The notes under the pieces are model-generated. The model worked only from the letters and a program-made list of their open reading frames with translations. It was not told where the DNA came from and made no database searches. Shown here one piece after another: positions 1 through 64,000 of a stretch of 64,000 nucleotides of DNA. The number at the start of each line of letters is the position of its first letter. Within the stretch, counting starts at the first letter, position 1. Made by a program: the position numbers and the translations under genes. This DNA comes from a bacterium (lineage in GTDB: Bacteria; Patescibacteriota; Minisyncoccia; Sungbacterales; HO2-52-23), in contig JAUYPE010000017.1 in NCBI GenBank assembly GCA_030697705.1, positions 5,066-69,065 of the forward strand, in the 5' to 3' direction.

Positions 1-1
1 T

Positions 2-373
2 TTTGATGATGTCGCAATTATTTGTGATCTAGATTATCTATTTAGCAATGACTTCAAAAATTTACTGAAAGAGGTTGGTATGGATGAGAATATTCCTCAA
101 AAATTGCGACAACATATTGAATGGACAGATTCCGGCGACCCCTCCTTAAAATATATTCTTGAAAAGATTGCCGAGAAAGGAGAGCCGCAAGATTTAGAGC
201 AGGTACTGTCTGATCTAGCGGTCAAGAGAGTTTTTGCTTTTAGAAAGGGGTCGCCGGAGATGTATTATGTAAATAATAATGGAGATAAAAATGGCTGGGT
301 TAATATTCAAAATGAAGCGGATTTGCTAGAATCAGAGTATCTAAAAGATTTGATGAATAAGATATTAACCTAG
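2..373 (+). CDS. hypothetical protein, 5'-partial (reading frame is open from the window start)
   Basis: ORF 80..373 has no in-frame stop upstream back to position 2. No recognisable motifs. Confidence 0.4.
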   Translation, partial: FDDVAIICDLDYLFSNDFKNLLKEVGMDENIPQKLRQHIEWTDSGDPSLKYILEKIAEKGEPQDLEQVLSDLAVKRVFAFRKGSPEMYYVNNNGDKNGWVNIQNEADLLESEYLKDLMNKILT

Positions 374-379
374 CTATTT

Positions 380-470
380 TGTCCGCCGAAAATTCCGTCC
401 GTCCGAGCAAGGGAATGGCGGAAGGGAGGTGTGGGGGGAATTCCGCCATTCCCTTGCAAAAAATAGAGGC
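380..470. repeat. GC-rich hairpin element (gggaatggcggaa ... ttccgccattccc), possibly a degenerate copy of the dispersed palindromic repeat family
   Basis: 13-bp perfect inverted repeat at 410-422 and 447-459. It resembles the ccgagc / ggaat and ttccgcc motifs of the elements at 8846, 47240-47425 and 49634. Confidence 0.35.
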
Positions 471-972
471 CAGCTCCGCCGCCTTGCTCGTTGAGAGCAG
501 AACCCAGCAAAAAAGTTTTCTTTTCCTTTTAGAAGAAAAAATCGGGCGCGCTCAAATCCGGAAATGCAAAGAAAACTTTTTTGTGGGGCGTGTCGGTTTC
601 CGGCACGGCGGCGGGGCGGCTTCATTGGGGGTTTTGCTCAAAGTAGGTTCGTCCAAGGTTCAGAATTTCCCACCTATATCCCCTCATTGGAAAGGAGGAT
701 CCCCTCGCAGTTGTTTAGTGCACAGATAATCAAGCGGCGGATTCAGGTATGCTCCCACGATCTGCTTGTCCCCGAATGGCAGGTAACCCCATACACATTT
801 GATATTGACCCTTATTTCAATGTATGAGGTACCTGCCGGGGCATGGTGAGCGAGGTAAAAAGAGTGGATTATGGGGCTTGACAAAAGAAATGAGGTTCGC
901 TATGTTTGGTGCGGTCATTCGGAGTTTTGGGGTAGAGGAAGTTCTTTGTAACAAATTTTAGATATAGGAGTT

Positions 973-1743
973 TTGCCCATGAAGAGGCAAGTTTTGGCTC
1001 TAGCAGTGACTATTTTAGTTCTTTCCTTGGCAAGCTCCGCGCTTGCCAATAACAGGCACAACTGTGACGGATTGCCGAGTGCCAGCCAATTACATTCGTA
1101 TCTTGTTGCTGCGGCAACGGGGACGGGTGTGAGTGGTCTGCTTGGACCGGGCACGAGTGCGGGCGGGCTCTTTGGCGGCACCCGTATGTGGGGAGCCATC
1201 GTGAATCGCGACGGGAAGCTCTGCGTGTCGGTCACCTCGACTGCAGATCCCACGCAGGTGTGGCCGGGTAGCCAAGCTATCGCGAAGGCAAAGGCCTACA
1301 CGGCGAATGCCTTTAGCGTTGATCCCTTGGCACTCTCTACTGCGCGGCTCTATCTGTTTGTCCAGCCGGGACACTCGTTGTATGGGCTGAACAACTCCAA
1401 TCCCTTTGACCCGCAATTCCTTGCGCCACCCGCAGGAGAAGGCGGGCAGAAGGGGCAGATTGGCGGCGGCGTTATAACTTTTGGTGGGGGCGTCCCGCTC
1501 TACAATGCCGCAGGTAGCATTATCGGCGGGCTCGGTGTCAGCGGAGATACTGCCTGTGCGGATCACGAGGTAGCAAAACGCGCTCGCGATTTGGCAGGTT
1601 TGAACCCGCCGGGCGGACCGCTGGCAGACGATATTGTTTACACCATCGCGGATAGTCCTCCTCCCAGCGTGTTCGGCCATCCGGTATGCCTTGGCACCTT
1701 GCGAAATGGCGTACCTATCGGCGATGAAACGCCGGCACCGTAG
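973..1743 (+). CDS. secreted GlcG/DUF336-family (heme-binding / HbpS-like) protein
   Basis: N-terminal signal peptide (MPMKRQVLALAVTILVLSLASSALA). Gly-rich DUF336-like core (ANAFSVDPLALSTARLY, GGGV..PLY..AG..IGG.GVSG). AGGAG Shine-Dalgarno 7 nt upstream. Confidence 0.55.
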   Translation: MPMKRQVLALAVTILVLSLASSALANNRHNCDGLPSASQLHSYLVAAATGTGVSGLLGPGTSAGGLFGGTRMWGAIVNRDGKLCVSVTSTADPTQVWPGSQAIAKAKAYTANAFSVDPLALSTARLYLFVQPGHSLYGLNNSNPFDPQFLAPPAGEGGQKGQIGGGVITFGGGVPLYNAAGSIIGGLGVSGDTACADHEVAKRARDLAGLNPPGGPLADDIVYTIADSPPPSVFGHPVCLGTLRNGVPIGDETPAP

Positions 1744-1783
1744 TCCTTTATTTTTTAACATCCGAAGCTCACGGATGACCACA

Positions 1784-1820
1784 GAAGCGCTCTTGATCAA
1801 AAATCAAGAGCGTTCTTTTT
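1784..1820 (+). terminator. rho-independent terminator between convergent genes
   Basis: Stem gaagcgctcttgatc / atcaagagcgttc, AAAAA loop, followed by TTTTT. Confidence 0.6.
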
Positions 1821-1898
1821 ATATCCAAAAAAAGCGGGAGAAATTTATTTTTCCGGATGAGGGATAGATAGCGTACTATCCGGTATCTCGGAGCAATA

Positions 1899-4886
1899 CT
1901 ACTCCTCCGCTTCAACGATGAAGCTCGTGGTAACGACGCGACCGGCATGTTTGAACTCGCCAAATATCTCATACAATCCTTGAGTCGGAAAGGTGAGGCG
2001 CGCCTGAATTTTCGGCCCAAATCGGTCGGGGATGAGGTGAGCGTGGTATTTCACATAGTCCTGGAACAACTGCTGGAAATAGGCGGAACCCGGTAAATAT
2101 GGCTGACCATGGGTGTGAGTAATGCGTCCCAAATCAGCACGCACTACCGCAATATGCATCGCCGCTCCAAGGTATGGTTCCAAGTCGTGAACAGGCACGC
2201 CATTCTTTTCAATTGCATAGGCCAGTTTAGCAACTTCACCAGTATTAATTTTTTTTGGAACTTCCAGCGTTACGCGGTAGCCGTCAATATCTTTTACAAG
2301 TGTGCGATCAAGATGTGTAATCGCGTCGCTGTTTTTTTCCATGCTGTTCGTACCGGATACGGATGCGTCGCCAACTTCAATGAAGGACTGCTGGGAAAGC
2401 TCGCGCCCGCCCACAACATAATCAATGAGAATGGTATAACGCCCCGCCGCGGGGAAGGTATAACGGAGCGGAAAGACAGCACTTTTTTTGATCTCCGGCG
2501 TGACGGGACCCACATCCTCGGTGTGAACGTGCGCGAATGTCTTAAGATCCTCGCCTACGATAACGAAGTGAAGAATCCTGTCGTGGTACACACCCAAATC
2601 CTCCGCTGGTCCGACAATCTGTCCGCGTTCAATCCTCCCAATACTTACCGAGAGATCTATTGGTATACCGGCAACCGGCTTGGTTGGTACGGTGGTAATG
2701 GTAACGCCGCTTTGCCGCGGGCGAGTAAAATATGCGTATTCGTTCGCATCCACAAGATGATACAGCCCGATATTGAAAGTGCATCCCGTCGTCGTATCGG
2801 CGGAGAGCGCTACACCGTCTCGAATAGGAACAGAAGGAAGCCAAAAGTTTCCATCCCTCCTGCAAATTTTTTCAAAATCGGTTCTGATGAATTGCGTATC
2901 AATGAGCCATATGCCGACCGAGAGGACGAGTGTTGTTCCTACCGCGATAAACAAAGAACGCACCACGCCTAGTACCGTCGGTGGTAGTGGTGAGGAATCT
3001 CCGCCCGCCGAGGGAGATGAACCGAGCGCAACATACGCCCCGTACCGTCCCGCACTCACGCGGTATAGCATCACGGTAATAAGAAGAACGCCGAGGGCAA
3101 TAGCAAGCAACACGATCTCAAACCAGCCAAACGAACGGGCATTCGGATCAATACGGCTCGTCGTAATGGCATCCGGATACTCAAGCGAGAATGAAGCAAT
3201 TGCGTCAAACGCCTCGGGGCGGGAGACAAAAACATCAATGCGCCACACCCCCGGCAAAGGAATCCCACTTCGTGAAAAAACATAACGCCCGGGCGCGCGC
3301 TCCTCTACCGCCACGGTCAAGGGACCAATCCCCTGCGCCTCGTTCGTGAGCTTCACGATGACGGCACCAAGCGTTGGTACCGCTCGGGTTTTTTCATCCG
3401 CAATGGCAACTAAAAATTTATCGGGTTCTATGGGATTCACGGATAAATCAATTCCTACTTCTTGGCTTGTCGCATGACGCGCAAAAGTAAACCGTTCGGG
3501 AGGCTGGGGCGGTGTCGTGATGATCAAAAAACTTGTCGCAAAAATAAGCATCACGCCAATGACGACCTCCAGTAAAAAAGTCGCGGGGAACCATTGCACC
3601 ATGCGCCTCGTACGGACAGGTGCCTGTGGAGTGTTTTGGCACGCGAGAAGCGTCGAGCGATCCGCCGCAAGTTGATGATAAAACCGCACTGCTGCAAATG
3701 CCCCGCCGAGCAGTGAAAGAATAATAAACCACTCGCCCCACGTGGAATTAAAAAGATAATGGGGGCTTTTGAGATCAAGCCAAATGATATACACGCCCGT
3801 CACTCCCGCAACACCGAAAATAACGCTCATCGCACGCGAAAATGCCGCGTAGGAAAAAGCTGTGGGAAGGAGATTTTTTATTTTTGCCAAGGTCGGTATC
3901 ACTGTGATACTGATAACCAGCAATCCTCCGATCCAAAGTTCTTTGGACAGAAGATGCACAGCGGTAATCGCAACCGAAAGCGCAGGGAAAAATGCGGTAG
4001 CCGCTGAATGGCTCACCCGGGTGCGCGAGAGAACGATAAGGAAAGCAATACCGGCAAGGAGCCACTCTTTTGACGAGATGGCGCGCGCATCGACAAATAT
4101 GCGGCGGCGGAACATAAAAAACACGAGGGTGAACATGATCGCAAGACCGCCACGGATAAGTGCATGTGTTCCGTCAAGCGTTCTTAGAAAAATGAGAAAG
4201 GTCGCAGCAAAGCCGGTTCCGCGCAATGCTCCCAAATCAAATGTTTTAAGAACAAGCAGGGTAGTGACACCTGCGAGGACGAGAAAAATGCCAAAACATA
4301 GTGAAAATGTTAAACGGCGCTGAAGGACATTGACCTCTTCATTTTTTACCATGCCACTCAAGCGATTTTTTAATGGCTTCAATATGATGACAAGCACCAA
4401 TAAAAACCCCCAGATGATGGACTGTCCTAAAAGTTCAAGCCAGAGCGCAACGGCCTGCGGAATAGTAGTAACATGTTGGACTTGAATCTGGCCCGCTGTA
4501 ACGGCAGAGATGGTTTCTTTCCCTACGGAAAAGACAAACGCGCCTTTCGAAAAGTGCCCATCATCCGCAGATGTCACCTGCCAGACAACCGTGTAGGTGC
4601 CCATACCGGCATCATGAACACTCGCTTGAAAAAAATGAGCGTCGGCCTGATCTATGCCCGCATCTTTTTCGTCAATACGTATACCGTCCGGTCCGAGCAC
4701 GGTCATGCCGCTCGCATTCGCCTCAATGCGCTCGCTGAAGTGGATGCGAACGCGAGTCGGCAGGCGTTCATGTACCACCGATGCTTGGGGCTCGTACGTA
4801 ATGGGTGTTGCATGGGCGGATGCGCTTTGTCCTCCCGCTCCAGGCGCAAGTAAAATAATGGCGGTTAAGAAGAGTTTTGATCGCAT
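1899..4886 (-). CDS. CopC-CopD fusion copper resistance/uptake membrane protein with a long C-terminal extracytoplasmic region (YtkA/FixH-like Ig-like domains, His-rich)
   Basis: Start at MRSKLFLTAIILL (signal peptide). The ORF track begins 53 codons upstream, but that part is non-homologous. CopC-like beta domain with HATP..H and MGTYTVVWQVTSADDGH. About 8-10 TM helices typical of CopD follow. C-terminal about 450 aa contain repeated HxH motifs (HVHTE, HTHG, HAHL). Confidence 0.7.
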   Translation of the reverse strand: MRSKLFLTAIILLAPGAGGQSASAHATPITYEPQASVVHERLPTRVRIHFSERIEANASGMTVLGPDGIRIDEKDAGIDQADAHFFQASVHDAGMGTYTVVWQVTSADDGHFSKGAFVFSVGKETISAVTAGQIQVQHVTTIPQAVALWLELLGQSIIWGFLLVLVIILKPLKNRLSGMVKNEEVNVLQRRLTFSLCFGIFLVLAGVTTLLVLKTFDLGALRGTGFAATFLIFLRTLDGTHALIRGGLAIMFTLVFFMFRRRIFVDARAISSKEWLLAGIAFLIVLSRTRVSHSAATAFFPALSVAITAVHLLSKELWIGGLLVISITVIPTLAKIKNLLPTAFSYAAFSRAMSVIFGVAGVTGVYIIWLDLKSPHYLFNSTWGEWFIILSLLGGAFAAVRFYHQLAADRSTLLACQNTPQAPVRTRRMVQWFPATFLLEVVIGVMLIFATSFLIITTPPQPPERFTFARHATSQEVGIDLSVNPIEPDKFLVAIADEKTRAVPTLGAVIVKLTNEAQGIGPLTVAVEERAPGRYVFSRSGIPLPGVWRIDVFVSRPEAFDAIASFSLEYPDAITTSRIDPNARSFGWFEIVLLAIALGVLLITVMLYRVSAGRYGAYVALGSSPSAGGDSSPLPPTVLGVVRSLFIAVGTTLVLSVGIWLIDTQFIRTDFEKICRRDGNFWLPSVPIRDGVALSADTTTGCTFNIGLYHLVDANEYAYFTRPRQSGVTITTVPTKPVAGIPIDLSVSIGRIERGQIVGPAEDLGVYHDRILHFVIVGEDLKTFAHVHTEDVGPVTPEIKKSAVFPLRYTFPAAGRYTILIDYVVGGRELSQQSFIEVGDASVSGTNSMEKNSDAITHLDRTLVKDIDGYRVTLEVPKKINTGEVAKLAYAIEKNGVPVHDLEPYLGAAMHIAVVRADLGRITHTHGQPYLPGSAYFQQLFQDYVKYHAHLIPDRFGPKIQARLTFPTQGLYEIFGEFKHAGRVVTTSFIVEAEE

Positions 4887-5083
4887 ATGAAGAAGATGAC
4901 AATAGCCCTTGGATAATAATTTTCGTCGCGAAATTTTATGATTTTGAGTGAGACAAAGTACAATTTCAAAACATATACGCATTATATGTTCAAAAATCCT
5001 TTGCAAAGCTGTTGCAAAGATCCAAAGCTTATACGTGCAGGACAAAGGTTATTACGCAGGGGTACTCCGGTCGTTGATTTATC

Positions 5084-5638
5084 TTAAGCTTTTTTTCGTT
5101 CCCCCCTAAAAAAAGATATGATCACAATAACCATAACCACAACTACCGCGCCCAAGAGAAAAAGGTTGATAATGCGATTTTGTGCGGCGTCAGCTGTTTT
5201 TTCTTCAGCGCCCCCTACGGTCAAGGGGAATGTTGCCTCGGCAAGCGTCTTGCCATCTTTGTCAAAACGCACTTTCATGTTATACAGCCCGCCGTAGGGA
5301 AAGGCAAAAGTCATCCCCGGCGGTACGATAGCGGAGTCTGACCCAACAATCCCCACATCAAGAACGGGCGGCATGTAGTTTGCATTCGTACCGGTTGATG
5401 TAATCGTCACCCAGACATCATCCACCGCAAGTGCTGTGGAGCGGTCTTTAGTGAAAAGCTGGAAAGCGAACTGTACGGGGGTTCCCAGAAAAATACCGCC
5501 CGTCGCATCGTAGTCCACATTGGCAATGTATTCACCAGCCGGCTTATCAAGCTGAATACCGAATCCGTTTGCCAGCACGTCTCCGACTGGCATAAAGATA
5601 AAAAGAGAAATAAAAAAAATAAAGGTGAAATATCTCAT
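5084..5638 (-). CDS. secreted Ig-like protein with C-terminal TM anchor, hypothetical (copper cluster neighbour)
   Basis: Signal peptide, beta-rich core, C-terminal hydrophobic helix followed by RGERKKA. Confidence 0.5.
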   Translation of the reverse strand: MRYFTFIFFISLFIFMPVGDVLANGFGIQLDKPAGEYIANVDYDATGGIFLGTPVQFAFQLFTKDRSTALAVDDVWVTITSTGTNANYMPPVLDVGIVGSDSAIVPPGMTFAFPYGGLYNMKVRFDKDGKTLAEATFPLTVGGAEEKTADAAQNRIINLFLLGAVVVVMVIVIISFFRGERKKA

Positions 5639-5713
5639 GAACAGTATTTTTTAGCGATACGATCCCCGTCTCCTCCATTCTAGTAGGAGACGGGGACCCC
5701 TACATGATGAATA

Positions 5714-6463
5714 CTATTCGTGCATTACGCGTGGACGAAGAAGCCACGCTACCCCGCCAAGAAGTATGCCGAAAACGCCAAGCACGATGCCAATGACGGC
5801 TTTGGAGCCAGTGCTCGCAACTTCATCTTGTGTCGTATTTTGGGCAAACTCAATTCCCTGCACTCTTTCTTCAAGCTCGGAGAAAGTCGTCTTCACCGGA
5901 GGGAAGGTACTCTCTGCCTTGGAAACCGGACAGCCGAAGCCGCTCTTCTTTGCCTTCTGGGTAACACTATCCGAGACAACTTTCTCCATCATATCATCGG
6001 AAACAGTGTCGCTTGAATTACAGCTGAAGACCAGATCAATGGGTGTGGCATTAATCGTTCCGAAGATACGAAAGGTATACGTTGTCTGAACACTGGGATA
6101 AAAAACCGCCTCATAACTGCCGGGAGTTTCCCGAACCGCCTTGAGATCCATTATTTTCTTTACACTCCCTGCACTTACCTCAACTTTGAGCGTTTTTTCA
6201 AGTTCCGTAACGGGCGCACCCTCGGCATCAGAATCCTCATCATGATGATCGGTATCTCCCCCGACTTTCTTACTCATAGATACTGCCAGAGAAAACCCGG
6301 CACGGTCATCAACCGCAACTGGCTCATTCAGAAAACCAACGGTAAAAACATACTCTTTGCCCCCGATCTGGTATACGCGATGCTCATGAGCGAGCGCGGC
6401 AACGGGTATCGCAAGGGCAAGCAGAGCTATCACAAACGAAATACCACACAAACGAGTTTTCAT
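5714..6463 (-). CDS. YcnI-like (DUF1775-type) membrane-anchored putative copper-binding protein
   Basis: Start at MKTRLCGISFVIALLALAIPVAALA. Predicted mature N-terminus is HEHRV (His at +1 as in YcnI His-brace proteins). C-terminal TM anchor. Lies next to the CopCD fusion as ycnI lies next to ycnJ in Bacillus. Confidence 0.45.
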   Translation of the reverse strand: MKTRLCGISFVIALLALAIPVAALAHEHRVYQIGGKEYVFTVGFLNEPVAVDDRAGFSLAVSMSKKVGGDTDHHDEDSDAEGAPVTELEKTLKVEVSAGSVKKIMDLKAVRETPGSYEAVFYPSVQTTYTFRIFGTINATPIDLVFSCNSSDTVSDDMMEKVVSDSVTQKAKKSGFGCPVSKAESTFPPVKTTFSELEERVQGIEFAQNTTQDEVASTGSKAVIGIVLGVFGILLGGVAWLLRPRVMHE

Positions 6464-6536
6464 AATGGAGAAAAGTGGTGAGAAGTAGTGCCCTCTTAAT
6501 AAGAGGTGGATAATGCTCATCACGCGATATTAATAA

Positions 6537-6938
6537 TCACTCCGCAAAACTCATATCATGCGACCCTTCAGCAAATAATCGGGAGTGTACAATACCGCTT
6601 GATAATGCCCTCCGCACCGGATCAAAAATCTTCGCGAAATTAGCTACCGTTTCACAAACGCGGTACAGCACCAGAAAGTATGACCGCTTGTGTGTTCTTT
6701 TCTCAAGAAAGGGCTGAAACAGTGTCGCGTGTTTGGTAATGAATGCCATCGCTAAGAGCGCTGCCCACCAGCGCCGTTCTTCGCCATGATGTGCCGCCTG
6801 CTCCTCACTTCCAAATAGTCTATCCGGGTGATGGTGATCAAAGACCGTGATATGTAAAACCAATGCAAAAAGCACCGCTAGCGCGAGAAAAAACCAGAAC
6901 AATCTTGGATGAAAATATTTTTTTAAGCGTGCTGACAT
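6537..6938 (-). CDS. small His-rich membrane protein, hypothetical
   Basis: Two hydrophobic helices with HHHPD and HHGEER motifs. Confidence 0.4.
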   Translation of the reverse strand: MSARLKKYFHPRLFWFFLALAVLFALVLHITVFDHHHPDRLFGSEEQAAHHGEERRWWAALLAMAFITKHATLFQPFLEKRTHKRSYFLVLYRVCETVANFAKIFDPVRRALSSGIVHSRLFAEGSHDMSFAE

Positions 6939-7103
6939 ATGTTTGAAAGTATACCGTACTCGGAACGGTCAATCAACATTCGCTACAACGAATAAGAAGT
7001 CAAAAAGCGGGCGCCCTATAGGGTCTTTGCTCATTCATTGTTGAGGACGTATACTGGCACACAAAGGTCGGACTTTTTTATAATGACCTATTACACTACT
7101 ACA

Positions 7104-7421
7104 ATGGAAGAACGCAAAGAAGGCGGCGGTGCCTGCGGAGGGAGTGGATGCCAGCACGGTTGTTCGGGTGCGCATGGTGGCATGTGGGACGGCGAGGGAA
7201 TGCACAAATTTTTCCTGCTCCGAATGCTGCTTCTCTTGGCAATCGTGAGTTTCGTCTTCTGGGGTGGTATGAAACTTGGCGAACTGAAAAGTTCGCTTTA
7301 TGGAGATGGTTACCGTCACAAGATATACAACAGCTATGGTTGTTATCCGCGCCAGCGCACTTTGTATTATGATGACAGTGTAATTCCTGATAACACTTAC
7401 GACGTACCCGAGGCACTGTAA
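7104..7421 (+). CDS. small Cys/Gly/His-rich membrane protein, hypothetical
   Basis: GGGACGGSGCQHGCSGAHGG N-terminus followed by one TM helix. Start uncertain (ORF track 7038). Overlapping antisense ORFs exist. Confidence 0.3.
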   Translation: MEERKEGGGACGGSGCQHGCSGAHGGMWDGEGMHKFFLLRMLLLLAIVSFVFWGGMKLGELKSSLYGDGYRHKIYNSYGCYPRQRTLYYDDSVIPDNTYDVPEAL

Positions 7422-7539
7422 TGCAATCGGCAAGAAAAATGATTCTGCGGGACATGAACAATGGGTAACCGGAACCGCAAAAAAATCCCGATGATATCAT
7501 CGGGATTTTTTTATACCCTCCTTCCTCTTTTTATAATAA

Positions 7540-8823
7540 TCAAACGCGCTTGCCAAGCTCGGCGGCGGTTTCCTGGCTTGTCTCAATATTCTCAAGAATC
7601 TCAAACGCGGATGCCTTGCCGATCGTCATTGCGCCGAGTCCCGCGGCGGCCATAGCCGCAAGTCCGCCCAGAGCAATTCCCCACCGCGGTCCTTGATGCT
7701 CCCCGATCCAACCGATAATGGGACCTCCAATTGGTGTAGAACCTAAAAATGCAACCGTCCACAACGCCATAACCCGCCCGCGCATTTCCGGTGCGCTCTC
7801 CACCTGAAGCAGAACATTGCCCAGCGAGGTAAAATTAATGGAAAAAATACCGATAAGGACGAGTGCGATGATGGCAAGTGTGTAGTTCGGCGCGATGGCT
7901 GCAAGAAGCATGGCTCCACCAAGCAGCATTGCCGCGCGTATGAGAAGGCGAGGTGAGGCGGTATGACGGCGCGCGGTAAAAAATAAACCGCCGAGCACCG
8001 ACCCCAAACCCATCGCGCCCGTCAGTGCCGCATAGCCGTGTGGTCCTGCGTGGAAGGTAAACTCCGCCAGAAGTGGCAAACTCACAATGAATTCGTACGC
8101 AAGCGTACCAATAACTGCCATCATAAGGAGTGTATTGCGCAGGAGAGGTGTTGCGGCGATATAACGGAATCCTTCCATGAGTTGACCGCGTATTCGTGTG
8201 ACGCGCGGTGGTGGACTTAATTCTCGCTCGTGCATAAGTATCAATGCTCCCAACACTCCCACGTATGAAAACGCATTGATCATAAAACACCACGCGAGCC
8301 CGACGCCCGCGATGAGGATACCGGCGATTGTCGGCCCGATGACGCGCGTAAGATTAATTTCCATGGAATTGAGCGAGACGGCATTGCCGAGCTGTTCCGT
8401 ATCCACCATTTCCAAAACGAAGGTCTGGCGCGTGGGATTATCAATTGCGTTGACCATACCGAGACAGAGTGCCAGCACGCCAACCATCCACAGCTGGACC
8501 GTATCGGTCATGACGAGAATCCCCAGAATGAGTGCTAAAATTCCCGAGAGTGATTGGGTGAAATAAAGGATTTTTCGTTTGGGAAATCTGTCCGCAATGA
8601 CCCCGCCGAACGGTCCGAAGATCAAAATGGGAAGAAATTGCAGTGCGGTGATTACACCGAGCGCCGTGCCTGAACCCGTAATTTTCAAAACCAGCCACGC
8701 CTGTCCGATTGTTTGCATCCATGTTCCGCACAACGAAACCGCCTGTCCGATGAAATACAGGCGGTAGTTGCGAACTTTGAGCGAAGAAAATGTTTGATGT
8801 CCGAACGCGATAATCCGTTGCAT
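7540..8823 (-). CDS. MFS transporter
   Basis: 12-TM layout, MFS signature GPFGGVIADRFPKRK between TM2 and TM3. Confidence 0.8.
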   Translation of the reverse strand: MQRIIAFGHQTFSSLKVRNYRLYFIGQAVSLCGTWMQTIGQAWLVLKITGSGTALGVITALQFLPILIFGPFGGVIADRFPKRKILYFTQSLSGILALILGILVMTDTVQLWMVGVLALCLGMVNAIDNPTRQTFVLEMVDTEQLGNAVSLNSMEINLTRVIGPTIAGILIAGVGLAWCFMINAFSYVGVLGALILMHERELSPPPRVTRIRGQLMEGFRYIAATPLLRNTLLMMAVIGTLAYEFIVSLPLLAEFTFHAGPHGYAALTGAMGLGSVLGGLFFTARRHTASPRLLIRAAMLLGGAMLLAAIAPNYTLAIIALVLIGIFSINFTSLGNVLLQVESAPEMRGRVMALWTVAFLGSTPIGGPIIGWIGEHQGPRWGIALGGLAAMAAAGLGAMTIGKASAFEILENIETSQETAAELGKRV

Positions 8824-8845
8824 GAAAACTAGAGCTTGTATGTTC

Positions 8846-8935
8846 TGGTCGTCATCCCGAACGAAGTGAGGGATCCCGTACGGTTTCAGTATTCTGAATG
8901 ATAACGGGATTCCTCGTTAGCACTCGGAATGACGG
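8846..8935. repeat. palindromic dispersed repeat (MITE/REP-like), unit about GTCATyCCGArnGAAGyGAGGrATCCC in inverted pair
   Basis: gtcatcccgaacgaagtgagggatcccg ... cgggattcctcgttagcactcggaatgac. Related copies at 47307-47425 and 49634-49735. Confidence 0.6.
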
Positions 8936-9003
8936 AACAGAGGTAAGCATATAAATCCTAAAAATAGTCTCTTCCATCGTAACAAAACCCATCTCTTTGC
9001 GTC

Positions 9004-9048
9004 AAAAAAAATAAAAATCCCACCGCCGCATATCGCTTGGGGTGGGAT
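9004..9048 (-). terminator. rho-independent terminator for gene 9091..9405
   Basis: On the minus strand: 9-bp stem aatcccacc / ggtgggatt, then a T-run. Confidence 0.55.
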
Positions 9049-9090
9049 TATTTCGCCTCCTTTCCCCCGCTATTTTTGCAAGAACCTTGG

Positions 9091-9405
9091 TCAGCCAGCC
9101 ACTTCATAATACTGCAGAGCACTCTGTTCCGCCTCAAGCCAGTCCTCAAGGGCATCAGCATCCTTATGCAACCTGTAAACTTTCTCGGCTTCGTTCCTTA
9201 TTTTCTCACGAAGCGGAGAATAACCGATTCCAAAAGGAGGGTGAGAGAAAGTTCCAAAGAGGTGCTCCGCCTCATACCAATTGCGATCCCTCCGACGCTT
9301 TTCTTTGTCATGCCACCTTAACCAAGCCCGCACTTGCACGAGATGACTAAACTTCTCAAGAGACACCGGTTCTCTGTACCTTATTCGACTTACCTCACCC
9401 ATGGT
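9091..9405 (-). CDS. hypothetical protein
   Basis: Start at MGEVSRIRY. The longer ORF-track start would overlap the GIY-YIG gene. Confidence 0.4.
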   Translation of the reverse strand, partial: TMGEVSRIRYREPVSLEKFSHLVQVRAWLRWHDKEKRRRDRNWYEAEHLFGTFSHPPFGIGYSPLREKIRNEAEKVYRLHKDADALEDWLEAEQSALQYYEVAG

Positions 9406-9499
9406 CAGTCTCCTCGGTTCGCAGGTTTTTCTCCTACCCTTTCCTATCTCAACGAGAGCACAAACATAGCATAAACAATTTTTTCCGTCAAACGACGGG

Positions 9500-9763
9500 T
9501 CATCCAGTCGATGGGTTTGCCCTTGCGCACAGTTCCCATTTTTGCGTCCGCGTGAGTTTTTTGAGCGCATACTCCCGCCGCATGGCTCCGCGTCGCGTGC
9601 GGCACAGTTCCGCATACCGCACGACCACCGGTCGGCGTGTTCTGGTATACCGTGCACCTGACTTCAGAGAATTATGCGCATGGAGACGCCGTGCCAAATC
9701 ATTCGTCGCGCCGACATAGAGCGTCCCGTCAGCGCACTCAAGAATATAAACGCAGTACCTCAT
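9500..9763 (-). CDS. GIY-YIG nuclease family protein (UPF0213-like)
   Basis: YCVYILECADGTLYVGATNDLARRLHAHN, canonical GIY-YIG. Confidence 0.8.
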   Translation of the reverse strand: MRYCVYILECADGTLYVGATNDLARRLHAHNSLKSGARYTRTRRPVVVRYAELCRTRRGAMRREYALKKLTRTQKWELCARANPSTG

Positions 9764-9774
9764 AGCAGTCCGTT

Positions 9775-11229
9775 TTACTCCTTTTCCAGATCAAGCACCT
9801 CGTCAATACGGATTTTGGCGACGAATTCCGGCACGTGACTCACGAGAATCATTGCGCCTTCGTAGCGATTCAGTGCCTCGGCAATGACGGGAATGTGGCG
9901 GAAGTTCATGTGGTTCGTTGGCTCGTCAAGCATAAGGAGTCCGGGGCGTTGCAGAACCAGACGCGCAAAGGTGACAAGCCCTTTCTGCCCTTCCGAGAGA
10001 GCGCCGATTTTCGTGCGAATCATATCGGCGGTGATGAGAAATCCTGCCGCTGCGCTGCGCATCTCTTCCTCAACTGGAGCCGCCATCGCCCCCATGAGCG
10101 TGTCGTGCACTGTATCGTCAAAGTTAAGCGTTGAAAAATCCTGGCGGTAGTAGCCCACGCGCGTACCCTCGGTGATACGACTACCCTTAGCTATGCCTTT
10201 GGCAATTGATTCCAATAGCGTAGACTTCCCGATGCCATTTTGCCCTTTCAACAAAAGATGCTGGCGGCGCTTGAGCGAGATAGCAACAGTTTTTTTGACG
10301 GGCTTATGGTTTTTGATAATAGAAAATGAAGTGATGCCGACGATTTCACCGATACTGTCCTCTTGTGCCGGAATAGTGAATCGCCGAATCGCACGGTCTT
10401 CCTTGCGCACCACCACCTTCTCCTCCTCAAGCTCCGCCGCCTCCTCGCGCATGCGCTTCGCCACCAGGCGCATCTGCCCGCCCTTAAACGCAAACCGGTT
10501 CGCCTTGTCTTTATTCTCCTGAATTTTTTTAGCAAGTTGGGCGTTGGCGCGGTTCTCCTTTTCTATCCGCGCGGTAATTTGCGCCACGACGTCAAAATAA
10601 TTTCCCGCATAGTGCTCCAGCCGCTGGGTGAAAGCATCAAGATACAGCACGCCTTCAGTAAACGCGTTCAAAAAATCGGCATCATGCGAAATGACCATGC
10701 AGGTCTTGGGATAGTCAATGAGGAATTGCCGCAGATGCGCGATACCCGCCGCATCAAGATTGTTTGTTGGCTCGTCAAGAAGTAATACGTCCGGCTCCTG
10801 GATAAGCGCGGAAGCAAGAAGTAAACGCGCCTGCTGTCCTCCGGAGAACGACGAAATCAATCGGTCATGCGGTGCGTGGAGATTCATCACCTCAAGCACC
10901 GCATCAATTTTCGGATCAATATCATATACTTTTTTGCTGAAGCATTTTTCAAAAAACCCCTGCACGGTGAGATTCAGTTCTCCGCGCGGCATTGCTTGGC
11001 GCGCCGTTGCAATAGTAAGCCCGCGGGGAATATTAATAGACCCTTCATCAGGTTTTAACACACCGGTTATCAGCCCGAAAAGCGTGCTCTTGCCGGCACC
11101 GTTCTGCCCCATGACGGCAAACTTCGCGCCCTGTCGCAGAGCAAAACTCCCCTCTTTCATGATGAGTTTTTTCGGCCCGTATTCAAATGAAACCGCGTCA
11201 AACCGCACGACGACATCTCCCTGCGACAT
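9775..11229 (-). CDS. ABC-F family ATPase (two ABC domains, no TM domain)
   Basis: Two Walker A motifs (GQNGAGKST, GQNGIGKST) and two LSGGQ-like signatures (SGGQQARL, SEGQKGLV). Confidence 0.85.
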   Translation of the reverse strand: MSQGDVVVRFDAVSFEYGPKKLIMKEGSFALRQGAKFAVMGQNGAGKSTLFGLITGVLKPDEGSINIPRGLTIATARQAMPRGELNLTVQGFFEKCFSKKVYDIDPKIDAVLEVMNLHAPHDRLISSFSGGQQARLLLASALIQEPDVLLLDEPTNNLDAAGIAHLRQFLIDYPKTCMVISHDADFLNAFTEGVLYLDAFTQRLEHYAGNYFDVVAQITARIEKENRANAQLAKKIQENKDKANRFAFKGGQMRLVAKRMREEAAELEEEKVVVRKEDRAIRRFTIPAQEDSIGEIVGITSFSIIKNHKPVKKTVAISLKRRQHLLLKGQNGIGKSTLLESIAKGIAKGSRITEGTRVGYYRQDFSTLNFDDTVHDTLMGAMAAPVEEEMRSAAAGFLITADMIRTKIGALSEGQKGLVTFARLVLQRPGLLMLDEPTNHMNFRHIPVIAEALNRYEGAMILVSHVPEFVAKIRIDEVLDLEKE

Positions 11230-11325
11230 GCCCGCCAGCGTACCCTATTTTAAGACAAAGGGAAAGGGAGGAAAAAACCATGTTCCATCTTTATCTGTGT
11301 TCATTATCTAAAAATTCCTTGTATA

Positions 11326-12246
11326 TCAGCGGATTCCCGTATCAACATCAATCATGAGCGTCACGGAGCTATTCGTCTTGATATGGACAAGAATGGGAAC
11401 ACCACTGATCCCCCCAACGCCAACCCCCGGATGCGCCATATCAATCCAATAATCCCCCTCCGGCAAAGTCGCGCTGAACTTTCCTTCCGCGTCCGGGGTG
11501 AGTGTGACGACAAGCGTCTTTTTATCCGGCTTATAGACGAAAACTTTCCGTATGGCAAATGTTTCCGGCGATGGCGTGCAGGGACGGTCAATCCTTTCCA
11601 CAGGGCAGATGGGGCCGATCGTCATCACGCCTTCCAGTGTGCCAGTTTTTGTTGTTTGCGGCTGAACGGAAAAACGGATAGGGATGGAAAGTGAATCCGC
11701 ATATTCGGGAAGTCCGGAGGGATTATCCTTTTCCAAAACGATTGTGCCGGTTTTTGTTGTTGCATTTTCAAATATAAGAGTCGCCTCAAACGGAACGAAC
11801 TCCGTTGTCATCCACTCCTTTTGCGCCTGTGCGGGAATAATGCCGAGTTGCTTTCCATTCGCGTCAAAAATCTTAACCGGAAACGATGCTTCAAAATACC
11901 AAGTCCCCCGCGCCTCTCCTTTCACGATGAGCGGACTCGCCACCACGGTATCGGGAAGCGGCGAGCTCACGCGAATAATATCATTTTCTGTTGGTTGGAT
12001 GACTTCGGGCGGCTGTACCGTTTCCGTAAACGACTTTTCCCCCGCGCGGCATTGGCGCGGATAGGATTCCGCCACCGGAAATCCCAAACCTGCGCATCGC
12101 GCAAAACTGTCTGCCGCCCGAATTTTTTGCCATTGAAACACAAAGCACCAGTCATCCGTGCATGAGAGAATAAACCAGCCTCCAAGGCCGGCAACGACCG
12201 CGAGAACGCTCGTTATGGCAATAGCTAATTTTATTTTCATGTTCAA
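11326..12246 (-). CDS. GerMN / Gmad2 Ig-like domain secreted lipoprotein-like protein
   Basis: N-terminal anchor. Repeated beta-rich domains typical of GerM-like proteins. Confidence 0.45.
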   Translation of the reverse strand: MNMKIKLAIAITSVLAVVAGLGGWFILSCTDDWCFVFQWQKIRAADSFARCAGLGFPVAESYPRQCRAGEKSFTETVQPPEVIQPTENDIIRVSSPLPDTVVASPLIVKGEARGTWYFEASFPVKIFDANGKQLGIIPAQAQKEWMTTEFVPFEATLIFENATTKTGTIVLEKDNPSGLPEYADSLSIPIRFSVQPQTTKTGTLEGVMTIGPICPVERIDRPCTPSPETFAIRKVFVYKPDKKTLVVTLTPDAEGKFSATLPEGDYWIDMAHPGVGVGGISGVPILVHIKTNSSVTLMIDVDTGIR

Positions 12247-12264
12247 TTGTAATTATACTTTTGA

Positions 12265-13236
12265 TTAATCGATAATCTCTTTGATGAGCAGATCTTGCAA
12301 TTTCTTTACCTCTGCATCGTCATACATGCTCACGGTCGTTACCAGCGGCGTTAGCTTTTTCATAGACTTGACTATCATGTCTAGTTTTTTTTGGTCGTCC
12401 ATCACGTCGGTTTTGGTCAAAACGACAATTTCTTTTTTTTGCGCGAGCGCCGGATCAAAGCGTTCAAGCTCTCTGCGGACGACGGCATAGGTGTGCGGGA
12501 GATCTTCATGTTCCAATGAAATCAGATGGGCGAGCACTTTCGTGCGTCTGACATGCCGGAGAAATTTATGCCCCAAACCCCTCCCTTCCGCCGCACCTTC
12601 AATGAGTCCGGGAATATCGGAAATGATATAGCCGTGTACCTCGCCGAGATTCGGCTCAAGCGTGGTAAAAGCATAGTCGCCCACCTTGCCCTTGGCATTC
12701 GTCATCGCATTAAGAAGTGTTGTTTTTCCGGCGTTCGGCAGTCCGATCAAACCGATATCCGCAATTAATTCAACCTCAATAAAAAAATCCGCCTCCTCTC
12801 CCGCACTGCCGCGCGTGAATTTTTCGGGCGTCTGATTCGTGGAGCTTTTGAACGACTCGTTGCCCCGTCCCCCATGGCCGCCCTTGAGCAGGAGCACGCG
12901 CTCGCCGTCGTGCAGGAGTGAAATTTTCTCTCCCGTTTTTTTGTTGGTAATGATGGAGCCGACCGGAAACGGTATCTCAAGATCTTTGCCGTCCCCGCCG
13001 TGCGAGTTTTTATTTTTGCCATTCTCCCCCCGTTCCGCTATAAATTTCTTCTCAATCTGATACCGTGCGAGAAGATTGACATTGCGCACCGCCGTCGCGT
13101 ACACGCTCCCTCCTCGTCCGCCATCGCCGCCGGACGGCCCGCCAAATTCGCGATTTTTCTCATGCAACCACCGCACCACGCCGTGGCCGCCGTCCCCCGC
13201 CTTAATATGCAATGTTATCTCATCAACGAATGCCAT
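12265..13236 (-). CDS. obg: GTPase Obg
   Basis: FVDEITLHIKAGDGGHGVV, GGDGGRGGSV, Gly-rich Obg fold, G domain GLPNAGKSTLL and DIPGLIEGA. Start at MAFVDE. Confidence 0.9.
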   Translation of the reverse strand: MAFVDEITLHIKAGDGGHGVVRWLHEKNREFGGPSGGDGGRGGSVYATAVRNVNLLARYQIEKKFIAERGENGKNKNSHGGDGKDLEIPFPVGSIITNKKTGEKISLLHDGERVLLLKGGHGGRGNESFKSSTNQTPEKFTRGSAGEEADFFIEVELIADIGLIGLPNAGKTTLLNAMTNAKGKVGDYAFTTLEPNLGEVHGYIISDIPGLIEGAAEGRGLGHKFLRHVRRTKVLAHLISLEHEDLPHTYAVVRRELERFDPALAQKKEIVVLTKTDVMDDQKKLDMIVKSMKKLTPLVTTVSMYDDAEVKKLQDLLIKEIID

Positions 13237-13258
13237 AGATAGTGTGGACATGTATCAT

Positions 13259-13861
13259 TCACCCTTGTTGAACGACATTCAATTCAGAACATGCAAAAAG
13301 ATAAAGGGGATTGAATTTTTCCTTAGGATTAAAGAAGGAACAGAATTGCGTCTCATGAGTATTCTGAAAGATGTCTTTATAACGAACCGTTCCTGTCACA
13401 TAAACTTTAAGTTGTTCAGATTGCACCTGTTGTAATTCTTCAGTATTGAGAGCTCTACCATCAGTAACTCTCATAGCACGTTCTGAGTTTGAGCCAAGCA
13501 TGATTTTTCCATTTTGAGCCATAAAGTCAGATTGTATCGTTGTTGGGGGGGTTGAAATTATGTCTAGGTGTCCTGAAAATTGCATATCTAAAGCAGGTGT
13601 TGTCCCTGCATTTTTTACCAATATTTCAGCAGCCAGCGGGCGGTCTTGATTTGGTAATTCAGCTATTCTTATTGTCTCAATAACAATGTATGGTCGTTGC
13701 GCAATCAGAAAAAAATCATGTGCTTGACTAAGAGATTGAACAGCTACATATGCTGAGTATGCTGAAATAAATACACTAAACAATGAGAAAAGTGCCAACA
13801 ACGTCGAAACTTTATTTTCTGGTTTTTCTATCCACTGCGGGGAGGTAATCTTTTCTTCCAT
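13259..13861 (-). CDS. hypothetical membrane-anchored protein (AT-rich region)
   Basis: N-terminal TM helix. No recognisable family. Confidence 0.45.
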   Translation of the reverse strand: MEEKITSPQWIEKPENKVSTLLALFSLFSVFISAYSAYVAVQSLSQAHDFFLIAQRPYIVIETIRIAELPNQDRPLAAEILVKNAGTTPALDMQFSGHLDIISTPPTTIQSDFMAQNGKIMLGSNSERAMRVTDGRALNTEELQQVQSEQLKVYVTGTVRYKDIFQNTHETQFCSFFNPKEKFNPLYLFACSELNVVQQG

Positions 13862-14174
13862 GTGTGGGTTATTATTCTAGATTCTATGCCCCAGATTTTT
13901 ATACGATCTTCATATTGTAGAAGGGTTATTTTATTTTCGGAATAGCTTAGGCAACAAGGTACGCGTCGGCGAGAGTGTACTGTGAGCACATGGTAAGAAT
14001 GAGGAAAGCATATCATGCTTCTGGCGCGCGGGCTATCTGTTATAGGTAGTGGCACATTGCTACGGTTCATATTATACGCTCACGCAAAGACCTCCAGAAT
14101 ATGTGCCAGCTGTGCATATGAGAATCCGTTTAAAAATGCCCCATGCGAATGCCGGGACATAAATATTGTGCTCT

Positions 14175-14219
14175 TTGCCAATCTTTCCGAATAAAAATAA
14201 ACCTCCAGAACATTCATGA
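14175..14219 (-). terminator. rho-independent terminator for gene 14214..14597
   Basis: Stem cctccaga / tctggagg, followed on the minus strand by TTTATTTTTATT. Confidence 0.55.
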
Positions 14220-14597
14220 CTCTGGAGGTTGGTAGGTATTTATCCAGCGTCCTCTTCGATATATCTTCTCTTTATCTAAGAAACTTTCCAACCGATACTG
14301 CGCTTCACTCGCTTCACGGATAAGCGTGAATGTTGCCGCAGGCCGGTATCCGAGGTCAAGGTTTGGTATCTCGTCCGGATGCCATCCGGTCATCTCGCAA
14401 ATTTTTTGTGCAATTCTCCTTGTTCGCACAAAGATTCGGCATCCATCCACCGGATCTTGTTCTTCTCCTTCATCGTTAAAAACCAGAATATCGTACACAT
14501 CCACAACCACGACATCGGTTGTGGCGTGGAACAGCTCGCGCACGTGAGCGGGCGTCTCTACCCAAGGAATCCGCATTGCTTGAATCCTCGCACGCAA
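14214..14597 (-). CDS. hypothetical protein (downstream neighbour of the patatin gene)
   Basis: ORF only. No known motifs. Confidence 0.4.
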   Translation of the reverse strand: MRARIQAMRIPWVETPAHVRELFHATTDVVVVDVYDILVFNDEGEEQDPVDGCRIFVRTRRIAQKICEMTGWHPDEIPNLDLGYRPAATFTLIREASEAQYRLESFLDKEKIYRRGRWINTYQPPES

Positions 14598-14737
14598 GAG
14601 TGACCATGCTATAAAATATACTGAAATATAAATAACATATATTATGGCTACCCGTCAACTCCGCACTATAGACAATATTAGAATCTGTTTTCAAAGTCAG
14701 AATCGCTTATATCCTTATCTCATCACCCTTTCCGATG

Positions 14738-15763
14738 TCAGAGATTTGGTTTGCTGATTTTAGCTTTTATCGGCACTGCGTCTCGGCGGTGCCGTGTAGC
14801 CATTTGTGTAGCGTGTGCCTGAAAACTGTCAAAGTCCCATCGGCTAAAGAAATCACGTCCCGTAGCAACACCCGACTGATAGAGGGCTTCTTTTCGTTGA
14901 GGCGTGATATTAAACTCCGTCGTATGCACGCCAAGCGTGGGAATCGGAATTGTCCGCATGAAATCAGTATCTTTGATATAACGCGCATCGTGCGCTTCCA
15001 TCATGGTTGAGAATAGCGCGCTCAAAAGGGTGATAGGGCCGATGATGGTATGCAATTTTCCTTCTTCCGGATCAACCAATTTAAATCCGAGAGTCGGCCA
15101 ATCCTGATGAAATCCTTTGCCGGGCTCATCCAGAATAAAAAGAGGATAATTGCTTAAAATACCACCATCAACAAGATATGCTTTTTTTTGGTCAGGTAAT
15201 CTTTGTATTATCGGTTTGTAGAAGTAGGGAATGCTCATGCTCATCCTTACCGCAAGAGCCACATTAAGATTATCCGGGTTGATGCCAAAATCCTTCGCGT
15301 CTCCCGGCATAATCAGTAATCGTCCGCGCGAGATGTCTGACACTACCACTTGCAGTTTGTAACGGAATTGGGGGTCGTCGGCATATTCCTGAATCACCAA
15401 ATCGCCGAACGTCTTAATACCCTTTTTAGCAAGAAGTTCACCCATCCAATTTTTTAAAAAATCGCCTTTATACAGGCCCTTGTTAAAGAGAAGATTGATT
15501 GCCGGCCCCACCAAGGGAATCGCACCAATTGCATTGGCATCTTTGAAGCGCAGATAATCGATTTCATCCATGAGTGTTTTTAATTCCGCGGTCGAATAGC
15601 CGGCGGCAACAAGTCCCGCGATAATCGCCCCCGCAGAGGTTCCTGCGAGATTGACAAACTCGTATCCCAATTCTTCCGCCACCGCAACAGCGCCAACCAG
15701 CCCGCTCCCCTTTACCCCCCCGCCCTCAAACACCGCATCTATTTTTTGAGATGGTATGCTCAT
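14738..15763 (-). CDS. patatin-like phospholipase
   Basis: GGGVKG oxyanion hole, GTSAG nucleophile elbow, DGG catalytic Asp motif. Confidence 0.85.
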   Translation of the reverse strand: MSIPSQKIDAVFEGGGVKGSGLVGAVAVAEELGYEFVNLAGTSAGAIIAGLVAAGYSTAELKTLMDEIDYLRFKDANAIGAIPLVGPAINLLFNKGLYKGDFLKNWMGELLAKKGIKTFGDLVIQEYADDPQFRYKLQVVVSDISRGRLLIMPGDAKDFGINPDNLNVALAVRMSMSIPYFYKPIIQRLPDQKKAYLVDGGILSNYPLFILDEPGKGFHQDWPTLGFKLVDPEEGKLHTIIGPITLLSALFSTMMEAHDARYIKDTDFMRTIPIPTLGVHTTEFNITPQRKEALYQSGVATGRDFFSRWDFDSFQAHATQMATRHRRDAVPIKAKISKPNL

Positions 15764-16131
15764 AAGATTAGACCCCTTTGGGTGGAATAAAAAATCCTTA
15801 TCTTGAAGTTGAGTATATCACACATCAAGCAATTACCGGTAGAAGACGTCCCTGTATGTTTACGAAGAAAATATACGGTTAGAACCTGAAATTTATCCCA
15901 TAGATAAAAGAAAAAGAGCACCTTTCAGTGCTCTCAATCCCAAGGGACTCCGGCTACTGGATGAAGTTAGAACCTGTTTACTAGAAGGAAGATCGGCTTT
16001 TGCATATAGTTTTGCGGCATAATTACGCCCAACTCTGCTCTGTTAAATTTACCCAAAAATGATCTGCCCCGCAACGACTGAACGCTGCGGGGACTTTTGT
16101 TGAATAAAAATCTGATGACATGAACGAGGAG

Positions 16132-16698
16132 CTATCTCCTGTTGCCTACTCCTTTGAGCACTTTGAACTCAAAGATATAGATACCAAGATGCTCCTTTTC
16201 AGGCGGATAGATGCGCTGGAGCACTTGTAGAGCACCAGCAGGATCATCGGGAACAATATGCCCCGCTTTCTCGTGCTGAAGCATCTCTGAAAAAGTTTTA
16301 TACATGCGCACATCTACCACCTGCACTACCCCAGAAAGCCGTTCGCTCTCCAAGCGGACACTGTCGCCTTTCTGTATCCGCTTGATACTGTCATAGCCAA
16401 CACGCGCCTCCAAAGGTTTTGTGCCTGCCATAATCGCGTTGAAATACTGCCGTTTGACTCGCATCGTCTTCATCACTTTTTCCTCCATAACGAGACCCCA
16501 TTGTTGAGTGATTACGCCGCGCTTGTATGCTTCCGGCATCATGGCTTCAATCTGCCATCCATGATGCTGGAGTGTTTCTACCTCCACACTTGTGGGAACT
16601 GTGTGGGTATAGAGTTTGTGCCCATACTCCCGTAAAAATGACGGGAGTTCTGCCACCAGAGCCGAGAATACCTGAATGTCTTCGGCAACAAGCGGCAT
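16132..16698 (-). CDS. ASCH (PUA-like) domain protein with N-terminal extension
   Basis: C-terminal half (MKTMRVKRQYFNAIMAGTKPLEAR ... IYIFEF) fits ASCH. Hairpin plus T-run terminator downstream at about 16040-16090. Confidence 0.5.
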   Translation of the reverse strand: MPLVAEDIQVFSALVAELPSFLREYGHKLYTHTVPTSVEVETLQHHGWQIEAMMPEAYKRGVITQQWGLVMEEKVMKTMRVKRQYFNAIMAGTKPLEARVGYDSIKRIQKGDSVRLESERLSGVVQVVDVRMYKTFSEMLQHEKAGHIVPDDPAGALQVLQRIYPPEKEHLGIYIFEFKVLKGVGNRR

Positions 16699-16776
16699 TA
16701 GTTTGATGGGCTCTCCTTTTTTGGGAGTTGTGGCGGCAATTCCAAGTACGGTCCCATCAGGAGATTTCGCAACCAG

Positions 16777-17115
16777 TTAGTCAATGACCTCAACCCGTAT
16801 CCCAACCACCCCATATTTTTGCTCATCCTCATCAGAATAAAATTGCTTTATTTGATTGAGAAGAAACTCCCTGCTTTCTCCGCCAAAAAGAGAAGGGTCA
16901 TGATCGGCAAACAGTTCCCTGAACGATTGATAACGGAGCAATCCTTTCACTCGTGTTTTGACTTTTTTCTCGGGATTTTCATGTGCACTAAACTCAATTT
17001 TATCTCCTATAATGATTTGCTGTCGCTTCTCATCATAGAGGCGCGACTCAATAACTTTCGCATGAGTAGCGATTTTTTCAAAAGGTTCGGATGATAATTT
17101 CATTTGGTACTGCAT
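16777..17115 (-). CDS. ASCH domain protein
   Basis: MKLSSEPFEKIATHAKVIESRLYDEKR ... IGDKIEF ... GIRVEV, classic ASCH layout. Confidence 0.55.
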   Translation of the reverse strand: MQYQMKLSSEPFEKIATHAKVIESRLYDEKRQQIIIGDKIEFSAHENPEKKVKTRVKGLLRYQSFRELFADHDPSLFGGESREFLLNQIKQFYSDEDEQKYGVVGIRVEVID

Positions 17116-17237
17116 AGGATTCCGCTTGACTTTGTTGTATCAATAATGATTCAAACAAGATCATCTCTTTCCCCTGCAAGGAAAATCAGTTTTTGCGTAT
17201 GATTTTTGAGTATAAACCTACCCCACCCTGCCACTCA

Positions 17238-17606
17238 CTATATCATTCTCTCCAATACCACAGTCCTGTATTTGCAATCAACTATGGCTTTATAACCAAA
17301 CTTTGATAAGAAGCTGATACCTGCTAACGGCATACTTTCTGATATTAAAACTTGAATGTAATTTAGCACTCCTTCCATCGCCGCAAGTGCAAGGGCTACA
17401 GGGACTTCAATAACCTGACCATTAGCAATTTGTGTTTTAGTTACACCAATAACTTCAAGCCCAAGTTCCTTTGCTATTTTTTGCGTTACTTGTAAATCTC
17501 CAGTAAAACCCGTGTCTAAAACAACAAAAGGGGCTTGCACAGATTGCCCCCAAGCCACGACAACTTTTATGAACGGTATGTTTTCTACAAAGACGCCGCT
17601 TACCAT
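17238..17606 (-). CDS. retropepsin-like (clan AA) aspartic protease
   Basis: VVLDTGFTGDL (DTG catalytic motif), about 120 aa as for single-domain retropepsins. Confidence 0.65.
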   Translation of the reverse strand: MVSGVFVENIPFIKVVVAWGQSVQAPFVVLDTGFTGDLQVTQKIAKELGLEVIGVTKTQIANGQVIEVPVALALAAMEGVLNYIQVLISESMPLAGISFLSKFGYKAIVDCKYRTVVLERMI

Positions 17607-17609
17607 ATT

Positions 17610-17888
17610 TTATTTATGTTCAGCAAAAGACCCTGCCATTGTTTCAGCCACATCAAATCCTATCTTCACGACATAAAAGACCTTGTGAGGATGATTTTGT
17701 CTAGCTAATTCAAGAGCTTCAGCACTCGTGTTGCCGAGGTATGCTTTTTTGCTATCAATATCAATAGCCAAAAACTTACCCCTTTCTTTGGGATCATAAC
17801 TAACCTTTATCTGCCCATATATTTTAGCCCCTTCCTCGGCAATCTTCTGAATATCTGCCTTTTTAATTAGTTCTTCATTATTATCCAT
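17610..17888 (-). CDS. small protein paired with the retropepsin-like protease (DUF5678-like)
   Basis: 4-nt spacing to the protease gene. Family assignment from memory, not verified. Confidence 0.4.
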   Translation of the reverse strand: MDNNEELIKKADIQKIAEEGAKIYGQIKVSYDPKERGKFLAIDIDSKKAYLGNTSAEALELARQNHPHKVFYVVKIGFDVAETMAGSFAEHK

Positions 17889-18112
17889 AAGGTTTGAAAA
17901 GGTAAGGAGTTAACAATAACTCTACCATAGCACCCATTTATAGAGAATACAACAATGCACCCCACCCCGCGTAGCACCATTTCTCTATGTTTAGGTTATC
18001 CCCACCCCCTCTTGACTCTCAACGCCCAGCAGGTATACAGTGAGCACATACACGCTCCAGCCAGCCGCAAGGCCCGCTGGAGTTTCCCGTTTTTACTGGT
18101 ACAATCAAGGAT

Positions 18113-18689
18113 ATGGCGACCTATTTGTTCATTGACGGGGAAAACTTCAAGGGTAAGGTACGCGCGGTTTTCAAAGACGCCAGTAAGCAACGGCCAGTAT
18201 GGCATGAGTATGACTTTAAGGGTCTTTTGGACAAGGTGCTCAATGGCATTGCCATAGATCGGCAGGTATTCTATTTTGCCAGTATTAAGGAGCACGCGGA
18301 AAGCATGGAGAAGTCAAAGCAACTGATTGAAGAACAACGCCTGCTCAAGACCCATCTTGAGCGGCAGGGTGCGGGGTCAGGTGGAAGACGGCAAGTGGAT
18401 GAGGAAGGTATTGATTTTCAGAGAGAAGGGTGTGGATGTTCGGATTGCCGTGGATATGATGGCTACCGCGTGCGATAAAAAAGCGGATGAGATTATTTTG
18501 GGAAGTTCTGATTCTGATTTACAGCCGGCCATAAAAGAGGTACGAGAGCATGGGGTCAAATGCGTATACCTAGGTTTTGAGACGCAACCAAACAAAGGCA
18601 TCTCTTACAATACCAACCGAACTATTCTCGTTCGCAATTCAGAGATTTTTGAGTTTGAGAAAATAGGTAGCAAGTCAAAAGAGAATTGA
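18113..18689 (+). pseudogene. NYN/LabA-like (DUF88) nuclease gene interrupted by a frameshift
   Basis: N-terminal half in frame 2 (YLFIDGENF ...) and C-terminal half in frame 0 (KGVDVRIAVDMM ... ILGSSDSDLQPAI ... VYLGF) overlap at 18327-18478. Frame switch near 18355-18400 (ggtgcggggtcaggtgg). Confidence 0.7.
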
Positions 18690-18727
18690 AACAGAAATAT
18701 CCTATAATAATGTGATCACTCGCTTTC

Positions 18728-19147
18728 TTACAATGACGGATTTGCATTGAGGTGATGAAGGAGTTTGTCTATAACCTCATTCTGGGAGTAATTTCCCTTA
18801 ATCATATAGTCAATGGCACCAAGAGCCATTCCTTGCTCAATATCTTCTTTCTGACCACAATTCGTCAGAAAAACAACCGGAATACCTTTGGTACGCTGGT
18901 CATTCTTCAACATGCGCACTGCTTGAAAACCTTCGTGGCTCACAATAAGATCCATGGTGATAATATCGGGCTTTATCTCAAAGACCTTCTCAATGAAATC
19001 ATCTGGTATCTTCTCCAATGAAAAGAAGTCAAATCCTCTTTCCTCAAATATTACTTTGTACATGTCGGTGATGAATACATCTTGCTCAACGAACAGAATC
19101 TTATAGTGATTTTTTGTTTTATTTTCATTCATATTTTTCTTTTCCAT
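18728..19147 (-). CDS. stand-alone response-regulator receiver (REC) domain protein
   Basis: CheY-like fold: ILFVEQD, phospho-acceptor D in IITMDL, conserved T (VVFLT) and K (IKG). Confidence 0.8.
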   Translation of the reverse strand: MEKKNMNENKTKNHYKILFVEQDVFITDMYKVIFEERGFDFFSLEKIPDDFIEKVFEIKPDIITMDLIVSHEGFQAVRMLKNDQRTKGIPVVFLTNCGQKEDIEQGMALGAIDYMIKGNYSQNEVIDKLLHHLNANPSL

Positions 19148-19150
19148 AAC

Positions 19151-19543
19151 TCAAAGTGGTAATCGTTTCCAGCCGTTCCAATCGTCCTTTCGCGCATCCT
19201 TGCCGTCACCCTCATAGAGCATCCATTGTCCAGTATACTTGCGGGTGTCTGTATTTGCCACAATACCACCGAATACTTTGCGGCCTTTCTTTTTCAATCC
19301 AGCGATATATGCCCGCAGACCGTCTGACTTTGATGCGAAGTCCGTCAAGTGTATGCCATGCGGATCAAAAAGCCCGATACTTCCGTCTTTTATCATTACG
19401 ACAAAATCAACATAGAATGGCGCTTGATCATCTTTTGGCCCATACTGCACGGCAAGGAATACTGCGTCGCGGTCTCCGTTTTTGAACCACCAAAGACAAA
19501 GTATCAAAAAAACGGCAATACGCATCACTATACTTATTACCAT
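19151..19543 (-). CDS. hypothetical membrane-anchored protein
   Basis: Stop is 3 nt upstream of the REC gene start (operon-like). N-terminal TM helix. Start uncertain (19543 or 19525). Confidence 0.4.
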   Translation of the reverse strand: MVISIVMRIAVFLILCLWWFKNGDRDAVFLAVQYGPKDDQAPFYVDFVVMIKDGSIGLFDPHGIHLTDFASKSDGLRAYIAGLKKKGRKVFGGIVANTDTRKYTGQWMLYEGDGKDARKDDWNGWKRLPL

Positions 19544-20182
19544 TGCACGAAACGCAAAGACCCGAACTGTACTCAACCAGCCATAGAAGAAGATGAGCTT
19601 GAAAAGCAGATTGCCGCCGAGCTTGCCAAGCTGGAAATCCCCACTGATTTCAAGGATTGGGCTATGGCGCGCTTGCGTGATATGAATACGCAAGAGGTAT
19701 CAGACCGAGAACAGATTTGCGGTAACCAACGGCGCGAATACGATGCGTGCGTGCGCAAGGTCAATAATCTCATTGATATGCGAGCCAACGGCGAGATTGA
19801 CGAGGATGAGTTCAAAAACAGGAAGACCGCGCTTTTGGCAGAAAAGGCGCGGCTTCAAGAGTTTCTGAATGATACCGATAAGCGCGTGGACAACTGGCTT
19901 GAGATCGCCGCGCGCGGCTTTAATTTTGCGGAAAAAGCTCGTGGAGCGTTTGAAACGGGCGGCGCTGAGGTCAGGAAAGAGATTTTTGCCGCGTTAGGTT
20001 CGGACTTCCTGCTGAAAGACAGAAAATTAAGCATTTCACTGGATAATCTGCTGTTTCCGATACAAACTGCCGCAAAAGAAGCTCAAAACATTTCTACAAG
20101 GTTAGAACCTGCAAAAAACGCGATAGATAAAAAAGAAATCGGGCATTTATATGCCCGAAATCCTGTCATGCTCCGGCGGTAG
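19538..20182 (+). pseudogene. large serine recombinase C-terminal remnant (zinc-ribbon YYHC motif plus coiled-coil), catalytic domain missing
   Basis: YYHCTKRKDPNCTQPAIEEDELEKQIAAELAKLEIP and a long coiled-coil region match the C-terminal part of large serine recombinases. Nothing resolvase-like upstream. Ends overlapping the tRNA-Asn 3' end. Confidence 0.55.
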
Positions 20183-20208
20183 GATTCGAACCTACGACCC
20201 ACTGGTTA

Positions 20209-20748
20209 CATGTATTCCATTATTTCCATAATGGCATGGACTATATCTTTACCGTATGGTTTTGCCAATGCTCGCCATGTAGGTACTCTGGTATCTAGTC
20301 TCTACGGAGCTCCCCGCTAAAAGGCAGGGTTCCCACGGTATTACCCGTCTTTGTGTCAAAAAGATTTGGGCTTCACCGTTATCCCAGAGAGTTCACTCTT
20401 GGGTTTCCCCAGGAGGCTGCGCTATGCCTGCGTGTATCTCTCGGTGACAATTCGCGCATACGAGAACGCATTTATTGATTTCCTTTTTGATCTTTTCCCA
20501 ACTGCGCGTTACTCCGCGCACCGAGATACCGAAATCTTTTTTCTTTGGGTCAAGATGATGAAAATCGAGCGCTCCCGCATAGCGTTTATAGCCACAAAGC
20601 TGACATTTGTCGCCCTCGTATTCACGTGCCATTGTGCAAAGTTTATGTCTTCGCTCTGAAACAGCTTTTCGCAGATACTCGGCACGATCGGCATACGTTC
20701 TTTTATCTGGCATGCATGGTTAAGTATACCAGACTGGCGAACTCGTTC
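20209..20748 (-). other. group I intron (self-splicing) within tRNA-Asn, carrying an HNH endonuclease ORF
   Basis: 5' exon ends in U, intron ends in G (…acatg|taa). Conserved group I core elements: R-like gagactagatac and S-like aaagatatagtcc in the 3' part. Confidence 0.7.
20393..20713 (-). CDS. HNH homing endonuclease (intron-encoded)
   Basis: CQLCGYKRY..GALDFHHLDPKKKDF ... CANCHREIH, HNH with two Cys pairs. Same orientation as the tRNA, starts 35 nt inside the intron. Confidence 0.8.
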   Translation of the reverse strand: MPDKRTYADRAEYLRKAVSERRHKLCTMAREYEGDKCQLCGYKRYAGALDFHHLDPKKKDFGISVRGVTRSWEKIKKEINKCVLVCANCHREIHAGIAQPPGETQE

Positions 20749-21348
20749 ACAGCCAGTCGCTCTACCACTGAGCTACGCCGGAATATGATTCTGGAAAAGT
20801 ACGTACCCTCACCATCCGCGACCAGTATAACAAGCGTGCGGAGGATTCGCAAGCAGGTGTATCCGTCCACCTCACATTGGACTTTTCTGATTGAGCGCTT
20901 ACCATAACCGGGACCGTCAATCGTTTTGCGTAAATAGTCCTGTGGATAAGTTTTTCTCGACGCAGCGTTCATGAAAGTTTGACCTGATCAGGATGCAAGA
21001 TTGCAATACTCGCATGATCATTGAGCTGAACTTCAGAAATCTCAAACTGTTCTTCGGTCTTGTTACCTCGCTTCCCCGATCAATCAATGGCTACCTCGCC
21101 AACTACTTTTATTCAATCCTTGCCTACGCGTTACGATAGTTTTCTTTTCTCCGTGATACCTTTTTCCTTCACCAATACGATACGCTTCAAAACTCACATC
21201 ACATGGGTCTGCTTTAGCGCACCCTGTTTATCTGGGGTTTGGGGAGTTTCGTAATTCAAAGAAAGAGTAATTAATAACGACATCATAATACCGGTACTTA
21301 CGTATGACAAGCATGGTTTTATCTACACCCTTCTTTTCAAAGGAACGC

Positions 21349-21384
21349 AGAAAAATGAACCTCCGACCAGCAAGCTGGTCGGAA
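21349..21384 (-). terminator. rho-independent terminator downstream of the PQQ dehydrogenase gene
   Basis: Stem tccgaccagc / gctggtcgga with T-run on the minus strand. Confidence 0.5.
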
Positions 21385-21413
21385 TAGTCTAGTTCAAGGC
21401 AGTATATTTCATC

Positions 21414-22637
21414 TTAGCGCACTTGCGGCGGTGCAATGCGATAAATGACTCCCGCTTTGTCGTCAGAAACATATAAGGCATGATCGGGACCGAACACGAG
21501 ATCAACTGGTCGCCCAAGCGCTTCGTTTTGCGCGGTTAGCCAACCGGAAATAAAATCTTCCATATTTTTATACGCTCTGGCCTTATCAAACTTCATCCGT
21601 ACCACCTTATACCCCGTCGGACGCGTCCGATTCCATGAACCGTGGTACGCGACCAAAAGATTGCCCGCATAGTCCTTCGGCCAGCCAGCATCGGACGGAA
21701 CGAACGCAAGACCCAGAGGCGCCGAATGTGCGGGAAGATCTATAAAACTCTCTGTTTCAAACGGCTCCATACACGGATTACGGATATACGTGTTGTGATC
21801 AAAATCCGTGTCGTGGATATTTTTGCCGTAGCAATTCGGCCAGCCGTAGTTCTTCCCCTCTTCCACAATATTAATTTCATCCGGCGGGATATTATCACCG
21901 ATCAAATCCCGGCCCATTTCTGTTACCCACATTTTTTTGGTTTCCTGGTGCCAGACAAAAAATACTGCATTGCGAAGCCCTCGCGCAAATTGGCGAAAAT
22001 CGCTTCCGTCTTTTTCCATCACATATATTGCGGCACGCCGCTGATCTTTTTCAATGCAGACATTGCAGGATGAGCCGATGGATACATAGAGCTGATTGTC
22101 CGGTCCAAAACCAATGGTACGGGTGAAGTGACCATCGCCGGATGGCAATGCGGCAGTTTTTTCCAGAACATCAGGACCATCTGCACCGAGTCGCAAACGC
22201 GATACTTGATGTTCTTCTGCAAAGTAAAGGTACTGTTGTGAGGAATCAGCGGGATCAAATGCAAGTCCATGAGGATTACGCAGTCCGGTTACGGCGTCAT
22301 CCTGATGCGTTACGGAGCCATTTTCCACCCGCAAAAATGTGATCGCTCCTTCGCCTGTTCGCGAGACCCACATATTACCTTCTTGATCAAATGCCATGAC
22401 CCGCACACCGGGCAAATTTTTCGCAAAGATTTCAATTGAAAATCCGGGAGGCAGCGCGAGTGGAAAACTTGTTTCATTTTTTCCTGCGGGATATTCGGTG
22501 ATTAGTTTTGCAATATCTTCCGGTGGACTTTTCAGTACCGGACTAATGCCACGAAGATTATGCCAATAAAAAACTCCGATCCGCGCCGCAAGCGCGATGA
22601 ATAAAACTGACGCAAGCGTGAGTGTTATTTTTTTCAT
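21414..22637 (-). CDS. PQQ-dependent sugar (glucose/sorbosone) dehydrogenase, beta-propeller
   Basis: N-terminal anchor, then a soluble glucose dehydrogenase-like propeller (GLAFDP, LYVSIGSS, HGSWNR, LYVSDDKAG). Start taken at MKKITL. Confidence 0.75.
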   Translation of the reverse strand: MKKITLTLASVLFIALAARIGVFYWHNLRGISPVLKSPPEDIAKLITEYPAGKNETSFPLALPPGFSIEIFAKNLPGVRVMAFDQEGNMWVSRTGEGAITFLRVENGSVTHQDDAVTGLRNPHGLAFDPADSSQQYLYFAEEHQVSRLRLGADGPDVLEKTAALPSGDGHFTRTIGFGPDNQLYVSIGSSCNVCIEKDQRRAAIYVMEKDGSDFRQFARGLRNAVFFVWHQETKKMWVTEMGRDLIGDNIPPDEINIVEEGKNYGWPNCYGKNIHDTDFDHNTYIRNPCMEPFETESFIDLPAHSAPLGLAFVPSDAGWPKDYAGNLLVAYHGSWNRTRPTGYKVVRMKFDKARAYKNMEDFISGWLTAQNEALGRPVDLVFGPDHALYVSDDKAGVIYRIAPPQVR

Positions 22638-22727
22638 TCTCCATCTCATAGATGATAAAACGAAAAATAGTGAAGCTCAAATAATCATATCACGGATGCG
22701 GCATGGCTGTGAGAAATCCTGATGCTA

Positions 22728-24641
22728 TTAGGGGCGCACATCAAAGCAGGTGATGCCCGTATCCCTGTCAGTACATTTTTTGAAGTCGGCGCCGTCAAAA
22801 CCGTTTTTCCAACCAGCTTTTTTTGAGTTAAAGTCGGTGTCGGTACCGAGTACCGCCGAGCCAAGGAGCTCAAGTGAGGTGCCAAGATGATAACTCTTGC
22901 GGTCAGGACTCGGGCTGTAATTATAGAGTACCGTCGTGGAGGCGGGATCGGTAGGTAAAACGGCAAGAAAACGAGGGGTAAGTAGTGAGAGTGAGGAGGG
23001 ATACAGCGGTGTCCTCTGACTTGCGGCATACTGCTGTAAACCTTGCGCGATTTGAGTAAGATCATTAATGCGGTGCATGTCGCGGAATTTTCTCTGCGCC
23101 TGAGCTACAACACCGCCCAACACCTCGGCGAGCGGTCGGGATCCCGCGGGCGACTTTACCTCATAGACCTTGTTGAAGTCGGTATACTTCACCGAAAGCT
23201 CAACAGTACCTCTAACCGCGGGATTTTTCTCATCCGCAACCGACAAATACACGAGTATGCGGCGCGGCAATAAATCTTTCTGTGAAAGCCAGATCTCCCC
23301 ATGCAATTTTTTGACCGCTCGTATTGCCTCATCGGCGGCGCGATCAATGTCAGCATCTACCGTAGGAGCAATACCCTGTTCCTGCCGTCGCGCATGCCCG
23401 ATAGCAACCAGTTCATTAAAAACTTGCGCGATGCCGGAGGAGGTTACATCAAAACCATAGTGCGAAGTGGCAACACCGTCTATGGATTCGTCGGCGAGTT
23501 CAGTTATGTTGGCAAGAAACGAAGTATTACCAATGATATCCTGAAAGCGTGCTATCTCCACGACGGTCAGTCCCGATGTGACCGATTGGGCAGGCGCTGG
23601 AGAATTATTCCCGGTAGGCCCGGATAGCGCGTCGCGAATATGGGCGAGATCAACGCTGATCCATTGATTTTTGATCCCACTCAAGTCAATCCCGATGGGC
23701 GGAATCTCGGTGAGTACTGCGTAGGCGGCACTTTGCGTCAGGCGCATCTCGCCGCCAAGAGAAAAGTCGCCGAACTCCTGCGAATTGACCGTTGCGCTCA
23801 CGGTGGCGCTTCCCAACGGATGGGTAGCGTTGTGGCGATCAAAAACGCCCTCCGCGTGGATTTTCAGGGAGACATTATCTTGAGATGATAAGCCATCTTC
23901 CGGAAAATCAGGTGAACCGGATGACTGGGCAAAAAGCGCTGAAAGAACATTCGCCGTTTCTTGAGAACCGGTTAAGGGAATGAGTAACGCCACACTTATT
24001 CCAGAGCTTGGTCCGGTTGCAGCAATGAGATCTGCGTTATAACGAAATGATGATGCGTTGAGTAAATTTTTGAATGCGGCGGGAATCGCCACCGCGGGCG
24101 CCTCCTTTCGGAAATACCGATAATAGAGAAATGCACCATAACCGGTCAGCATCACCAAGAGAAGCATGGTGACTATCCGCCTGCCTGTTCGTCTTCCCGT
24201 GCCTTCTCTTCCCGACAAAACCGAGGGGCTCCATGTCGCCGACGGGTGCAGTTGAACGGTATGTCCCGAATCCATGGAAGTCCTCATGCCCGCGGGTCTT
24301 TGTTCGGCGGGAACGACGAAAGGGGCCGTCGATCTTTGGGGTTGCTGGGGCAGGAGTGGTGTCGCGGAACGCTGTTGTTCTTTGGACTGAAAACGGGTGA
24401 TTCCCGGCGGCTGGTAGTTTGCCGAGGCGAATGGTGGACGCTCTTTTGGTATATTCCCACCGGGCATGAAGTCCACCGCTCCGCCCGATGCAGGGTGAAC
24501 CGTCGCAATAGCCATCTCGGTATCCTCGCGCGTCCAGCCGCCCGTTATGAGCGCTTCACGAATCTCGGCGACTGAAAAGCCGTTTTTGATCTGGGTTTCA
24601 ATGTAGGTGAGAATCTCTTTAGTGACCATAAAAGGTGGCAA
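22728..24641 (-). CDS. large hypothetical membrane-anchored protein with a Pro/Gln-rich linker
   Basis: Small N-terminal cytoplasmic domain, one TM helix (IVTMLLLVMLTGYGAFLYY), about 450 aa extracytoplasmic region. Confidence 0.5.
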   Translation of the reverse strand: MPPFMVTKEILTYIETQIKNGFSVAEIREALITGGWTREDTEMAIATVHPASGGAVDFMPGGNIPKERPPFASANYQPPGITRFQSKEQQRSATPLLPQQPQRSTAPFVVPAEQRPAGMRTSMDSGHTVQLHPSATWSPSVLSGREGTGRRTGRRIVTMLLLVMLTGYGAFLYYRYFRKEAPAVAIPAAFKNLLNASSFRYNADLIAATGPSSGISVALLIPLTGSQETANVLSALFAQSSGSPDFPEDGLSSQDNVSLKIHAEGVFDRHNATHPLGSATVSATVNSQEFGDFSLGGEMRLTQSAAYAVLTEIPPIGIDLSGIKNQWISVDLAHIRDALSGPTGNNSPAPAQSVTSGLTVVEIARFQDIIGNTSFLANITELADESIDGVATSHYGFDVTSSGIAQVFNELVAIGHARRQEQGIAPTVDADIDRAADEAIRAVKKLHGEIWLSQKDLLPRRILVYLSVADEKNPAVRGTVELSVKYTDFNKVYEVKSPAGSRPLAEVLGGVVAQAQRKFRDMHRINDLTQIAQGLQQYAASQRTPLYPSSLSLLTPRFLAVLPTDPASTTVLYNYSPSPDRKSYHLGTSLELLGSAVLGTDTDFNSKKAGWKNGFDGADFKKCTDRDTGITCFDVRP

Positions 24642-24770
24642 TACTTAAGAAGCGTTTCAAGAATGAGCGAGACGAGCAGTCCATGGAGCAAAGACGCCAT
24701 GCATCGCTTTTACCCCTGCCACAAGGATAAAATCATTTTCCGTCAGACCGTCCCGCTGGTAAAATACCAG

Positions 24771-25658
24771 TCATCGGTTTTGCTCCGCCAGATGCTTCAA
24801 CACCTCGCGTGAACGGTTTATGATCTCGATCGGCGAGCTATCTGCCTTGATAATGTAATCCACGGCACCGAGCGCCAAGCCGCGCTCCCGCTCTTCTTTT
24901 TGTCCGAGATTGGAGAGGATAAGGACAGGAATGGTTTTGTATTCCGGCGATGCCTTGAGTTCTTTGAGAAAGGCAAAGCCGTCTTTTTTTGGCAGAAGGA
25001 TGTCAAGGAGGAGGAGATCAACGGGACCGGCAGTGAGTATCTTCATCCCTTCATCGGTATCGTGTGCAATGGAAACCTTGCCGGCAGCCTGTTCCAATTT
25101 TGTCTTGAGCATCTCAAGAATGAACAGGTCGTCCTCAATAACAAGCAGATGCGCATTTCGCAAAGGATCACCCCCTGTCATGGCGAGAGCATCCGATTGC
25201 GGTGACAACACTCGGCTTGGCTCCTGATTCATCGGAGGAGGAGCGGCAACGGGGACGGGGGTGCTCAAAACGGTTTTTATTTTTACCAGCACCTCTTGAG
25301 GATCAAAATTAACCTTAACAAGATAATCGCGCGCGCCAAGGCGCAGAGCCCGTTCAATCTCAACGGGCTGCCCGGAATTGGAAATAATAACGACGGGAAG
25401 TGCAGGCATAATCGCCTGCCGCCCGAGCTCCTCCATCACCCAGAAGCCATCCCGCCCAGGAAGCATCATGTCCAAAAGCAAAAGGGCAGGGTGTGATTTC
25501 TTCACCAGCTGTATCCCCTCAATGCCGTTGGGTGCGACCTTGACCGCATACCCCGCCTCCTCCAGTTTTTTCGTCAGGAGCGAACTGATGATCTTCTCAT
25601 CTTCAATGAGAATGATGAGTTTTTGATCTGCATTTTTTTCCGCATCCTCAGTATCCAT
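24771..25658 (-). CDS. tandem receiver-domain protein (two REC domains, no output domain)
   Basis: Two CheY-like domains, each with DD/E acidic pocket, phospho-acceptor D (LLLLDMM, LLLLDIL), conserved T/S and K. GGAGGA Shine-Dalgarno 8 nt upstream of ATG 25658. Confidence 0.8.
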   Translation of the reverse strand: MDTEDAEKNADQKLIILIEDEKIISSLLTKKLEEAGYAVKVAPNGIEGIQLVKKSHPALLLLDMMLPGRDGFWVMEELGRQAIMPALPVVIISNSGQPVEIERALRLGARDYLVKVNFDPQEVLVKIKTVLSTPVPVAAPPPMNQEPSRVLSPQSDALAMTGGDPLRNAHLLVIEDDLFILEMLKTKLEQAAGKVSIAHDTDEGMKILTAGPVDLLLLDILLPKKDGFAFLKELKASPEYKTIPVLILSNLGQKEERERGLALGAVDYIIKADSSPIEIINRSREVLKHLAEQNR

Positions 25659-25787
25659 ATAATTTCCTCCAGTATATAAGAGTTTGCTCCGCAAAGAAAG
25701 CAACCGCCTCTCGGGCGGTGTGGATAACTTTATACCCATATGGTATACTGTTCCCGTGGATTGTTCTCTTATGTTATAACTGCTTTT

Positions 25788-26303
25788 ATGGATGCTCTAA
25801 ATGTCATAAACGGTATCGTGGTTAGTCTTGGCATCCCAACCATCATAGGGGTTGCTGTTTATATTGGTAGGAAGTTACAGATCCTAGAAGATTTAAAGGA
25901 TATTAGGGGAAGATTTAATGTTGTTGAGTCCAAAGTAGGCGATCTTTGGGCGGATAGGCTTGCTCCGGCAAAATCTCCGAGACAATTAAATGAAATGGGC
26001 AATAAAATACTGGGAGAAAGCGGGATTAAAGGAATTGTTGAGGAGAAAAGAGATGATTTACTCAAAATCATCAGAGAGAAGAATATAACGAATGCTTATG
26101 ATGCGGAGTTGGCGGTAATGGGAGTCATGAAAGAGCTACCCAAACATTGCCCTGATATTGTGGAGAAACTCAAAGATGGAGCTTTCAAAGTAGGAGCTAA
26201 CCCGGATACCTTGTTATTTGTAGGAGGGATTTATTTGAGAAATCTGATCTTTGAAGATTTAGGATTTGCCCTGAATGACCTAGATAAAGCAAAAGATACC
26301 TAA
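25788..26303 (+). CDS. hypothetical membrane-anchored protein (AT-rich)
   Basis: TM helix at N-terminus. Start uncertain (25740 or 25788). Confidence 0.4.
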   Translation: MDALNVINGIVVSLGIPTIIGVAVYIGRKLQILEDLKDIRGRFNVVESKVGDLWADRLAPAKSPRQLNEMGNKILGESGIKGIVEEKRDDLLKIIREKNITNAYDAELAVMGVMKELPKHCPDIVEKLKDGAFKVGANPDTLLFVGGIYLRNLIFEDLGFALNDLDKAKDT

Positions 26304-26309
26304 TAATAG

Positions 26310-26465
26310 ACCCGTCCCCTTATAATTTTCGTTACGAGATGTTCAGATTTCGAGCGAGACAAAACAAAAATCTTTCGACATATACGCTGTATATGTCGAA
26401 AGATTTTTGTAAAGTCGTAGCCGAAATGTGAACATTGCAGTAGAAAGGTTATAAGGGGACAGGTC
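26310..26465. repeat. IR-flanked structured element containing a perfect 19-bp-stem hairpin
   Basis: 17-bp inverted repeat gacccgtccccttataa / ttataaggggacaggtc with one mismatch. Inside, a perfect hairpin aaaaatctttcgacatata-cgctg-tatatgtcgaaagattttt (26366-26408). Confidence 0.6.
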
Positions 26466-26491
26466 TTATGTTTGAAGTAAAGAAAGTAAAC

Positions 26492-26533
26492 AAAAAAGGT
26501 CGCCTCGTCCAAGGTGACCTTTTTTGTTTTTGT
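26492..26533. terminator. bidirectional rho-independent terminator (downstream of rpoD and of gene 25788..26303)
   Basis: AAAAAA ggtcgcc tcgtccaa ggtgacc TTTTTTGTTTTT. Confidence 0.6.
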
Positions 26534-26539
26534 GAGAGT

Positions 26540-27805
26540 TTAATACTCCAGCAATTTATGCGCGGAGTCGTGGGTGCGGATGCGCTCAAGCGCCTTTGCC
26601 TCAATCTGGCGGATGCGCTCGCGCGTTACGCCAAACTCCCGTCCCACCTCTTCCAGCGTGTGCGTAATGCCGTCGTCCATGCCAAAACGCATGGCAAGGA
26701 TTCTCTTTTCGCGGTCGGTCAGCTCGTCAATAATCGCCATCAGCTGGTCACGCAGGAGCCGCCGCGCCGCAACTTGCGAAGGCGAGAGCGATTTTTCGTC
26801 TTCAATAAATTCGCCGAGCACCGACTCATCGTCGTCCTCGCCCACGGGCGCCTCCAACGAAACGGTATCCTGCGCTATTTTTTCAATCAAGTGCACTTTT
26901 TCAAGCTCAATATTCATCTCGGCGGCTATTTCTTCCGGAAGCGGTTCGCGCCCCAGATCCTGCACAAGGCGGCGGCGCACCTGCTGGTATTTTGAAATCG
27001 TCTCCCCCATGTGGACGGGAATGCGAATCGTCCGCGCCTGGTCGGCAAGCGCGCGGGTAATCGCCTGTTTGATCCACCACGTTGCGTAGGTTGAAAATTT
27101 ATACCCCCGCCGATAGTCAAATTTCTCCACCGCCTTAAAAAGCCCGATGTTGCCTTCCTGAATAAGGTCAAGCAAGCTCAAGTGCGACGAGCGGCCGACA
27201 TATCTTTTGGCGATAGAAACCACCAGGCGAAGATTGGCCTGCGTGAGTTTTTTGCGTGCCTCGTCGTCGCCCTTCTCAATGCGCCGCGCCAGCGATTTTT
27301 CCTCATCACCGGTGAGCAACGGAATGCGCCCGATCTCGCGCAAATACATCTGCACGGAGTCCTGGCTTAACTGGTCAAAGTCAATCGCCGCTTCTTTTCG
27401 TGCACCTTTCGCTTTAGCGCTTTTTTTGCCCATGGGAACGGTCTGTTTTTCTATCTCTTCTATCAATTCCTTGCTTTCCAGCACGTCAATATTGCCTTTT
27501 TCAAATCGCGTATAGAGATCCTCTAAAAGAAAAATATCATCCTCAATTTTCGGGAAGTAGTAGAGAATTTCGGAATAAGTAACGAAACCGCGGTCGCGTC
27601 CCCGCTTCATAAGCGTCTGCACTTTCGCCTCTATCTCCACGGCGCTCGCCAGTTTTACCTTCAATGGAGGCACGGTTTTTTTTGGTTTCTTCATTATTGC
27701 GCCCGTTTTTTTCTTTTCTTTCGGGCGCGCATGTCTTTTTCGCGCCGGACGCGTACGCGGGGGGGATGGTTTTTTATGCGTTTTCTTTTTTGGTTTGGCG
27801 GCCAT
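26540..27805 (-). CDS. rpoD: RNA polymerase sigma-70 factor RpoD with Lys/Arg-rich N-terminal extension
   Basis: Region 1.2 [12 protein letters not shown], region 2 ([31 protein letters not shown]-like), regions 3 and 4 ([17 protein letters not shown]). Confidence 0.95.
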
Positions 27806-27815
27806 GTGTAAAAAA

Positions 27816-29597
27816 TTATGAGCTTAATGCGCGAAGGAGTTCCGAAGTATTTTTAAATTCGCCGAGCAGTGTGGCAACATCCTCGCGGTTCCCCTTGCCC
27901 TCCTGTTCATGGATGCGTCCCGCGAGCGCACCCAGCCGCTCTTTGGCACCCTCTTTCTCCAACTCGCGCCGGCAGAGTGCAAGCTCAACCGCGAGATCTT
28001 TGTCTTTCGCCATCTCGGCGATTGCGTCTCCCTTAAATTGCAAAATAGCAAGCGCATTCGACGGAGCTCCCTCGCTCCCCTCTTGCGGTGATGCACCGAC
28101 ATCGGTGAGGAGATGGAAAATTTCCTTATGCCTAGGCGAGAAGAGTGAAATAGTCTCACCCGCACTCGCCTCGGCCGTCCGCACCGCCGGATCCATCAGC
28201 GAAAGAAGTGCTAAATAACGCTCTTCCAACAAAGCGCGCCGACCCGAAACCGGCTTCACCGGCTCGTTCGCCGCGGGAGCTTGTTCCATCGGTCTGTTTG
28301 TCTCAATAGGCGTTCGCCGCTCCAGCTCTTTGCGAATCGCCTCTTCCGGCACAATCAAACGCCGCGAGAGCTCTCCTATCCAATGCGCCCGCTCTACCTC
28401 GTCGGTCAGCTCGCGAAGAAACGGCAGAAGCAGAGCGGTAATCGCTTTCTTGCCCGAGGCGGTCGCCGGATTCTCCCGCGCAAAAGCCCGTTCCGTATAA
28501 AACTCAACCACGGGCTTAGCTGTCTCAACCGCGCGCGCCCATGCCGCCGGGTCTTCCCGCACGGTGTCGGCAGGGTCATTCCCCGAGGGAATATGCGCCA
28601 CACGGCGGTCAAAGTCAAACTGCGCCGCAAGCGCGAGCGACCGCCTCGTCGCCGACTCCCCCGCCCCGTCCGCATCAAACGAACACACCAGCGTCTCGGC
28701 AAGACGTCGCAGAATCTTTAGTTGCTGGACCGTCAGCGCGGTGCCGGATACGGCGACGGTGTGGGTCACTCCCGCCTGGTGCGACATCACGCAGTCCATG
28801 TAGCCCTCCACAATGACGGCGGTATTTTTTTTGCGAATCTCTTGGCGCGCACGGTCAAAACCATAGAGCACGGATGATTTATCATAGAGCGGCGTCTGCG
28901 GCGTATTAATGTACTTTCCGCCCGAGGCGGACCCGCCTTGGGCGGGTGCTTTTGGATCTTCAAATATCCTGCCGCCGAATCCGATGACCTTCCCGCTCGG
29001 GTCGGCGATTGGGAACATGATTCTGCTTCTGAAGCGGTCGTACCACGAGCCGCGCTCCGGTGACTTTATCGCCAGTCCCGCCTTCCCAATTTCTTCCTGC
29101 GTGAATCCTTTTGTCCCAAGGGCGCGGGAGAGCGTCTCCCAGCTCTGCGGCGCAAAGCCGATGCGAAAGTTTTTGATCGTTTCGGGTGTAAGACCGCGTT
29201 CAGACAAATAGTTCTGAACATCGGATGCTCGCCCAAGTTCGATGATAAAAAACTGCGCCGCACTTTCGCAGAGAGCTCCCAGCCGCCCGCGCTCGGAGCG
29301 TGCCTGCGGATTCTCGCGGCGGATGATGACGCCCGTGCGCTCCGCAAGAAGGTTTAATACCTCGGGAAAACTATGCCCCTCCATTTCCATTAAAAATTGA
29401 AAAACATCCCCCCCTTTTCCGCATCCGAAGCAATGCCAGCTCGCCCGCGCGGGCGAGACGAAAAACGACGGCGTTTTTTCTCCGTGGAAGGGGCAGTTCG
29501 CCTTGTAGTTCACCCCGGCTTTTTGCAACCGCACATACGACTGGATGAACTCCACGATATCAAGCCGTGCTTTGATTTCTTCCGCTGGTGTGGGCAT
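27816..29597 (-). CDS. dnaG: DNA primase DnaG
   Basis: Zinc-binding [23 protein letters not shown] region ([16 protein letters not shown]). Conserved dnaG-rpoD gene order. Confidence 0.9.
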
Positions 29598-29623
29598 AGG
29601 GAAAGTGAGATATTGCCTCCATT

Positions 29624-30994
29624 CTATCCTCTTTCCCCGCCTTTTTCAATCAATTGCTCAACCTTTTGTTTTGCTTCTTCCAGAAGCTCTTTTGCTTTTA
29701 TGCGCGCCTCATGCGATTGCCTCACCAATTCAGCGATTTTTTGTTGAGCCGCTCTTGGTAAAATGGGAATAAGAATATCTTTTATACTCTCTTTTGGTAC
29801 GGCGGTGAGAATAGTGCCAGCACAGCGTTGTGTAAGCTGATTTTGCACAATGAAACTTTTTGCAATAACAAGCAGAACTTCCGGCAGAACTTCATCGCTT
29901 CTGAATTGAAAAAATCCGGTTGATGCCAGATACCCCTCTTGCTCTTGAGTGACAAGAGCAACTTTTCCCAGTGAACCCTCAACACTAGAGACGATTACAT
30001 CGCCCGCTTTCAATACTCTTTTTGCTCTGCTTGGAGCTTCTTTTCCTAAAACTTTCGTAAAGCCGTCAATTGTCCCGATAGCAGAATTAATATTGGAAAG
30101 CTCAACATAGTTAAAAGATTTATCGGGTTGCACCAGTGTATTAAACTTTGCAAGTACATTATCAAATACTTCCTCCAGCGAACTTGCTTTGTCTGACCTT
30201 AGTTTTGCAAGGAGTTTTTTATATTTCGGTTGAAAGTATTCAGCATCCATCCGGTGTGCATTCTCTATGTCCGAGAAATTGATAATGCTGTACAAATCCC
30301 CATCCGTCGTGAAATCCTTTAACCCCAGCTCCTCCAAAAGCAACTGTTCGGCTTGAGTGTAAAGAGATTTTGAATTCTCTAATTCATGGAGAAAATATTT
30401 GTATGTATCCCCTATTTGTTGTGTTACTTTCTGATCAAAAATAGGGATTTTGAACTTTTTAATCTGTCCAAGAAAGATATTTGCCTGAACGCTACTTACT
30501 ATCTCTCGTTGTGTTTGTAGTAAACCATATTTTGAATTGAGAAATGCGGTCAGATAATAAGGTGACATGGTGTCAAGCGGAGTAATTTTAGCGATAGCTT
30601 GATTGGCATTCGCGCTTCGTGGAAGGTTATGTGCTATTGCCGCGTTTCCGATTGTTCCCGCCATAGTGAGTAAAACTTGACCATTGTTGACTTTTGATTT
30701 TTTTAATATCTCATTAACTTTCTCGCTGATGTACTTTACACTGCTCAAATCAATATATCCGTCATGAACATCACCCACATTTATGTATGGTACGCCTGAC
30801 TCTTGCCATTCAATATGACTAGTAAGCGAGTACGCCCCAAAACTGATAACCGATTTTGAAATTTGCTCTAAGGTTTTTGTTTCTAGCATGGTAAATTTTT
30901 GCTCCAAAGCCAAATACTCCGGCTGATAATACTCCGCATCCAGCCGGTGCGCTCCCTCAAGTTGCGATTTTTGGATTATAGAGAAAGTTGCCAT
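29624..30994 (-). CDS. hsdS: restriction-modification specificity (S) subunit with two target-recognition domains
   Basis: Two TRDs, each followed by the conserved helical spacer (IPIFDQKVTQQIGD..; IPILPRAAQQKIAELV..). Start at MATFSII (ORF track 31102 would overlap upstream gene). Confidence 0.75.
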   Translation of the reverse strand: MATFSIIQKSQLEGAHRLDAEYYQPEYLALEQKFTMLETKTLEQISKSVISFGAYSLTSHIEWQESGVPYINVGDVHDGYIDLSSVKYISEKVNEILKKSKVNNGQVLLTMAGTIGNAAIAHNLPRSANANQAIAKITPLDTMSPYYLTAFLNSKYGLLQTQREIVSSVQANIFLGQIKKFKIPIFDQKVTQQIGDTYKYFLHELENSKSLYTQAEQLLLEELGLKDFTTDGDLYSIINFSDIENAHRMDAEYFQPKYKKLLAKLRSDKASSLEEVFDNVLAKFNTLVQPDKSFNYVELSNINSAIGTIDGFTKVLGKEAPSRAKRVLKAGDVIVSSVEGSLGKVALVTQEQEGYLASTGFFQFRSDEVLPEVLLVIAKSFIVQNQLTQRCAGTILTAVPKESIKDILIPILPRAAQQKIAELVRQSHEARIKAKELLEEAKQKVEQLIEKGGERG

Positions 30995-31079
30995 ACATGT
31001 GTGGATAACCCAGTATTGTTGAGTTTTTGTTGGTAGTGTGCTATGTTTAACTTGGTATATCGGAAGAGGGCGTCGACCG

Positions 31080-31889
31080 TTAGGACGATGGCCCTTTTTC
31101 ATTTGTCTCTAGGGATATAGGCAATCTTTGTTGTATGTCACCATCTACAAAGATATTGAATTTATAGTTTTTAAATCCTTGCGTAAAGTCAGAAACGCCC
31201 ACATTCTTCTTAAAATGTTCAAGAAATCTTCGTTTATATTTATCACCGCGCTGAATCATTCCGGTCTTAAATTTCAAGTCATACGATATCGCTCCAATCA
31301 TAAGATCAGCGATTTGAAGCAGATCATTTGATTTTGAGTCAAAACGCGCCACTCCTGCGATGGATAAGCGACTAAGAGCATCATTGATTTTTCTTTTCAC
31401 ATTCACTTCAAATTTTACATCACGAGGTACTGTTACATGATCAGCAATGACGATTGCGATTTCATTTTGCGCGATATTTGACTTGATAAGCCGAATGGTT
31501 ATATCCTCATACGCTTGCCAAGGATTGCCACCAAATTCCCTCTGAAAATAATTCCCTTGTTTATCAAGTGTATATGAGCAGAAATTGAATCCTTCCGTAG
31601 CAAAAAAAGCGTTTATGGCAAAGACAGCGAAATTAAAATTTTTGTCCGAGAGCTTGTTAAATTTAAGCTCATCATAAAATTGTCGTTTGCTCCTCTCATA
31701 AACGGTCTTGCTTTGAAGATAGTATGGCTGTGAGCATTTGATAGCGCCCACGGTAAAAAACGCCTCCGTCCGATTACTCAAACTTCCGCTCTCATCAAGG
31801 AAAAAGAACTTTGACCAGATGCTTTTATAATCGGCGAGCGCAAGATCTCCTCCTTTCTTATCTTTATGAAAAATTTTATCAAACATCAT
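31080..31889 (-). CDS. DUF3800 family protein inserted between the methyltransferase and S-subunit genes
   Basis: N-terminal FLDESG motif and C-terminal LLQIADLMIGAI motif, characteristic of DUF3800 as I recall it. Confidence 0.55.
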   Translation of the reverse strand: MMFDKIFHKDKKGGDLALADYKSIWSKFFFLDESGSLSNRTEAFFTVGAIKCSQPYYLQSKTVYERSKRQFYDELKFNKLSDKNFNFAVFAINAFFATEGFNFCSYTLDKQGNYFQREFGGNPWQAYEDITIRLIKSNIAQNEIAIVIADHVTVPRDVKFEVNVKRKINDALSRLSIAGVARFDSKSNDLLQIADLMIGAISYDLKFKTGMIQRGDKYKRRFLEHFKKNVGVSDFTQGFKNYKFNIFVDGDIQQRLPISLETNEKGPSS

Positions 31890-31899
31890 GATAGTGCAG

Positions 31900-33852
31900 T
31901 CAAAAACTAAACTTTTGCTCTTTTATAAACTTTAAAAATCCGTCGGCGATGTTGTCCAAGTCGCTGTCTAGTATCTTCTTGCCCCTTCCGTCATGAGCGT
32001 AATTTCCAATTGCGTCTTTCTTGTACATATAATCGCCGGAGTTGTCTTTGCCGCCCTTTTTAGACACAGCCATAAAAATCGGATAGTCCTTTTGCGGCTC
32101 ACCAGCTTCTCCGCCCCATTTCTGCAAAAACAGCACGCTCGTTTTTGTGCCGGTGTGAGGCTTGAATGTATTGCCGTGCAATCCGACCACAGCCAGTATC
32201 CGCGCCTTGTCAAAAAGATACTCGCGGATACTCTCCATATTGGTGTTATTAAGCACGCCCTGCGGAAGCACGATTGCCATTCTGCCGCCCGGGCGGATCA
32301 TATCAAGCGTGCGTTCAATGAAAAGAATATGCCGCTCGGCTTTGTTTACCAGTTTGCCTTTTTTCTTGCCGAAAAAATACTGGCGCAAGATGCCATGGTC
32401 TTTAATCTCGCCCGCAAACGGAGGATTGGTGAGCAGTATGTCAAAATTGAGATAGTGAAATGTTTTTTTATTTTCTTCATTGTCTGCGGTGGAGCCCATA
32501 TCAAACAATCTTTTCTGGAGTTCTGATCGCGCATAAAGCAGATGGCCGTCTTCTCCCTGCCATTCTCGGGAATCAAGGGAGTTGAGCTTAAACAGATGCG
32601 ATCTGCCATCTCCGGCGATAAGCATAAGCGCGCGGGATGTTTTGGAAATTTCGTCCGCAAAATCAATACCCCAGATATTTTTTTGAGCATATTCGCGCAT
32701 CGCCTCATCCGAGCCGCGCAAGTGCCTATCCTTGACGGAATACATCGCGCTGATGAGAAATCCGCCGGAGCCAGCCGCCGGATCTATGACATATTCGTCC
32801 GGTTTAGGATCAAGCATTTTGACGGCCATATTGATGACATGGCGCGGGGTGAAATACTGACCTTTCTTGCCTTTGGCAACTTCGGGTATGAGGTACTCAA
32901 ATGCCTCGTCAATGATTGAGAGATCGGAGCCGAACAGACGGGTTCGTTCAAGCTCTCCGACTACAACGGAAAGATGATCGGGAGACAAGCTGATGTTTTC
33001 CTGCTCGTAGAATGTGCCGGGCCATTTTTTGATAGCTTTTTTAAACAGGTCGTTGATGGTGTTGTATGTTTTTCCCGGATCGCGATATTTGCGAAAAAAG
33101 ATTTCTTTGTCCGGACGCACAAGCGCCTCCGACTCATCATAGAGCTTGGCGTACACAAGTTTGAACACCTCATTGAAAACATCAACGCCCGCGTTTGCAA
33201 GGACAAGCTCCTGCATGGAGTCAATGACTTCTTTGAGATTGATTTTCGTGTTTGTATGTTCAAAGTAGGTTTTCTTTGCTTCCAGAAGGTCATCAATGGT
33301 CTGATCCGATCTCGGAAGATCGGGAAGAGTGTCATTGAACTCGCGTGGGTAAAAACGATACAAGATGACGCGCTTGATGCCGTTTCCCCATACACCAATC
33401 TCCGCGCCCTCGGCGTTTAAATAACCTTTCATCTGCTCAATGCCTTTGCTCTCGGTGGGCGCTTTTACCTCCACAAGAATATAGGGGGTGATTTTGTCCG
33501 GCTTATAAACAACGATATCAACGGCTTTACTGTGAATTTCACGCCCGAAATGAATATCTTTTTCCGTATCCATTCGGTCAAACGGATAGTGATAGTGCTT
33601 ATTGAGCTTAGAGAGCCAAAGTTGGCGGACGATTTCTTCCGGCTTGCCGGTATTTTTCTTTTCATCAAAAACGAACCGAAGCTTGCCCGACTTCAAATCT
33701 TTAATGTAATAACGATCTTTTTCTTCTTCGGTAATGTGTAAAACATCATGAATAGCAATTCCCTCAAACTCTCTCAAGCCAAATGCCATTTCAGAGTCCC
33801 TGAAAATCTTTGTGATAATCTCTTCTGTTCTGTTTGGTTTTTTGGTGGGCAT
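31900..33852 (-). CDS. hsdM: N6-adenine DNA methyltransferase subunit with N-terminal PD-(D/E)xK nuclease-like (HsdR_N-type) domain; either type I HsdM fusion or type IIB (BcgI-like) A subunit
   Basis: MTase motif I VIDPAAGSGGFL and motif IV NPPF (LLTNPPFAG). N-terminal DIVVYKPD ... ILVEVKAP fits a restriction-endonuclease fold. No separate hsdR gene in the window. Confidence 0.75.
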   Translation of the reverse strand: MPTKKPNRTEEIITKIFRDSEMAFGLREFEGIAIHDVLHITEEEKDRYYIKDLKSGKLRFVFDEKKNTGKPEEIVRQLWLSKLNKHYHYPFDRMDTEKDIHFGREIHSKAVDIVVYKPDKITPYILVEVKAPTESKGIEQMKGYLNAEGAEIGVWGNGIKRVILYRFYPREFNDTLPDLPRSDQTIDDLLEAKKTYFEHTNTKINLKEVIDSMQELVLANAGVDVFNEVFKLVYAKLYDESEALVRPDKEIFFRKYRDPGKTYNTINDLFKKAIKKWPGTFYEQENISLSPDHLSVVVGELERTRLFGSDLSIIDEAFEYLIPEVAKGKKGQYFTPRHVINMAVKMLDPKPDEYVIDPAAGSGGFLISAMYSVKDRHLRGSDEAMREYAQKNIWGIDFADEISKTSRALMLIAGDGRSHLFKLNSLDSREWQGEDGHLLYARSELQKRLFDMGSTADNEENKKTFHYLNFDILLTNPPFAGEIKDHGILRQYFFGKKKGKLVNKAERHILFIERTLDMIRPGGRMAIVLPQGVLNNTNMESIREYLFDKARILAVVGLHGNTFKPHTGTKTSVLFLQKWGGEAGEPQKDYPIFMAVSKKGGKDNSGDYMYKKDAIGNYAHDGRGKKILDSDLDNIADGFLKFIKEQKFSF

Positions 33853-33855
33853 AGA

Positions 33856-34500
33856 TTATTTTATTGGTTTCCAGTAGTTGTTCTTTAAAACCGAAACCAC
33901 TTTACCTTTGAGCTCTACATCATCAGTAAAAAGGATATTATTATATTTTGGATTTTCCGGTTTGAGATACACATACGGGGGCTTATCATCAGACATAAAT
34001 CGTTTTATCGTACTGTCATCCCCGATCTGCGCATAGACAATCTCACCCGATATAAACTCTTTCTTTGTTTGCACTAAGACAGCATCACCATCATCAATGC
34101 CTGCGTTGATCATAGAATCGCCTAAAACTTTAAGAATGAATAGATCCTCATCCAAGCGAGAAATCTCCTTTGAGAGCGTTTTCCATTCTCCGGAAATCTC
34201 AAACGATTGAATGGGAGTGCCCGCGCTCGTAACTCCAAGGAACGCCGCGAGAGGCGGTTGGTCAAGGACATTATACCCTGTCCGTAATATGGCAAGCCCG
34301 CGCGCCGCCGTCTCATTGCGCCTTATCAATCCCGCTCGCTTGAGTTTCTCTAAAAGGTCCATCACCGACTGATTGGAAGAAACGCCAAGACGCTCCCGCA
34401 TCTCTTCAAATGTGGGTGGGTATCCCGTATCTCTCGTGTACTCGTATATAATACTTAAGAGCTCTTTTTGCCTCTTGGTAATGATCTTCTCCATCACCAT
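33856..34500 (-). CDS. lexA: LexA-family repressor (winged-helix DNA-binding domain plus S24 peptidase)
   Basis: N-terminal LTKRQKELL..GYPPTFEEM..LG..S...V..HL..L.RAGLI. C-terminal LKVLGDSMINAGIDDGDAVLV with catalytic Ser, and Lys in IKRF. Confidence 0.8.
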   Translation of the reverse strand: MVMEKIITKRQKELLSIIYEYTRDTGYPPTFEEMRERLGVSSNQSVMDLLEKLKRAGLIRRNETAARGLAILRTGYNVLDQPPLAAFLGVTSAGTPIQSFEISGEWKTLSKEISRLDEDLFILKVLGDSMINAGIDDGDAVLVQTKKEFISGEIVYAQIGDDSTIKRFMSDDKPPYVYLKPENPKYNNILFTDDVELKGKVVSVLKNNYWKPIK

Positions 34501-34509
34501 TAGTGTACC

Positions 34510-34523
34510 CGACCATATGTTCT
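34510..34523. promoter_or_regulatory. candidate LexA (Cheo-type) operator immediately upstream of lexA
   Basis: cgaccatatgttct matches CGAACRNRYGTTCG at 12/14 positions. It sits 10 nt upstream of the lexA start. Confidence 0.4.
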
Positions 34524-34783
34524 GGATGCAAATAGATGTCTGTGGATAAGTTCCACATAAGTTCGGAAGAAAATGGCGTTAGAATTTCCAATCAAGTAGT
34601 TGGCGAAGGTGAACGAGCCGCTGGAATTATTCACTGCAATGATTGTCATGAATAAGGCGTTGGTGGTATTCTTAACCGAGAGGCGGTAGTTCTCTTTATA
34701 TCGTATCGCCTGTGAAGTAAAGAAATAAAAGGTCGAAACATGTTATCTGCATTATAAACTTTACCGTAATTCTAGAACAAATC

Positions 34784-35671
34784 ATGAAAAAAATAATTAT
34801 CAGCTTGAGTGTGATCGCGGCGATAGCCGCAGTTGCGGTGGGTGCGACCACGGCGTTCTTCTCGGATACCGAGACCTCGCGAGGCAACACCTTTACCGCA
34901 GGAGCGATTGACTTAAAGATTGACAGCAGATGCCACTGGAGCGGCGGGGACACGGGATCAACGACGTGTCCGTGGGAGAGTGCGAATTGGCAAGAAACCG
35001 ATCTGGGAACTCAGAAATTCTTCAGCTTCAATGATATCAAGCCGGGTGACTGGGGAGAGAACACTATCAGCATCCATGTCCACGACAATGACGCATGGGG
35101 ATCGTGGGGCATTGCAAACGCAACGAGCAGTGAGGGCACTTGCACCGAACCTGAAACGGAAACGCAGGCATTGGGAACTACTCCGTGCGTGGAAAACGCC
35201 ACGCCGGGTCAGCTTAGAGCGGGCATGACCGGTAAGGCGTGGCTTGATCAGGGAAGTACTCCGGGATTTCAGTGCAATGATCCGAATGGTGATACGACAA
35301 CAGCCGGTGCGGGATGCCTTCGTGATCCGTTTGAGGGAGATAATGTGTGGCAACAACAATCTGAACCGGTAATCGCGAGCACTGTGGCTCCCCAGTCATT
35401 CTTTGATGTTTTCACGAATATTGATCTGGCAGGACCCCTTGCGGCAGAGGCGAGCGCAAAATGCGAGGCGGCGGCGGTAGACGGACACGATGACTACGGA
35501 CCATGCCACGGCCTTGCACGGGATGGTCGTTTGGTAGGGAGCGTTACTTATTACATCGGCTGGAAGTGGCATCTTGATCCCAGTACCGGAAATGAAGCGC
35601 AAACCGACACGCTTGGCGGCGATGTGTGGTTTAAAGCCGAACAGCACCGCAATAATCCCGGTCCCACCTAA
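34784..35671 (+). CDS. TasA/camelysin-like (peptidase M73 family) secreted protein with SipW-cognate signal peptide
   Basis: Signal MKKIIISLSVIAAIAAVAVGATTAFFSDTE (TIGR04088-type AFFSDTE motif). Camelysin-like FFSFNDIKPGDWGENTISIHV. Confidence 0.7.
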   Translation: MKKIIISLSVIAAIAAVAVGATTAFFSDTETSRGNTFTAGAIDLKIDSRCHWSGGDTGSTTCPWESANWQETDLGTQKFFSFNDIKPGDWGENTISIHVHDNDAWGSWGIANATSSEGTCTEPETETQALGTTPCVENATPGQLRAGMTGKAWLDQGSTPGFQCNDPNGDTTTAGAGCLRDPFEGDNVWQQQSEPVIASTVAPQSFFDVFTNIDLAGPLAAEASAKCEAAAVDGHDDYGPCHGLARDGRLVGSVTYYIGWKWHLDPSTGNEAQTDTLGGDVWFKAEQHRNNPGPT

Positions 35672-35742
35672 CGACGATCTTCGTCTTTGACGTAAACTAA
35701 CCTTCTCTTGGTTCTTATCAGAGCGGAGAGAAGATATGTCTC

Positions 35743-36537
35743 ATGAAAAAGATCATTTTTAGTTTGGGCGTGATCGGCGCGGTTGCCGTTATGGCGGTTG
35801 GGGGTACCGTTGCGTTTTTTAACGACACGGAGACCTCACAGGGTAATGTCTTTATAGCCGGATCCGTGGATCTGCAGGTGGACAGCTTCGGCGCGTCTTA
35901 CAATGGCGAGGATATTGAGACGCCCGGCTCGGCGTGGACCTCCCGAAATTTGACGAACCAGAAATTCTTTTCGTTTGACGACATTAAGCCCGGGGACTAT
36001 GGCATGCGTCACATCAGCGTACATGTGGACGGCAATCCTGCGTGGGCGTGCCTCCTCGTAACGAACAAAGAGGACGAAGAGAATGATCTGAACGATGCGG
36101 AGCATGACGCGGGAGATACCACACCGGATAGGGGCGAGCTCTCGCGCTACCTGCATGCCTTCGGCTGGCAGGACGATGACTCTGACGGAAGGTATGATCC
36201 GCACCATGGCGAAAAGGCGCTCAAAATCCACAACGATCCCGATGCGGACTTTAACTCGTTCTTTGATGTCTTCTATGATCTTGACATAGCCGACTCGCAG
36301 TCCAGCACCGATCCGCTTCCGCCAAATGGCCCGGCAACGACGCGCAATATCGCGGTTGCGTGGTGCGCGGGCGTGCAGTCGGTCAATCATCAGACGGGAG
36401 TAATCTCCTGCGACGGCTCCGATGTGCGGGATGATGCGCAGTCCGACTCGTTCAGTGCCGACGTGGTGCTCTACGGAGAACAGGTGCGCAATAATCCGAA
36501 TTTCAGGTGTGCGGACGTCCTCCTGCCTCCGCTCTAA
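35743..36537 (+). CDS. TasA/camelysin-like secreted protein with SipW-cognate signal peptide (paralog)
   Basis: VAFFNDTETSQGN and FFSFDDIKPGDYGMRHISVHV. Confidence 0.7.
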   Translation: MKKIIFSLGVIGAVAVMAVGGTVAFFNDTETSQGNVFIAGSVDLQVDSFGASYNGEDIETPGSAWTSRNLTNQKFFSFDDIKPGDYGMRHISVHVDGNPAWACLLVTNKEDEENDLNDAEHDAGDTTPDRGELSRYLHAFGWQDDDSDGRYDPHHGEKALKIHNDPDADFNSFFDVFYDLDIADSQSSTDPLPPNGPATTRNIAVAWCAGVQSVNHQTGVISCDGSDVRDDAQSDSFSADVVLYGEQVRNNPNFRCADVLLPPL

Positions 36538-36650
36538 TGTTAAGAAGAGTAACTCCACAAGATATGCGCTAAGACCTTTCACTCCCCCTCTCCGCTTGTG
36601 ACGGAGGGAGGGAGCACAGAGAGCTTATCACACAGGAGGTCTTGATTTTT

Positions 36651-37187
36651 ATGGACACAAAAAAAATTGCCATCACCAGTTATTATGTGTTTGTCAGCGT
36701 ACTCGGCATCGTGGGAGTTTTGGTTGTCGTTTCGGCTTTCCCGATTACCGGTAATTTTAAGATTATGGCGGTGTTGTCCGGCTCTATGGAGCCGGCTATT
36801 CGGACCGGCAGTATTGTCGTCGTGCGTCCCAGTACCAGCTATTCCATTGGCAATATTGTTACCTTCACCGGAACAAGTGGGGGGAAAAGCATCCCGATCA
36901 CGCATCGGGTGATGGAAATACGAGTGGATCGGGGCGTGCCTTCATATATAACTAAAGGAGACGCGAATAATGCGCCCGACGCACGGCTCGTTGCGCACCG
37001 AGAGATTATCGGGGGGTTGGTATTTTCTGTTCCCTATCTTGGCTATGGGGTGGAGACCGCGCGAAAGCCCTACGGTCTTGCGGCACTGATTCTGCTTCCC
37101 GCGGCATTGATCATCATTGACCAGGCGGGAAGAATTAAAAAAGAACTTGCCAGGTTACGACGCGAAAAAGAAGAAAAAACCATCTGA
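36651..37187 (+). CDS. sipW: signal peptidase I, SipW (S26B, archaeal/ER-type)
   Basis: LSGSMEP catalytic Ser box and conserved His in ITHRV. AGGAGG Shine-Dalgarno 12 nt upstream of ATG 36651. Confidence 0.75.
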   Translation: MDTKKIAITSYYVFVSVLGIVGVLVVVSAFPITGNFKIMAVLSGSMEPAIRTGSIVVVRPSTSYSIGNIVTFTGTSGGKSIPITHRVMEIRVDRGVPSYITKGDANNAPDARLVAHREIIGGLVFSVPYLGYGVETARKPYGLAALILLPAALIIIDQAGRIKKELARLRREKEEKTI

Positions 37188-37189
37188 AC

Positions 37190-39463
37190 ATGAAAACGAA
37201 AAGTTTTTTTCCAAAAATAACGGCGCTCGCCCTTATCCTCACGCTTAACGCGGGCGGGATTTTGACGGTCGGCTCCACGCTCGCGTTTTTTAACGATGCC
37301 GAGACAGCGGGTGATAGTTTGTTTGTGGCGGGAATACTTAATTTTTCCCTCGCTTCTGATGAATGGACTCCTGTTGATAGTGCCGGGGCGCTCAAATCAG
37401 GAGATATGATAACGCGGCATATGAGCATTCTGGCGGGTGACAGTATTCCCTTTCAATATCGGATCAGAACAATAAAAACATCGGGAGATGATGCGTTTTG
37501 CGGCGCACTGCACATGGTTGCGAGCCGTGGGGCTGTTTCGTTGTATGACGGCGTGCTGATGGATTTTGATCTCACGCCTCCGGTAGAAATTGAGGGAGAC
37601 GGACAGGATGATTGGTCGTTTAAGATGAGTATGCCGACCAGTGCTGGCTCCTTTGTCGGGAAAACATGCGAATTTCGCTTTGTCGTGGACGGATGGCAGG
37701 TGGAGTTTCCCGACGGGACAGGCGGATTCAGCGACCGAGAGGCGCTTGAAAATATTCTTGAGAGCGATGATACGGCTCGAGAAGACGGCGGGCAAAACAT
37801 TTCAGCGCTGGAGGACTCATACGGCGAACAGGAGCATCCGGATGACACGAATGGAACTGCGGGCGACCTGCGGGTAAAATCACAATCGGGCGGGAAGAAT
37901 AAACGCGCCTTCGTCCGCTTTGATTTCCCTTTTCCCGACGGGACGGCAATTCAGTCGGCGGCATTAAAAATGTTCATGGATGATGCGCCTTCCGCGTCGC
38001 GGACGTATGCGGTCGCCCGAACGCTCTCGCCATGGACTGAAGCGAGTATTTCGTGGAACAATCAGCCGGGAACATCCAGTCCCATGAGCGCATCGGCGGT
38101 AACCGGAATTACCGATGATCAATGGCTTGCGTGGGATGTCAAAGATGACGCGAGCGCATTTGTGGCGGGTACGGCTACCAATTATGGATGGACCGTATTT
38201 GACGCGATGGAGAGTTCGGCAACCGCCCGTGAGGGAAAGTTCAGCTCAAGTGAAAATAGCCATCAAGACAAGCGACCGGTGCTGGAGGTCGCATTCAGCG
38301 CACCCCCCGCAACCACATCGCATATCGTCATAAACGAAGTATACGCCGATGTGGGAGACGGAAGGGGTTCCGAAGGGACGAATGAGTGGGTTGAGCTCTA
38401 TAACCCGACGGAGTCGGCTGTTGACATCAAGGATTGGCAGGTGTGCGATGCGGCATCGTGCGATTCGTTTGCAACAACTTCATCCTCAATCATGCTTCCG
38501 AGCCGCGGATTCGCAGTGGTGACGGCTGGTACCTCCACCTGGCAACATTGGGTGCTTCCCGAAGGAGCGATACGGATCGTTCTTGGCGCGAACATCGGCG
38601 GTGGACTCGCAAATCCCGGAGATGCGGTTATTTTGAAGAATGCCTCCAGCGCCGAAATTGACGCGATGAGCTACGGGACCGACACCTCAAAATTAAATCC
38701 TGCAGTTCCCGTTTCAGGCGAGGGCAACTCACTTGCGCGAATCGTAAAGGGATACGACGCAGAATTGGCAAACGACTGGATTATCAATGCGACGGCAAAT
38801 CCGGGAACCAATCCATCCGAGGATGGTACCAGTGAGGTCATGCGCTTCACGAGCCGCGGTAGTGAAGTTGCGGCCGGTGAGAACGGCTTGCCCGCTCTGG
38901 ACACTACGGCGATTCCCGACGAACCGGAAAAACAGATTCTGAAAGAAGAGCCACCGCCTGAAGTTAAGAAGGATGGAGAAGAAACGGAGGACGCCGGGGT
39001 AAGAGATGCGATTAACACCGATGGGGAGCCGGCGTCCTCCCATGCGGCACCAACCGATGGAGATGAATTGCCGCTTATGGTACCGTCAGAAGAAGATCAA
39101 GCAACCACGATGGTGGTTGTTGAATCACACGACGCTGCGACGACAACCTTGTTGATTCTTGAAGGAGAGCTACAATCAACGCCTGTGGAGGAGCGTGTGC
39201 CTGCCGATACAGAGACACCTCACGCCGACGGGACGGAACAAGATATCGTACCGGAACCGGATGGGGTAAATCACAGCAACATGGGTGAGAGTCAAATTTT
39301 ACCTCCGGCGACCATCCCGGAAGTTACGAATGAAAACGCCCTACTGCCAGCGGAAAATAAGCCCGCTGGTGGCGGTGATGGAGGGGGTGATCCGACCACT
39401 CCCGCGGGCGGCGAGGAAGTACCGTTGCCCACACCCATTGCCGACAACGCGGTATTGCAATAA
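37190..39463 (+). CDS. large secreted protein with SipW-cognate signal peptide and a lamin-tail domain (LTD)
   Basis: LAFFNDAETAGD signal motif. LTD-like HIVINEVYADVGDG...NEWVELYNPTESAVDIKDWQV...GDAVILKNASSAEIDAMSYG. Acidic, Pro/Glu-rich C-terminus. Confidence 0.6.
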   Translation: MKTKSFFPKITALALILTLNAGGILTVGSTLAFFNDAETAGDSLFVAGILNFSLASDEWTPVDSAGALKSGDMITRHMSILAGDSIPFQYRIRTIKTSGDDAFCGALHMVASRGAVSLYDGVLMDFDLTPPVEIEGDGQDDWSFKMSMPTSAGSFVGKTCEFRFVVDGWQVEFPDGTGGFSDREALENILESDDTAREDGGQNISALEDSYGEQEHPDDTNGTAGDLRVKSQSGGKNKRAFVRFDFPFPDGTAIQSAALKMFMDDAPSASRTYAVARTLSPWTEASISWNNQPGTSSPMSASAVTGITDDQWLAWDVKDDASAFVAGTATNYGWTVFDAMESSATAREGKFSSSENSHQDKRPVLEVAFSAPPATTSHIVINEVYADVGDGRGSEGTNEWVELYNPTESAVDIKDWQVCDAASCDSFATTSSSIMLPSRGFAVVTAGTSTWQHWVLPEGAIRIVLGANIGGGLANPGDAVILKNASSAEIDAMSYGTDTSKLNPAVPVSGEGNSLARIVKGYDAELANDWIINATANPGTNPSEDGTSEVMRFTSRGSEVAAGENGLPALDTTAIPDEPEKQILKEEPPPEVKKDGEETEDAGVRDAINTDGEPASSHAAPTDGDELPLMVPSEEDQATTMVVVESHDAATTTLLILEGELQSTPVEERVPADTETPHADGTEQDIVPEPDGVNHSNMGESQILPPATIPEVTNENALLPAENKPAGGGDGGGDPTTPAGGEEVPLPTPIADNAVLQ

Positions 39464-39472
39464 AAGAATATA

Positions 39473-40756
39473 ATGCATATTCCGGTTGTCAGCTTTTCGC
39501 TCCTAAAAAAGATTGTGCTCGCGGGCGTTGTGCTTGTGTGTTCATTCGGTTTTCCTTATGCACATGCCGCGAATGATGACCTTGTGGTTGAGTTTGAACA
39601 GACCCCCCTTTTTAACAAGGCGAATTTTCTGCCGGGCGAGATGGTAAGCCGTACCGTGAAGGTAACGAACAATACAGGCGCGTCCCAACAGATTACGACA
39701 GAGGCGATTGCCATAAGCGATCCGCATCATCTGGGCGATGTTTTACGCATAACGGTGAAAGAGGGCGCCATCATGTTTTTTGACGGAACGCTTGCGGAGT
39801 TTTTTGGCAGCGGCGCGCATATGCTCTCCCATCTGGCGGCAGGAGTTGCGACAACCTACACCTACTCGGTTTCGTTTAAGTCCGATGCGGGCAACGCGTA
39901 TCAGGAAGAATCGCTCGGTTTTGATATACTCGTCGGATTTGAGGGCAATGCGGGAGACGGCAATCCTTCTTCACCCGAAGGAGGTGTGACCCCGCAAGGT
40001 GGTGGAGGCACGGGCGGTACAAGTGGTGGAGGTGGTGATTCTGGCGGTCCTCGGGGGCTTACTATTACCGGCGAGCTTGTTCGCGTTGTTGAAATTGGCG
40101 AGACCACTGTGATCATTGAATGGGGCACGAGTTATGAATCCACGAGCCGCGTCGTGTACGGCACGGCGAGCGGATTATTCAATTTTTCCAACACTCCCAA
40201 TTACGGCTACCCACTTTCCACCATTGAATCCGACGCGCCGGCACATCCCAACGGTGTTCTCGCTCACCGCGTCCTCATCAGCGGACTCGTACCGGCAACG
40301 ATCTATTATTTTCGTACGATTTCCCACGCCTCACCCGACACAATCGGTTTTGAACATACTTTTACGACTCTAGGCTCCCGCGACAGTCAAAGCGCGGTCA
40401 TTGCTTCCGGCGGGCGGCTTCCCATATCCTCTTCGGGAGAGGTGCTTGTTTCGGCGGGTGGAGAAAGGAGCGTACAACGGATTGGATCGGGTGCCGAGGT
40501 GAATAATGCTCCCTTTCCTCTCTCTCGCGCTTCAGAAAGTAGCGCAGGCGACACGGGTGTTTCGGAACGCCGGAATGAAAATCTGTTGGAGGATGCTGGC
40601 CGCGCATTCACTCCCCTCCTCGCCGTTCTTTCCGCCGCCCTGCCGTTTGTCGGTAAAGAAGGAGGTCGCATCATGCTTATTGTTCTGATAATCGCTCTGC
40701 TTCTTTCCCTTATCGTCTGGCGCCTCTCTCGCCACAGAAGAAAAAATAAGAAGTAG
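39473..40756 (+). CDS. secreted protein with fibronectin type III-like domain, Gly-rich linker and C-terminal TM anchor
   Basis: Signal peptide. FN3-like LTITGELVRVVEIGETTVIIEWGT...YYFRTIS. C-terminal IMLIVLIIALLLSLIVW + RLSRHRRKNKK. Confidence 0.5.
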   Translation: MHIPVVSFSLLKKIVLAGVVLVCSFGFPYAHAANDDLVVEFEQTPLFNKANFLPGEMVSRTVKVTNNTGASQQITTEAIAISDPHHLGDVLRITVKEGAIMFFDGTLAEFFGSGAHMLSHLAAGVATTYTYSVSFKSDAGNAYQEESLGFDILVGFEGNAGDGNPSSPEGGVTPQGGGGTGGTSGGGGDSGGPRGLTITGELVRVVEIGETTVIIEWGTSYESTSRVVYGTASGLFNFSNTPNYGYPLSTIESDAPAHPNGVLAHRVLISGLVPATIYYFRTISHASPDTIGFEHTFTTLGSRDSQSAVIASGGRLPISSSGEVLVSAGGERSVQRIGSGAEVNNAPFPLSRASESSAGDTGVSERRNENLLEDAGRAFTPLLAVLSAALPFVGKEGGRIMLIVLIIALLLSLIVWRLSRHRRKNKK

Positions 40757-40792
40757 ATACTGACAGCGGTTTTTTCGGTATTCATCGGCACA

Positions 40793-41083
40793 CTATTGCG
40801 GAATGCCGTTTGGTACCGCTATTTCTGTTGTTGTCGCGACCGATACAGCACTTCTCTCTGTGGGAGTGGGTACTGCTGGCAGTGCGGCTTGCTGCGGTGG
40901 AGATTTTTTTTGCGGAGGGGATACCAATGGCGATCTCGTCAATGTGGGAGCAACAGGCGTCGCAAACTCATCCGGGCTCGGGAGCGTGAGCCGCATGCCA
41001 CTGCCCAGACGCGCTGAAAGAAAGACGGCATATCCTGCGACGACAAGCGTTGTAATACCGATAGCAAGAAGCGCGTTTTTCAT
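40793..41083 (-). CDS. small Pro-rich membrane-anchored protein, hypothetical
   Basis: N-terminal TM helix, PxxP-rich tail. Confidence 0.35.
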   Translation of the reverse strand: MKNALLAIGITTLVVAGYAVFLSARLGSGMRLTLPSPDEFATPVAPTLTRSPLVSPPQKKSPPQQAALPAVPTPTERSAVSVATTTEIAVPNGIPQ

Positions 41084-41163
41084 ATTTTTTTGTTACCCGT
41101 GTAAAATATGATACCGCACACCGGTATAATACGCCAGACATTTGTGTTTCAAGGGCAGTTTTT

Positions 41164-41742
41164 CTATCCCCCCGTCTGCCAGACGCGAATCGCCTCAAGC
41201 GGATAGATAAGCATGATGATATTGAGCGTGAGGTTATCGCGAATGAAGTAACCGACAAAAACCTCCATGGCAATCGTGAGTGCAATCGTAACCCACAGGG
41301 GCAAGATGCGCGCAAGCGCAAAACCGACCATCATAGCAAGGACATCGCTCACAGAATTGACGACGCTGTCGCCGAAGTAGTCATAGGAAATCGTAACGGT
41401 GCGGTAGCGATTGATGATATAACTTGAGTTTTCAAAAATTTCCCATACGCACTCAATCACAACAGCGAGCACGAGGCGGAAACCTATGGACGTGCGCTTT
41501 GTCACAAGCCAGAGCAAGCCGAAGAACGCAAAACCGTGGATGACATGCGAAAAAGTATACCAGTCGGTGAGATGCTGGGAGTTCTCGGAACTCGCGACGA
41601 TGCCATGCCAGAACTTGATGTATCCGCAATCGCACCACGGCACACGCCCCGTCCATAATAAAATAAGTGCGTGAATACCGAGTATGCCGACGACGCCGAG
41701 TGCGTACAGACGAAACGGAATGCGATTGAGCAAACTAATCAT
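41164..41742 (-). CDS. integral membrane protein (DUF2585-like), hypothetical
   Basis: Five to six TM helices with a CDCG motif. Confidence 0.4.
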
Positions 41743-41861
41743 GGGTACAGTATAGCAGAAAAATATTTCACTTGCCTTGTCCGGCTACAAAAAAACCGCT
41801 GGACGAACTATGCGGTCTACGATCTACAAAAACATTCCTTGTTTGTACTCATCAATAGATG

Positions 41862-42416
41862 TCAACTTTTCTGTTCTTTGAGCAGATCCTTATAGGCGTG
41901 GCGGATCTTTTCCACCTTCGGGGCGATGACGATTTCAACATATGGCTGATCAGGGTGAGTATCGTAATAGCGCTTATGGTATTCTTCAGCCGGATAAAAC
42001 GAATTGCCGAGCGGTTCGATTTTCGTCACGATCGGATCAGCATATTTTTTCTCCGCGGTCAGCGCCGCGATCATGCGCTCCGCTTCTGTTTTTTGTTCTG
42101 GTGTCGTGTAAAGAATCGTGGAGCGGTATTGCGTGCCCATGTCGGCACCCTGGCGATTCAGCGTCGTGGGATCGTGACTTGCGAAAAAAACTTCCAGCAG
42201 TTTTGCAAAAGGGATAATACTCGGGTCGTACACAATGCGGATAACCTCGGCGTGCCCCGTCGTACCGTCAGAGACACGGTTGTAGGATGGGTTCGCTACC
42301 GATCCACCCGCGTATCCGGGTGTAACTTCGGCAATGCCCTTTAATTGCAAAAAAACCGCCTCCGTGCACCAGAAGCACCCCCCGCCAAACGCAACCACTT
42401 CCATAGATCCGGTCAT
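41862..42416 (-). CDS. msrA: peptide methionine sulfoxide reductase MsrA
   Basis: GGGCFWC active-site motif. HDPTTLNRQG..G.QYRS. Confidence 0.9.
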   Translation of the reverse strand: MTGSMEVVAFGGGCFWCTEAVFLQLKGIAEVTPGYAGGSVANPSYNRVSDGTTGHAEVIRIVYDPSIIPFAKLLEVFFASHDPTTLNRQGADMGTQYRSTILYTTPEQKTEAERMIAALTAEKKYADPIVTKIEPLGNSFYPAEEYHKRYYDTHPDQPYVEIVIAPKVEKIRHAYKDLLKEQKS

Positions 42417-43378
42417 AGTTTTATGTAATTATTGACAATTGGTTGTTCATTCACCATGCGGTTAACAAGAATCGCCGCCAGCGCGCCGCCTGCAGTGGTA
42501 CCGGTAATTGCCAGTACCGCATCAAACGCGTCGTAAGAAACGGGAAAGACGGCAAACTGAAGCGGAAGCGCATACAGAAACAACCCGCCCACCGCACCGG
42601 CAAGAAACCCGCGTGCGGTTGATTTTTTAACTATGCCGCTACTCACAATTCCCACCATGCTTATTGTTGAGAGGGCAAGAAGCCAATTGGGAAGATGGGG
42701 GTAGCTCCCTGCCGCGCGACTTCCCGCAACGACGCCAGCATCAAAAAGCGCGCCCTGAAAGGTAAGGGTGAATAGAGCCGCAAGCAGTGCCGGAATGACG
42801 GGACCGAAAAATCGTTCGGCAAAAAAATAAACGGCGATGGAGAGAAATGCTGCAATGCACGCTCCGCCAAAACCGGCAATCGCGTAGGGACTGAAAGGGA
42901 AAAAAGGCGCGAAGAAAATGAGCAGAATATTTAAGAGCGACGCCAGAAGAAGCGCACCGAATATCTCGCGTCCGGCAAGATCGCGTTCTTTTTTAATTTC
43001 ATGGACAAGCAAGGTGAGCGCGGTGATGGCGGCGCCAAAAAAGAAAAAATGCGGCGGACTCCAGATGATAAGCACCGACTCAACCGTTTCTTTGCCGCGC
43101 CACCGGTGCCACGCCTCATCAAATGGAATAGTCATAGGAACAACGAGCAGCGCAAAAAAAATTCTCCGCCAGGAAGGCATCCCCCGTCGCCGCCATGCGA
43201 AAAAACTTTGTGCGAGCATGACGAAGAGACTGCCCTGCACGAGGAGGTGCGGGAGGATAAAAAAACTATCCCTTCCTTTGGCAAGATGCCACCAACCGTC
43301 AAAGCTTACGCCGAACGAGGCAACCGCTCCTGCGAGGATGGCGACATGAAGCGCGTGGATGTGTTTTTTTGTTTCCAT
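42413..43378 (-). CDS. polytopic membrane protein, hypothetical
   Basis: About 8 TM helices. 4-nt overlap with msrA. Confidence 0.5.
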   Translation of the reverse strand: METKKHIHALHVAILAGAVASFGVSFDGWWHLAKGRDSFFILPHLLVQGSLFVMLAQSFFAWRRRGMPSWRRIFFALLVVPMTIPFDEAWHRWRGKETVESVLIIWSPPHFFFFGAAITALTLLVHEIKKERDLAGREIFGALLLASLLNILLIFFAPFFPFSPYAIAGFGGACIAAFLSIAVYFFAERFFGPVIPALLAALFTLTFQGALFDAGVVAGSRAAGSYPHLPNWLLALSTISMVGIVSSGIVKKSTARGFLAGAVGGLFLYALPLQFAVFPVSYDAFDAVLAITGTTAGGALAAILVNRMVNEQPIVNNYIKL

Positions 43379-43462
43379 ATGAAAAGGAAAGAAAAGATGA
43401 AAGCTCCGCGCTTCTAGTATACCACTTAATGAAAGATTGAGGAAGATGCTGTATCCGGGTAC

Positions 43463-44300
43463 TCCTAGTCAATTGGTACAAGCGTTAATGATTTTTGCAG
43501 ATACTCATGCGGGTTTTCAAACAATTCCGGCAGGGAAAATCTGAAGCAAAATTCCCTCACATAGTCAGGCATCTTCTCAGGGGTAGCATGGTGATACATT
43601 CTTCTGATGAAGGTACGCAGGTTTCCGAACATTCTCTCAATCTCCGAGGTGTGAGCAAACTCAAACTTCTCGTGAATATCCCTCATATGCCGTACTGGCC
43701 ACCAGCGGTTGATCCCTTGGTAGATAGCGGCGCGTCGTCCGTATGCAGGCGGCTCCGAGGACGCACATGCTGTTCAAGGAAGCGTACAAGCATGGTGGCG
43801 CTGGACGCTATGCCCCGAGAGCATCTCAAACGCTACCTTGCGCGTTCCCTTCTGCTTCCCCATGAGTAACGACCATCGGGTGCCATACGCTTCATCCAAC
43901 TGCACGATATGCTCAAGAATAAGAGGATTTTCCGGTATCTGCGTCCGAAACAGATCACACCATCGTCGTACCGCTTCTTCAGAAAAAACAGCGAGTGCCT
44001 GTGTCCGCTTCACCGGCACTCTACTGGTCCAACACCAGAGCAAGAGCCAGAACTTTTGATACGACAGCTTCATGTCTTTGAGCCATGTGTGGGAGACCAG
44101 GGAAAACTTTAAGCGACGAGGGGCGACATCGGTACCGATCCTCGTATCGTAACACCCTACGAGACCTGGAGGTGGGACAGAAGACATTCTTACCAAAAAG
44201 AACGCGGCGGAGGTACTTCTTTACTTGAGCTTCTGAAGGTATCTGTTTGAGATGGTACCTATCGGGTAGTATACCCAATTTGTACCAACTGACTTAGGAG
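43463..44300 (-). mobile_element. IS1595-family insertion sequence, transposase degraded by frameshifts, with about 22-bp terminal inverted repeats
   Basis: TIR ctcctagtcaattggtacaag (43463-43483) versus revcomp of 44274-44300 ctcctaagtcagttggtacaaat. Transposase fragments: ISXO2-like N-terminal part (IVQLDEAYGTRW..GKQKGTRKVAF, 43774..44196) and C-terminal part (TSEIERMFGNLRTFIRRMYHH, 43465..43686) in different frames. Confidence 0.6.
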
Positions 44301-44351
44301 ACCCATATTTGTCATATTGCGATAAGGGTACATCTGTGCTAGTATGAACAG

Positions 44352-44687
44352 GTGAAGTTTCTGCTGAAATTTTTATTCAAAATCATCCTGACGGGAGTCG
44401 TGCTCTACGGTCTCACACAATACTTCCCCACCTTCCATCTCGAGGGTGGACTTCAAAGTTTTGCCCTTGCGGGATTTGTGCTTGCGGTGCTCAACGCAAC
44501 CGTCTATCCCATTCTGCGCCTCATTACGACCCCTTTGCGTTGGCTGACCCTCGGTCTCTTCGGGCTGGTCATCAATATGGCGGTACTCGCCCTTGCCGAT
44601 TCACTCCTCCCCAATCTTACGATTGATAATCTTGGAACACTTTTTTGGGCATCGCTCGTCATCGCCGTTGCCCATATCTTTTTTTAA
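44352..44687 (+). CDS. DUF360 / phage-holin-4_2 family small membrane protein
   Basis: Four short TM segments, about 110 aa. Family assignment tentative. Confidence 0.45.
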   Translation: MKFLLKFLFKIILTGVVLYGLTQYFPTFHLEGGLQSFALAGFVLAVLNATVYPILRLITTPLRWLTLGLFGLVINMAVLALADSLLPNLTIDNLGTLFWASLVIAVAHIFF

Positions 44688-44717
44688 AACACACACCCGT
44701 AAAAATAAAAAACTGGC

Positions 44718-44936
44718 ATGCGACAAATCATTCTCATAGCACAGGTTATCATCTCTCTTCTCCTTATCGTCTCCGTACTCTTGCAACAGCGGGGCGGCGG
44801 CCTCTCGCAGGTATTCGGCGGGACGGGTGGTGCCTACCGCACACGCCGAGGCGTTGAGCGTGTAACGCTCTGGGCAACCATTATTCTCGCCATACTCTTC
44901 CTCATAGCAGCGCTTTTAAGCATCCGACTTCGCTAA
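44718..44936 (+). CDS. secG: preprotein translocase subunit SecG
   Basis: Two TM helices flanking LLQQRGGGLSQVFGGTGG. Confidence 0.75.
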   Translation: MRQIILIAQVIISLLLIVSVLLQQRGGGLSQVFGGTGGAYRTRRGVERVTLWATIILAILFLIAALLSIRLR

Positions 44937-44994
44937 ACGAAGAAGATACTTTCAAGGATCTTTCTATCCGCACTCTACTTCTAGAGCATGTGCC

Positions 44995-46752
44995 ATGGAT
45001 GAACACACCAATAGACCGGCAGGCGGCTACTCTGCGCTTCCGTTCAAAAAACTCCTTTATCTCCCCCATCTCCTGTCAAAAAAAGAAAAGCGCGTAATGG
45101 CGCTTCTTGCTCTTTTATGTCTTACCAGCGGTACATGGCTGTTGATGCGCGGCTACCATAACATCACGCAGCCCATTCCCGCCATTGGATCGTCCTACAC
45201 CGAGGGAGCAGTTGGCGAACCGATTACGATCAATCCTCTGCTCGCGAGCCGCGATATTGATCGCGACCTGAGTCGCCTCGTCTACGCCGGTCTGCTCACT
45301 TATGGCCCGGATGGCACTCCCGTTCCCGATCTGGCCGATCGCTACGAAGTCAGTGCCGATGGTAAGATATACACCGTTACGATCCGAAACGGTCTCATCT
45401 GGCATGACGGCAAACCTCTTACCGCCGACGATGTCGCCTTTACCGTCAAACTCATTCAAAATCCGCAGTACAAGAGTCCGCTCCGCGCCAACTGGCAAGG
45501 TGTTTTGGCGGAAGTATTAAATCCACAAACCATCCGCTTCACCCTTCGCGCTCCCTATGAGCCGTTTATAGAAAATCTTACCGTCGGCATCATTCCCCTC
45601 CACCTGTGGGAAAATGTAACCCCCGAGCAAATGCCGCTCCATGAGCTCAATCTCAAGCCGGTCGGCTCCGGTCCCTATCAATTCTCCGGTATCAAACAAA
45701 GCACCGCCGGCTCACTCACCTCCTACACCCTTACACGCAATAAAAAATATCACCGCGAGGGTCCTTATCTTCAAACGATCACGTTCCAATTCTACCCCAC
45801 TGAGAGCGCTCTTTCGAGCGCGTGGCGCGCCGGCACAATTGAGGGATTCGGCCCGGTTGCGAACCCCTCGGAACTCCCCGCTACCATTCAAGCCGCCTCG
45901 CTTCACCCCCTTGAGATGCCGCGCATTTTTGGTATTTTCTTCAATCAAAAACGCTCTCCCGCGCTCGCCGATTCTACCGTAAGATCCGCTATTGCCCGCG
46001 CTATAGATAAAAAAAAGCTTGCTGATTCGGCATCCGCCAGCGGCAAGGTTCCGCTTGACGGCGTTCTCCCGTGGATCAGCGCACCGGATGAACTGAAAAA
46101 CATCTTCAATCCCGAAGTGGCACGTACACTGCTTGATCAAGGCGGATGGAAGGAGACCGATGCAGACGGCATTCGCCAAAAAAAACTCAAAGACGCAAAA
46201 GGCAAGCAAATTCTCACACGACTGGCATTCACACTCTCAACATCCGATTGGCCGGATCTCCTGCAGACCGCAGACAGTATTAAAGAAATGCTCCGCGCGG
46301 TGGGCATTGAAATTACGATTGAAAAAAAACCTTTTACGGAACTTCAATCTTCGGTCATTCGCCCGCGCGCTTTTGACATCCTGCTCTTCGGGCAGGTGTA
46401 CGGTTATGAGCCGGATCCGTTTGCTTTCTGGCATTCTTCCCAAACACGCGATCCGGGACTGAATGTCGCCCTCTATGCAAGTAAGAGTGCGGACAAACTA
46501 CTGGAAAGTGCCCGCACGACAGAGGACTCCGCAGAACGCGCGAGAGAATACGAGCAATTCTCGCGCCTCCTTCTCAAGGATACGCCCGCCGTCTTTCTCT
46601 TTTCCCAGTTGTATCTTTACCTCCTGCCAGCCGACATACAGGGCGTGAATTTATCAAAAATCTCACTTCCCGCAGACCGTTTTAATGACATTAATCTCTG
46701 GTACCGGAGTACGAAAAGAGCATGGAGCGCTAGCGCGCCTCAGAAGAATTAA
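44995..46752 (+). CDS. ABC transporter substrate-binding protein, family 5 (oligopeptide/nickel type)
   Basis: Signal anchor. SBP_bac_5 pattern (YTVTIRNGLIWHDGKPLTADDVAFT). Confidence 0.8.
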   Translation: MDEHTNRPAGGYSALPFKKLLYLPHLLSKKEKRVMALLALLCLTSGTWLLMRGYHNITQPIPAIGSSYTEGAVGEPITINPLLASRDIDRDLSRLVYAGLLTYGPDGTPVPDLADRYEVSADGKIYTVTIRNGLIWHDGKPLTADDVAFTVKLIQNPQYKSPLRANWQGVLAEVLNPQTIRFTLRAPYEPFIENLTVGIIPLHLWENVTPEQMPLHELNLKPVGSGPYQFSGIKQSTAGSLTSYTLTRNKKYHREGPYLQTITFQFYPTESALSSAWRAGTIEGFGPVANPSELPATIQAASLHPLEMPRIFGIFFNQKRSPALADSTVRSAIARAIDKKKLADSASASGKVPLDGVLPWISAPDELKNIFNPEVARTLLDQGGWKETDADGIRQKKLKDAKGKQILTRLAFTLSTSDWPDLLQTADSIKEMLRAVGIEITIEKKPFTELQSSVIRPRAFDILLFGQVYGYEPDPFAFWHSSQTRDPGLNVALYASKSADKLLESARTTEDSAERAREYEQFSRLLLKDTPAVFLFSQLYLYLLPADIQGVNLSKISLPADRFNDINLWYRSTKRAWSASAPQKN

Positions 46753-47125
46753 AAAAGCGCACCGACTTGCATTGATTTTGAAACCATGCTATACTGTTCC
46801 TATCGATGAGTCATGTGGAGAGTCGTTCTTGCCAAGAGACAAGAAAAATTCTCCAGGTGACTACTCAAAAAAGAGAGGGTTTATCTCTCTTTTCGCAGAG
46901 AAAGACAGTGTTTTGGGACGCCACTCATGGCTATCCCGCATTGCGTGTGCATCATGTATTCTTGAGGTTCAGGAATCGCAGAGGTGCATTGCTAGTTTTT
47001 TTACGAGTTGTTTTTCTGTTGGTTATTCTAGTAGACACCTAATGCCCTCCGCCGCATCTTCTTTACGGATGACAGCGAACCACTAATTATGGTACATTAA
47101 TTCTCGCGAACAGCATCGGCAGTTC

Positions 47126-47209
47126 GGGGATGTGGTGGAATCGGCAGACACGCAGCGTTCAGGGCGCTGTGAGCGCAAGCTCGTGGGAGTTCAACTCTCC
47201 CCATCCCCA
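47126..47209 (+). tRNA. tRNA-Leu(CAG), type II with long variable arm
   Basis: ggggatg tg gtg..cac g cagcg ttcaggg cgctg, variable hairpin gagcgcaagctc, T arm gggag ttcaact ctccc, then catcccc a. Anticodon CAG. Confidence 0.75.
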
Positions 47210-47270
47210 TCAATATGAGCGTAGGGGAAATCAGGGAGTTTCCGCCCATGGCGGACCCGCCTTTGGCGGA

Positions 47271-47288
47271 CAACTCTCCCCATCCCCA
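47271..47288 (+). repeat. direct repeat of the tRNA-Leu 3' end (caactctccccatcccca)
   Basis: 18/18 identity with 47192-47209, 62 bp downstream of the tRNA. Confidence 0.7.
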
Positions 47289-47306
47289 TTTTGTTAAAAA
47301 ATCAGT

Positions 47307-47425
47307 CGTCATCCCGAATGAAGTGAGGGATCCCGCGCAATTTCAATATCGCCAAAAACTTACGGAATTCCTCCCTCACGGGACACCTGCCAGCAGTCGT
47401 TCCACTCGGAATAGCGACAGAACGA
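47307..47425. repeat. palindromic dispersed repeat copy (same family as 8846-8935 and 49634-49735)
   Basis: gtcatcccgaatgaagtgagggatcccg ... ggaattcctccctcac ... cactcggaatagcgac. Confidence 0.55.
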
Positions 47426-47613
47426 TAAGCCTGCACGTGATCGTTTTTCAATCTTGTCCCATTTTATTTATTCTTCATTTATCTAATCGCGCATCGTACT
47501 GACGGATCATATCCGCTCTAGAAACTCCTGCGCTTAAGCTCAACCGCTATTCTTTTGGCTTTTTCCGGCTATCCGGTAATTTTCAAAATGGCGTTCCGCT
47601 CCGTATTTTCATT

Positions 47614-49449
47614 ATGCCTCCACAAACCGCACCCTCACCGCAAAGACCGCACACCCATCGTCCCAGACCGGCAGGCAATCGCCACCTCGCAAATCGCCAT
47701 CATCGTCGACCGCACTCACCGCATGGTGGCGGCCGCCATACGTTCGTTACCCCGCCGGCGCATAAAGACGACCATCGTCCTCACGCACTCTCGTTCCTTC
47801 CGCTCGGCGGATGCGGCGAAGTTCAACGCAGTTGCTACGTCTACGAATACGGCGACGACATCGTCATCGTAGACATGGGGCTCCAATTCCCCGATGAGGA
47901 CATGCCGGGAATTGATTATCTCATTCCCAACATTGAGTACCTCAAGAAAAAAATCCACAATATCCGCGGTATCGTCATCACGCACGGTCACTACGACCAC
48001 ATCGGTGCGATCCCCCACCTCTTGGCGTCGCTTGGCAATCCCCAGATTTTTGCCACGGCCCTCACGCGCGGCATAATCATGAAGCGGCAGGATGACTTTA
48101 AGGGCTCCCCCACGCCAAAGATAGAGATCGTGACGCCCGAATCCATTATACGGTTGGGCAATTTTCAAATTGAATTCTTTCACGTCAACCACAATATTCC
48201 CGACTGCGTCGGCGTTGTTCTCAAAACCCCGGGCGGGACGGTGGTGCATACCGGCGACTTTAAGTTTGACCACACGCCGGTCAATGAAAAACCCGCCGAT
48301 ATGCCGCGCCTTACCCAAATCGGCAATGACGGCGTTACCCTGCTCGTATCCGAGAGCACCGATGCGGAGTGGGAGGGGCATCAGATTTCCGAATCCGAAG
48401 TACAGAAATCTCTGGAAGAGATTTTCAAAGTGGCACAAGGGCGCATTATCGCCGCGACATTCTCCTCCCTCCTCACGCGCATCCAGCAGATGATCTGGCT
48501 CTCGGAACAATACGGTCGCAAAGTATTGATTGAAGGATTCAGCATGAAGCAGAATGTCGCCGTCGCCCGCGAGCTCGGCTATCTCAAAGCAAAGCCGGGC
48601 ACGCTCATTGAGTCCAAAGAGATTAGTAACTATGCCGAGCATCAGCTCACCATTTTGTGCACCGGCGCGCAGGGCGAGGATCATGCTGTGCTGATGCGCA
48701 TTGCCAATAACGAACATAAAACCGTCAAACTTCTGCCGGGCGACTCCATTATTTTTTCCTCGTCCGTTATTCCAGGCAACGAAGGAACCGTCCAGCGCAT
48801 GAAGGATGTTTTATTTAAACGAATCCACAAGGTCTACCACTACGCAACCATGGATGTGCACGCAGGCGGGCACGCCAAGCGTGAGGAGCTGACGCAGATG
48901 ATTAAGCTGATGCGGCCGCAATTCTTCATTCCCATTCACGGCAACTACTTCATGCTCAAGCTCCACACCGAGCTTGCTGAAGCCGCTGGTGTGGCGAAAG
49001 AAAATATCATGATCGCGGAGGACGGCGACAAAATTCGCGTTTCGCCTATGGATGGTATTGAGAAGCTCGCCGAAAAAGCGCCCATTGAACATGTCATGGT
49101 AGACGGACTTGGTGTGGGCGATGTCAAAGAAGTCGTTTTGCGGGACCGCACACACCTCGCCGAGGACGGCATATTCGTTGTTATCGGCATCGTGGACGCT
49201 AAAACGGGCAAGGTCAAAACCAGCCCTGATATTGTCTCGCGCGGTTTTATTTATCTGAAAGAATCGCAAGAATTATTGAAAGAAGTGCGCAAAACGACGC
49301 GCAAAATCATTGAAGAAATAACGCTTCACGGCGAGCGCCCCATTAACTGGGTCTTTGTCAAAGACGAACTGCGGGAAAAACTCGGACAATTCCTCTTCCA
49401 AAAAACCCAGCGCCGTCCTATGGTACTGCCGGTGGTGATTGAAGTATAA
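47614..49449 (+). CDS. rnj: ribonuclease J (beta-CASP metallo-beta-lactamase RNase)
   Basis: HGHYDHIG motif and beta-CASP region. N-terminal 60 aa are low-complexity Pro/His/Arg-rich, so the true start may lie downstream. Confidence 0.85.
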   Translation: MPPQTAPSPQRPHTHRPRPAGNRHLANRHHRRPHSPHGGGRHTFVTPPAHKDDHRPHALSFLPLGGCGEVQRSCYVYEYGDDIVIVDMGLQFPDEDMPGIDYLIPNIEYLKKKIHNIRGIVITHGHYDHIGAIPHLLASLGNPQIFATALTRGIIMKRQDDFKGSPTPKIEIVTPESIIRLGNFQIEFFHVNHNIPDCVGVVLKTPGGTVVHTGDFKFDHTPVNEKPADMPRLTQIGNDGVTLLVSESTDAEWEGHQISESEVQKSLEEIFKVAQGRIIAATFSSLLTRIQQMIWLSEQYGRKVLIEGFSMKQNVAVARELGYLKAKPGTLIESKEISNYAEHQLTILCTGAQGEDHAVLMRIANNEHKTVKLLPGDSIIFSSSVIPGNEGTVQRMKDVLFKRIHKVYHYATMDVHAGGHAKREELTQMIKLMRPQFFIPIHGNYFMLKLHTELAEAAGVAKENIMIAEDGDKIRVSPMDGIEKLAEKAPIEHVMVDGLGVGDVKEVVLRDRTHLAEDGIFVVIGIVDAKTGKVKTSPDIVSRGFIYLKESQELLKEVRKTTRKIIEEITLHGERPINWVFVKDELREKLGQFLFQKTQRRPMVLPVVIEV

Positions 49450-49633
49450 TGTTGTTGCTCGGAACCGCGCTATTTGAAACTCGCTCGTCCCGCCAGCGCG
49501 GAACTCGCTAAGCATCCGGCGCACACTCGTGCGAGACGCACGAGACCATGCTGTGCGCCTCCTGATTGTTTCAAACAGCACAGATCCCTCGCTGGGGAAT
49601 ATGGGAGCAGGAACCCTCCTTATATTCCTCCTT

Positions 49634-49735
49634 CGTCATTCCGAGCATAGCGAGGAATCCCATAAGATACTGAACCACTGCAAGATCGCCTCCTCTTTAG
49701 ATTGTCATTCCCGCGAAGGCGGGAATCCACCCTCC
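49634..49735. repeat. palindromic dispersed repeat copy
   Basis: gtcattccgagcatagcgaggaatccc ... gtcattcccgcgaaggcgggaatcc. Confidence 0.55.
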
Positions 49736-49741
49736 CCCATT

Positions 49742-51136
49742 ATGAAAAACAAAAAAGGGTTCATCCAACTACCCATCCTCATCGCAATCATTGCGAGTGT
49801 TTTAGTTTTGGGCGGTATTGGCTATTTTGAAATACGCCAATATACTAGCCATTCAACACAAGATAAAAAACAACCTACTTCCCAGGTCAGCAAAGCAACA
49901 ACTACGCCCGAGCTTTCGGAAGTTGAAAAATTGAGAAAAGAAGTTGATCAGCTTAAGAAGCAAAAATCTCCTGAATCTCAAATACAACCTACTATCGTAA
50001 AACAAAAAACAATAGACGCAACTCCAACAAAACAAGTAATCCTATCCAATGCCGACATTATTAAAAAAGTTAAGCCCGCAACTGTTTTTATAGAAACAGA
50101 AAAAGCGACTGGTAGCGGGATGATTATAGATTCAGACGGATATGTTTTGACCAACGCTCATGTGGTTCAAGGCGCATCTTCGGCTAAAATCAAACTTTCA
50201 GACAACCGATCGTTTTCCGCTTCGGTAGTCGGCAGAGATGAAGTTATTGACTTGGCAATTTTGAAAATCATCGGCAGTAATTTTTCTAAAGTAGAGCTCG
50301 GCAATTCTGATAGTGTGGCGCAAGGTGACAATGTTTTTGCCCTTGGCTATCCTTTTGGTCTTGAGGGAGATGTAAGTTTCAAGGAAGGCACCATTTCAAG
50401 AAAAATTGATAGCGAAGACACGACCTATTTTGAAACATCCGCGGAGATTCATCCAGGCAATAGCGGCGGTCCATTGGTTAATAAAGATGGTGAGGTTATT
50501 GGTATAAATACACTCATTATTGGGAAAAGCATCAATAATATTCTAATTGGAGAGACGATCAAGCTAGCCATACCCATTAATATTGCGAAAAGTATCCTTT
50601 CAGAATTGGAACATGGCAGGAGTATTATAATTTCTACAAAAAATACAGAACAAATTACACCCCCTGATACTCCCCACAAACCATTATTAAGTATAGAGCA
50701 GAGTGGTGCAGTTTCTTCTTTTATGAAGGATTGGAATGCTATCATTAGAACCATTAATGGAGGTGTAGACGCATTGGATAAGTCTCGAACAAGTTATTTT
50801 CTTGGAAACTACAATGATGCTCTAAATTATAGCCAAGATGAACAGGTATCCTTCACTTCAGCATACTATTCGGTCAAATCATTAGTACCTTCGGGTCTTC
50901 CTTTCTTTAATGTCATAAATGATGTGGTTCGTCTTAAGGTAGAAGAAATTCTGCACCTAAAAATATCCTCTGAGTATCGAAAAAGTGCAGTGCAGGCAAA
51001 ACTTGATGGCAACATATCAGGTGTATATGGCAGTTTTACTGAAGAGAGTAATCATATTACCAGCGCGTCACAAATAGGTACAGAATCGAAAAAAAAGTTT
51101 GACGCTTGGATTAATCAGGTAAATCAATATAGGTAA
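49742..51136 (+). CDS. trypsin-like (S1 family, HtrA-like) serine protease with N-terminal TM anchor and C-terminal non-PDZ domain
   Basis: Start at MKNKKGFIQLPILIAIIAS. Catalytic triad context TNAHVV, D in VIDLAIL, GNSGGPLVN. Confidence 0.75.
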   Translation: MKNKKGFIQLPILIAIIASVLVLGGIGYFEIRQYTSHSTQDKKQPTSQVSKATTTPELSEVEKLRKEVDQLKKQKSPESQIQPTIVKQKTIDATPTKQVILSNADIIKKVKPATVFIETEKATGSGMIIDSDGYVLTNAHVVQGASSAKIKLSDNRSFSASVVGRDEVIDLAILKIIGSNFSKVELGNSDSVAQGDNVFALGYPFGLEGDVSFKEGTISRKIDSEDTTYFETSAEIHPGNSGGPLVNKDGEVIGINTLIIGKSINNILIGETIKLAIPINIAKSILSELEHGRSIIISTKNTEQITPPDTPHKPLLSIEQSGAVSSFMKDWNAIIRTINGGVDALDKSRTSYFLGNYNDALNYSQDEQVSFTSAYYSVKSLVPSGLPFFNVINDVVRLKVEEILHLKISSEYRKSAVQAKLDGNISGVYGSFTEESNHITSASQIGTESKKKFDAWINQVNQYR

Positions 51137-51151
51137 GAGATCAAGTGTCAT

Positions 51152-51427
51152 ATGCATTTTTTAAAACAATTTTTTGAGAAAAAACATAAAAAAGATTTCG
51201 AACAAAAAGTTCTATTGCGTTATCAAGCACTAGCTGGCTTGGTTGGTAATGGCGGTGAAATGATAAATAGAGACAAGGAGAGTCGGGCTAGAGCATGGGT
51301 TCACGAACAAGAGAAACTTCTCGCCCCCAAAGAAGCATTTTGGAGTAGTCGCACCATACAAGCTGCATTTATCGGAGGAGTTTTTGTTTTACTCGCTACA
51401 ATTGTTACACTGTACTTATCAAAATAA
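51152..51427 (+). CDS. small hypothetical protein with C-terminal TM helix
   Basis: ORF only. Confidence 0.35.
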   Translation: MHFLKQFFEKKHKKDFEQKVLLRYQALAGLVGNGGEMINRDKESRARAWVHEQEKLLAPKEAFWSSRTIQAAFIGGVFVLLATIVTLYLSK

Positions 51428-51611
51428 TGATCTGCGAGAACTCTTAGCTTATGAAAAGAAAAGACCCCATGAGGACGGGACATCATAGGGTGATCTTTTC
51501 CGTTGGTGATGCCTCCATACTAGCAGAATAGGACGGTATGTCAAGGCATCCTTATCCTCAAGAGGATATCACCACAAGGGGGACAATGTCAGAGCTTATC
51601 CACATCATACT

Positions 51612-52634
51612 ATGCAAAAACCAACACTTTTGAGCGGGATTCAGCCATCGGGTGTCATCCATATCGGGAATTATTTGGGTGCAATAAAACAGTGGGTAGA
51701 GTTGCAAAAGACGCATCATGTTTTTGCCATGATCGCGGACTTGCACGCCATCACCATTCCGCAAGAGCCGGAGAAGCTACGGGAAAACACGCTCCGCATG
51801 GTAAAACTTTTGGTCGCGTGCGGCATCTCCGCCAAAGGCGGATCCGTCTCCGACGGAAATCCTGATGAGTCCGTCTTATTCGTCCAGTCCCATGTTCCCG
51901 CACATACGGAATTGGGCTGGATTTTGAATACCATTACGCCCCTCGGCGAATTGGAGAGAATGACGCAGTTCAAAGAAAAACAGGAGAAATCCGGACTCTA
52001 TGCTGGACTCTTGAACTATCCCACCCTCATGGCGGCGGATATTCTTTTGTATCAGACGGAGGTTGTGCCTGTCGGAGAGGATCAGGAACAGCATCTAGAA
52101 CTCACGCGCACGCTTGCCAATAAATTCAACAATCGTTTTGGCGAGACATTTATAGTTCCCAAAGCGCTTATCCAAAAAGATACGGCGCGGATTATGGGGC
52201 TGGATGATTCGTCCAAAAAAATGTCCAAGTCGGCGACAAGCGCGAATAATTATATTTCATTATTAGACGAACCGGACGAGATTCGGCGCAAGATAAAAAT
52301 CGCCGTTACGGATTCTGACGGTACCGTTCGCTACGACGAGGAGCACAAAACCGGCATCGCCAATCTCATGCGCATTTACCGTGCGTTTTCAGATAAGCCG
52401 CTTGAGGAAATTGAAAATAAATACGCTGGCAAGGGTTATGCGAATTTCAAGAGCGGTCTTGCGGATCTCTTAATTGAAAAACTAGAACCGATTCAGAAAA
52501 AATATGAGGAGCTGACTAAAGACGAGAGTGGCATTATGGACATCCTCATGGCAGGCGCAAAACATGCCAATAGCGTAGCCGAGTCATCTCTGGCAACGGC
52601 AAAAAAGAATGTTGGCTTTCTTGCGCGAGAATAA
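51612..52634 (+). CDS. trpS: tryptophan--tRNA ligase
   Basis: Class I HIGH-type PSGVIHIGNYLGA and KMSKS (KKMSKS). Confidence 0.9.
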   Translation: MQKPTLLSGIQPSGVIHIGNYLGAIKQWVELQKTHHVFAMIADLHAITIPQEPEKLRENTLRMVKLLVACGISAKGGSVSDGNPDESVLFVQSHVPAHTELGWILNTITPLGELERMTQFKEKQEKSGLYAGLLNYPTLMAADILLYQTEVVPVGEDQEQHLELTRTLANKFNNRFGETFIVPKALIQKDTARIMGLDDSSKKMSKSATSANNYISLLDEPDEIRRKIKIAVTDSDGTVRYDEEHKTGIANLMRIYRAFSDKPLEEIENKYAGKGYANFKSGLADLLIEKLEPIQKKYEELTKDESGIMDILMAGAKHANSVAESSLATAKKNVGFLARE

Positions 52635-52644
52635 GCACCAAAAA

Positions 52645-52717
52645 CGCTCCCATCGGGATTCGAACCCGAGTTTCATGGATGAGAACCATGTGTCCTAGGC
52701 CTCTGGACGATGGGAGC
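52645..52717 (-). tRNA. tRNA-Glu(CTC)
   Basis: gctccca tc gtcc agaggcctagg acac atgg ttctcat ccat ... gggttcgaatccc gatgggagc g. Glu-type D arm, anticodon CTC. Confidence 0.7.
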
Positions 52718-52780
52718 ATCGGTCAGAATATAGCATTATTTTTCATATATCACAACCGCGCGCACTTCCCGCCATCAAGA

Positions 52781-54064
52781 TTATTTCCAATAGGCATCCT
52801 GCCTGACTAAGTATTTTGATGCGTCTTCGGGATGCGCCATTATTTTTTTCACAATACGCTCCATACGCATACCTTGACTTCCTTTCACCAAGATTAAATC
52901 GCCGGGCTGAATGTGCGATACGATTTCTTCTGCCGCAGATATGGCATCAGAAAATATATATACCTGTTTACCTATCACGTGCACCTCCTCGGCAATTATT
53001 TTTGAATGAGAGCCAATCGCTATAAGAACATCAGTGGACTCTCTCACCAGCCGGCCGATCGCGCGATGAGCTTCTTCGGCGTACTCGCCCAATTCAAGCA
53101 TATCGCCAAGAATTGCGATCCTGCGTTTTGCTGGTAACCCTGTGAGCGTGGTGAGCGCCGCGCGCATCGCCTCCGGTGCGGCATTGTACGTATCGTCAAG
53201 GATAAGCGTATCGTGAATACCCTCTAGTAGACGCATCCTCCCTGTTGGAGGTTTGTATTCATGCAGTGCAGCAACGCTCTCATGGAGATTAATATCCATC
53301 ACCCCACCAACAGCCACCGCTGCAGCAATCGCGTACATCTGCGGCTCACCAAAGATACTGTCAAGCCGCACCGTGGTTAAAATGCCATCATAAACGAGCT
53401 GAAATGACATTCCCTTGGGCACTCCCTTTCGTTCTCCTTTACGTATTAAGTCAATGGAATATTCTTCCGCGCGCACATCGGATTCAGGATTCTTCCCAAA
53501 AGTCAGTATGCGAGCTTTTGTTTTTTGGCACATCGCACGCACTACCTCATCATCGGCATTGAGAATGGCTGTTCCGTCCGCGGGAAGTGCCGTAATGAGT
53601 TTCTCCTTTTCTTCCGCAACTGCCGCGGGACTCGCAAAAAACTCAATATGAACTGGCGTCTTACCAATTGCCGTCACTACTGCTATTTTCGGTTTCGCAA
53701 TTCCGAGCAGAATATCCATATCGCCCGGACGGTCAATGCCATACTCAAGAATCAAAACTTCGGGATATTTCACGCGCCAAAGATATATCCGCCCAAATGC
53801 GATTTTAAGCCACCACACCCATTTAAAAATATTTTGCCCACAATGCGAAATTCCTAAGATCGTGAGTGGCAGACCGATTTCATTATTAAAATTCTTCTCT
53901 GGCTGACGGATGCGATATTTTTTTGCCAATATGCAGGCAATCGCCTCGCGCGTGGACGTCTTCCCCACCGATCCTGTCACGCCGATAATAACCGGCTTGT
54001 ACCGCCGGATCGTTGCTCGCGCCAGTTTTACGAGTATTTGTTGGAGTATTGATTTTTTTAGCAT
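52781..54064 (-). CDS. murF: UDP-N-acetylmuramoyl-tripeptide--D-alanyl-D-alanine ligase MurF
   Basis: Mur ligase P-loop IGVTGSVGKTST. dcw cluster context. Confidence 0.8.
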   Translation of the reverse strand: MLKKSILQQILVKLARATIRRYKPVIIGVTGSVGKTSTREAIACILAKKYRIRQPEKNFNNEIGLPLTILGISHCGQNIFKWVWWLKIAFGRIYLWRVKYPEVLILEYGIDRPGDMDILLGIAKPKIAVVTAIGKTPVHIEFFASPAAVAEEKEKLITALPADGTAILNADDEVVRAMCQKTKARILTFGKNPESDVRAEEYSIDLIRKGERKGVPKGMSFQLVYDGILTTVRLDSIFGEPQMYAIAAAVAVGGVMDINLHESVAALHEYKPPTGRMRLLEGIHDTLILDDTYNAAPEAMRAALTTLTGLPAKRRIAILGDMLELGEYAEEAHRAIGRLVRESTDVLIAIGSHSKIIAEEVHVIGKQVYIFSDAISAAEEIVSHIQPGDLILVKGSQGMRMERIVKKIMAHPEDASKYLVRQDAYWK

Positions 54065-54295
54065 AACACGATAGTATTAGTGAACCACTCGCTGGTCTGC
54101 TTCTACATTTTGGGAGAAGTAGGCGCAGAAGAGCTTTTCAGAAGTATTATAGACGCTTCCCATCAGCAAGGTAAATATTCTGTCAGCTGATAATTTCTAG
54201 TTATGTTCTCGGCTTCTCGCCAAGCCCTTCACACGGCTTGGCAATTTTTTTATTATTATTTTCTTCTTCCCTGCTCCCATTATGCTCCGGCGAGG

Positions 54296-54419
54296 AATTT
54301 GTCGGTTTGGGACAATAGGAGGCACTGTTTGCATGGTTCCGCCTTTGGCGGAAAACAGTGCCGACTCTTAGTATATTTTGTCCAGCGACAAAATATACGT
54401 GTCCCAAACCGACAAATGC
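54296..54419. repeat. nested-palindrome MITE/REP-like element in the murF-ftsI spacer
   Basis: Outer IR atttgtcggtttgggaca, inner IR ggcactgtttt / aaaacagtgcc around the motif ggttccgcctttggcgg that recurs at 47241-47263 and 61246-61262. Confidence 0.6.
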
Positions 54420-54423
54420 CGAG

Positions 54424-56151
54424 CTACTTTTCATCCGGAGGAATCTCGTAATAATTCAGCATGTATTCCGCCAAGTCGTGAAATGCCGGTGTAAGTGTGT
54501 TGGCGGCAAAACGGTTGCCCTTGGGATTGTTGAGCTGAAGTAAAACCAAAAACTTTGGATGAAACGCCGGCGCATATCCCACGAACGTGTGCGTTACCTT
54601 GTCCGAATAGCCGCGACTGGCAGGGTTGGGGATTTGTGCCGTACCGGTCTTGCCCGCCACAAAATATCCCTTGACGCCGGCATGATTTTCAAAGCCGTTG
54701 TGCACGACGGATACGAGCATCTTTGTCAATGTTTCAGCCGTCTCTTTCCGTATAACCTCGCGTATCACTACGGGGGTTTTCTTCGTCTCATTCCCCGCGT
54801 CATCAATAATACGGTCAATGACATAGGGACGCATAAGTTTTCCTCCGTTGGCAATCACACCTACGGCCGCCGCGAGTTGCATGGGCGTTACGGAAATCCC
54901 CTGCCCAAATGCGGCAGTTGCAAAATCAATATCCCTCCCAGCATTAAGATTGGCAATATTGCCCGCCACCTCACCCGGCGTATCTACACCCGCAGGCGTG
55001 CCAAGACCGAAGCGCTCAAGAATATCTTTTTGCTGGTCGTGCCCCATCATCCGCGCAATGTGCACCATACCCGTATTGAGCGACTTCTCCAAAACTTGCG
55101 TCATGGTTTGAAGGCCATACGCATTGCCGTCAAAATTTTTGATACGGTAACCGCCAATTTTGACCTCGCCTGTATCGGTATAAGTACTCGCTGGTGTTAT
55201 GATATTCGCATCAAGCGCCCCCGCCATCGTGAGGGGCTTTAACACCGAGCCCAACTCATAGACCGATTGTGTCAAGGGATTTAGAAAAACGGAAAGATCT
55301 TTTTCCTTGCCGAAGTCATTCGGATCAAATGACGGATCCCCCGCCATTGCCAAAATCCGGCCCGTCGCCGGCTCCAGCACCAGCACACCACCCGAATCGG
55401 CGCTCCATTTTTCTTTTGCCGCGCGTAAAACTTCTTCGCTTTTCATTTCAACATTATCATCAATCGTAAGAACAACATCGGAGCCATTTTTTTGCGGATG
55501 AAGAATGCGCCGCCCAAGCGCAACCAAGAAGCCCCCTGAATTCTGCGTACCTTCAGCGACACCCCGCTCACCTTTTAAATCTACATCGGAAAACCGTTCT
55601 ATACCGTAGCGCCCGACCTCTTCATTGCTTTCTTTGCTCACAAATCCGACCGCCTGGGCGGCACGCGTACCGTGAGGATAAATGCGCCGCCGCTCCTCTT
55701 CAAAACTCAAACCGGCAATGTTTTTTTTCGTGAATTCCTCCGCACGATCAGTATCCACTCTTTTCAGTAAAATCTCATAACCGTCTTCCGGATTCCCCAG
55801 TTTGCGCCGTATCATCTCACGATCAACGCCAAAAAAATCGGCAACCACTCCGGCCGCATCATCAGGATCGGCGATGAGCTTGGGTGAGGCGATAAGATTT
55901 TTATAGACCTTGTTGAGCGCAAGCGGGATAAGCGCGCCATTTCTATCCTGGGCATAGATGCCGCCCCGTTCCGGATCGGCCGCTTGAACCGTCTGATGCT
56001 GACCCGCCGCCGCTTTTGCATACGTGCGATGATTGACAATCTGCAAAACAAAAAGCCGCGCGGCAAGTGCCGTGAGCGCCAAGAAAAAAAAGAGCAGGAT
56101 AAGCTTTATCCGTGCTCCGATCTCATCTTCTGATTTCCTTTTTTTCTTCAT
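54424..56151 (-). CDS. ftsI: penicillin-binding protein 2 / FtsI-type transpeptidase
   Basis: N-terminal TM anchor, dimerisation domain, transpeptidase with SxxK (STFK-like), SxN and KTG(T) motifs (GKTGTAQ). Confidence 0.85.
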   Translation of the reverse strand: MKKKRKSEDEIGARIKLILLFFFLALTALAARLFVLQIVNHRTYAKAAAGQHQTVQAADPERGGIYAQDRNGALIPLALNKVYKNLIASPKLIADPDDAAGVVADFFGVDREMIRRKLGNPEDGYEILLKRVDTDRAEEFTKKNIAGLSFEEERRRIYPHGTRAAQAVGFVSKESNEEVGRYGIERFSDVDLKGERGVAEGTQNSGGFLVALGRRILHPQKNGSDVVLTIDDNVEMKSEEVLRAAKEKWSADSGGVLVLEPATGRILAMAGDPSFDPNDFGKEKDLSVFLNPLTQSVYELGSVLKPLTMAGALDANIITPASTYTDTGEVKIGGYRIKNFDGNAYGLQTMTQVLEKSLNTGMVHIARMMGHDQQKDILERFGLGTPAGVDTPGEVAGNIANLNAGRDIDFATAAFGQGISVTPMQLAAAVGVIANGGKLMRPYVIDRIIDDAGNETKKTPVVIREVIRKETAETLTKMLVSVVHNGFENHAGVKGYFVAGKTGTAQIPNPASRGYSDKVTHTFVGYAPAFHPKFLVLLQLNNPKGNRFAANTLTPAFHDLAEYMLNYYEIPPDEK

Positions 56152-56230
56152 ACCGGAAAGCGGTCCGGACAGCCTGCTTACTGCCGGAGATCAAGAGAAT
56201 CGTACCATAACGTATCTCATACCGCCATTA

Positions 56231-56620
56231 TCAGGGACGCGAGGCGGCGCGCGCCATGGCAACATTTTCCGGTTGCAGATAGGTGATGACTGATATCTTC
56301 TCCATCGTGGAGAAGATATCAGCGTGGTCAATGGCAACCGCTCCTTTCTTCGCCTGAAGCTCCAACTCCACGCGCAGGGTCTGGCGCGTAAGCTCTTCCG
56401 CAATGCGACCTTGCCGCTGAAGCGCCAAGTCCATGCTGAATGTCTGATAGAGCATGACGAGATACACACCCGTAAGCGCCACGACCGCAAGGCCAAGCAG
56501 CCACTCAAACGCCCCTATGGATACACCGTGATGCACCTTAACTCGCCCACCTCCAGCACCACGATCTGCTATACGGGTGGAAGCATTATGATATCCGGAA
56601 GAAGTAAGTATGACACTCAT
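56231..56620 (-). CDS. ftsL: cell division protein FtsL-like (single TM plus coiled-coil)
   Basis: Position between rsmH and ftsI. One TM helix then a helical region. Confidence 0.5.
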   Translation of the reverse strand: MSVILTSSGYHNASTRIADRGAGGGRVKVHHGVSIGAFEWLLGLAVVALTGVYLVMLYQTFSMDLALQRQGRIAEELTRQTLRVELELQAKKGAVAIDHADIFSTMEKISVITYLQPENVAMARAASRP

Positions 56621-56639
56621 GAAATTGATTAAAAAATGA

Positions 56640-56838
56640 GATTACCTAATAGACCTACTGCGTAATAACCTTTCTACTGCATTTATGCTTTTTCGGCTGC
56701 AAACAACTCACCGCTCGTCCACAAGGGATATTAGAGCTTATCAATGAATACGCTGTATTCACCTCCTCGCACTTCATTGTTTTCGCACGAAAAAGCATAA
56801 GTTCGTAACGAAAATTATTACGCAGTAGGTCTAATGAA
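56640..56838. repeat. inverted-repeat element between ftsL and rsmH; right arm encodes the last codons of rsmH
   Basis: About 20-bp IR ttacctaatagacctactgcgtaataa / ttattacgcagtaggtctaatgaa. Inner IR tttatgctttttcg / cgaaaaagcataa. Confidence 0.55.
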
Positions 56839-57732
56839 CCGACCGCCACGCAATTTTGCAGAACGCGCCCTCCGGTTTCGCCGTACCTCCCCACATTCCG
56901 CCGTCAAAGGCTTCCTGGTTATGATTTCAAAAATACCTTCCCATGCTTTTTGTTTGAAAAAATTCTTCACCAAGCGGTCTTCCAACGAATGAAAAGAAAT
57001 AATTGCTAGCCGTCCTCCGGGCGCCAAAAGGTCAGAAACTTCCGAGAGAAACCGATCGAGACATCCCAGCTCGTCATTAACCGCGATCCGCAATGCCTGA
57101 AACGTACGCGTCGCCGGATGAATTTTTCCCTGTTGGAATCTCCGTGGTACACCCTGTCGTATCGCGGCGACAAGCATACCCGTCGTCATAATCCGTATAT
57201 GCTTCCGTGCCGCCACAATCGCCTGTGCAATACCTCGCGCGAATCGTTCCTCCCCGTAATCGCGAATCATTCGCTCCAATTCATCTTGTCTCCGATTGTT
57301 AATGATATCCGCCGCTGTCTCTCCCCCTCCCTGCCGGTCATATCGCATATCCAGAGGTTCGTTTTTTTGAAAAGAAAATCCACGTCCCGCCTCGTCCACA
57401 TGCCAAGAACTGAAACCGAGGTCGAGTAAAATACCGTCAACGCGCCGTATGCCGCAACGCTCCAGAATACCCCAACTGTCCGCGTAATTTCCCGCTACGA
57501 CCGTCACATTCGCCATTTTTTCTTTTTTGATGCGCTCCGCAAACTTCTCCATCACCTCACTGTCGCGTTCAATCGCAATAACTCTTCCACCGGACCCGAC
57601 ACGCCCGCGCAACGCCAATGTATGTCCGCCGCCGTTTGCCGTACCGTCCAGCATGACTTCGCCGGGCTTCGGATCCAACAGCGTAAGCACACTTTCCAGC
57701 AACACAGGCGTATGCATTAATTCGCCGGTCAT
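56818..57732 (-). CDS. rsmH: 16S rRNA (cytosine1402-N4)-methyltransferase RsmH (MraW)
   Basis: HTPVLL..V, DGTANGGGHT, SAM-binding motifs. Confidence 0.9.
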   Translation of the reverse strand: MTGELMHTPVLLESVLTLLDPKPGEVMLDGTANGGGHTLALRGRVGSGGRVIAIERDSEVMEKFAERIKKEKMANVTVVAGNYADSWGILERCGIRRVDGILLDLGFSSWHVDEAGRGFSFQKNEPLDMRYDRQGGGETAADIINNRRQDELERMIRDYGEERFARGIAQAIVAARKHIRIMTTGMLVAAIRQGVPRRFQQGKIHPATRTFQALRIAVNDELGCLDRFLSEVSDLLAPGGRLAIISFHSLEDRLVKNFFKQKAWEGIFEIITRKPLTAECGEVRRNRRARSAKLRGGRFIRPTA

Positions 57733-57733
57733 A

Positions 57734-58168
57734 TCAATAAAGACCTAACTGTCCCAGCTTCTCGGCGATCATATCGGTATTTTTTTCAACCTCGTTTTTA
57801 TAACTGTTCCATCGCGCCTCTTCCCAGATTTCCAGCCGATCATAAACACCCGTGATAACCACCCGCTGATGAAGCCCCGCGTACTGCTTCAGGTAATCGG
57901 GCACCAGAATCCTGCCCAATTGATCAAGCTCCACCTCTGCGGCACCGGAAAAAAGCAGGCGCAAAAAACTCCGCGTGTCTCCCTGCCCCATCGGCAGATT
58001 GCTTAACTTCTCCGTCAGCTTTTGCCACTCGGTAAGCGGATAGACGAAGAGACAATTGTTTAAACCCCGCGTCACAATTACTCGATCGCCCAGCTCCTTA
58101 CGCAATTTTGCTGGCACAGCAAGACGCTTTTTTGGATCGATCGTATGCGTGTACTCGCCGATAAGCAT
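57734..58168 (-). CDS. mraZ: transcriptional regulator MraZ
   Basis: Two MraZ/SpoVT-AbrB repeats (DPKKRLAVPAK ... GRILVPD). Confidence 0.9.
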   Translation of the reverse strand: MLIGEYTHTIDPKKRLAVPAKLRKELGDRVIVTRGLNNCLFVYPLTEWQKLTEKLSNLPMGQGDTRSFLRLLFSGAAEVELDQLGRILVPDYLKQYAGLHQRVVITGVYDRLEIWEEARWNSYKNEVEKNTDMIAEKLGQLGLY

Positions 58169-58218
58169 AAAATGAGAAAGATTTAGAATCGGAAAGCGGG
58201 AGTTATACCCAAAATCAT

Positions 58219-58266
58219 TTACTTATCCACAGAATCATCCACAATTCGCCACTTCCCTTATCCATT
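58219..58266 (-). promoter_or_regulatory. candidate MraZ operator: 3-4 direct GTGG(A/C) repeats at about 10-12 bp spacing upstream of mraZ
   Basis: Plus-strand atccac (58225), atccac (58237), gccac (58248), atcca (58260), 57-96 nt upstream of the mraZ start. MraZ is known to bind spaced GTGG-type direct repeats in its own promoter. Confidence 0.45.
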
Positions 58267-58316
58267 TCCCTACTTTATTCCACTTATGATCATTATGCAA
58301 GTTTTTCGAGTCATTC

Positions 58317-58348
58317 TTTGAAAAAATAAAAAACGGCTTATATAAGCC
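58317..58348 (-). terminator. rho-independent terminator downstream of the PRTase gene
   Basis: Stem aacggcttat / ataagccgtt with T-run on the minus strand. Confidence 0.6.
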
Positions 58349-58414
58349 GTTAGATTTGTTGAAGCGTGCGATAATGCACAGCTTATCTACAGTTTATCAG
58401 TTTCCACCATTCTT

Positions 58415-59098
58415 CTAAAATACCTCTATGCGCCCCCCGTCCTTTACCAAAGGAACTCGGCGCAAACAATACGGACACTGATCCTTATTCCACTCATTGT
58501 CGGCGAGAGGATAATCGGCAAGCGAAAATTTAAACCTTCCGCTTGCAGGTTTCTCCAAAGCCATGAGCGGCATCGCCCCCCTATTGATTACAGCCATTTC
58601 GCCGACGACATAAGCGCCTTGCCACAAACAAACCTCGTAAAGCGCGTTGAGCGTCTTGCCCGTGGTGTGGATATCATCAACAATGAGCACCGCGTTTGAT
58701 GACCCCAGTGTGAACCGGTTCAACGCATAACCTTCTCCGCTTTTTTCCGCATATGCCAGATCGGGAGGAATCTTATGCATACGCAAAAAGGCGTATTGCA
58801 GTGCGACACCCAAAGGAATCGCGCCAATAGCCGCAGTGAGGATGGTGTTAAAATTGCCGGCAAGTCCCAGCCGATCAATCTCTTCAAACGCCACACCGGC
58901 AATCGCATGCCCAACCGTAAAGTTCCCAAACGCGCGGGAAAGCTGAATATGTATTCTGCTATGCAACCCGCTCGCCAAGAGATAATGCTCACCCGTCTCC
59001 TCCGCATCCAAAATAGTATCCGCCCATCGGCAAAAATCTATCAACTCCTGCCCTTTCCGCATAGCTTCTCCTTCTTCCTTAAAGTAACTCTGTCTCAT
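58415..59098 (-). CDS. phosphoribosyltransferase-domain protein (ComF-like?) with C-terminal CPYC motif
   Basis: PRPP-binding motif VLIVDDIHTTGKT. Confidence 0.55.
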   Translation of the reverse strand: MRQSYFKEEGEAMRKGQELIDFCRWADTILDAEETGEHYLLASGLHSRIHIQLSRAFGNFTVGHAIAGVAFEEIDRLGLAGNFNTILTAAIGAIPLGVALQYAFLRMHKIPPDLAYAEKSGEGYALNRFTLGSSNAVLIVDDIHTTGKTLNALYEVCLWQGAYVVGEMAVINRGAMPLMALEKPASGRFKFSLADYPLADNEWNKDQCPYCLRRVPLVKDGGRIEVF

Positions 59099-60140
59099 TT
59101 ACCATCATCCACCTTCCATCACGCCGTGCCGATTGGTACGCCGCATGACACGCATATGCGACATTCAACCCCTGCTCAATCGTATGAAGCGATTGCGAGT
59201 TGTCCAAAGAAGCAAGAATGTCTAACCACATCCTTTTATAGAGATGGGCGTTATAGGAACTCCAATCGCCGCCATAATCCGGTTCTCGTTGAAACCGTAG
59301 ATTCAGTCCTGAAACGACCAGACGATCTCCCGACGAATCAGGTCCATATACCAACGAGCCATTCTCAAATTGGAGGGCATGCGCGACTGTTCGGTGGGCG
59401 TACATACCATGCTGACCTGTCACCGCAAGACACACTGACCACATCAACTGCCTGCCAGTATCAAACTCCAGCACCCCGTGCATCGTATCGTATCCGCCAT
59501 ACTTTTTCAGTTCGGGATACGCCAATACCTGCCCGACAGCCCAAACGCGAGTAATGCGCGCCCTGGCAAACAAAAGTGCGGTCATGAAGTTGTGGCTCAA
59601 GCCGCCGGCAACGGGATTATACGCCGACTCGGTTCTCCATTTTCCATCACCCATAATACGATCGCAATTCGTCATCATATAACTCGTTGAGCCGGTCAGA
59701 AACTGCCCCAACCGTTCCCGTTCCCACTCTCCAAGTGCCGCCTGTACCGGATACGCGAAACTATATTTCTCGCTGAAAAGCATTTTTTTCGGATAGCGGC
59801 GAATCAGATCTCTAAACGCGGCAATATCCATAGAGGATGTTGCTAACGGCTTTTCAATGAAAACATACTTACCCGCCTCAAGTACTCGCCTTGCAGGCGC
59901 GAGATGCTCACCATCCGGCGTTGCAATCACTACGACATCCACATCTGGATGAGCAAGAAGCTCCGCTTCCGCCTTGCATATACGGACGCCTCGCCATCCT
60001 TCAAACTCCAGCACATTGCGAACCTTCTCATGGTTGTCATAGAACGCCACCGTTCGTATACCAGCCGCTACCAAACCGTGATAATTACTCATACCGCCAT
60101 CGCCGCATCCGATAATGCCAACTCCTCTGAGTGTTTCCAC
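59079..60140 (-). CDS. Gfo/Idh/MocA family NAD(P)-dependent oxidoreductase
   Basis: Rossmann GIIGCGDGG, EKP motif (YVFIEKPLA). Confidence 0.8.
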   Translation of the reverse strand: METLRGVGIIGCGDGGMSNYHGLVAAGIRTVAFYDNHEKVRNVLEFEGWRGVRICKAEAELLAHPDVDVVVIATPDGEHLAPARRVLEAGKYVFIEKPLATSSMDIAAFRDLIRRYPKKMLFSEKYSFAYPVQAALGEWERERLGQFLTGSTSYMMTNCDRIMGDGKWRTESAYNPVAGGLSHNFMTALLFARARITRVWAVGQVLAYPELKKYGGYDTMHGVLEFDTGRQLMWSVCLAVTGQHGMYAHRTVAHALQFENGSLVYGPDSSGDRLVVSGLNLRFQREPDYGGDWSSYNAHLYKRMWLDILASLDNSQSLHTIEQGLNVAYACHAAYQSARRDGRWMMVNETELL

Positions 60141-60380
60141 AAAAAACCTCCTCGGTTTTCAACGAACACCTTATCCGAAAATTCTCTTTTGCCACAAGTG
60201 AAGCTACCATAACAAACTCAAAAAAGCAAGAGTACCCGCCCAATGCCTTGCTGAACCGCTGGTGCAGTATTCTTGAATTAGTCCGAACGCATTTCGTCCC
60301 GACCTTGCGTCGGGACGAGGAAGTCCCCCCGCCTGTCTGCGTGCGTACACGCACAGGCAGGCGAAAATTCGGAAAGGCGG

Positions 60381-60455
60381 CGGAGCCGCACCGCTGATTC
60401 AGCAGGTGATTCAGTAGAATCATCCTAGGGGCTCACCTACTGGGTGACAATTTTC
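60381..60455. repeat. left arm of about 75-bp inverted repeat flanking a single-gene cassette
   Basis: ggcggcggagccgcaccgctgattcagcaggtgattcagtagaatcatcctaggggctcacctactgggtgacaat matches the revcomp of 61377-61450 at about 92%. Confidence 0.7.
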
Positions 60456-60533
60456 TCGCTATGCGAGATCTGGCGTAGCCATGACAAGTTTTTCTTTGGC
60501 GGCATACTCTTGCAAACAAATAAAATCTGGAAA

Positions 60534-61196
60534 TCAATTTGATTTAATTTTTCTTTGTCTGCGAATAATGAAATATATTGTAACAATAGCAACTATGGCA
60601 ACCAACGACAAAACAATTTTCGATGACTTTTCTGTAAGTTCAACGCTGGGAGCACCACCCGGGCTTATTCCTTTCGAAGTAATACGAGATTTATCTACTA
60701 AGCAGCCGTCCAAGCTTGTATCAGGGTCATCTTTGCTAATAAGTTCGATAGGATTACCAAATGATTTACAGTTGAAGCCAGCAACGCTACCAGTCATCAT
60801 CGGAGACCAAAAACGATACTTTTCTCCAAATGACCATGCAAAAATAGATATGACATTTTCTTTATCAATGACGATGAGCACTTCCGCACCAACCGGCGGC
60901 CATTCTGCAGTAAGGCCTACTTTTTCGTCTTTTGGCGGCCACTCTACATGTATAAAACGACTTGGGTTCCATGTTGGGTCAGTTGAATACCCCGCAGATA
61001 AAATGTCAGTACTGCCCAATGGTTGGAATTTCAAAGCGTCGGTATCGTATGACACGATTTTCGCTGGCGTAATGATACTTGCCCCCTGCAATTCTTCAGC
61101 AAGATTAACAAGTAGGGATTCAGCGTTGGCTATCGTAAAAGCAAAAAATACGAAAGCAAGGAAAACAAATAAAGCAGTTGTAGTTTTAGGAATCAT
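60534..61196 (-). CDS. secreted protein with signal peptide and C-terminal TM anchor, hypothetical (inside the IR-flanked cassette)
   Basis: Start at MIPKTTTALFVFLAFVFFAFTIANA. C-terminal IVLSLVAIVAIVTIYFII + RRQRKIKSN. The overlapping plus-strand ORF 60481..61239 is an alternative. Confidence 0.4.
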   Translation of the reverse strand: MIPKTTTALFVFLAFVFFAFTIANAESLLVNLAEELQGASIITPAKIVSYDTDALKFQPLGSTDILSAGYSTDPTWNPSRFIHVEWPPKDEKVGLTAEWPPVGAEVLIVIDKENVISIFAWSFGEKYRFWSPMMTGSVAGFNCKSFGNPIELISKDDPDTSLDGCLVDKSRITSKGISPGGAPSVELTEKSSKIVLSLVAIVAIVTIYFIIRRQRKIKSN

Positions 61197-61376
61197 GGTT
61201 AAAAAACTTTCTTCCCTCAAAATTTCAACCAGAGGATGATCCGCCTTTGGCGGAAAAATATGGTTCCCTCCAGAGGCGGGCAGGCGAGCCGATGTTTTTC
61301 TCCGGGCTCCCGATTTGTCCAAGAGCGAAGCGATTGGTTACAAATCGCAGTCCTTTAGGGTTCTTTTGCGATTTTG

Positions 61377-61450
61377 ACCCAGTAGGTGAGCCCCTAGGAT
61401 GATTCTACTGAATCATCTGCCAAATCAGTGGTGCGGCTCCGCCGCCAGTC
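61377..61450. repeat. right arm of the about 75-bp inverted repeat
   Basis: See left arm. 23 nt upstream of the tRNA-Tyr 3' end. Confidence 0.7.
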
Positions 61451-61472
61451 AAAAACTCGATCAACGAGAATA

Positions 61473-61556
61473 TGGGTAGGGTGAGAGTTGAACTCACGAG
61501 GCCTATTAGACAGCAGATTTACAGTCTGCCCCCGCCCCCTACGGGTCTACCTACCC
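61473..61556 (-). tRNA. tRNA-Tyr(GTA), long variable arm
   Basis: Acceptor gggtagg / cctaccc. Anticodon arm gcaga ctgtaaa tctgc is identical to E. coli tRNA-Tyr. T arm gtgag ttcaact ctcac. Confidence 0.7.
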
Positions 61557-62341
61557 AGCTCATTCATAATCCATTCAAATCGTTCACCATGCTTGGGATT
61601 CTTCGGTTGTATTTCTTGAAAAAAACGAATAATTTCCGGACGCTTTGTTATATAAAACCTAAAACCGCTTATATGAGATGGGTGGTAATCTAAAAACTTA
61701 CACGCTCTGTGGATACCCTTCAAAAGCGGCAGTGACCTATTGGTAAACGATATCTGTACACCAAATCGCAACCGGTACACAGATCCGTCAGTGTCAAAGA
61801 AACCTCGCACCAAGCGCTCAAGGTACTGCGATTTCTCAAAGATCCATTCGGGAACGCTAACCTGCGCTCGTACTTTATTGTATACCAAACCTTCATCTTT
61901 CAGCCAATGACTGAGTGCTACGGATCCAACATAAACATTCTTATAACCTGTCTTTCGGATGCCTATTTTGGGAGCTACCCCAAAGAGTCCCTTCATGAGC
62001 CGAACGATATATTCCGCATATGCATACTCTTTTGTCCCCAGTGTTACAATAACTTGATAGAACGAGAGGTTGCCGTCCCCCAGCATAATCCCAAAGAATT
62101 CAGCAAGATCGGGTGAATAGGATTTTGGAATGATAATATCCTCGCGTCTTTTTGCGCTATACCCTTTTTTAAGGTACGGCGTTGATACAATGCCCAGTCG
62201 CTGTATTCTCTGAAATACGGTCTGCTCGGCGATACCAAGAATCTTGCCAACTTCTCTAATCGTTTTATTTTCAACGGTATAGAGACGGTTGAGTTCTTTT
62301 CTCATCTTTCCTTCTTCCCCATGAGTCCATCGCCGAGGCAT
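61547..62341 (-). CDS. LAGLIDADG homing endonuclease (double-motif) with N-terminal HTH domain
   Basis: Two LAGLIDADG motifs: FGIMLGDGNLS and RGFFDTDGSVY. N-terminal sigma-70-region-4-like HTH (TIREVGKILGIAEQTVFQRIQRL). Start at MPRRW. Last codons overlap the tRNA-Tyr 5' end (stop is the tRNA U8-A9-G10). Confidence 0.75.
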   Translation of the reverse strand: MPRRWTHGEEGKMRKELNRLYTVENKTIREVGKILGIAEQTVFQRIQRLGIVSTPYLKKGYSAKRREDIIIPKSYSPDLAEFFGIMLGDGNLSFYQVIVTLGTKEYAYAEYIVRLMKGLFGVAPKIGIRKTGYKNVYVGSVALSHWLKDEGLVYNKVRAQVSVPEWIFEKSQYLERLVRGFFDTDGSVYRLRFGVQISFTNRSLPLLKGIHRACKFLDYHPSHISGFRFYITKRPEIIRFFQEIQPKNPKHGERFEWIMNELGR

Positions 62342-62443
62342 GACACCATCGTAGCAAAACAAGCGTGATAAAGCAAGTTTTGCAATTGATGGCTCTACTA
62401 TGCTAGTAAAGACTTCAGACCAAGAACACTCCAATCTCATGAG

Positions 62444-62515
62444 AGCCGACCCCGAGAGTCGAACTCGGAACCTTCGCTTTACAAAAGCGTTGCTCTGCCA
62501 TTGAGCTAGGTCGGC
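62444..62515 (-). tRNA. tRNA-Thr(TGT)
   Basis: gccgacc ta gctc aatggca gagc a acgct tttgtaa agcga aggtt ccgag ttcgact ctcgg ggtcggc t. Confidence 0.7.
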
Positions 62516-63150
62516 ACCTGTTCATTCGTTTCTTTAACCACGCTATCATTCCTCTGCTGTTCAATTTTTATGCGGTGCGGGCGCGACGAGGATTGTTGTT
62601 GGCGCATACCTTCTTCCCATTTCGGTGCAATGTGAAGCGTCCGGTGACGGACGCGCACGGCATCGGGCGTGCGCACTTTATTCTGTTCATCTCTCAACGA
62701 CACTCGGTCCGTGGAGGATATCACCGGTACCGCTATGCGCACTTTTCCGCGGGGAACCAGAGGATCGCGGGTACGCGGTGCGCCATCCTGCCTTTCACGA
62801 AGGTGTCGCACATACTCCCCCATCCCGTTTGCTCCACTCGCAAACGCACCCGCGGAGCGAATCTTTTGCAGAAGCCGGACGAGCGCATTATCGAGACGAA
62901 GAATTAAAATATGGCTTTTCAGGATCATTTTACCGACAAGATGGAGAAAAAAATCACGATAGTGACGCCCACGCCAAAACGTGCGGAAATGCATCAAAAT
63001 AAGAAGGAAGCGCGCCGAATCCTCATGAAGACGCTCGGTAATTTCATGCTCCGAAAACACAACAAGCCGGGGCGCATATGCCCGAACGCTTCGCCAGAGA
63101 AGTACACCACTCGCCGCACACACGAACAACAAAAGAAGATCAAGGATCAT
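62506..63150 (-). CDS. hypothetical protein with N-terminal TM helix (uncertain)
   Basis: Long ORF with a plausible TM start, but high GC and several overlapping alternative ORFs. It ends inside tRNA-Thr. Confidence 0.3.
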   Translation of the reverse strand: MILDLLLLFVCAASGVLLWRSVRAYAPRLVVFSEHEITERLHEDSARFLLILMHFRTFWRGRHYRDFFLHLVGKMILKSHILILRLDNALVRLLQKIRSAGAFASGANGMGEYVRHLRERQDGAPRTRDPLVPRGKVRIAVPVISSTDRVSLRDEQNKVRTPDAVRVRHRTLHIAPKWEEGMRQQQSSSRPHRIKIEQQRNDSVVKETNEQVPT

Positions 63151-63179
63151 GATGCAAAGAAAAAGAACATAAGCTCCAT

Positions 63180-63764
63180 CTATACCTCAAAGCGGATAAA
63201 AGAGCCGATTTTAATATTCTCCCCGAACCGCCCGATCGCCTCATTGACAAACTCACCAACCGTTCTTTCCTGATCTTTCACAAACGGTTGCGTCATCAGC
63301 GAGAGGGCGCCGAAATGGCTTGCGAGCTTGCCGGTTATGATTTCAGCCACGATCGCGTCCGGTTTGTTCAGCTTTGCCGTCTCCTCCGCAAAACGATCTT
63401 TTTCCACACGCCGAATAGTGTCAGGAACCGCATCGGGAGTCAGATAGAGCGGATTCATCGCGGCGATGTGAAGCGCGATACTGTGAGCGAACTCACGGAA
63501 GGTAGGATTCCGTGCAACAAAATCCGTCTCGCAAAAAACTTCCACCATTGCGCCGACACGGCCGTTGGAGTGGATATAGGAATCGACAAGCCCCGCACCG
63601 GTCGCACGGCTTGCTTTTTTAATCGCGGCGCTCCCCAATTTGTGCTCAAGCCATGCAAACGCCTTCGCATGGTCACCCCCGGACTCTTCAAGCGCGCGCT
63701 TCACGTCCGAGATGCCCGCACCCGTGCGCTCCCGCAAATCCTTAATCTCCTGCGCTGAAATCAT
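63180..63764 (-). CDS. tsf: translation elongation factor Ts (short form)
   Basis: ISAQEIKDLRERTGAGISDVKRALEESGGD (UBA-like N-terminus) and EVNCETDFVARN-like core (EVFCETDFVARN). Confidence 0.9.
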   Translation of the reverse strand: MISAQEIKDLRERTGAGISDVKRALEESGGDHAKAFAWLEHKLGSAAIKKASRATGAGLVDSYIHSNGRVGAMVEVFCETDFVARNPTFREFAHSIALHIAAMNPLYLTPDAVPDTIRRVEKDRFAEETAKLNKPDAIVAEIITGKLASHFGALSLMTQPFVKDQERTVGEFVNEAIGRFGENIKIGSFIRFEV

Positions 63765-63934
63765 AAAAGAAATCAAAAGAATAAGAGGTCGCCCCACCCA
63801 GGACATTTCGTTCTCTTTGCTGGCTATTGAAAATTAACAAAGAAAACGCTCCTTTTTCGGAAAAGTGTCAGAAACAAACATTGAAGATCTCCCACCCGGA
63901 TGAATGGCAGAGCAAGACGCGCCGTTTTTGATTA

Positions 63935-64000
63935 CTTACCCACAACACCTTCTTTTTTCTCATCGGCTTTGCGATCCGCCTGCATCCTCAAACCCTCGCG
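63935..64000 (-). CDS. rpsB: possible 3' end of rpsB (30S ribosomal protein S2), 3'-partial view
   Basis: Open frame ending ...ADEKKEGVVGK* at 63932-63934. Conserved rpsB-tsf order. Only 22 codons visible. Confidence 0.3.

Follow-up and report, generated by a model that had tools for sequence, protein, structure and literature searches.

Probable remnant of an element inserted at the tRNA-Asn 3' terminus by a large serine recombinase, and the conserved 12-mer of its family

What is the decayed island of 4.2 kb that lies beside a tRNA-Asn gene in this 64-kb stretch of patescibacterial DNA (the window), and why does one 12-mer recur at its ends? The motif, RGTTAGAACCTG, occurs at 15877, 15965 and 20100, always on the plus strand, with no further copy in the window. 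A first-pass annotation had proposed a degraded integrative element at the tRNA-Asn 3' end, and both family homology and the anatomy of the junctions support that view. Positions 15948-20174, here called E2, are very probably what is left of a small, now dead integrative element of non-phage type that was inserted at the extreme 3' terminus of the tRNA gene by attP x attB recombination catalysed by a large serine recombinase (LSR), and that then passed through a tandem array with an older element, E1, and through deletions; the three 12-mers would be site B of E1, the P-arm motif of E2 and site B of E2. What is demonstrated in its favour is sequence homology, the anatomy of the junctions, the spacing of the motifs and the constraint at synonymous sites, together with tandem arrays and pairs of loci before and after insertion among relatives.

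The right part of the island holds the remains of two genes and several short motifs:
19154-19498, minus strand: remnant, the last 115 codons, of a gene for a type III restriction helicase (Res); 72% amino-acid identity to the ResIII protein of the relative L006 (residues 630-742 of 745) and 75% DNA identity to L006 1238-1547
19493-20182, plus strand: LSR remnant of ~230 C-terminal codons, which span the second half of the zinc ribbon, the coiled coil and the C-terminal extension and align to residues ~319-546 of the L006 LSR
19997-20008, plus strand: site A, GGTTCGGACTTC, a T-arm-like motif with one base altered in the window, placed by consensus and codons across 81 genes
20100-20111, plus strand: site B, the second 12-mer, GGTTAGAACCTG, codons R-L-E-P, with codon constraint across 81 genes
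20139-20158, minus strand: terminator-like hairpin with T-tract directly 3' of tRNA-Asn, on the antisense strand of the LSR tail; the best terminator-like match of the region

The reading frame of the recombinase is open over 19349-20182, and true homology to full-length LSRs runs only from 19493 to the stop. What is left are 230 of ~548 codons, all C-terminal and ending 12 nt inside tRNA-Asn(GUU); identities of 72% (amino acids) and 77% (DNA) to residues ~319-546 of the L006 protein identify them as a remnant of an LSR gene. The Pfam profile Zn_ribbon_recom matches this frame just below threshold (24.5 bits, cut-off 25.3; profile positions 18-57), and the ribbon consists of its second half, YYHC..C, alone: the first CxxC columns are absent in alignment A1, and the four-cysteine ribbon is incomplete. 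The resolvase-type catalytic domain with the nucleophilic serine (PF00239), present in relatives such as L006, is absent from the window copy, as is the Recombinase domain (PF07508), also present in L006. In the AlphaFold2 model, residues 53-132 form a long helical hairpin (pLDDT 86-96), and this predicted hairpin fits a coiled coil; the top Foldseek matches of the remnant are serine integrase complexes, with weak scores (E 0.014). Upstream of 19493 no homology to LSR residues 1 to ~318 was found in any frame, and the res remnant lies there on the opposite strand. The missing part is thereby mapped against full-length LSRs, and the earlier claim that the frame encodes only the zinc-ribbon and coiled-coil parts is confirmed by this extent of homology and by the hairpin model.

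The window copy, which also carries substitutions at conserved positions and in site A, is a non-functional fragment. That it is instead a domesticated protein, such as a regulator or decoy preventing new integrations, is very unlikely. In favour of this idea, the frame of 230 codons has stayed open and keeps family-invariant residues, and many database homologues are 'zinc ribbon domain-containing' proteins of 140-380 aa on long contigs. However, the truncation points vary from locus to locus (the window, L001, L008, L010, L013, L028, L058, L002), the first cysteine pair of the ribbon is missing, conserved positions and site A are substituted, and the copy starts exactly at a deletion junction inside the remnant of another gene. 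The survival of the LSR 3' end is explained by its proximity to an essential tRNA.

The content lost from E2 is indicated by L006, a related intact element of 10.5 kb. Its LSR has 548 aa with Resolvase, Recombinase and Zn_ribbon_recom domains and matches the A118 integrase structure 4KIS; a Pfam ResIII match lies on its 745-aa restriction protein. Three blocks are collinear: window 15948-16015 with L006 184-251 (81%), 19177-19492 with 1238-1547 (75%), and 19499-20199 with 10007-10710 (77%). Judged by this collinearity, an internal deletion of ~8.4 kb, with its junction at 19493-19498, joined the LSR remnant to the final 115 codons of the type III restriction helicase gene; this one event took away LSR residues 1 to ~318 and, with them, most of a type III restriction-modification (R-M) system. 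Homologues of the res remnant were found at two other loci (L006 and L036).

Between its conserved ends, E2 contains the following further genes:
16132-16698, minus strand: ASCH-domain protein 1, 188 aa (Pfam ASCH, E 2.9e-11)
16777-17115, minus strand: ASCH-domain protein 2, 112 aa (Pfam ASCH, E 1.3e-10)
17238-17606 and 17610-17888, minus strand: clan AA (retropepsin-like) aspartic protease (Pfam Asp_protease_2, weak, E 0.0017) and its upstream partner of 92 aa
18113-18689, plus strand: NYN/LabA-like nuclease pseudogene, frameshifted near 18370-18400, with the NYN match in the second frame only
18728-19147, minus strand: stand-alone receiver (REC) domain protein (Pfam Response_reg, E 1.5e-10)

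The cargo named by the first-pass annotation (two ASCH proteins, a retropepsin-like protease with partner, a frameshifted NYN nuclease and a REC protein) thus holds in Pfam and NCBIfam searches. The protease also matches TIGR03698 below its cut-off (35 bits), its partner is without a family match, and the PhoB-type NCBIfam matches of the REC protein cover the receiver part only. The NYN frameshift is real, because the two frames, when merged, match profile positions 2-126 with 63.4 bits; the same two ORFs recur on an independent contig, L255. Homologues of ASCH protein 2 in L011 (63%) and L040 (50%) lie ~9.5-10 kb upstream of the LSR gene, on the far-end side. The cargo varies between the conserved ends: L006 has SocA/Panacea and a type III R-M system, the window the two ASCH proteins, the protease pair, NYN, REC and the res remnant. 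Four of the eight ORFs of the L006 element lack any Pfam match, and none of the eight matches a replication domain. The description of this 3.4-kb region as AT-rich stands for 16800-18000 and 18400-19200, with 37-41% GC against 49% in the window, but not for ASCH protein 1, the 5' half of the NYN gene and the LSR remnant, which lie at the window average; the composition of the island is only patchily atypical, a point against its reading as an inserted element. A prophage identity was rejected: phage structural or packaging genes were found neither in the window island nor in the L006 element, and the best IMG/VR relative of the LSR shares only 37% identity.

The tRNA gene that the LSR gene enters is split:
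20171-20208, minus strand: 3' exon of tRNA-Asn(GUU), with the right core at 20171-20177; its T arm is the B arm, with TTCGAAC from 20185
20209-20748, minus strand: putative group I intron in the anticodon loop, between U35 and U36 (Rfam RF00028), with an HNH endonuclease ORF at 20393-20713 (Pfam HNH)
20749-20782, minus strand: 5' exon of tRNA-Asn (partial Rfam tRNA match; ARAGORN on the joined exons)

With the TAG stop at 20180-20182 and the tRNA discriminator at 20171, the overlap of 12 nt noted earlier is exact. ARAGORN does not report a tRNA-Asn on the window DNA because the 540-nt intron with its HNH gene splits the gene. When 20782-20749 is joined in silico to 20208-20171, a canonical 72-nt tRNA-Asn(GTT) results, which ARAGORN calls. 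The RF00028 match is below the gathering score of 50 (36.5 bits, E 1.6e-6), and the junctions (CTGT/GAACG and ACATG/TAACC) have a U at the end of the 5' exon and a G at the end of the intron. Group I introns in bacterial anticodon loops are known from cyanobacterial tRNA-Leu(UAA) and tRNA-fMet, Azoarcus tRNA-Ile and Agrobacterium tRNA-Arg. The present one, judged from its sequence, is like them of the self-splicing type, interrupts the anticodon loop, follows a U at the 5' splice site and ends in G; it differs in its host, Asn(GUU), in its position at 35/36 and in the HNH ORF inside. Such introns hamper tRNA detection in genomes recovered from metagenomes (PMC8172020).

The opposite end of the island is composite:
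15872-15947, plus strand: E1 relic, the last ~23 codons of an older LSR gene (LSR frame RLEPEIYPIDKRKRAPFSALNPKGL), found by gapped alignment to 20095-20170 and by translation
15948-15954, no strand assigned: left core CTCCGGC, identical to 20171-20177 and equal to the discriminator plus six acceptor bases of tRNA-Asn
15955-16015, plus strand: attP-derived P arm of E2, with TACTGGATGAAGTTAGAACCTG at 15955-15976, including the third 12-mer at 15965-15976, followed by ~40 nt of conserved element end

The 12-mers lie within a longer, diverged direct repeat, 15872-15981 versus 20095-20209, whose gapped local score is 59, compared with 20 +/- 3 for shuffles (maximum 32) and at most 40 for other window stretches. 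The E1 relic contains site B with the first 12-mer (15877-15888) and the conserved Asn-Pro codons (15936-15941). Its LSR frame is open, its own hairpin (15916-15933; terminator-like on the minus strand, 15935-15914) has a stem sequence unlike that of E2, and its C-terminal extension, LDEVRT, is P-type, as in P0005, P0041 and P0057. The P arm recurs in L006, L029, L033, L046, L056 and L074, with 81% DNA identity to L006 184-251, and is conserved across seven left junctions. A tRNA-inserted element is indicated by the ORF/tRNA overlap, by CTCCGGC at both 15948 and 20171 and by the family P arm at the far boundary; the left core has only 7 nt in common with the tRNA end, which counts against this reading of E2.

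Motif spacing identifies the kind of junction. From the conserved Pro codon to the tRNA T-loop motif the distance is 20 nt (36 of 36 scored junctions), and to the P-arm motif it is 25 nt (all six P-type junctions); the window has 20 nt at its right end and 25 nt at its left. The inner motif, GGAT, is equally distant in both arms. In LI integrase, the motif for the zinc-ribbon domain is likewise shifted by 5 bp between attP and attB (PMC3783163). Relative to the T-loop motif, the arm motif of the window is displaced away from the crossover by exactly 5 bp, in line with the attP/attB rule known for LSRs, and 15872-15976 is therefore a fossil tandem-array junction. We infer a crossover within 15948-15951.

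Relatives show the same layout in live form. The element family, with at least 572 relatives in genome collections, is very common in ultra-small (CPR/Patescibacteria) bacteria and apparently undescribed; most copies are full-length with an in-frame catalytic domain. Among 82 non-redundant copies examined, 68 adjoin a tRNA gene: 61 a convergent tRNA called by ARAGORN (Asn 31, Gln 20, Ser 4, Lys 2, others 4) and 7 more an intron-split tRNA-Asn. Tandem arrays of two LSR elements, arranged as at the E1/E2 junction, occur in L021, L032, L049, L064 and L071. The comparison with empty sites called for earlier succeeded at related loci: in the pairs L065/L071, L084/L064 and L020/L021, one element is inserted between an LSR tail and the tRNA, and homology ends within GCTCC (Asn) or GCTG (Gln). 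The five array loci and three pairs put the crossover at the tRNA 3' terminus. A near-identical genome lacking the island was not found, so that insertion into the present genome is deduced rather than seen; the flanks of the patatin relatives are unrelated to those of the window, and a metagenome 16-mer scan for the empty site gave chance matches only.

These loci bear on the simpler proposal of a single integration into a naive tRNA-Asn site, with the ~110-nt repeat (LSR tail plus tRNA 3' half) as one long attL/attR duplication. In its favour, the island is flanked by the two copies in direct orientation, and long blocks of identity are frequent in tRNA-inserting elements that use tyrosine integrases. 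Conservative recombination, however, duplicates only the bases shared by attP and attB, which amount to 3-5 nt in the before/after pairs; a naive site would not have, downstream of the tRNA, a 70-nt stretch that codes for LSR; the left tail has a different hairpin stem and the tail peptide of another subfamily; and live arrays, in which the upstream LSR is intact, illustrate the origin of such a junction. A single integration is thus very improbable. The far-end repeat is not a simple att duplication but an older LSR 3' end joined to the attP-type arm of E2.

The repeated 12-mer is a conserved DNA signature of the element family. The copy at 20100 lies within the LSR gene as the motif GTTMGAACC (codons L-E-P), in which 81 homologues show almost no synonymous change: TTA encodes 56 of 57 Leu and GAA all 77 Glu, in genes of 28-62% GC. 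The copy at 15877 is the same motif in the 76-nt relic of the second, older LSR gene, and the copy at 15965 belongs to the conserved attP-derived arm. Chance repeats, low-complexity sequence or a host regulatory motif unrelated to mobile DNA are an extremely improbable source. The 12-mers are short and one overlaps conserved codons, but about 0.25 matches are expected by chance, none of 100 shuffles contained three copies (as the first-pass annotation had surmised), the 64 kb hold no additional copy, and each of the three occupies the homologous place in a feature that recurs across the family, in dozens of unrelated genomes. Their proposed role as recombination relics bounding the island is supported, with family-specific, recombination-related motifs at both ends; strictly, the third is the outer motif of an attP arm, whereas the other two are an intragenic motif under DNA-level constraint.

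Site A has the family consensus GGTTCGAACCTC (subfamily GGTTCGGACCTC), and its codons are similarly fixed across the 81 genes (GGT 96%, TCG 96%, AAC 100%, CTC 87%). Sites A and B are spaced ~105 and ~88 nt and have the same orientation as the P-arm motif. It is conceivable, though doubtful, that T-arm-like site A (GGTTCGAACCTC) and site B (GTTMGAACC) are accessory integrase-binding sites and that the family attP is a multi-site assembly, comparable, if so, to res accessory sites or lambda arm sites. We know of no serine integrase that requires such an assembly. If true, it could explain how a target made of an older LSR tail plus tRNA is recognised, and hence the tandem arrays.

The history of the locus is then very probably as follows. 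The LSR gene of the family runs toward the tRNA and ends inside it; its last ~25 codons double as one attP arm, and their opposite strand would supply the tRNA with a new terminator. The second attP arm (..TGGAYGAAGTTAGAACC) mimics the tRNA T arm, but its outer motif is placed 5 bp further out. E2 would have been inserted between the tRNA and the LSR tail of the older E1, forming a tandem array. E1 would later have been deleted down to 76 nt, and E2 lost ~8.4 kb, namely most of the type III R-M system and LSR residues 1 to ~318, as a result of which neither element can move. The order of these events, the terminator role and the binding of the motifs by the LSR are what we infer. Under the standard rules for LSRs, recombination of attP with a hybrid site is forbidden. 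The target of E2, an older LSR tail plus tRNA, is formally attR-like and at odds with these rules. A further point against the reading is that neither an excised circular form nor a recombination directionality factor (RDF) was identified.

Among known systems, 27 of 937 Prochlorococcus tycheposons have a large serine recombinase instead of a tyrosine recombinase (bioRxiv 10.1101/2020.12.28.424599). Compared by description, tycheposons differ from the present family in their host clade, in their mostly tyrosine recombinases and in the replication modules that many of them carry. The tRNA islands with tyrosine integrases (P4-like islands, many ICEs, prophages) are alike in integrating at tRNA 3' ends, in having the integrase gene adjoin the tRNA and a partial tRNA repeat at the distal end, in the serial or tandem occupation of one tRNA with decay in place, and in defence-type cargo (R-M, toxin-antitoxin-related genes). 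However, recombinase family and chemistry differ, and these islands restore a long tRNA 3' segment, whereas the present family has 3-5 nt in common at the crossover. With the LSRs of A118/LI, phiC31, Bxb1 and SPbeta (SprA), the full-length relatives share the order Resolvase - Recombinase - zinc ribbon - coiled coil, and the family shares similarity to the A118 integrase 4KIS, short att sites, the position of the inner motif (GGAT) and the 5-bp outer shift between attP and attB. It differs from them in its target, which is not a protein-coding gene but the very 3' terminus of tRNA genes (Asn, Gln, Ser, Lys, others); in the use of the integrase gene's own 3' end, antisense into the tRNA, as an attP arm; in the landing of new copies beside an older LSR tail, which gives tandem arrays; and in two extra intragenic T-arm-like motifs constrained at synonymous sites.

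A 12-mer pattern, RGTTAGAACCTG, matches three times in the 64-kb window, at 15877, 15965 and 20100, always on the plus strand. As the first-pass annotation had supposed, chance is an improbable explanation: about 0.25 matches are expected, and three copies occurred in 0 of 100 shuffles. The 12-mers are the best-preserved portion of a longer, diverged direct repeat (15872-15981 versus 20095-20209), whose gapped alignment scores 59, compared with 20 ± 3 (maximum 32) for shuffles and at most 40 for other stretches of the window. The right copy of this repeat comprises the last ~25 codons of the ORF at 19349-20182, a hairpin, and the 3' part of a tRNA gene on the minus strand. Homology to large serine recombinases (LSRs) starts at 19493 (KTKYQKNGNTHHYTYYHC...) and continues to the stop codon. 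Comparison with full-length LSRs upheld the earlier reading of a partial recombinase, as only residues ~319-546 are kept. The remnant retains the second half of the zinc ribbon, a long helical hairpin (residues 53-132, pLDDT 86-96 in an AlphaFold2 prediction) and the C-terminal extension, and lacks the catalytic domain, the recombinase domain and the first Cys pair. With three defining LSR domains tested for and absent, the window copy is no functional LSR. It clearly is a remnant of one. Fragments of 140-380 aa were the main matches in the protein-database search, and truncation points vary between loci; these short fragments are read as a mixture of contig-end truncations, gene-calling artefacts and genuine remnants. 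Many annotated "zinc ribbon domain-containing proteins" are thus LSR tails.

A scan of one genome per species recovered at least 572 relatives of this LSR, mostly in Patescibacteria, with some contigs carrying labels of other phyla. Most copies in 80 fetched loci are full length (~530-550 aa) with the catalytic domain in frame. The nearest full-length relatives, in the comparison loci L006 and L005, share 77% identity with the window LSR; the L006 protein contains the Pfam domains Resolvase, Recombinase and Zn_ribbon_recom and matches the A118 serine integrase structures 4KIS and 6DNW. Neighbouring tRNAs were counted for 82 non-redundant LSR copies. In 61 of them, ARAGORN placed a convergent tRNA 3' end within a few nucleotides of the LSR gene (Asn 31, Gln 20, Ser 4, Lys 2, and Ala, His, Glu and Gly 1 each). 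Seven more adjoin a tRNA-Asn 3' exon that gives way to intron-like sequence at the point where the window's own tRNA-Asn is split, another seven are followed by a conserved arm (the P arm) instead of a tRNA, and three reach the contig end. Many LSR ORFs read antisense through the tRNA T arm (..DSNL.., ..DSNQ..). The proposed 12-nt overlap of the window ORF with the tRNA is real, with the TAG stop at 20180-20182 and the tRNA end at 20171.

The window tRNA-Asn was not detected by ARAGORN, because a 540-nt insertion splits its anticodon loop. Joining the exons 20782-20749 and 20208-20171 in silico yields a canonical 72-nt tRNA-Asn(GTT). The last base of the 5' exon is U and the last base of the intron is G, and an Rfam group I intron model matches 20217-20487 on the minus strand with 36.5 bits (E 1.6e-6), against a gathering score of 50. 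One ORF lies inside the intron:

20393-20713, minus strand, HNH endonuclease ORF inside the tRNA-Asn intron

The group I-like intron of this tRNA-Asn(GUU) gene (20171-20782, minus strand) sits between anticodon positions 35 and 36, and the Rfam tRNA model misses the split gene as well. Just downstream of LSR genes in L011, L025, L038, L039, L047, L067 and L070, a tRNA-Asn 3' exon likewise passes into intron-like sequence at this position (..TTA followed by CAYnT..), and homologues of the intron HNH protein are present in L025 and L011. Intron-split tRNA-Asn genes in Patescibacteria thus escape tRNA finders; group I introns in tRNAs of metagenome-recovered genomes have been mentioned only in passing (PMC8172020). 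Upstream of the tRNA, a promoter-like site is located at 20852-20824 (minus strand), and the ~630 nt between its 5' end and the next gene (20783-21413) contain no convincing ORF.

At the far (left) end of the decayed element beside the tRNA (E2, 15948-20174), the window shares one layout with the left junctions of six other loci (L006, L029, L033, L046, L056, L074): 7-8 nt resembling a tRNA end, then YAYTGGAY, then GAAGTYAGAACC. The 12-mer at 15965 is the outer motif of this attP-derived P arm. Distances were counted from the last base of a conserved Pro codon (..NP..) near the LSR end. At all 36 scored junctions where the LSR tail meets a tRNA 3' end, exactly 20 nt separate this base from the T-loop motif (T/C)TCGAAC; at all six junctions where the tail meets a P arm, exactly 25 nt separate it from the motif TT(A/G/C)GAAC. 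The window has both spacings, 20 at its right end (20164 to 20185) and 25 at its left end (15941 to 15967), and the inner GGAT is equidistant in the two types of arm. In LI integrase, the zinc-ribbon-domain motif occupies bp 16-24 of attP half-sites and lies 5 bp nearer the centre in attB; contacts of the recombinase domain do not differ between the two (PMC3783163). The spacing of P arm versus tRNA matches this 5-bp shift, and with the crossover placed at the tRNA 3' terminus the motifs fall at approximately bp 17-25 in the P arm and 12-20 in the tRNA-derived B arm. Both attP and attB of the family can therefore be read straight from genome sequence. The LSR C-terminus occurs in two forms, reading either antisense into the tRNA (..LREQDSNL.., ..DLDSNQ..) or into the P arm (..LRxLDDVRT..), as a comparison of P0005, P0041 and P0057 with P0004, P0018 and P0029 in the LSR alignment A1 illustrates. 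It is set by the sequence past the crossover, and therefore integration alters the last residues of the integrase.

Tandem arrays reveal where new elements arrive. Two complete LSR genes in the same orientation are found in L021, L032, L049, L064 and L071; the upstream LSR tail is followed by the core and a P arm, and the downstream LSR abuts the tRNA. L065 contains one element and L071 the same element plus a 4.4-kb insertion before tRNA-Gln; L084 versus L064 and L020 versus L021 are further before/after pairs. Homology within these pairs stops in GCTG for Gln and GCTCC for Asn, which comprise the discriminator and the 2-3 acceptor bases next to it. New elements therefore enter at the very 3' end of the tRNA, between it and the downstream DNA, including the tail of an older LSR. 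An inserted element may measure as little as 4.4 kb (L071: 3768-8201). Elsewhere, two unlike left-junction types stand 180 nt apart in L033 (~290-305 and ~470-505), and in L072 and L082 a truncated tRNA fragment follows the LSR, with the true tRNA-Arg 160 nt further on in L082; these layouts are further signs of serial insertion.

The window segment 15872-15976 has the same anatomy as the array junctions. It begins with a 76-nt LSR tail (15872-15947), a relic of an older element, E1. This tail has an open frame (RLEPEIYPIDKRKRAPFSALNPKGL) and its own hairpin, with a stem unlike that of the right copy, and its peptide resembles the tails of another subfamily (..KRKSAAFGDANPxWLR). The core CTCCGGC and the P arm follow, read as LLDEVRT, and the LSR proteins P0005, P0041 and P0057, from junctions with a P arm, end in the same way. 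We conclude that the far end is a fossil tandem-array junction of E1 and E2. The inferred order of events would be that E1 integrated first at tRNA-Asn, E2 then inserted beside the tRNA, and both decayed afterwards. A single integration with one long att duplication would also produce a direct repeat at the two ends. Conservative recombination, however, duplicates only bases shared by both sites, and the before/after pairs share just 3-5, which excludes this explanation. A further P-arm-like or GTTMGAACC site, as a candidate left junction of E1, was not found elsewhere in the window. In the tandem reading, E2 met a target made of an older LSR tail and a tRNA. Formally such a target counts as hybrid, and attP does not recombine with hybrid sites under the standard rules for LSRs. 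The sequences downstream of naive tRNA sites show no conservation, and so this family may depend little on the distal half of attB.

The LSR gene itself contains related motifs. The comparison covered 81 LSR genes with 43-77% aa identity to the window fragment, from hosts of 28-62% GC. Synonymous change is nearly absent from two patches, site A (19997-20008 in the window) and site B (20100-20111). The Leu-Glu-Pro codons of site B are TTA in 56 of 57 cases for Leu, GAA in 77 of 77 for Glu, and CCT in 79%. Where Phe replaces Leu, the DNA reads TTCGAACC; as both versions are alike in DNA, site B is an invariant GTTMGAACC. Site A, 105 nt upstream, encodes Gly-Ser-Asn-Leu with GGT (96%), TCG (96%), AAC (100%) and CTC (87%) and reads GGTTCGAACCTC, or GGTTCGGACCTC in the window's subfamily, with one further change in the window copy. 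Outside these sites, the most frequent Leu codon has a share of only 24-44%. This synonymous-site freeze points to a function at the DNA level, which to our knowledge has not been described for serine integrases. Both sites share a core with the P-arm motif and the tRNA T loop. Their likeliest role would be as binding sites for the zinc ribbon domain of the integrase. A long-range RNA helix between sites A and B was discarded on inspection, as variation is mostly confined to two central bases and GGTCAGAACC variants break pairs without compensation. The link of the 12-mers to recombination, suspected from the outset, is borne out: the copy at 20100 is site B of E2, that at 15877 is site B in the relic of E1, and that at 15965 belongs to the P arm.

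The LSR tail may also serve the tRNA. The best terminator-like hairpin with a T-tract in the region (20158-20139) lies just 3' of tRNA-Asn on the tRNA strand, the E1 relic has an equivalent one (15935-15914), and hairpins with differing stem sequences are visible at the equivalent position in many family members. The element would thus supply a replacement terminator for a tRNA whose own downstream region is displaced. LSR 3' ends would outlive the rest of the element because of this role and because the tRNA, being essential, bars deletions from running into it. Site B is where the tail relics of the window and L074 end, and those of L029 and L056 look alike. An LSR-mediated deletion between P arm and site B could account for this, yet the flank it predicts is absent in L074, and the longer relic in L054 disfavours it too and makes the regularity itself weak.

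The history of E2 is visible in a comparison with L006, whose element is intact (10.5 kb). Three blocks are collinear: window 15948-16015 with L006 184-251 (81%, far end of the element), 19177-19492 with 1238-1547 (75%), and 19499-20199 with 10007-10710 (77%, LSR 3' part and tRNA end). Window 19154-19498 (minus strand) has 72% aa identity to residues 630-742 of the 745-aa ResIII helicase of L006. The genes of the L006 element are, in order:

ORF without Pfam hit
SocA/Panacea
ResIII
N6_N4 methyltransferase
three ORFs without Pfam hit
LSR

It follows that a single deletion (~8.4 kb in L006 terms), with its junction at 19493-19498, took out most of res, mod, the three ORFs and LSR residues 1 to ~318. 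The accessory genes listed in the first-pass annotation are indeed the remaining cargo: two ASCH genes, a clan AA protease with a small partner, a frameshifted NYN gene and a REC protein. ASCH2 homologues lie ~9.5-10 kb upstream of the LSR gene in L011 and L040, and the only meaningful PADLOC matches were the NYN gene and the flanking patatin gene. The L006 element (185-10693), the closest intact one, carries a type III R-M pair (ResIII helicase and N6_N4 methyltransferase) and a SocA/Panacea-domain protein, and this cargo looks defence-type. No phage genes were found in the window island or the L006 element, and LSR relatives on viral contigs (IMG/VR) are distant only (best 37% identity); a prophage identity was dropped on these grounds.

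An empty site for the window genome was sought through left-flank patatin relatives, a metagenome scan, a right-flank look-up and the contig L255, and was not found. Exact look-up of the patatin protein returned only the same organism (L085). In homologues with 93%, 83%, 70% and 67% identity (L086-L091), neither flank is related to the window's and no tRNA is present, so patatin is a poor synteny anchor. The metagenome scan with the exon/intron junction 16-mer, a pattern too short for the collection, gave 120 loci, none related to the window, and the 411-aa right-flank protein has no exact database record. L255, from the same sample as L085, was dropped as a variant as it carries the same island; the NYN frameshift noted earlier recurs in this independent contig. 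The independent assembly (SRR13727529) breaks at ~16301-16331, inside ASCH1, and at ~20197, in the tRNA T arm, L085 covering window 8853-16331 and L255 ~16301-20197; strain variation or repeats could be the cause. The patatin-like phospholipase gene adjoining the island (14738-15763; protein identity 93% in L086, 83% in L087) follows a stretch of 37-42% GC (13200-14200), and the block 13200-15763 may be variable or acquired DNA, possibly leftover E1 cargo. A small free-standing GIY-YIG ORF (87 aa) at ~9500-9763 (minus strand) corresponds to L085 6569-6832, where precomputed Pfam annotation of the gene calls assigns the domain.

In itself the window island is ordinary genomic debris. It points to a very large family of serine integrases that target tRNA 3' termini, mostly in Patescibacteria, in which natural tandem stacking of elements is available for study. 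Their elements are a route of defence genes into tiny Patescibacteria genomes, and integrases aimed at conserved tRNA ends could serve as landing pads in genome engineering. Targeting of tRNAs has so far been a hallmark of tyrosine integrases, and no account of LSR elements aimed at tRNA termini in Patescibacteria turned up in full-text literature searches. The nearest precedent found in these searches is a passing mention of the LSR-bearing minority of tycheposons, 27 of 937 (bioRxiv 10.1101/2020.12.28.424599). The element works like serine-integrase integrative elements and is located like classical tRNA islands.

Follow-up and report, generated by a model that had tools for sequence, protein, structure and literature searches.

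A probably mobile group I intron with an HNH endonuclease gene in the anticodon loop of a Patescibacteria tRNA-Asn(GUU) gene

How does a tRNA gene whose two halves lie 540 nt apart yield a tRNA, and how do a ribozyme and an endonuclease gene share the sequence between them? We have addressed these questions for a tRNA-Asn(GUU) gene encoded on the minus strand of a 64-kb stretch of DNA (64,000 nucleotides, referred to here as the window). The intervening sequence is very probably a mobile group I intron, inserted between anticodon-loop positions 35 and 36 and belonging to a described class of HNH-bearing introns of Patescibacteria. The host phylum can be read from the RNase J encoded in the window: its best named homologs, 66-77% identical, belong to Candidatus Sungbacteria, Parcubacteria and the Patescibacteria group, which identifies the host, by sequence comparison, as a Patescibacterium close to Candidatus Sungbacteria.

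A first-pass annotation had proposed that two minus-strand tRNA halves join into a canonical tRNA-Asn with the anticodon loop CUGUUAA, and the halves are found exactly at the positions it gave. The 5' exon (20749..20782, minus strand; 34 nt) covers tRNA positions 1-35 and ends in CUGU, and the 3' exon (20171..20208, minus strand; 38 nt) covers positions 36-73, starts with UAA and carries a G discriminator, CCA not being encoded. With introns allowed, ARAGORN forms tRNA-Asn(gtt) from these halves, reports i(35,540), an insertion between positions 35 and 36, and folds the joined exons into a clean cloverleaf with the proposed loop. The 540-nt intron (20209..20748, minus strand), delimited from the sequence, Rfam and ARAGORN, runs from G1 (20748) to a terminal G (20209), beginning with GAACGAG and ending in ACAUG. 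A U (20749) precedes the 5' splice site and a G closes the intron, as had also been claimed. The spliced tRNA is identical at 55-60 of 72 positions to uninterrupted tRNA-Asn genes of other Patescibacteria, and no second tRNA-Asn was found within the 64-kb window. The gene is flanked by a promoter-like site (TTGCGA, 17 nt, TG-n-TATACT; 20824..20852, minus strand), recognised in a consensus scan by consensus match only and located ∼40 nt before the tRNA 5' end, and by an intrinsic terminator-like hairpin (8 bp, five of them G-C) with a T-run (20129..20158, minus strand), 13 nt past the tRNA 3' end. Transcription would initiate at this upstream promoter and end at the terminator just past the 3' exon.

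The ribozyme core, P3-P9 (20217..20389, minus strand), was delineated by Rfam alignment, RNAalifold with per-pair counts, shuffle and sliding controls, an MFE fold and a core-type comparison. Rfam RF00028 matches 20487..20217 with 36.5 bits and E = 1.7e-7 in a 1-kb search, a score below the curated gathering score of 50, and the match is therefore missing from a scan of the whole window. The model aligns P3-P9 well and puts P1 and P2 wrongly inside the endonuclease ORF; the Rfam-aligned P1/P2, falling within the ORF, were disregarded. The R-like GUAGAGACUAGAUAC and S-like AAAGAUAUAGUCC elements, which the first-pass annotation had singled out as core elements of a group I intron, align to the P7/J8-7 region of the model, in agreement with that assignment. 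The core consists of P3 (20389..20384 / 20291..20286), P4 (20378..20374 / 20340..20336), P5, P5a, P6 and P6a (within the core interval), P7 (20300..20296 / 20243..20239), P8 (within 20285..20250) and P9 (20234..20217), the latter closed by a GGAA loop, all on the minus strand. It is compact, P7 being followed directly by GAUA and P3' with no P7.1 or P7.2 hairpins. P2 was located by covariation inside the ORF as the hairpin UCCUGGG-GAAA-CCCAAGA (20397..20414, minus strand), with one C.A mismatch. When the P1 loop is deleted, an MFE fold recovers P1-P6 with z = -3.07.

A comparison of 74 distinct introns that share this core reveals strong compensatory covariation in P2, P3, P5 and P8, and covariation also in the extension of P1. 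Each of the seven P2 pairs is canonical in 84-97% of the introns and occurs as 3-6 pair types. Taken together, these variable helices have 94.3% canonical pairs; the figure falls to 34-50% when partners are slid and does not exceed 75% in any of 500 shuffles, and double-change cells number 427 against a shuffle mean of 133. P4, P6 and P7 are invariant across relatives; for P4 and P6, the search pattern itself imposed part of this invariance. Because P9, like the P5a/P6a/P8b extensions, was misaligned by MAFFT, it was judged by folding each tail, which produced a hairpin of at least 5 bp in 49/74 introns and a GAAA, GUAA or GGAA loop in 66/74. These patterns clearly indicate selection for structure in the ribozyme core.

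This selection bears on whether the locus is a tRNA gene at all. It might instead be a dead tRNA pseudogene with an unrelated insertion, or its boundaries might give another tRNA, for example Thr(UGU) interrupted at 33/34, a reading we consider highly improbable. It would fit the behaviour of tRNA scanners: ARAGORN in default mode did not detect the split gene anywhere in the window, default tRNA scans miss it, and ARAGORN gives Thr, His or Ser as the identity at approximately half of the homologous loci. However, ARAGORN itself calls Asn for the window copy, the wrong labels come from a boundary shift of two bases, an artefact already described (PMC13011429), and in the window only the 35/36 boundary yields both the U and the G; with the Thr(UGU) 33/34 boundary, which was rejected, the last intron base would be A. 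Furthermore, the split CTGT/...G/TAA is common to relatives, interrupting tRNA-Asn in 73/81 related loci, with the G before TAA at the intron end in all 73 parsed genome loci and in 76 metagenome loci. Of 80 genome loci examined, at least 62 have the same architecture, as do 76/120 metagenome loci, and this recurrence is too wide to be due to chance. For annotation, the intron-split tRNA-Asn gene serves as a reminder of what default scanners do not detect, since a genome in which it is missed would wrongly seem to be without tRNA-Asn and score as less complete.

The guide sequence is found inside the endonuclease ORF. The P1 3' strand (20415..20421, minus strand) contains the internal guide sequence GCAGCC at 20420..20415, separated from the upstream 5' splice site by ∼330 nt; as C-GCAGCC it pairs with G1 and the exon sequence GGCUGU, and the U35 (20749). 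G 20420 wobble is present. The guide sequence lies within the codons for Ala-Gln-Pro, among the last of the ORF; the endonuclease gene thus fills the P1 loop, and the 3' end of its reading frame doubles as the sequence of P1' and P2. The GCAG:CUGU pairing is invariant (74/74 related introns), and intron nt 1 covaries with the base before the guide sequence (GC 35, AU 12, CG 9). In contrast, pairing with the guide sequence includes tRNA positions 30 and 31 in just 35/74 and 28/74 relatives, respectively, suggesting that two of the six P1 exon pairs of the window copy may be fortuitous. A strict 6-bp exon:guide search across loci matched only loci with a GGCUGU exon, so that the conserved P1 consists of CUGU:GCAG plus the intron extension, and GCAGC at the ORF end emerged as the common guide sequence once the introns lacking an endonuclease gene were lined up. 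Another candidate guide, GCCAGUC (intron nt 11-17), a perfect complement of the anticodon-stem sequence GACUGGC, was rejected, as it provides no U.G at the splice site and is unconserved in relatives. A convincing P10 was not identified. The first-pass annotation had made its proposal depend on a P1-P9 fold with a guide sequence pairing to gactggctgt; P1-P9 can be drawn, with a guide that pairs with GGCUGU and is not near the intron 5' end.

[quoted passage not shown] By analogy with the intron family, the compact core P2-P9 would bind guanosine at P7 and cut after U35, and the terminal G (20209) would be used in exon joining to generate a normal tRNA-Asn, as is plausible from the in vitro splicing of a relative.

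The ORF (20393..20713, minus strand; 106 aa), which had been predicted to be a co-oriented HNH gene, encodes a predicted homing endonuclease of this type, scoring 25.6 bits against the Pfam HNH model PF01844 (cut-off 21.4). Its product is identical to NCBI MDP3772266.1, and its UGA stop codon (20395..20393) follows P2. The motif CxxC...HH...N...CxxCH...H is invariant in the family, as are residues C37, C40, H52, H53, C82, C86, N88, C89, H90 and H94 in 29 sequences. An AlphaFold2 model has a pLDDT of 88.6, and its top Foldseek matches in the PDB are all HNH nucleases (Cap5 HNH, Cas9 HNH, Gme HNH nickase and T4 endonuclease VII), although weak (E >= 0.096, TM ∼0.4). Small HNH enzymes encoded inside group I introns are familiar from phages, I-HmuI and I-HmuII of SPO1/SP82 being nicking endonucleases that target DNA polymerase genes. 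A PDB sequence search with the window protein returned nothing significant, indicating no detectable close sequence relationship to the phage enzymes. I-PfoP3I (PMC3428280) is a further phage intron-encoded HNH nicking endonuclease. The window protein would be expected to nick or cut intron-less tRNA-Asn alleles, with repair copying the intron in.

Alternatively, the ribozyme may be intact while the endonuclease is a decaying passenger without homing activity, the intron being fixed and inherited only vertically. ORFs are indeed frameshifted or truncated at several related loci (L010, L044, L053, L071). The window ORF, however, is intact over its full length, with each of the 28 residues invariant in the family still present, and its homologs number at least 1692, the best 120 being 65-91% identical and distributed over many candidate phyla. 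Relatives are encoded in at least 572 species genomes and are also widespread in phage tRNA arrays beside tRNA-Asn. Loss of homing is therefore unlikely for the window copy, and mobility is retained as the preferred interpretation.

The intron can be compared with the classical bacterial tRNA introns of subgroup IC3, which interrupt cyanobacterial tRNA-Leu(UAA) at 34/35, tRNA-fMet, Azoarcus tRNA-Ile and Agrobacterium tRNA-Arg. Both are small introns of the self-splicing type situated in the anticodon loop, with P1 formed from anticodon-loop and stem bases, and their J6/7-P7 sequences are alike (GUAGAGACUA). The classical introns differ in the tRNA and the position of insertion and are mostly without an endonuclease gene.

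[quoted passage not shown] They are precisely mapped in tFind, a catalogue of bacterial tRNA group I introns (Williams 2020, bioRxiv 10.1101/2020.01.27.920355), and tRNA-Asn 35/36 is the site of the dominant tRNA intron of Patescibacteria (Nakagawa et al., mSystems 2026; PMC13011429). The tFind class 'Asn.4Ug', as it is cited in PMC13011429, denotes insertion after the fourth anticodon-loop base. The tFind tRNA-Asn introns and the window intron have the U before the 5' splice site, the G at the intron end and the insertion in common; tFind is a catalogue only, without the anatomy of the endonuclease-bearing form. PMC13011429 describes four tRNA-Asn introns bearing HNH (PF01844) endonucleases, for example in GCA_016699425.1, and in vitro splicing of an endonuclease-less tRNA-Asn intron with a larger core (GCA_016700035.1), and assigns the Patescibacterial introns to class IA, not IC. 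The window copy corresponds to this class in host gene, anticodon, site, splice-site bases, phylum and endonuclease family, and the class trait, an intron of >500 nt encoding PF01844, is observed in its length and Pfam match given above. The GCA_016699425.1 sequence begins ...ggtatac...ATGccagacacaagaacctatgctgatcg and encodes MPDTRTYADR, an endonuclease of the same family. In contrast, P7.1 and P7.2, the extra elements between P7 and P3' that are the trait of subgroup IA, are absent from the window core, whereas both are present in most endonuclease-bearing relatives and in the intron spliced in vitro. The window MAG is outside the complete genomes surveyed in PMC13011429, in which an ORF-internal guide sequence, a promoter and a start-codon hairpin are not discussed. 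The arrangement is thus already published and common in Patescibacteria, tRNA-Asn 35/36 introns with HNH genes occurring in hundreds of species genomes, and the locus adds nothing categorically new. The comparative material does provide testable hypotheses on how an endonuclease gene and a ribozyme coexist in a tiny genome, namely a coding sequence doubling as guide and P2, a promoter-in-hairpin switch, and the occurrence of the same endonuclease family beside tRNA-Asn in phage tRNA arrays.

The putative switch lies upstream of the ORF. A hairpin is predicted in the P1 loop (20705..20734, minus strand; MFE -11.8 kcal/mol), in which base pairing of (G)UCUGGUAU with AUGCCAGA(U) would conceal the start codon of the endonuclease. 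An extended -10-like box, TGGTATACT (20731..20723, minus strand; recognised by consensus), lies in the 5' strand of this hairpin, 9 nt upstream of the ATG. A box with at least 5/6 matches to TATAAT is present in 59/73 homologous introns, compared with 7% of control windows. The distance from its end to the ATG is 6-11 nt in every case, TG-n precedes it in 43/59, and it is conserved as TATACT or TATAAT and persists where the gene is free-standing and no intron surrounds it. In the predicted hairpin, all bases of the AUG are paired in 59/72 introns, compared with 26% of controls. Hairpin covariation is modest, because one strand is coding. No obvious Shine-Dalgarno sequence was seen in the upstream regions inspected, consistent with a leaderless mRNA.

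These features suggest that the -10-like box acts as a promoter and that endonuclease expression is probably separated from splicing. A transcript initiated from a box 9 nt before the ATG would be a nearly leaderless endonuclease mRNA, whereas in the long precursor the box would pair with the start codon, hiding the AUG. The logic would be that of the phage T4 intron endonucleases, which have their own promoter immediately upstream and a hairpin that blocks translation on long precursors only (PMC2988022). In both systems the endonuclease gene occupies a group I intron loop and the 3' end of the ORF enters structured ribozyme sequence. The T4 hairpin, however, hides a Shine-Dalgarno sequence, the promoters are phage late/middle and the host is a protein gene, whereas the predicted window hairpin would hide the AUG itself, in a tRNA gene and with a predicted, nearly leaderless mRNA.

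It is possible, but less likely, that the intron splices and the TGGTATACT box is not a promoter, serving instead just as the 5' strand of a hairpin that attenuates translation of the RNA, the endonuclease being rarely translated from the precursor or excised intron. The box is complementary to AUGCCAGA, the hairpin is as widely predicted as noted above, compensatory variants are seen in a few cases (for example, TGATAT with ATGTCA, or TGCCAT with ATGGCA), and the promoter scoring covered the -10 element. On the other hand, the box remains TATACT/TATAAT and does not covary freely with the non-coding bases before the ATG, and the preceding TG-n, the 6-11 nt spacing, the persistence in free-standing copies and upstream regions that fit a leaderless mRNA also speak against this reading. 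We therefore favour the promoter interpretation.

Free-standing homing endonucleases are known from phage tRNA regions, including T4 SegB (PMC2988022, PMC13096335) and HNH genes in tRNA arrays (PMC5966550). Relatives of the window protein, 45-65% identical, are likewise free-standing inside phage tRNA arrays, where tRNA-Asn is the nearest tRNA in 43/80 loci, and others adjoin intron-less or endonuclease-less tRNA-Asn genes in Patescibacteria. A specific association of this HNH family with tRNA-Asn was not found stated in the literature searched. We tentatively propose, as one possibility among others, that the gene is a self-contained portable cassette (extended -10 box, start-hiding hairpin and ORF) targeting tRNA-Asn and seen at three stages of 'endonuclease invades intron', namely free-standing in phage tRNA arrays, free-standing by the intron-less or endonuclease-less tRNA-Asn genes of Patescibacteria, and within the P1 loop of two different ribozyme cores. 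The last codons of the integrated form would have been recruited for the guide sequence and P2, and phages would have spread the intron across Patescibacteria. Free-standing homologs are without the Thr-Gln-Leu-Pro tail encoded by GCAGCTTCC, suggesting that intronic copies keep this tail for its RNA.

The first-pass annotation described a tRNA-Asn(GUU) gene interrupted by a group I intron encoding an HNH endonuclease, and both the observation and its interpretation are correct. Its description of tRNA-Asn introns as unusual no longer holds, as the class has been published. [quoted passage not shown] (PMC13011429) reported 15 tRNA-Asn(GUU) introns at 35/36 among 95 complete Patescibacteria genomes, four of which encode PF01844 HNH endonucleases, together with precise in vitro self-splicing of one endonuclease-less tRNA-Asn intron (GCA_016700035.1). 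Their supplementary table contains a Paceibacteria intron with an ORF starting MPDTRTYADR, a product of the same endonuclease family as the window copy. Thus, the window intron is a further, ordinary member of a described class and is very likely functional. The new content is modest, consisting of predicted details of expression and architecture and a putative phage link.

All parts of the gene lie on the minus strand, the 5' exon (TCCGGCGTAGCTCAGTGGTAGAGCGACTGGCTGT, 20782..20749) and 3' exon (TAACCAGTGGGTCGTAGGTTCGAATCCTACCGCCGGAG, 20208..20171) being separated by a 540-nt insert (20748..20209) which begins with GAACGAG and ends with ACATG. The gene is absent from the default ARAGORN output and from the Rfam gathering scan of the window; once introns are allowed, ARAGORN calls tRNA-Asn(gtt) i(35,540), and the exons, when joined, form a clean cloverleaf with stems of 7, 4, 5 and 5 bp, the anticodon loop CUGUUAA and discriminator G. 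The two proposed halves, 540 nt apart, are therefore real, and their proposed junction between positions 35 and 36 also holds: with no other boundary does the 5' exon end in U and the intron in G. After splicing, the tRNA matches intron-free tRNA-Asn genes from related bacteria at 55–60 of 72 positions. A promoter-like site matching the consensus (TTGCGA, 17 nt, TG-n-TATACT; 20852..20824) is found upstream and a terminator hairpin (20158..20139) with a T-run downstream. The Rfam gathering scan also recovered only two of ARAGORN's four uninterrupted window tRNAs, missing tRNA-Leu and tRNA-Tyr with long variable arms (47126..47209 and 61472..61557), a matter of tool sensitivity and not of biology.

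A 1-kb search with Rfam RF00028 gives a hit within the insert at 20487..20217 (36.5 bits, E = 1.7e-7). As the gathering score is 50, the intron went unlisted when the whole window was scanned. From P3 to P9, a stretch that takes in GUAGAGACUA and AAGAUAUAGUC, the model aligns convincingly, but its placement of P1 and P2 is arbitrary. The true position of the guide sequence was found by lining up related introns, as short endonuclease-less relatives share the order exon-CUGU, a 5–10 nt loop, GCAGC, a P2 hairpin with GNRA loop, (G)AUGAAC... and P3. The same motif, GCAGCC, occurs in the window at 20420..20415, 330 nt downstream of the splice site, so that the pairing with the exon end for which a check had been proposed is indeed present. 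It is followed directly by P2 with a GAAA loop (20414..20397), the ORF stop codon (20395..20393) and the P3 5' strand (20389..20384), an order which places the endonuclease gene in the P1 loop. The last nine codons (Ala-Gln-Pro-Pro-Gly-Glu-Thr-Gln-Glu) consequently double as the P1 3' strand and the whole of P2. Another candidate guide sequence, GCCAGUC near the intron 5' end, pairs with the anticodon stem, lacks a U.G wobble and is unconserved, and was rejected. When the P1 loop is removed in silico, P1 (GGCUGUG/CGCAGCC), P2, P3, P4, P5, P5a, P6 and P6a all form in the minimum-free-energy fold (z = -3.07). P7 (GACUA/UAGUC; 20300..20296 and 20243..20239) forms the usual pseudoknot with P3 and is followed by P8 and by P9 with a GGAA loop.

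Comparative support was drawn from a metagenome scan with a core-specific pattern that yielded 120 loci, 76 of which parse as tRNA-Asn split at 35/36, with 60 short (184–352 nt) and 16 long introns; pairs were counted on 74 distinct intron sequences. P3 is 100% canonical with UA, CG, UG and GC types at four positions, P2 is 84–97% canonical with 3–6 types per pair, and P5 and P8, at well-aligned positions only, are 97–100% canonical with several types. The first intron nucleotide and the base that precedes the guide sequence form a pair of type GC in 35, AU in 12 and CG in 9 introns. Taken over these variable helices, 94.3% of cells are canonical; sliding the partners lowers this to 34–50%, and none of 500 column shuffles exceeds 75%. 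There are 427 double-change cells, whereas the shuffles average 133 and reach 181 at most. P4, P6 and P7 are invariant, P4 and P6 being partly fixed by the search pattern, and are therefore uninformative in either direction. The guide sequence pairs with exon position 30 in 35 and position 31 in 28 of the 74 relatives. The conserved part of P1 thus consists of four pairs with the exon and an intronic extension; the window P1, with six exon pairs, is longer than typical. The sub-gathering P3–P9 alignment, the fold and this covariation all support the identification of the insert as a group I intron.

The co-oriented HNH ORF of the first-pass annotation (106 aa, 20713..20393, minus strand) matches Pfam HNH above cut-off, and its product is identical to NCBI MDP3772266.1. 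At least 1692 homologs exist, the best 120 being 65–91% identical, and those named come from Doudnabacteria, Kaiserbacteria, Parcubacteria, Saccharimonadia and UBA2103. The window protein retains 28 of 28 family-invariant residues, including two CxxC pairs, HH, N and H. An AlphaFold2 model (pLDDT 88.6) gives weak-scoring best PDB fold matches which are all HNH nucleases; sequence comparison with the PDB found no close solved relative. The ORF appears to be truncated, frameshifted or without a clean start in the introns at L010, L044, L053, L071, L002, L054 and L076, suggesting that gene decay is under way in some lineages.

A TATACT or TATAAT box ends 6–11 nt before the ATG in 59 of 73 endonuclease-bearing introns, compared with 7% of control windows, and is preceded by TG-n in 43 of the 59. 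The window box, TGGTATACT (20731..20723, minus strand), lies 9 nt from the ATG, and no obvious Shine-Dalgarno sequence was seen in the upstream regions inspected. Combined, these features suggest that the HNH gene is transcribed from an internal promoter into an almost leaderless mRNA. The box is complementary to AUGCCAGA, and predicted folds pair the whole AUG in 59 of 72 introns versus 26% with upstream bases shuffled, mean energies being -10.5 and -3.7 kcal/mol, respectively. A few compensatory variants of this pairing occur, for example TGATAT with ATGTCA and TGCCAT with ATGGCA. The predicted arrangement follows the logic established in T4 intron endonucleases, in which the promoter lies inside a hairpin and the ORF ends also overlap ribozyme structure (PMC2988022).

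The window carries ordinary cellular genes (DnaG, RNase J, Mur ligase, PBP), the best named homologs of its RNase J belonging to Candidatus Sungbacteria, Parcubacteria and the Patescibacteria group (66–77% identity); the host is a Patescibacterium. An endonuclease relative occurs in at least 572 species genomes in the genome-collection scan. Among 80 fetched loci plus the window, tRNA-Asn is split at CTGT|...G|TAA in 73, and in approximately 62 the intron, 498–712 nt long, contains the endonuclease gene. Many split loci are labelled Thr, His or Ser by ARAGORN, a two-base boundary artefact known from the literature. The same endonuclease family is carried by two predicted ribozyme cores. Most endonuclease-bearing introns have P7.1/P7.2 hairpins after P7, which are characteristic of subgroup IA. 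The core of the window intron and of L045, L049, L051, L054 and L078 is compact, running from P7 straight into GAUA and on to P3'; in metagenomes this compact form is the common one among endonuclease-less introns. The window's compact core (GGGATAACGGT...ACCGTGGGAAC) is also seen in putative introns of tRNA-Asp(GTC), tRNA-Tyr(GTA) and one tRNA-Leu(TAA), as called by ARAGORN in metagenome contigs (L084-L203).

At about ten genome loci a free-standing endonuclease homolog lies beside a tRNA-Asn with a short endonuclease-less intron or none; these include Patescibacteria loci with the homolog upstream of the tRNA (L020, L022, L024, L069, L030 and L079) or downstream of it (L027, L040 and L029). 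These copies, possible intermediates of endonuclease invasion or loss, keep the TGGTATACT box and lack the Thr-Gln-Leu-Pro tail encoded by GCAGCTTCC, which suggests that the tail of intronic copies is conserved for the RNA. Viral relatives (45–65% identity; match at ~1201–1450 of L204-L283) are likewise free-standing, and in 77 of 80 loci they sit within phage tRNA arrays. Their nearest tRNA is tRNA-Asn(GTT) in 43 of 80 loci, and a tRNA-Asn(GTT) is present within 300 nt in 50 of 80, although tRNA-Asn accounts for only 15% of the tRNAs there. This proximity supports tRNA-Asn DNA as the target of the enzyme and suggests that phages may serve as its reservoir.

Next to the tRNA gene, an ORF at 19349..20182 (plus strand) covers just the C-terminal region of a large serine recombinase (Zn_ribbon_recom, 24.5 bits, just below cut-off, plus a coiled coil); it converges on the tRNA-Asn gene and shares 12 nt with the 3' end of that gene. 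Upstream, where a response-regulator gene occupies the opposite strand, there is no catalytic N-terminal domain, and the ORF resembles what is left of a mobile element that had integrated next to the tRNA gene. At 18113..18689 (plus strand), a pair of ORFs that overlap in different frames, with PF01936 on the second only, looks like one NYN-domain gene broken by a frameshift, either a pseudogene or a sequencing error.

What the first reader, a model, noticed from the sequence alone, without database searches (positions are those of the whole stretch)
29624..34523. AT-rich island: lexA - MTase with N-terminal nuclease-like domain - DUF3800 - S subunit, co-oriented and running into dnaG-rpoD
The roughly 4.9 kb block 29624-34523 is markedly more AT-rich than its flanks, which suggests horizontal acquisition. 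Four genes are packed with gaps of 4-85 nt on one strand: a LexA-type repressor, a 650-aa gamma-class N6A methyltransferase whose first ~170 aa look like a PD-(D/E)xK (HsdR_N-type) nuclease module, a DUF3800 protein, and a two-TRD specificity subunit. No canonical hsdR is present. The restriction function may therefore sit in the MTase-fused nuclease domain (type IIB/BcgI-like architecture). Alternatively the locus is a guard-type system in which DUF3800 is the effector, placed exactly where the anticodon nuclease prrC sits between hsdM and hsdS in the E. coli prr locus. A candidate LexA operator overlaps the lexA start, so the unit could be DNA-damage (phage-induction) responsive. The block is immediately followed, 26 nt downstream of the S-subunit stop and on the same strand, by dnaG-rpoD.
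Basis: partly seen in the sequence, partly recalled or inferred. Interest (0 to 1): 0.8.

Follow-up and report, generated by a model that had tools for sequence, protein, structure and literature searches.

The report
LexA-controlled restriction module with swappable cargo
This is a horizontally spread restriction-modification cassette of tiny groundwater (CPR/Patescibacteria) bacteria, led by its own LexA-type repressor, whose slot between the methylase-nuclease gene and the specificity gene holds different nuclease or protease genes in different genomes (here an RNase H-like DUF3800 gene).

Summary
Four co-oriented genes (lexA, nuclease-MTase fusion, DUF3800, S subunit) sit at 34500..29624 in the lowest-GC 4.9 kb of the window. 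Only DUF3800 and S are strongly AT-rich.

- **A mobile unit.** Of 27 other loci with this MTase and readable upstream DNA, 25 have lexA directly upstream, in unrelated chromosomal contexts. The closest relative (DnaG 90% identical) lacks the block. Homology resumes exactly at the end of S.
- **Type IIB-like enzyme.** The best solved-structure match is RM.BsaXI. All four BsaXI catalytic nuclease residues are invariant in 17 homologues. No hsdR is present.
- **Regulation.** A conserved palindrome between -35 and -10 of the lexA promoter is the likely operator.
- **Cargo slot.** The M–S interval holds DUF3800, NYN, a trypsin-like protease, a barnase-like RNase, unknown ORFs, or nothing.
- **DUF3800.** It has an RNase HII-like fold. 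About 40% of its copies follow RM methylases of two families, and many others sit beside housekeeping or other non-RM genes. It carries a conserved, covarying 3′ hairpin not in Rfam.

No activity was tested: cleavage, SOS induction and the cargo's role are inferred. Verdict: a new variant of a known kind, moderately interesting.

The parts
34541..34549 (-). DnaA-box-like motif TTATCCACA upstream of the lexA promoter
   Evidence: Present (at most 1 mismatch) within 140 nt upstream of lexA in 23 of 27 readable loci, against about 0.06 expected per 140 nt. Its function is unknown.
34502..34531 (-). lexA promoter with candidate LexA operator: -35 TTGCAT (34531..34526), imperfect palindrome CAGAACATATGGTCGG (34524..34509), -10 TACACT (34507..34502)
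   Evidence: Conserved in 17 of 17 loci aligned, with consensus ccGA(C/A)(T/C)A-NN-T(A/G)GTCGGGTAT.AT. It is a perfect 20-bp palindrome in L007. Each locus has only one strong PWM site. The T[AG]GTC[AG]G half-site occurs in 23 of 27 loci.
33856..34500 (-). lexA-type repressor (winged HTH plus S24 self-cleaving peptidase); the likely true start is ATG 34494
   Evidence: TIGR00498 scores 153 bits against a cut-off of 111, with matching Pfam domains. The Ala-Gly site is present in 15 of 17 (Gly-Gly in L018, His-Ala-Gly in L017), and the Ser (GDSM) and Lys (KRF) are invariant. The stop lies 1-4 nt from the MTase start in 12 of 17 loci. It is only about 30% identical to a LexA not attached to an RM gene, in L001.
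31900..33852 (-). RM fusion protein, 650 aa: N-terminal PD-(D/E)xK nuclease (aa 71-180, nt 33642..33313), helical connector, gamma-class N6-adenine MTase (aa 313-603, nt 32916..32044; motif I DPAAGSGGF, motif IV NPPF)
   Evidence: Pfam. PADLOC MTase_I scores 557 bits over the full length. RM.BsaXI is the best PDB hit, at E = 2e-26 for the single sequence and 5e-45 for the profile. E97/D112/E128/K130 align with BsaXI E73/D90/E105/K107 and are invariant in 17 of 17.
31080..31889 (-). Cargo gene: DUF3800, a predicted type 2 RNase H-like nuclease (D32-E33, D150, Q192xxD195 invariant)
31062..31100 (-). Conserved structured hairpin at the 3′ end of DUF3800 (A-tract, stem and U-tract, with the UAA stop codon in the apical loop)
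   Evidence: The core occurs in 82 of 101 loci held. Seven of 15 pairs covary, 93.5% of cells pair, and 0 of 500 shuffles reach the observed score. It folds in the window copy. No Rfam match.
31000..31008 (-). Second TTATCCACA box, 5 nt upstream of the S start codon
   Evidence: Similar boxes lie at cargo-slot junctions in L007, L008, L009, L010 and L021.
29624..30994 (-). Specificity (S) subunit with two target-recognition domains, 456 aa from the corrected start
   Evidence: Methylase_S in two stretches. PADLOC Specificity_I scores 147 bits. PDB type I S subunits match at E = 1e-24. S identity between loci is only 33-58% while M is 58-87%.
29621..29650 (-). Island/host junction: the host dnaG promoter (TTGAAA-17-TAGAAT), into which the S ORF reads for its last 9 codons
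   Evidence: Homology to relative L105 (88% nt identity) starts at 29650. The promoter-like site was found.

Best explanation
The block is a self-contained, horizontally mobile restriction-modification cassette that is common in CPR/Patescibacteria.

**Core enzyme.** The core is a type IIB-like (BcgI/BsaXI-like) two-protein enzyme. The RM polypeptide carries an N-terminal PD-(D/E)xK nuclease fused to a gamma-class N6-adenine methyltransferase. A separate two-TRD S subunit sets a bipartite recognition sequence. The likely assembly is (RM)2S, which methylates host sites and cuts unmethylated incoming DNA without an HsdR motor.

**Regulation.** The first gene encodes a LexA-family repressor. It binds a palindrome between the -35 and -10 boxes of its own, apparently leaderless, promoter. 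It thereby holds the whole operon at a low, autoregulated level, in the position that C-proteins occupy in other RM systems. Its self-cleavage machinery is intact, so RecA bound to single-stranded DNA (from DNA damage or phage attack) should derepress the operon.

**Cargo slot.** The interval between RM and S is a cargo slot. In this genome it holds a DUF3800 cassette: an RNase HII-like predicted nuclease with its own conserved 3′ hairpin. In other genomes it holds NYN or barnase-like RNases, a trypsin-like protease, unknown ORFs, or nothing. The cargo is most likely an accessory second-line effector that is co-regulated with the RM enzyme, not a required subunit.

**Shown:** gene content, domain and catalytic-residue conservation, linkage, mobility, operator conservation, fold.
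**Inferred:** cleavage activity and geometry, LexA binding and SOS induction, the cargo's function.
For: - **Linkage.** lexA lies directly upstream of this MTase family in 25 of 27 loci with readable upstream DNA. An S gene lies downstream wherever the contig allows.
- **Mobility.** Flanks are unshared between loci. The relative with DnaG 90% identical lacks the block, and the junction sits at the S stop inside the host dnaG promoter. The MTase has more than 120 homologues at 75% or above across CPR classes, while the next DnaG is 57%. The block has low GC.
- **Type IIB likeness.** RM.BsaXI is the best PDB hit, at E = 5e-45 against 1e-25 for the best other methyltransferase chain (7vru), and the match includes the nuclease stretch. 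The four residues whose alanine substitution inactivates BsaXI (PMC11997821) are invariant in 17 of 17 homologues. There is no HsdM_N domain. No hsdR occurs in the window or as a conserved neighbour. S is far more divergent than M, as expected when specificity is diversifying.
- **Regulation.** The promoter and palindrome are conserved in every aligned locus, with one site per locus. The LexA Ser and Lys are invariant and the Ala-Gly site is present in 15 of 17. lexA and M are translationally close-coupled. Two loci have an Xre-type HTH in the same position. LexA homologues with the same operator also head a DpnI gene, and one is fused to another MTase. This suggests a controller role.
- **Cargo slot.** Contents are variable and effector-like. 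M and S are adjacent in L017.
- **DUF3800.** RNase HII-like fold with an invariant DE..D..QxxD.
Against: - No biochemical or expression data exist for any member. The enzyme could methylate only, although an invariant nuclease tetrad argues against that.
- Inducing a restriction enzyme during DNA damage runs opposite to the restriction alleviation known for E. coli type I systems (my own knowledge). It looks risky for the host. LexA may therefore serve only as an autorepressor, or for establishment after transfer.
- I could not determine whether these genomes have a second, housekeeping LexA. So the gene may also be the host's SOS regulator. No recA or other SOS gene was available to test for operators.
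- The hairpin after DUF3800 looks like a terminator. How S is expressed downstream of it is unexplained, and no convincing internal promoter was found.
- The AF2 model of the RM protein was too poor to test the architecture structurally.
- Sanchez-Osuna et al. 2017 on the Patescibacteria LexA regulon could not be read. It may already describe this linkage.
Confidence: 0.7

Rival explanations
1. PrrC-type guard system. The cargo (here DUF3800) is the real point of the locus. It is a latent toxic nuclease, held inactive by binding to the RM-S complex, and released when a phage anti-restriction protein disables the enzyme. This causes abortive infection.
For: - The cargo sits exactly where prrC sits, between M and S.
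- The slot holds alternative effector-type domains that also serve as effectors in retrons and Lamassu: DUF3800, Trypsin_2, NYN, PBECR3.
- The same DUF3800 subfamily also follows canonical hsdM in full hsdM-hsdS-hsdR loci.
- Overall, 28 of 69 DUF3800 copies are directly downstream of an RM methylase.
Against: - About 60% of the DUF3800 copies do not follow an RM methylase, and many of those sit beside housekeeping genes (LGT, SecF, enolase). The protein therefore works without an RM partner.
- The slot can be empty (L017).
- Nothing indicates a physical interaction.
- DUF3800 is unrelated to PrrC.
- On the tree, slot-borne and other copies are interleaved. That fits a hopping cassette better than a co-evolved partner.
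Confidence: 0.2
2. Coincidental passenger. The DUF3800 gene plus its 3′ hairpin is an autonomous small mobile or selfish cassette, or a CPR housekeeping nuclease. It lands preferentially in permissive, co-directional operon gaps such as the one after RM methylase genes, and has no functional tie to the RM enzyme or to LexA.
For: - Gene and hairpin travel together into many contexts. The hairpin is conserved even where the ORF ends early.
- Neighbours are almost always on the same strand.
- There have been at least four independent entries into the slot.
- TTATCCACA boxes lie at cassette junctions.
- The family is very conserved (60-87% identity) and abundant in Patescibacteria.
Against: - Finding 41% of copies directly after RM methylases of two different architectures is far above chance for a genome of roughly 1,000 genes.
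- PADLOC independently lists a close model (PDC-M04A) as a defence-island candidate.
- DUF3800 is a recurrent effector partner of retrons and of Cas12a2.
- No recombinase or target duplication was seen.
Confidence: 0.2
3. Orphan type I-like methyltransferase for epigenetic regulation. M + S only methylate, the N-terminal domain is a non-catalytic DNA-binding relic, and the neighbouring lexA is simply the organism's SOS repressor.
For: - Public annotation and PADLOC file the protein as a type I M subunit or N-6 DNA methylase.
- No R subunit is present.
- LexA scores as an equivalog of genuine LexA.
Against: - The nuclease tetrad is invariant over 17 homologues down to 58% identity.
- The closest solved relative is an active type IIB restriction enzyme, not HsdM.
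- lexA travels with the module into different contexts. It has island-like GC and is only about 30% identical to a LexA not attached to an RM gene.
- S alleles diverge fast.
Confidence: 0.08

Closest known systems
Type IIB restriction-modification enzymes (BcgI, BsaXI, BaeI): RM fusion subunit plus S subunit
   Same: - Both have an N-terminal PD-(D/E)xK nuclease fused to a gamma-class N6A MTase in one roughly 650-aa polypeptide (BcgI-sized).
- Both have a separate two-TRD S subunit and no translocase.
- BsaXI is the best solved-structure match, and its four essential nuclease residues are conserved.
   Different: - The S subunit here is full type I size (456 aa).
- It lacks BsaXI's C-terminal knob and paddle extension (650 aa against 916 aa).
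- The operon is led by a LexA-type repressor and is interrupted by a cargo gene. Neither feature was mentioned in the type IIB/type I passages I read, and the 2025 RM review never mentions LexA.
- Cleavage on both sides of the site is untested.
E. coli prr locus (EcoprrI type IC RM with the anticodon nuclease PrrC embedded in the hsd operon)
   Same: A latent-effector-type gene is embedded inside an RM operon next to the M and S genes. The concept is an RM enzyme plus a second-line effector.
   Different: - The effector here is an RNase HII-like DUF3800, not an ABC-ATPase anticodon nuclease.
- The host RM is type IIB-like without HsdR.
- The slot content varies between genomes.
- DUF3800 also occurs away from RM genes.
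- Masking by the RM complex has not been shown.
C-protein (controller) regulated RM systems
   Same: Both have a small autoregulatory DNA-binding protein encoded at the head of the RM operon, acting on a palindromic operator in its own promoter (for C-proteins; here). Two related loci carry an Xre-type HTH in the same position.
   Different: The regulator here is a full LexA (winged HTH plus S24 self-cleaving peptidase). This adds a potential DNA-damage input. C-proteins are Xre-type activator-repressors that time R against M, which is meaningless for an R-M fusion.
MADS (methylation-associated defence system, mad1-8)
   Same: The gene order is parallel: regulator (mad1), MTase (mad2), two intervening genes, S subunit (mad5). 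The window's M and S are the nearest NCBIfam relatives of MAD2 and MAD5.
   Different: - Scores fall far below the equivalog cut-offs (304 against 720; 172 against 400).
- The mandatory mad6-8 genes are absent, because dnaG follows S directly.
- LexA and DUF3800 match no MADS family.
DUF3800 effectors of type VII retrons and of Cas12a2-associated TPR-DUF3800 proteins
   Same: Same Pfam family, the same RNase H2-like fold prediction and the same DE/QxxD motifs. In all cases it is a recurrent accessory of a defence module and is associated with structured RNA.
   Different: - No reverse transcriptase or CRISPR is nearby.
- The associated RNA element is a 3′ hairpin that no Rfam family matched in the window or in nine related loci.
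- The PADLOC DUF3800_VII score is weak (23 bits).

Membership tests
Type IIB RM (BcgI/BsaXI-like) | One polypeptide with an N-terminal PD-(D/E)xK nuclease and a gamma-class N6-adenine MTase | tested here: met
   HSDR_N_2 at aa 71-180 and N6_Mtase at aa 313-603. Motifs DPAAGSGGF and NPPF are invariant. The profile hits RM.BsaXI at E = 5e-45 in two stretches.
Type IIB RM (BcgI/BsaXI-like) | Catalytic E...D...ExK residues of the nuclease are conserved | tested here: met
   E97, D112, E128 and K130 align with BsaXI E73, D90, E105 and K107. They are invariant in 17 of 17 homologues.
Type IIB RM (BcgI/BsaXI-like) | Separate (or fused) S module with two TRDs, and no ATP-dependent translocase subunit | tested here: met
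   S has two Methylase_S stretches and matches type I S structures. No ResIII/SWI2_SNF2 ORF occurs in the window, and no flanking gene is conserved across loci.
Type IIB RM (BcgI/BsaXI-like) | Cuts both strands on both sides of a bipartite site; 2RM:1S stoichiometry | not testable with these tools
   This needs purified enzyme or in vivo restriction assays.
Classical type I RM (HsdR-HsdM-HsdS) | HsdR helicase-nuclease subunit present | tested here: not met
   None in the window or next to the module in the other loci. By contrast, true type I loci L059 and L098 have a 1007-aa HsdR.
Classical type I RM (HsdR-HsdM-HsdS) | HsdM with an HsdM_N domain that scores as the hsdM equivalog | tested here: not met
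   No PF12161 hit. TIGR00497 scores 42 bits against a cut-off of 243.
MADS | MAD6, MAD7 and MAD8 present (mandatory in the authors' model) | tested here: not met
   dnaG starts 26 nt after S. The model definition was read.
MADS | M and S reach the MAD2/MAD5 equivalog cut-offs | tested here: not met
   304 bits against 720, and 172 bits against 400.
LexA (SOS repressor family) | Winged-HTH LexA DNA-binding domain plus S24 peptidase with the Ala-Gly site and Ser/Lys dyad | tested here: met
   TIGR00498 scores 153 bits against a cut-off of 111. The Ser (GDSM) and Lys (KRF) are invariant and the Ala-Gly site is present in 15 of 17, including the window.
LexA (SOS repressor family) | Palindromic operator in its own promoter | tested here: met
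   Conserved GA(C/A)(T/C)A-NN-T(A/G)GTC palindrome between -35 and -10 in all aligned loci. Binding itself was not tested.
LexA (SOS repressor family) | Controls the host's DNA-repair regulon (recA, uvr and so on) | tested here: inconclusive
   No recA occurs in any sequence held. Each locus has only one strong operator. Whole genomes could not be scanned.
PrrC-type RM guard | Effector gene embedded between RM subunit genes | tested here: met
   DUF3800 lies between M and S. The slot recurs in 14 MTase-centred loci.
PrrC-type RM guard | Effector homologous to PrrC/RloC (ABC-ATPase plus anticodon nuclease) | tested here: not met
   The only Pfam hit is DUF3800, and the fold is RNase HII-like.
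PrrC-type RM guard | Effector silenced by the RM complex and triggered by anti-restriction | not testable with these tools
   This needs co-purification and phage assays.
DUF3800 (PF12686) | Pfam score above gathering; N-terminal DE and C-terminal QxxD motifs; RNase H-like fold | tested here: met
Type VII retron | Reverse transcriptase and msr/msd RNA next to DUF3800 | tested here: not met
   No RT occurs among the block's ORFs. No retron or DUF3800 RNA family appears in Rfam scans.
PADLOC candidate PDC-M04 | All components of the candidate system present | tested here: inconclusive
   Only PDC-M04A is matched (69 bits). The composition of PDC-M04 could not be found in the literature held.

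The most novel reading that the evidence does not exclude
In CPR/Patescibacteria, LexA-family repressors have been recruited as the dedicated controllers of restriction and defence operons: type IIB-like RM, DpnI, and a LexA-MTase fusion. Each uses the same operator and a DnaA-box-like motif. Restriction is thereby wired to the DNA-damage signal. The slot after the methylase gene works as an exchangeable effector socket, so one LexA-gated promoter drives both DNA restriction and a swappable suicide or RNA-targeting effector. DUF3800 would act together with its own conserved 3′ RNA hairpin.
Probability: 0.3. Interest if true: 0.75.

Novelty: new variant of a known kind. Interest (0 to 1): 0.6.

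Why it matters
**Regulation of restriction.** RM systems are usually described as constitutive or C-protein controlled. A 2025 review of about 270,000 characters never mentions LexA. A widespread cassette in which a self-cleaving SOS-type repressor heads the operon would add a new regulatory logic for restriction. Induction by DNA damage would be the opposite of classical restriction alleviation. It would also give a handle on how ultra-small CPR bacteria deploy defence.

**Gene discovery.** The variable slot between the methylase and specificity genes is a natural catalogue of candidate effector genes, several with no family match.

**DUF3800.** The data make this long-standing unknown more testable. 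It has an RNase HII-like fold, recurs after methylase genes, and has a newly seen conserved hairpin that could be its RNA partner or its control element.

**Annotation.** These proteins are filed as "N-6 DNA methylase" or "type I M". They are better described as type IIB-like RM fusions.

Tried and rejected
1. The canonical GAAC-N4-GTTC box as evidence for LexA control. One-mismatch matches are below chance in the window. I replaced it with the cross-locus operator.
2. My first tblastn using only the window's own proteins labelled many DUF3800 loci as stand-alone. Upstream reading frames showed HsdM-like C-termini. Pfam re-scoring then found 28 of 69 upstream neighbours to be RM methylases, so the first estimate was discarded.
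3. "lexA is always upstream of the MTase". This was corrected after L034 and L035 turned out to carry an Xre-type HTH instead.
4. AF2 model of the 650-aa RM protein. 
5. Rfam search for DUF3800-I..XI or any other family, in the block and in nine related loci. Nothing was found.
6. Viral contigs searched for the MTase and for DUF3800. No hits, so there is no evidence that the module is phage-borne.
7. recA or other SOS genes on which to test operator sharing. None are in the sequence held.
8. A second hairpin (GAUACU..AGUAU) downstream of the first. Not supported by pair counts.
9. A clean empty site. Only the dnaG-side breakpoint could be fixed, because the relative also differs in the adjacent 6 kb.
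10. Literature. PDC-M04 was not found. The Patescibacteria LexA regulon paper is not held.
11. MADS membership was rejected.

Full report
**1. The observation**

- lexA 34500..33856
- a 650-aa methyltransferase 33852..31900
- DUF3800 31889..31080
- an S-subunit ORF 31102..29624
- dnaG 29597..27816
- rpoD 27805..26540

Family models confirm every domain call.
- LexA: LexA_DNA_bind plus Peptidase_S24, and the NCBIfam lexA equivalog at 153 bits against a cut-off of 111.
- MTase: HSDR_N_2 at aa 71-180 plus N6_Mtase at aa 313-603.
- DUF3800: 37 bits against a cut-off of 21.
- S: two Methylase_S stretches.

Two coordinates need correcting. All homologous S proteins begin MxxYSIIxKSQLEG, so the real S start is ATG 30994. 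That leaves an 85-nt gap after DUF3800 instead of an overlap. The spacing to the promoter in homologues suggests that lexA starts at the third codon, 34494.

The block has the lowest GC of any 4.9-kb stretch in the window: 0.425 against 0.488, rank 3 of 591. The depression is concentrated in DUF3800 (0.375) and S (0.402). The MTase (0.458) and lexA (0.44) are only mildly low.

No ORF in the window looks like hsdR. The organism is a Patescibacteria/CPR MAG.

**2. The four genes are part of a recurrent, mobile unit, but DUF3800 is not a fixed member**

A scan of one genome per species with the MTase returned 14 true relatives at 58-87% identity. They come from Vogel-, Azam-, Adler-, Taylor- and Peregrinibacteria, Paceibacterota and others.
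- Every one has a lexA homologue immediately upstream, and an S gene downstream where the contig allows.
- The same holds in two loci reached through DUF3800, in two more from Levyibacteriota and a Margulisiibacteriota-labelled bin, and in seven metagenomic loci.
- Two near-duplicate loci (L034, L035) instead carry a 68-aa Xre-type HTH gene in that position.
- The tally is LexA in 25 of 27 loci with readable upstream DNA.

Flanking genes are essentially unshared between loci, and dnaG-rpoD is adjacent only in this genome.

The closest relative available (DnaG 90% identical, flanks 82-88% identical at the DNA level) has no lexA, MTase, DUF3800 or S.
- Homology resumes at window 29650, the -35 box of the host dnaG promoter.
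- The S ORF reads nine codons into that host sequence and stops inside the -10 box.
- The other boundary cannot be fixed, because the relative also differs in the next 6 kb.

The next-best DnaG is only 57% identical, whereas the MTase has more than 120 homologues at 75% or above. That contrast is the signature of horizontal spread. No copy was found on viral contigs.

**3. The enzyme is type IIB-like**

Among solved structures the best match is RM.BsaXI, a type IIB restriction-modification enzyme.
- The single sequence gives E = 2e-26.
- A profile of 20 family members gives E = 5e-45, against 1e-25 for the next-best methyltransferase chain (7vru), followed by named type I M proteins. The match comes in two stretches, covering the nuclease domain and the connector plus methyltransferase.

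The BsaXI cryo-EM paper shows that E73A, D90A, E105A and K107A abolish cleavage, and that these residues are conserved across type IIB enzymes (PMC11997821). They align with E97, D112, E128 and K130 of the window protein, which are invariant in all 17 homologues examined.

Further points:
- There is no HsdM_N domain, and the hsdM equivalog scores 42 bits against a cut-off of 243.
- The S subunit resembles type I S proteins. It is much more divergent between loci (33-58%) than the MTase (58-87%), as expected when specificity is being diversified.
- MADS is the nearest named defence system by NCBIfam. Scores are far below cut-off and the mandatory mad6-8 genes are absent.
- Cleavage itself, its geometry and the subunit stoichiometry are inferred, not shown.
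- An AF2 model of the protein was too poor to use.

**4. LexA looks like the module's controller**

Upstream of lexA, all 17 aligned loci share the same layout:
- a TTGAC-type -35 box;
- an imperfect palindrome with consensus ccGA(C/A)(T/C)A-NN-T(A/G)GTCGGgt, which is a perfect 20-mer in L007;
- an overlapping TATNAT -10 box that ends 6-7 nt before the start codon, which implies a leaderless transcript.

The window's copy is CAGAACATATGGTCGG at 34524..34509. A weight matrix finds exactly one strong site per locus.

The cross-locus conservation is what carries the evidence.

The LexA proteins keep the catalytic Ser and Lys in all 17. The Ala-Gly cleavage site is present in 15 of 17; L018 has Gly-Gly and L017 has His-Ala-Gly. 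The lexA stop lies 1-4 nt from the MTase start in 12 of 17 loci.

The module's LexA clade is at least 44% identical internally. It is only about 30% identical to a LexA that is not attached to an RM gene, in another Parcubacteria genome.

LexA homologues with the same operator also head other restriction genes:
- a DpnI-family endonuclease in L044;
- a true LexA-N6/N4-MTase fusion protein in L068.

Together with the Xre-HTH variant, this places LexA in the niche that C-proteins fill in other RM systems, with a potential DNA-damage input added.

Limits of this inference:
- Binding and induction are inferred.
- I could not test whether this LexA also controls host repair genes, because no recA is in the held sequence.
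- Damage-induced restriction would run opposite to classical restriction alleviation (my own knowledge).
- I found no prior description of this arrangement in the library. The most relevant paper, on the Patescibacteria LexA regulon, is not held.

**5. The M-S interval is a cargo slot**

In 14 MTase-centred loci with a readable slot, it contains:
- this DUF3800 family (L013);
- a distant DUF3800 (L021);
- NYN RNases (L019, L103);
- a Trypsin_2 protease related to retron-XI and LmuA effectors (L014);
- a PBECR3 barnase/RelE-like protein (L008);
- DUF2806 plus an unknown ORF (L009);
- ORFs with no family match (L010, L011, L012, L015, L104);
- a 724-nt gap without an ORF (L016);
- nothing at all, with M and S 12 nt apart (L017).

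So the base system is lexA-RM-S, and DUF3800 is one interchangeable insert.

**6. DUF3800 seen from its own side**

The window's protein belongs to a very conserved Patescibacteria subfamily: 548 hits, with the top 120 at 60% identity or above.

Of 69 copies with a readable upstream neighbour, 28 directly follow an RM-type N6-adenine methylase.
- Thirteen of those have the HSDR_N_2 fusion architecture.
- At least eight are canonical HsdM in complete hsdM-hsdS-hsdR loci that also carry other cargo, such as DUF4145.
- The remaining 41 follow other genes, many of them housekeeping genes such as LGT, SecF and enolase, and others Fic or HTH genes.

On a distance tree, slot-borne copies form at least four clades interleaved with copies from other contexts.

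It is not obligatory, which argues against DUF3800 being a dedicated subunit or a strictly RM-dependent guard.

**7. Seen in passing**

The last seven codons of DUF3800 and the following 25 nt or so form a hairpin at window 31100..31062, with the UAA stop codon in the apical loop.
- Its core is nearly invariant in 82 of 101 loci, including at synonymous positions and where the ORF ends upstream of it.
- Seven of 15 pairs change on both sides and 93.5% of cells pair. No shuffle out of 500 and no slid control comes close.
- No Rfam family matches it. It is therefore not one of the eleven published DUF3800 RNA motifs.
- It looks like a terminator with a sequence-specific apical part. How S is expressed beyond it is unexplained.

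A DnaA-box consensus, TTATCCACA, lies upstream of lexA in 23 of 27 loci, against about 1.6 expected. It also lies 5 nt before the S start and at several slot junctions. Its meaning is unknown.

**8. Verdict**

The finding is real. The four-gene system is better described as a three-part core (LexA controller, RM fusion, S) with an exchangeable cargo.

The enzyme is a new member of a known kind. The LexA-headed, cargo-bearing organisation is a new variant of a known kind.

All activities remain to be shown.

Noticed in passing
window 31062-31100 (minus strand); also 82 of 101 loci held, e.g. L007 3840-3900, L001 8790-8850: A conserved, covarying hairpin sits at the 3′ end of DUF3800 genes, with the stop codon UAA in its loop and an A-tract and U-tract flanking the stem. 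The core GGCCATCGTCCTAACGGTCGACGCC is nearly invariant even at synonymous sites. No Rfam family matches it. It may be a new DUF3800-associated RNA element, or a terminator with a protein-binding tip.
   Followed up: yes
window 34541-34549, 31000-31008, 58223-58231, 51596-51604, 25719-25727, 20941-20949; lexA promoters of L006-L021, L029, L039-L044, L068, L079-L083: The exact DnaA-box consensus TTATCCACA is over-represented: 80 exact copies in 0.97 Mb held, against about 7 expected. It lies upstream of lexA in 23 of 27 loci, at cargo-slot junctions, and just upstream of several gene starts in the window. Its role is unknown; it could be DnaA acting as a regulator, a junction signal, or a promoter element.
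   Followed up: partly
L044 5765-7206; L042 7968-10285; L068 4005-5471: LexA homologues with the same operator and DnaA-box layout head other restriction genes. L044 has lexA followed by a DpnI-family endonuclease. L042 has lexA followed by DUF6996/DUF6997. L068 has a single 488-aa ORF that fuses LexA (HTH plus S24) to an N6_N4 DNA methylase, followed by NYN and DUF3800 genes.
   Followed up: partly
L034 293-511 and L035 444-662: In a 58%-identity branch of the same MTase family, the gene ahead of the MTase is a 68-aa Xre-type HTH (like a C-protein) plus a RadC-N-like fragment, instead of LexA. The regulator position is therefore exchangeable.
   Followed up: partly
L006 3339-3710; L009 9610-10000; L018 9625-10000: Three loci carry a conserved ORF of about 125 aa between lexA and the MTase. 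It begins MEIKKLKSH.P..HDNTE.DLI, has two predicted hydrophobic helices, and matches no Pfam family. It looks like a second, optional insertion point in the module.
   Followed up: no
L059 5217-14762; L098 2052-11043 (also L030, L033, L066, L092): Complete canonical type I systems (HsdM_N-type hsdM, hsdS, 1007-aa hsdR) carry the same DUF3800 cassette immediately after hsdM. Further embedded genes follow it (DUF4145, an Abi_alpha-like gene, unknown ORFs).
   Followed up: partly
L105 9847-9865 (relative lacking the module), about 125 nt upstream of its dnaG: TTATCCACA is immediately followed by TAGTCGGGG, that is, a DnaA box plus the right half of the module's operator. A TATAAT lies 30 nt further on, facing the divergent FIST gene, at the same chromosomal spot where the window carries the module. 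It could be the scar of a lost module, a target site, or coincidence. This was not resolved.
   Followed up: partly
window 26350-26531, just downstream of rpoD: Several weak, overlapping sub-threshold Rfam hits (Thr_leader, mir-3688 on both strands, OrzO-P, STnc70) point to a strongly self-complementary stretch, probably a bidirectional terminator.
   Followed up: no
window 13000-18000: A second low-GC stretch (0.39-0.46) holds a patatin-like phospholipase (14738-15763) and an ASCH-domain protein (16132-16698). It may be another acquired or defence-related patch.
   Followed up: no
window 34784-40756: A cluster of TasA/camelysin-like secreted proteins with SipW-type signal peptides (34784-35671, 35743-36537), an S24/S26 signal-peptidase-like gene (36642-37187) and a CBM96/LTD surface protein (37190-39463) lies next to the module. 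It is also absent from the closest relative, but it has host-like GC (0.533).
   Followed up: partly
protein P0242: A partial DnaG of 412 aa, 100% identical to the window's, is recorded on a 1,559-nt contig in another assembly. This suggests that assemblies of this organism tend to break near the island.
   Followed up: no
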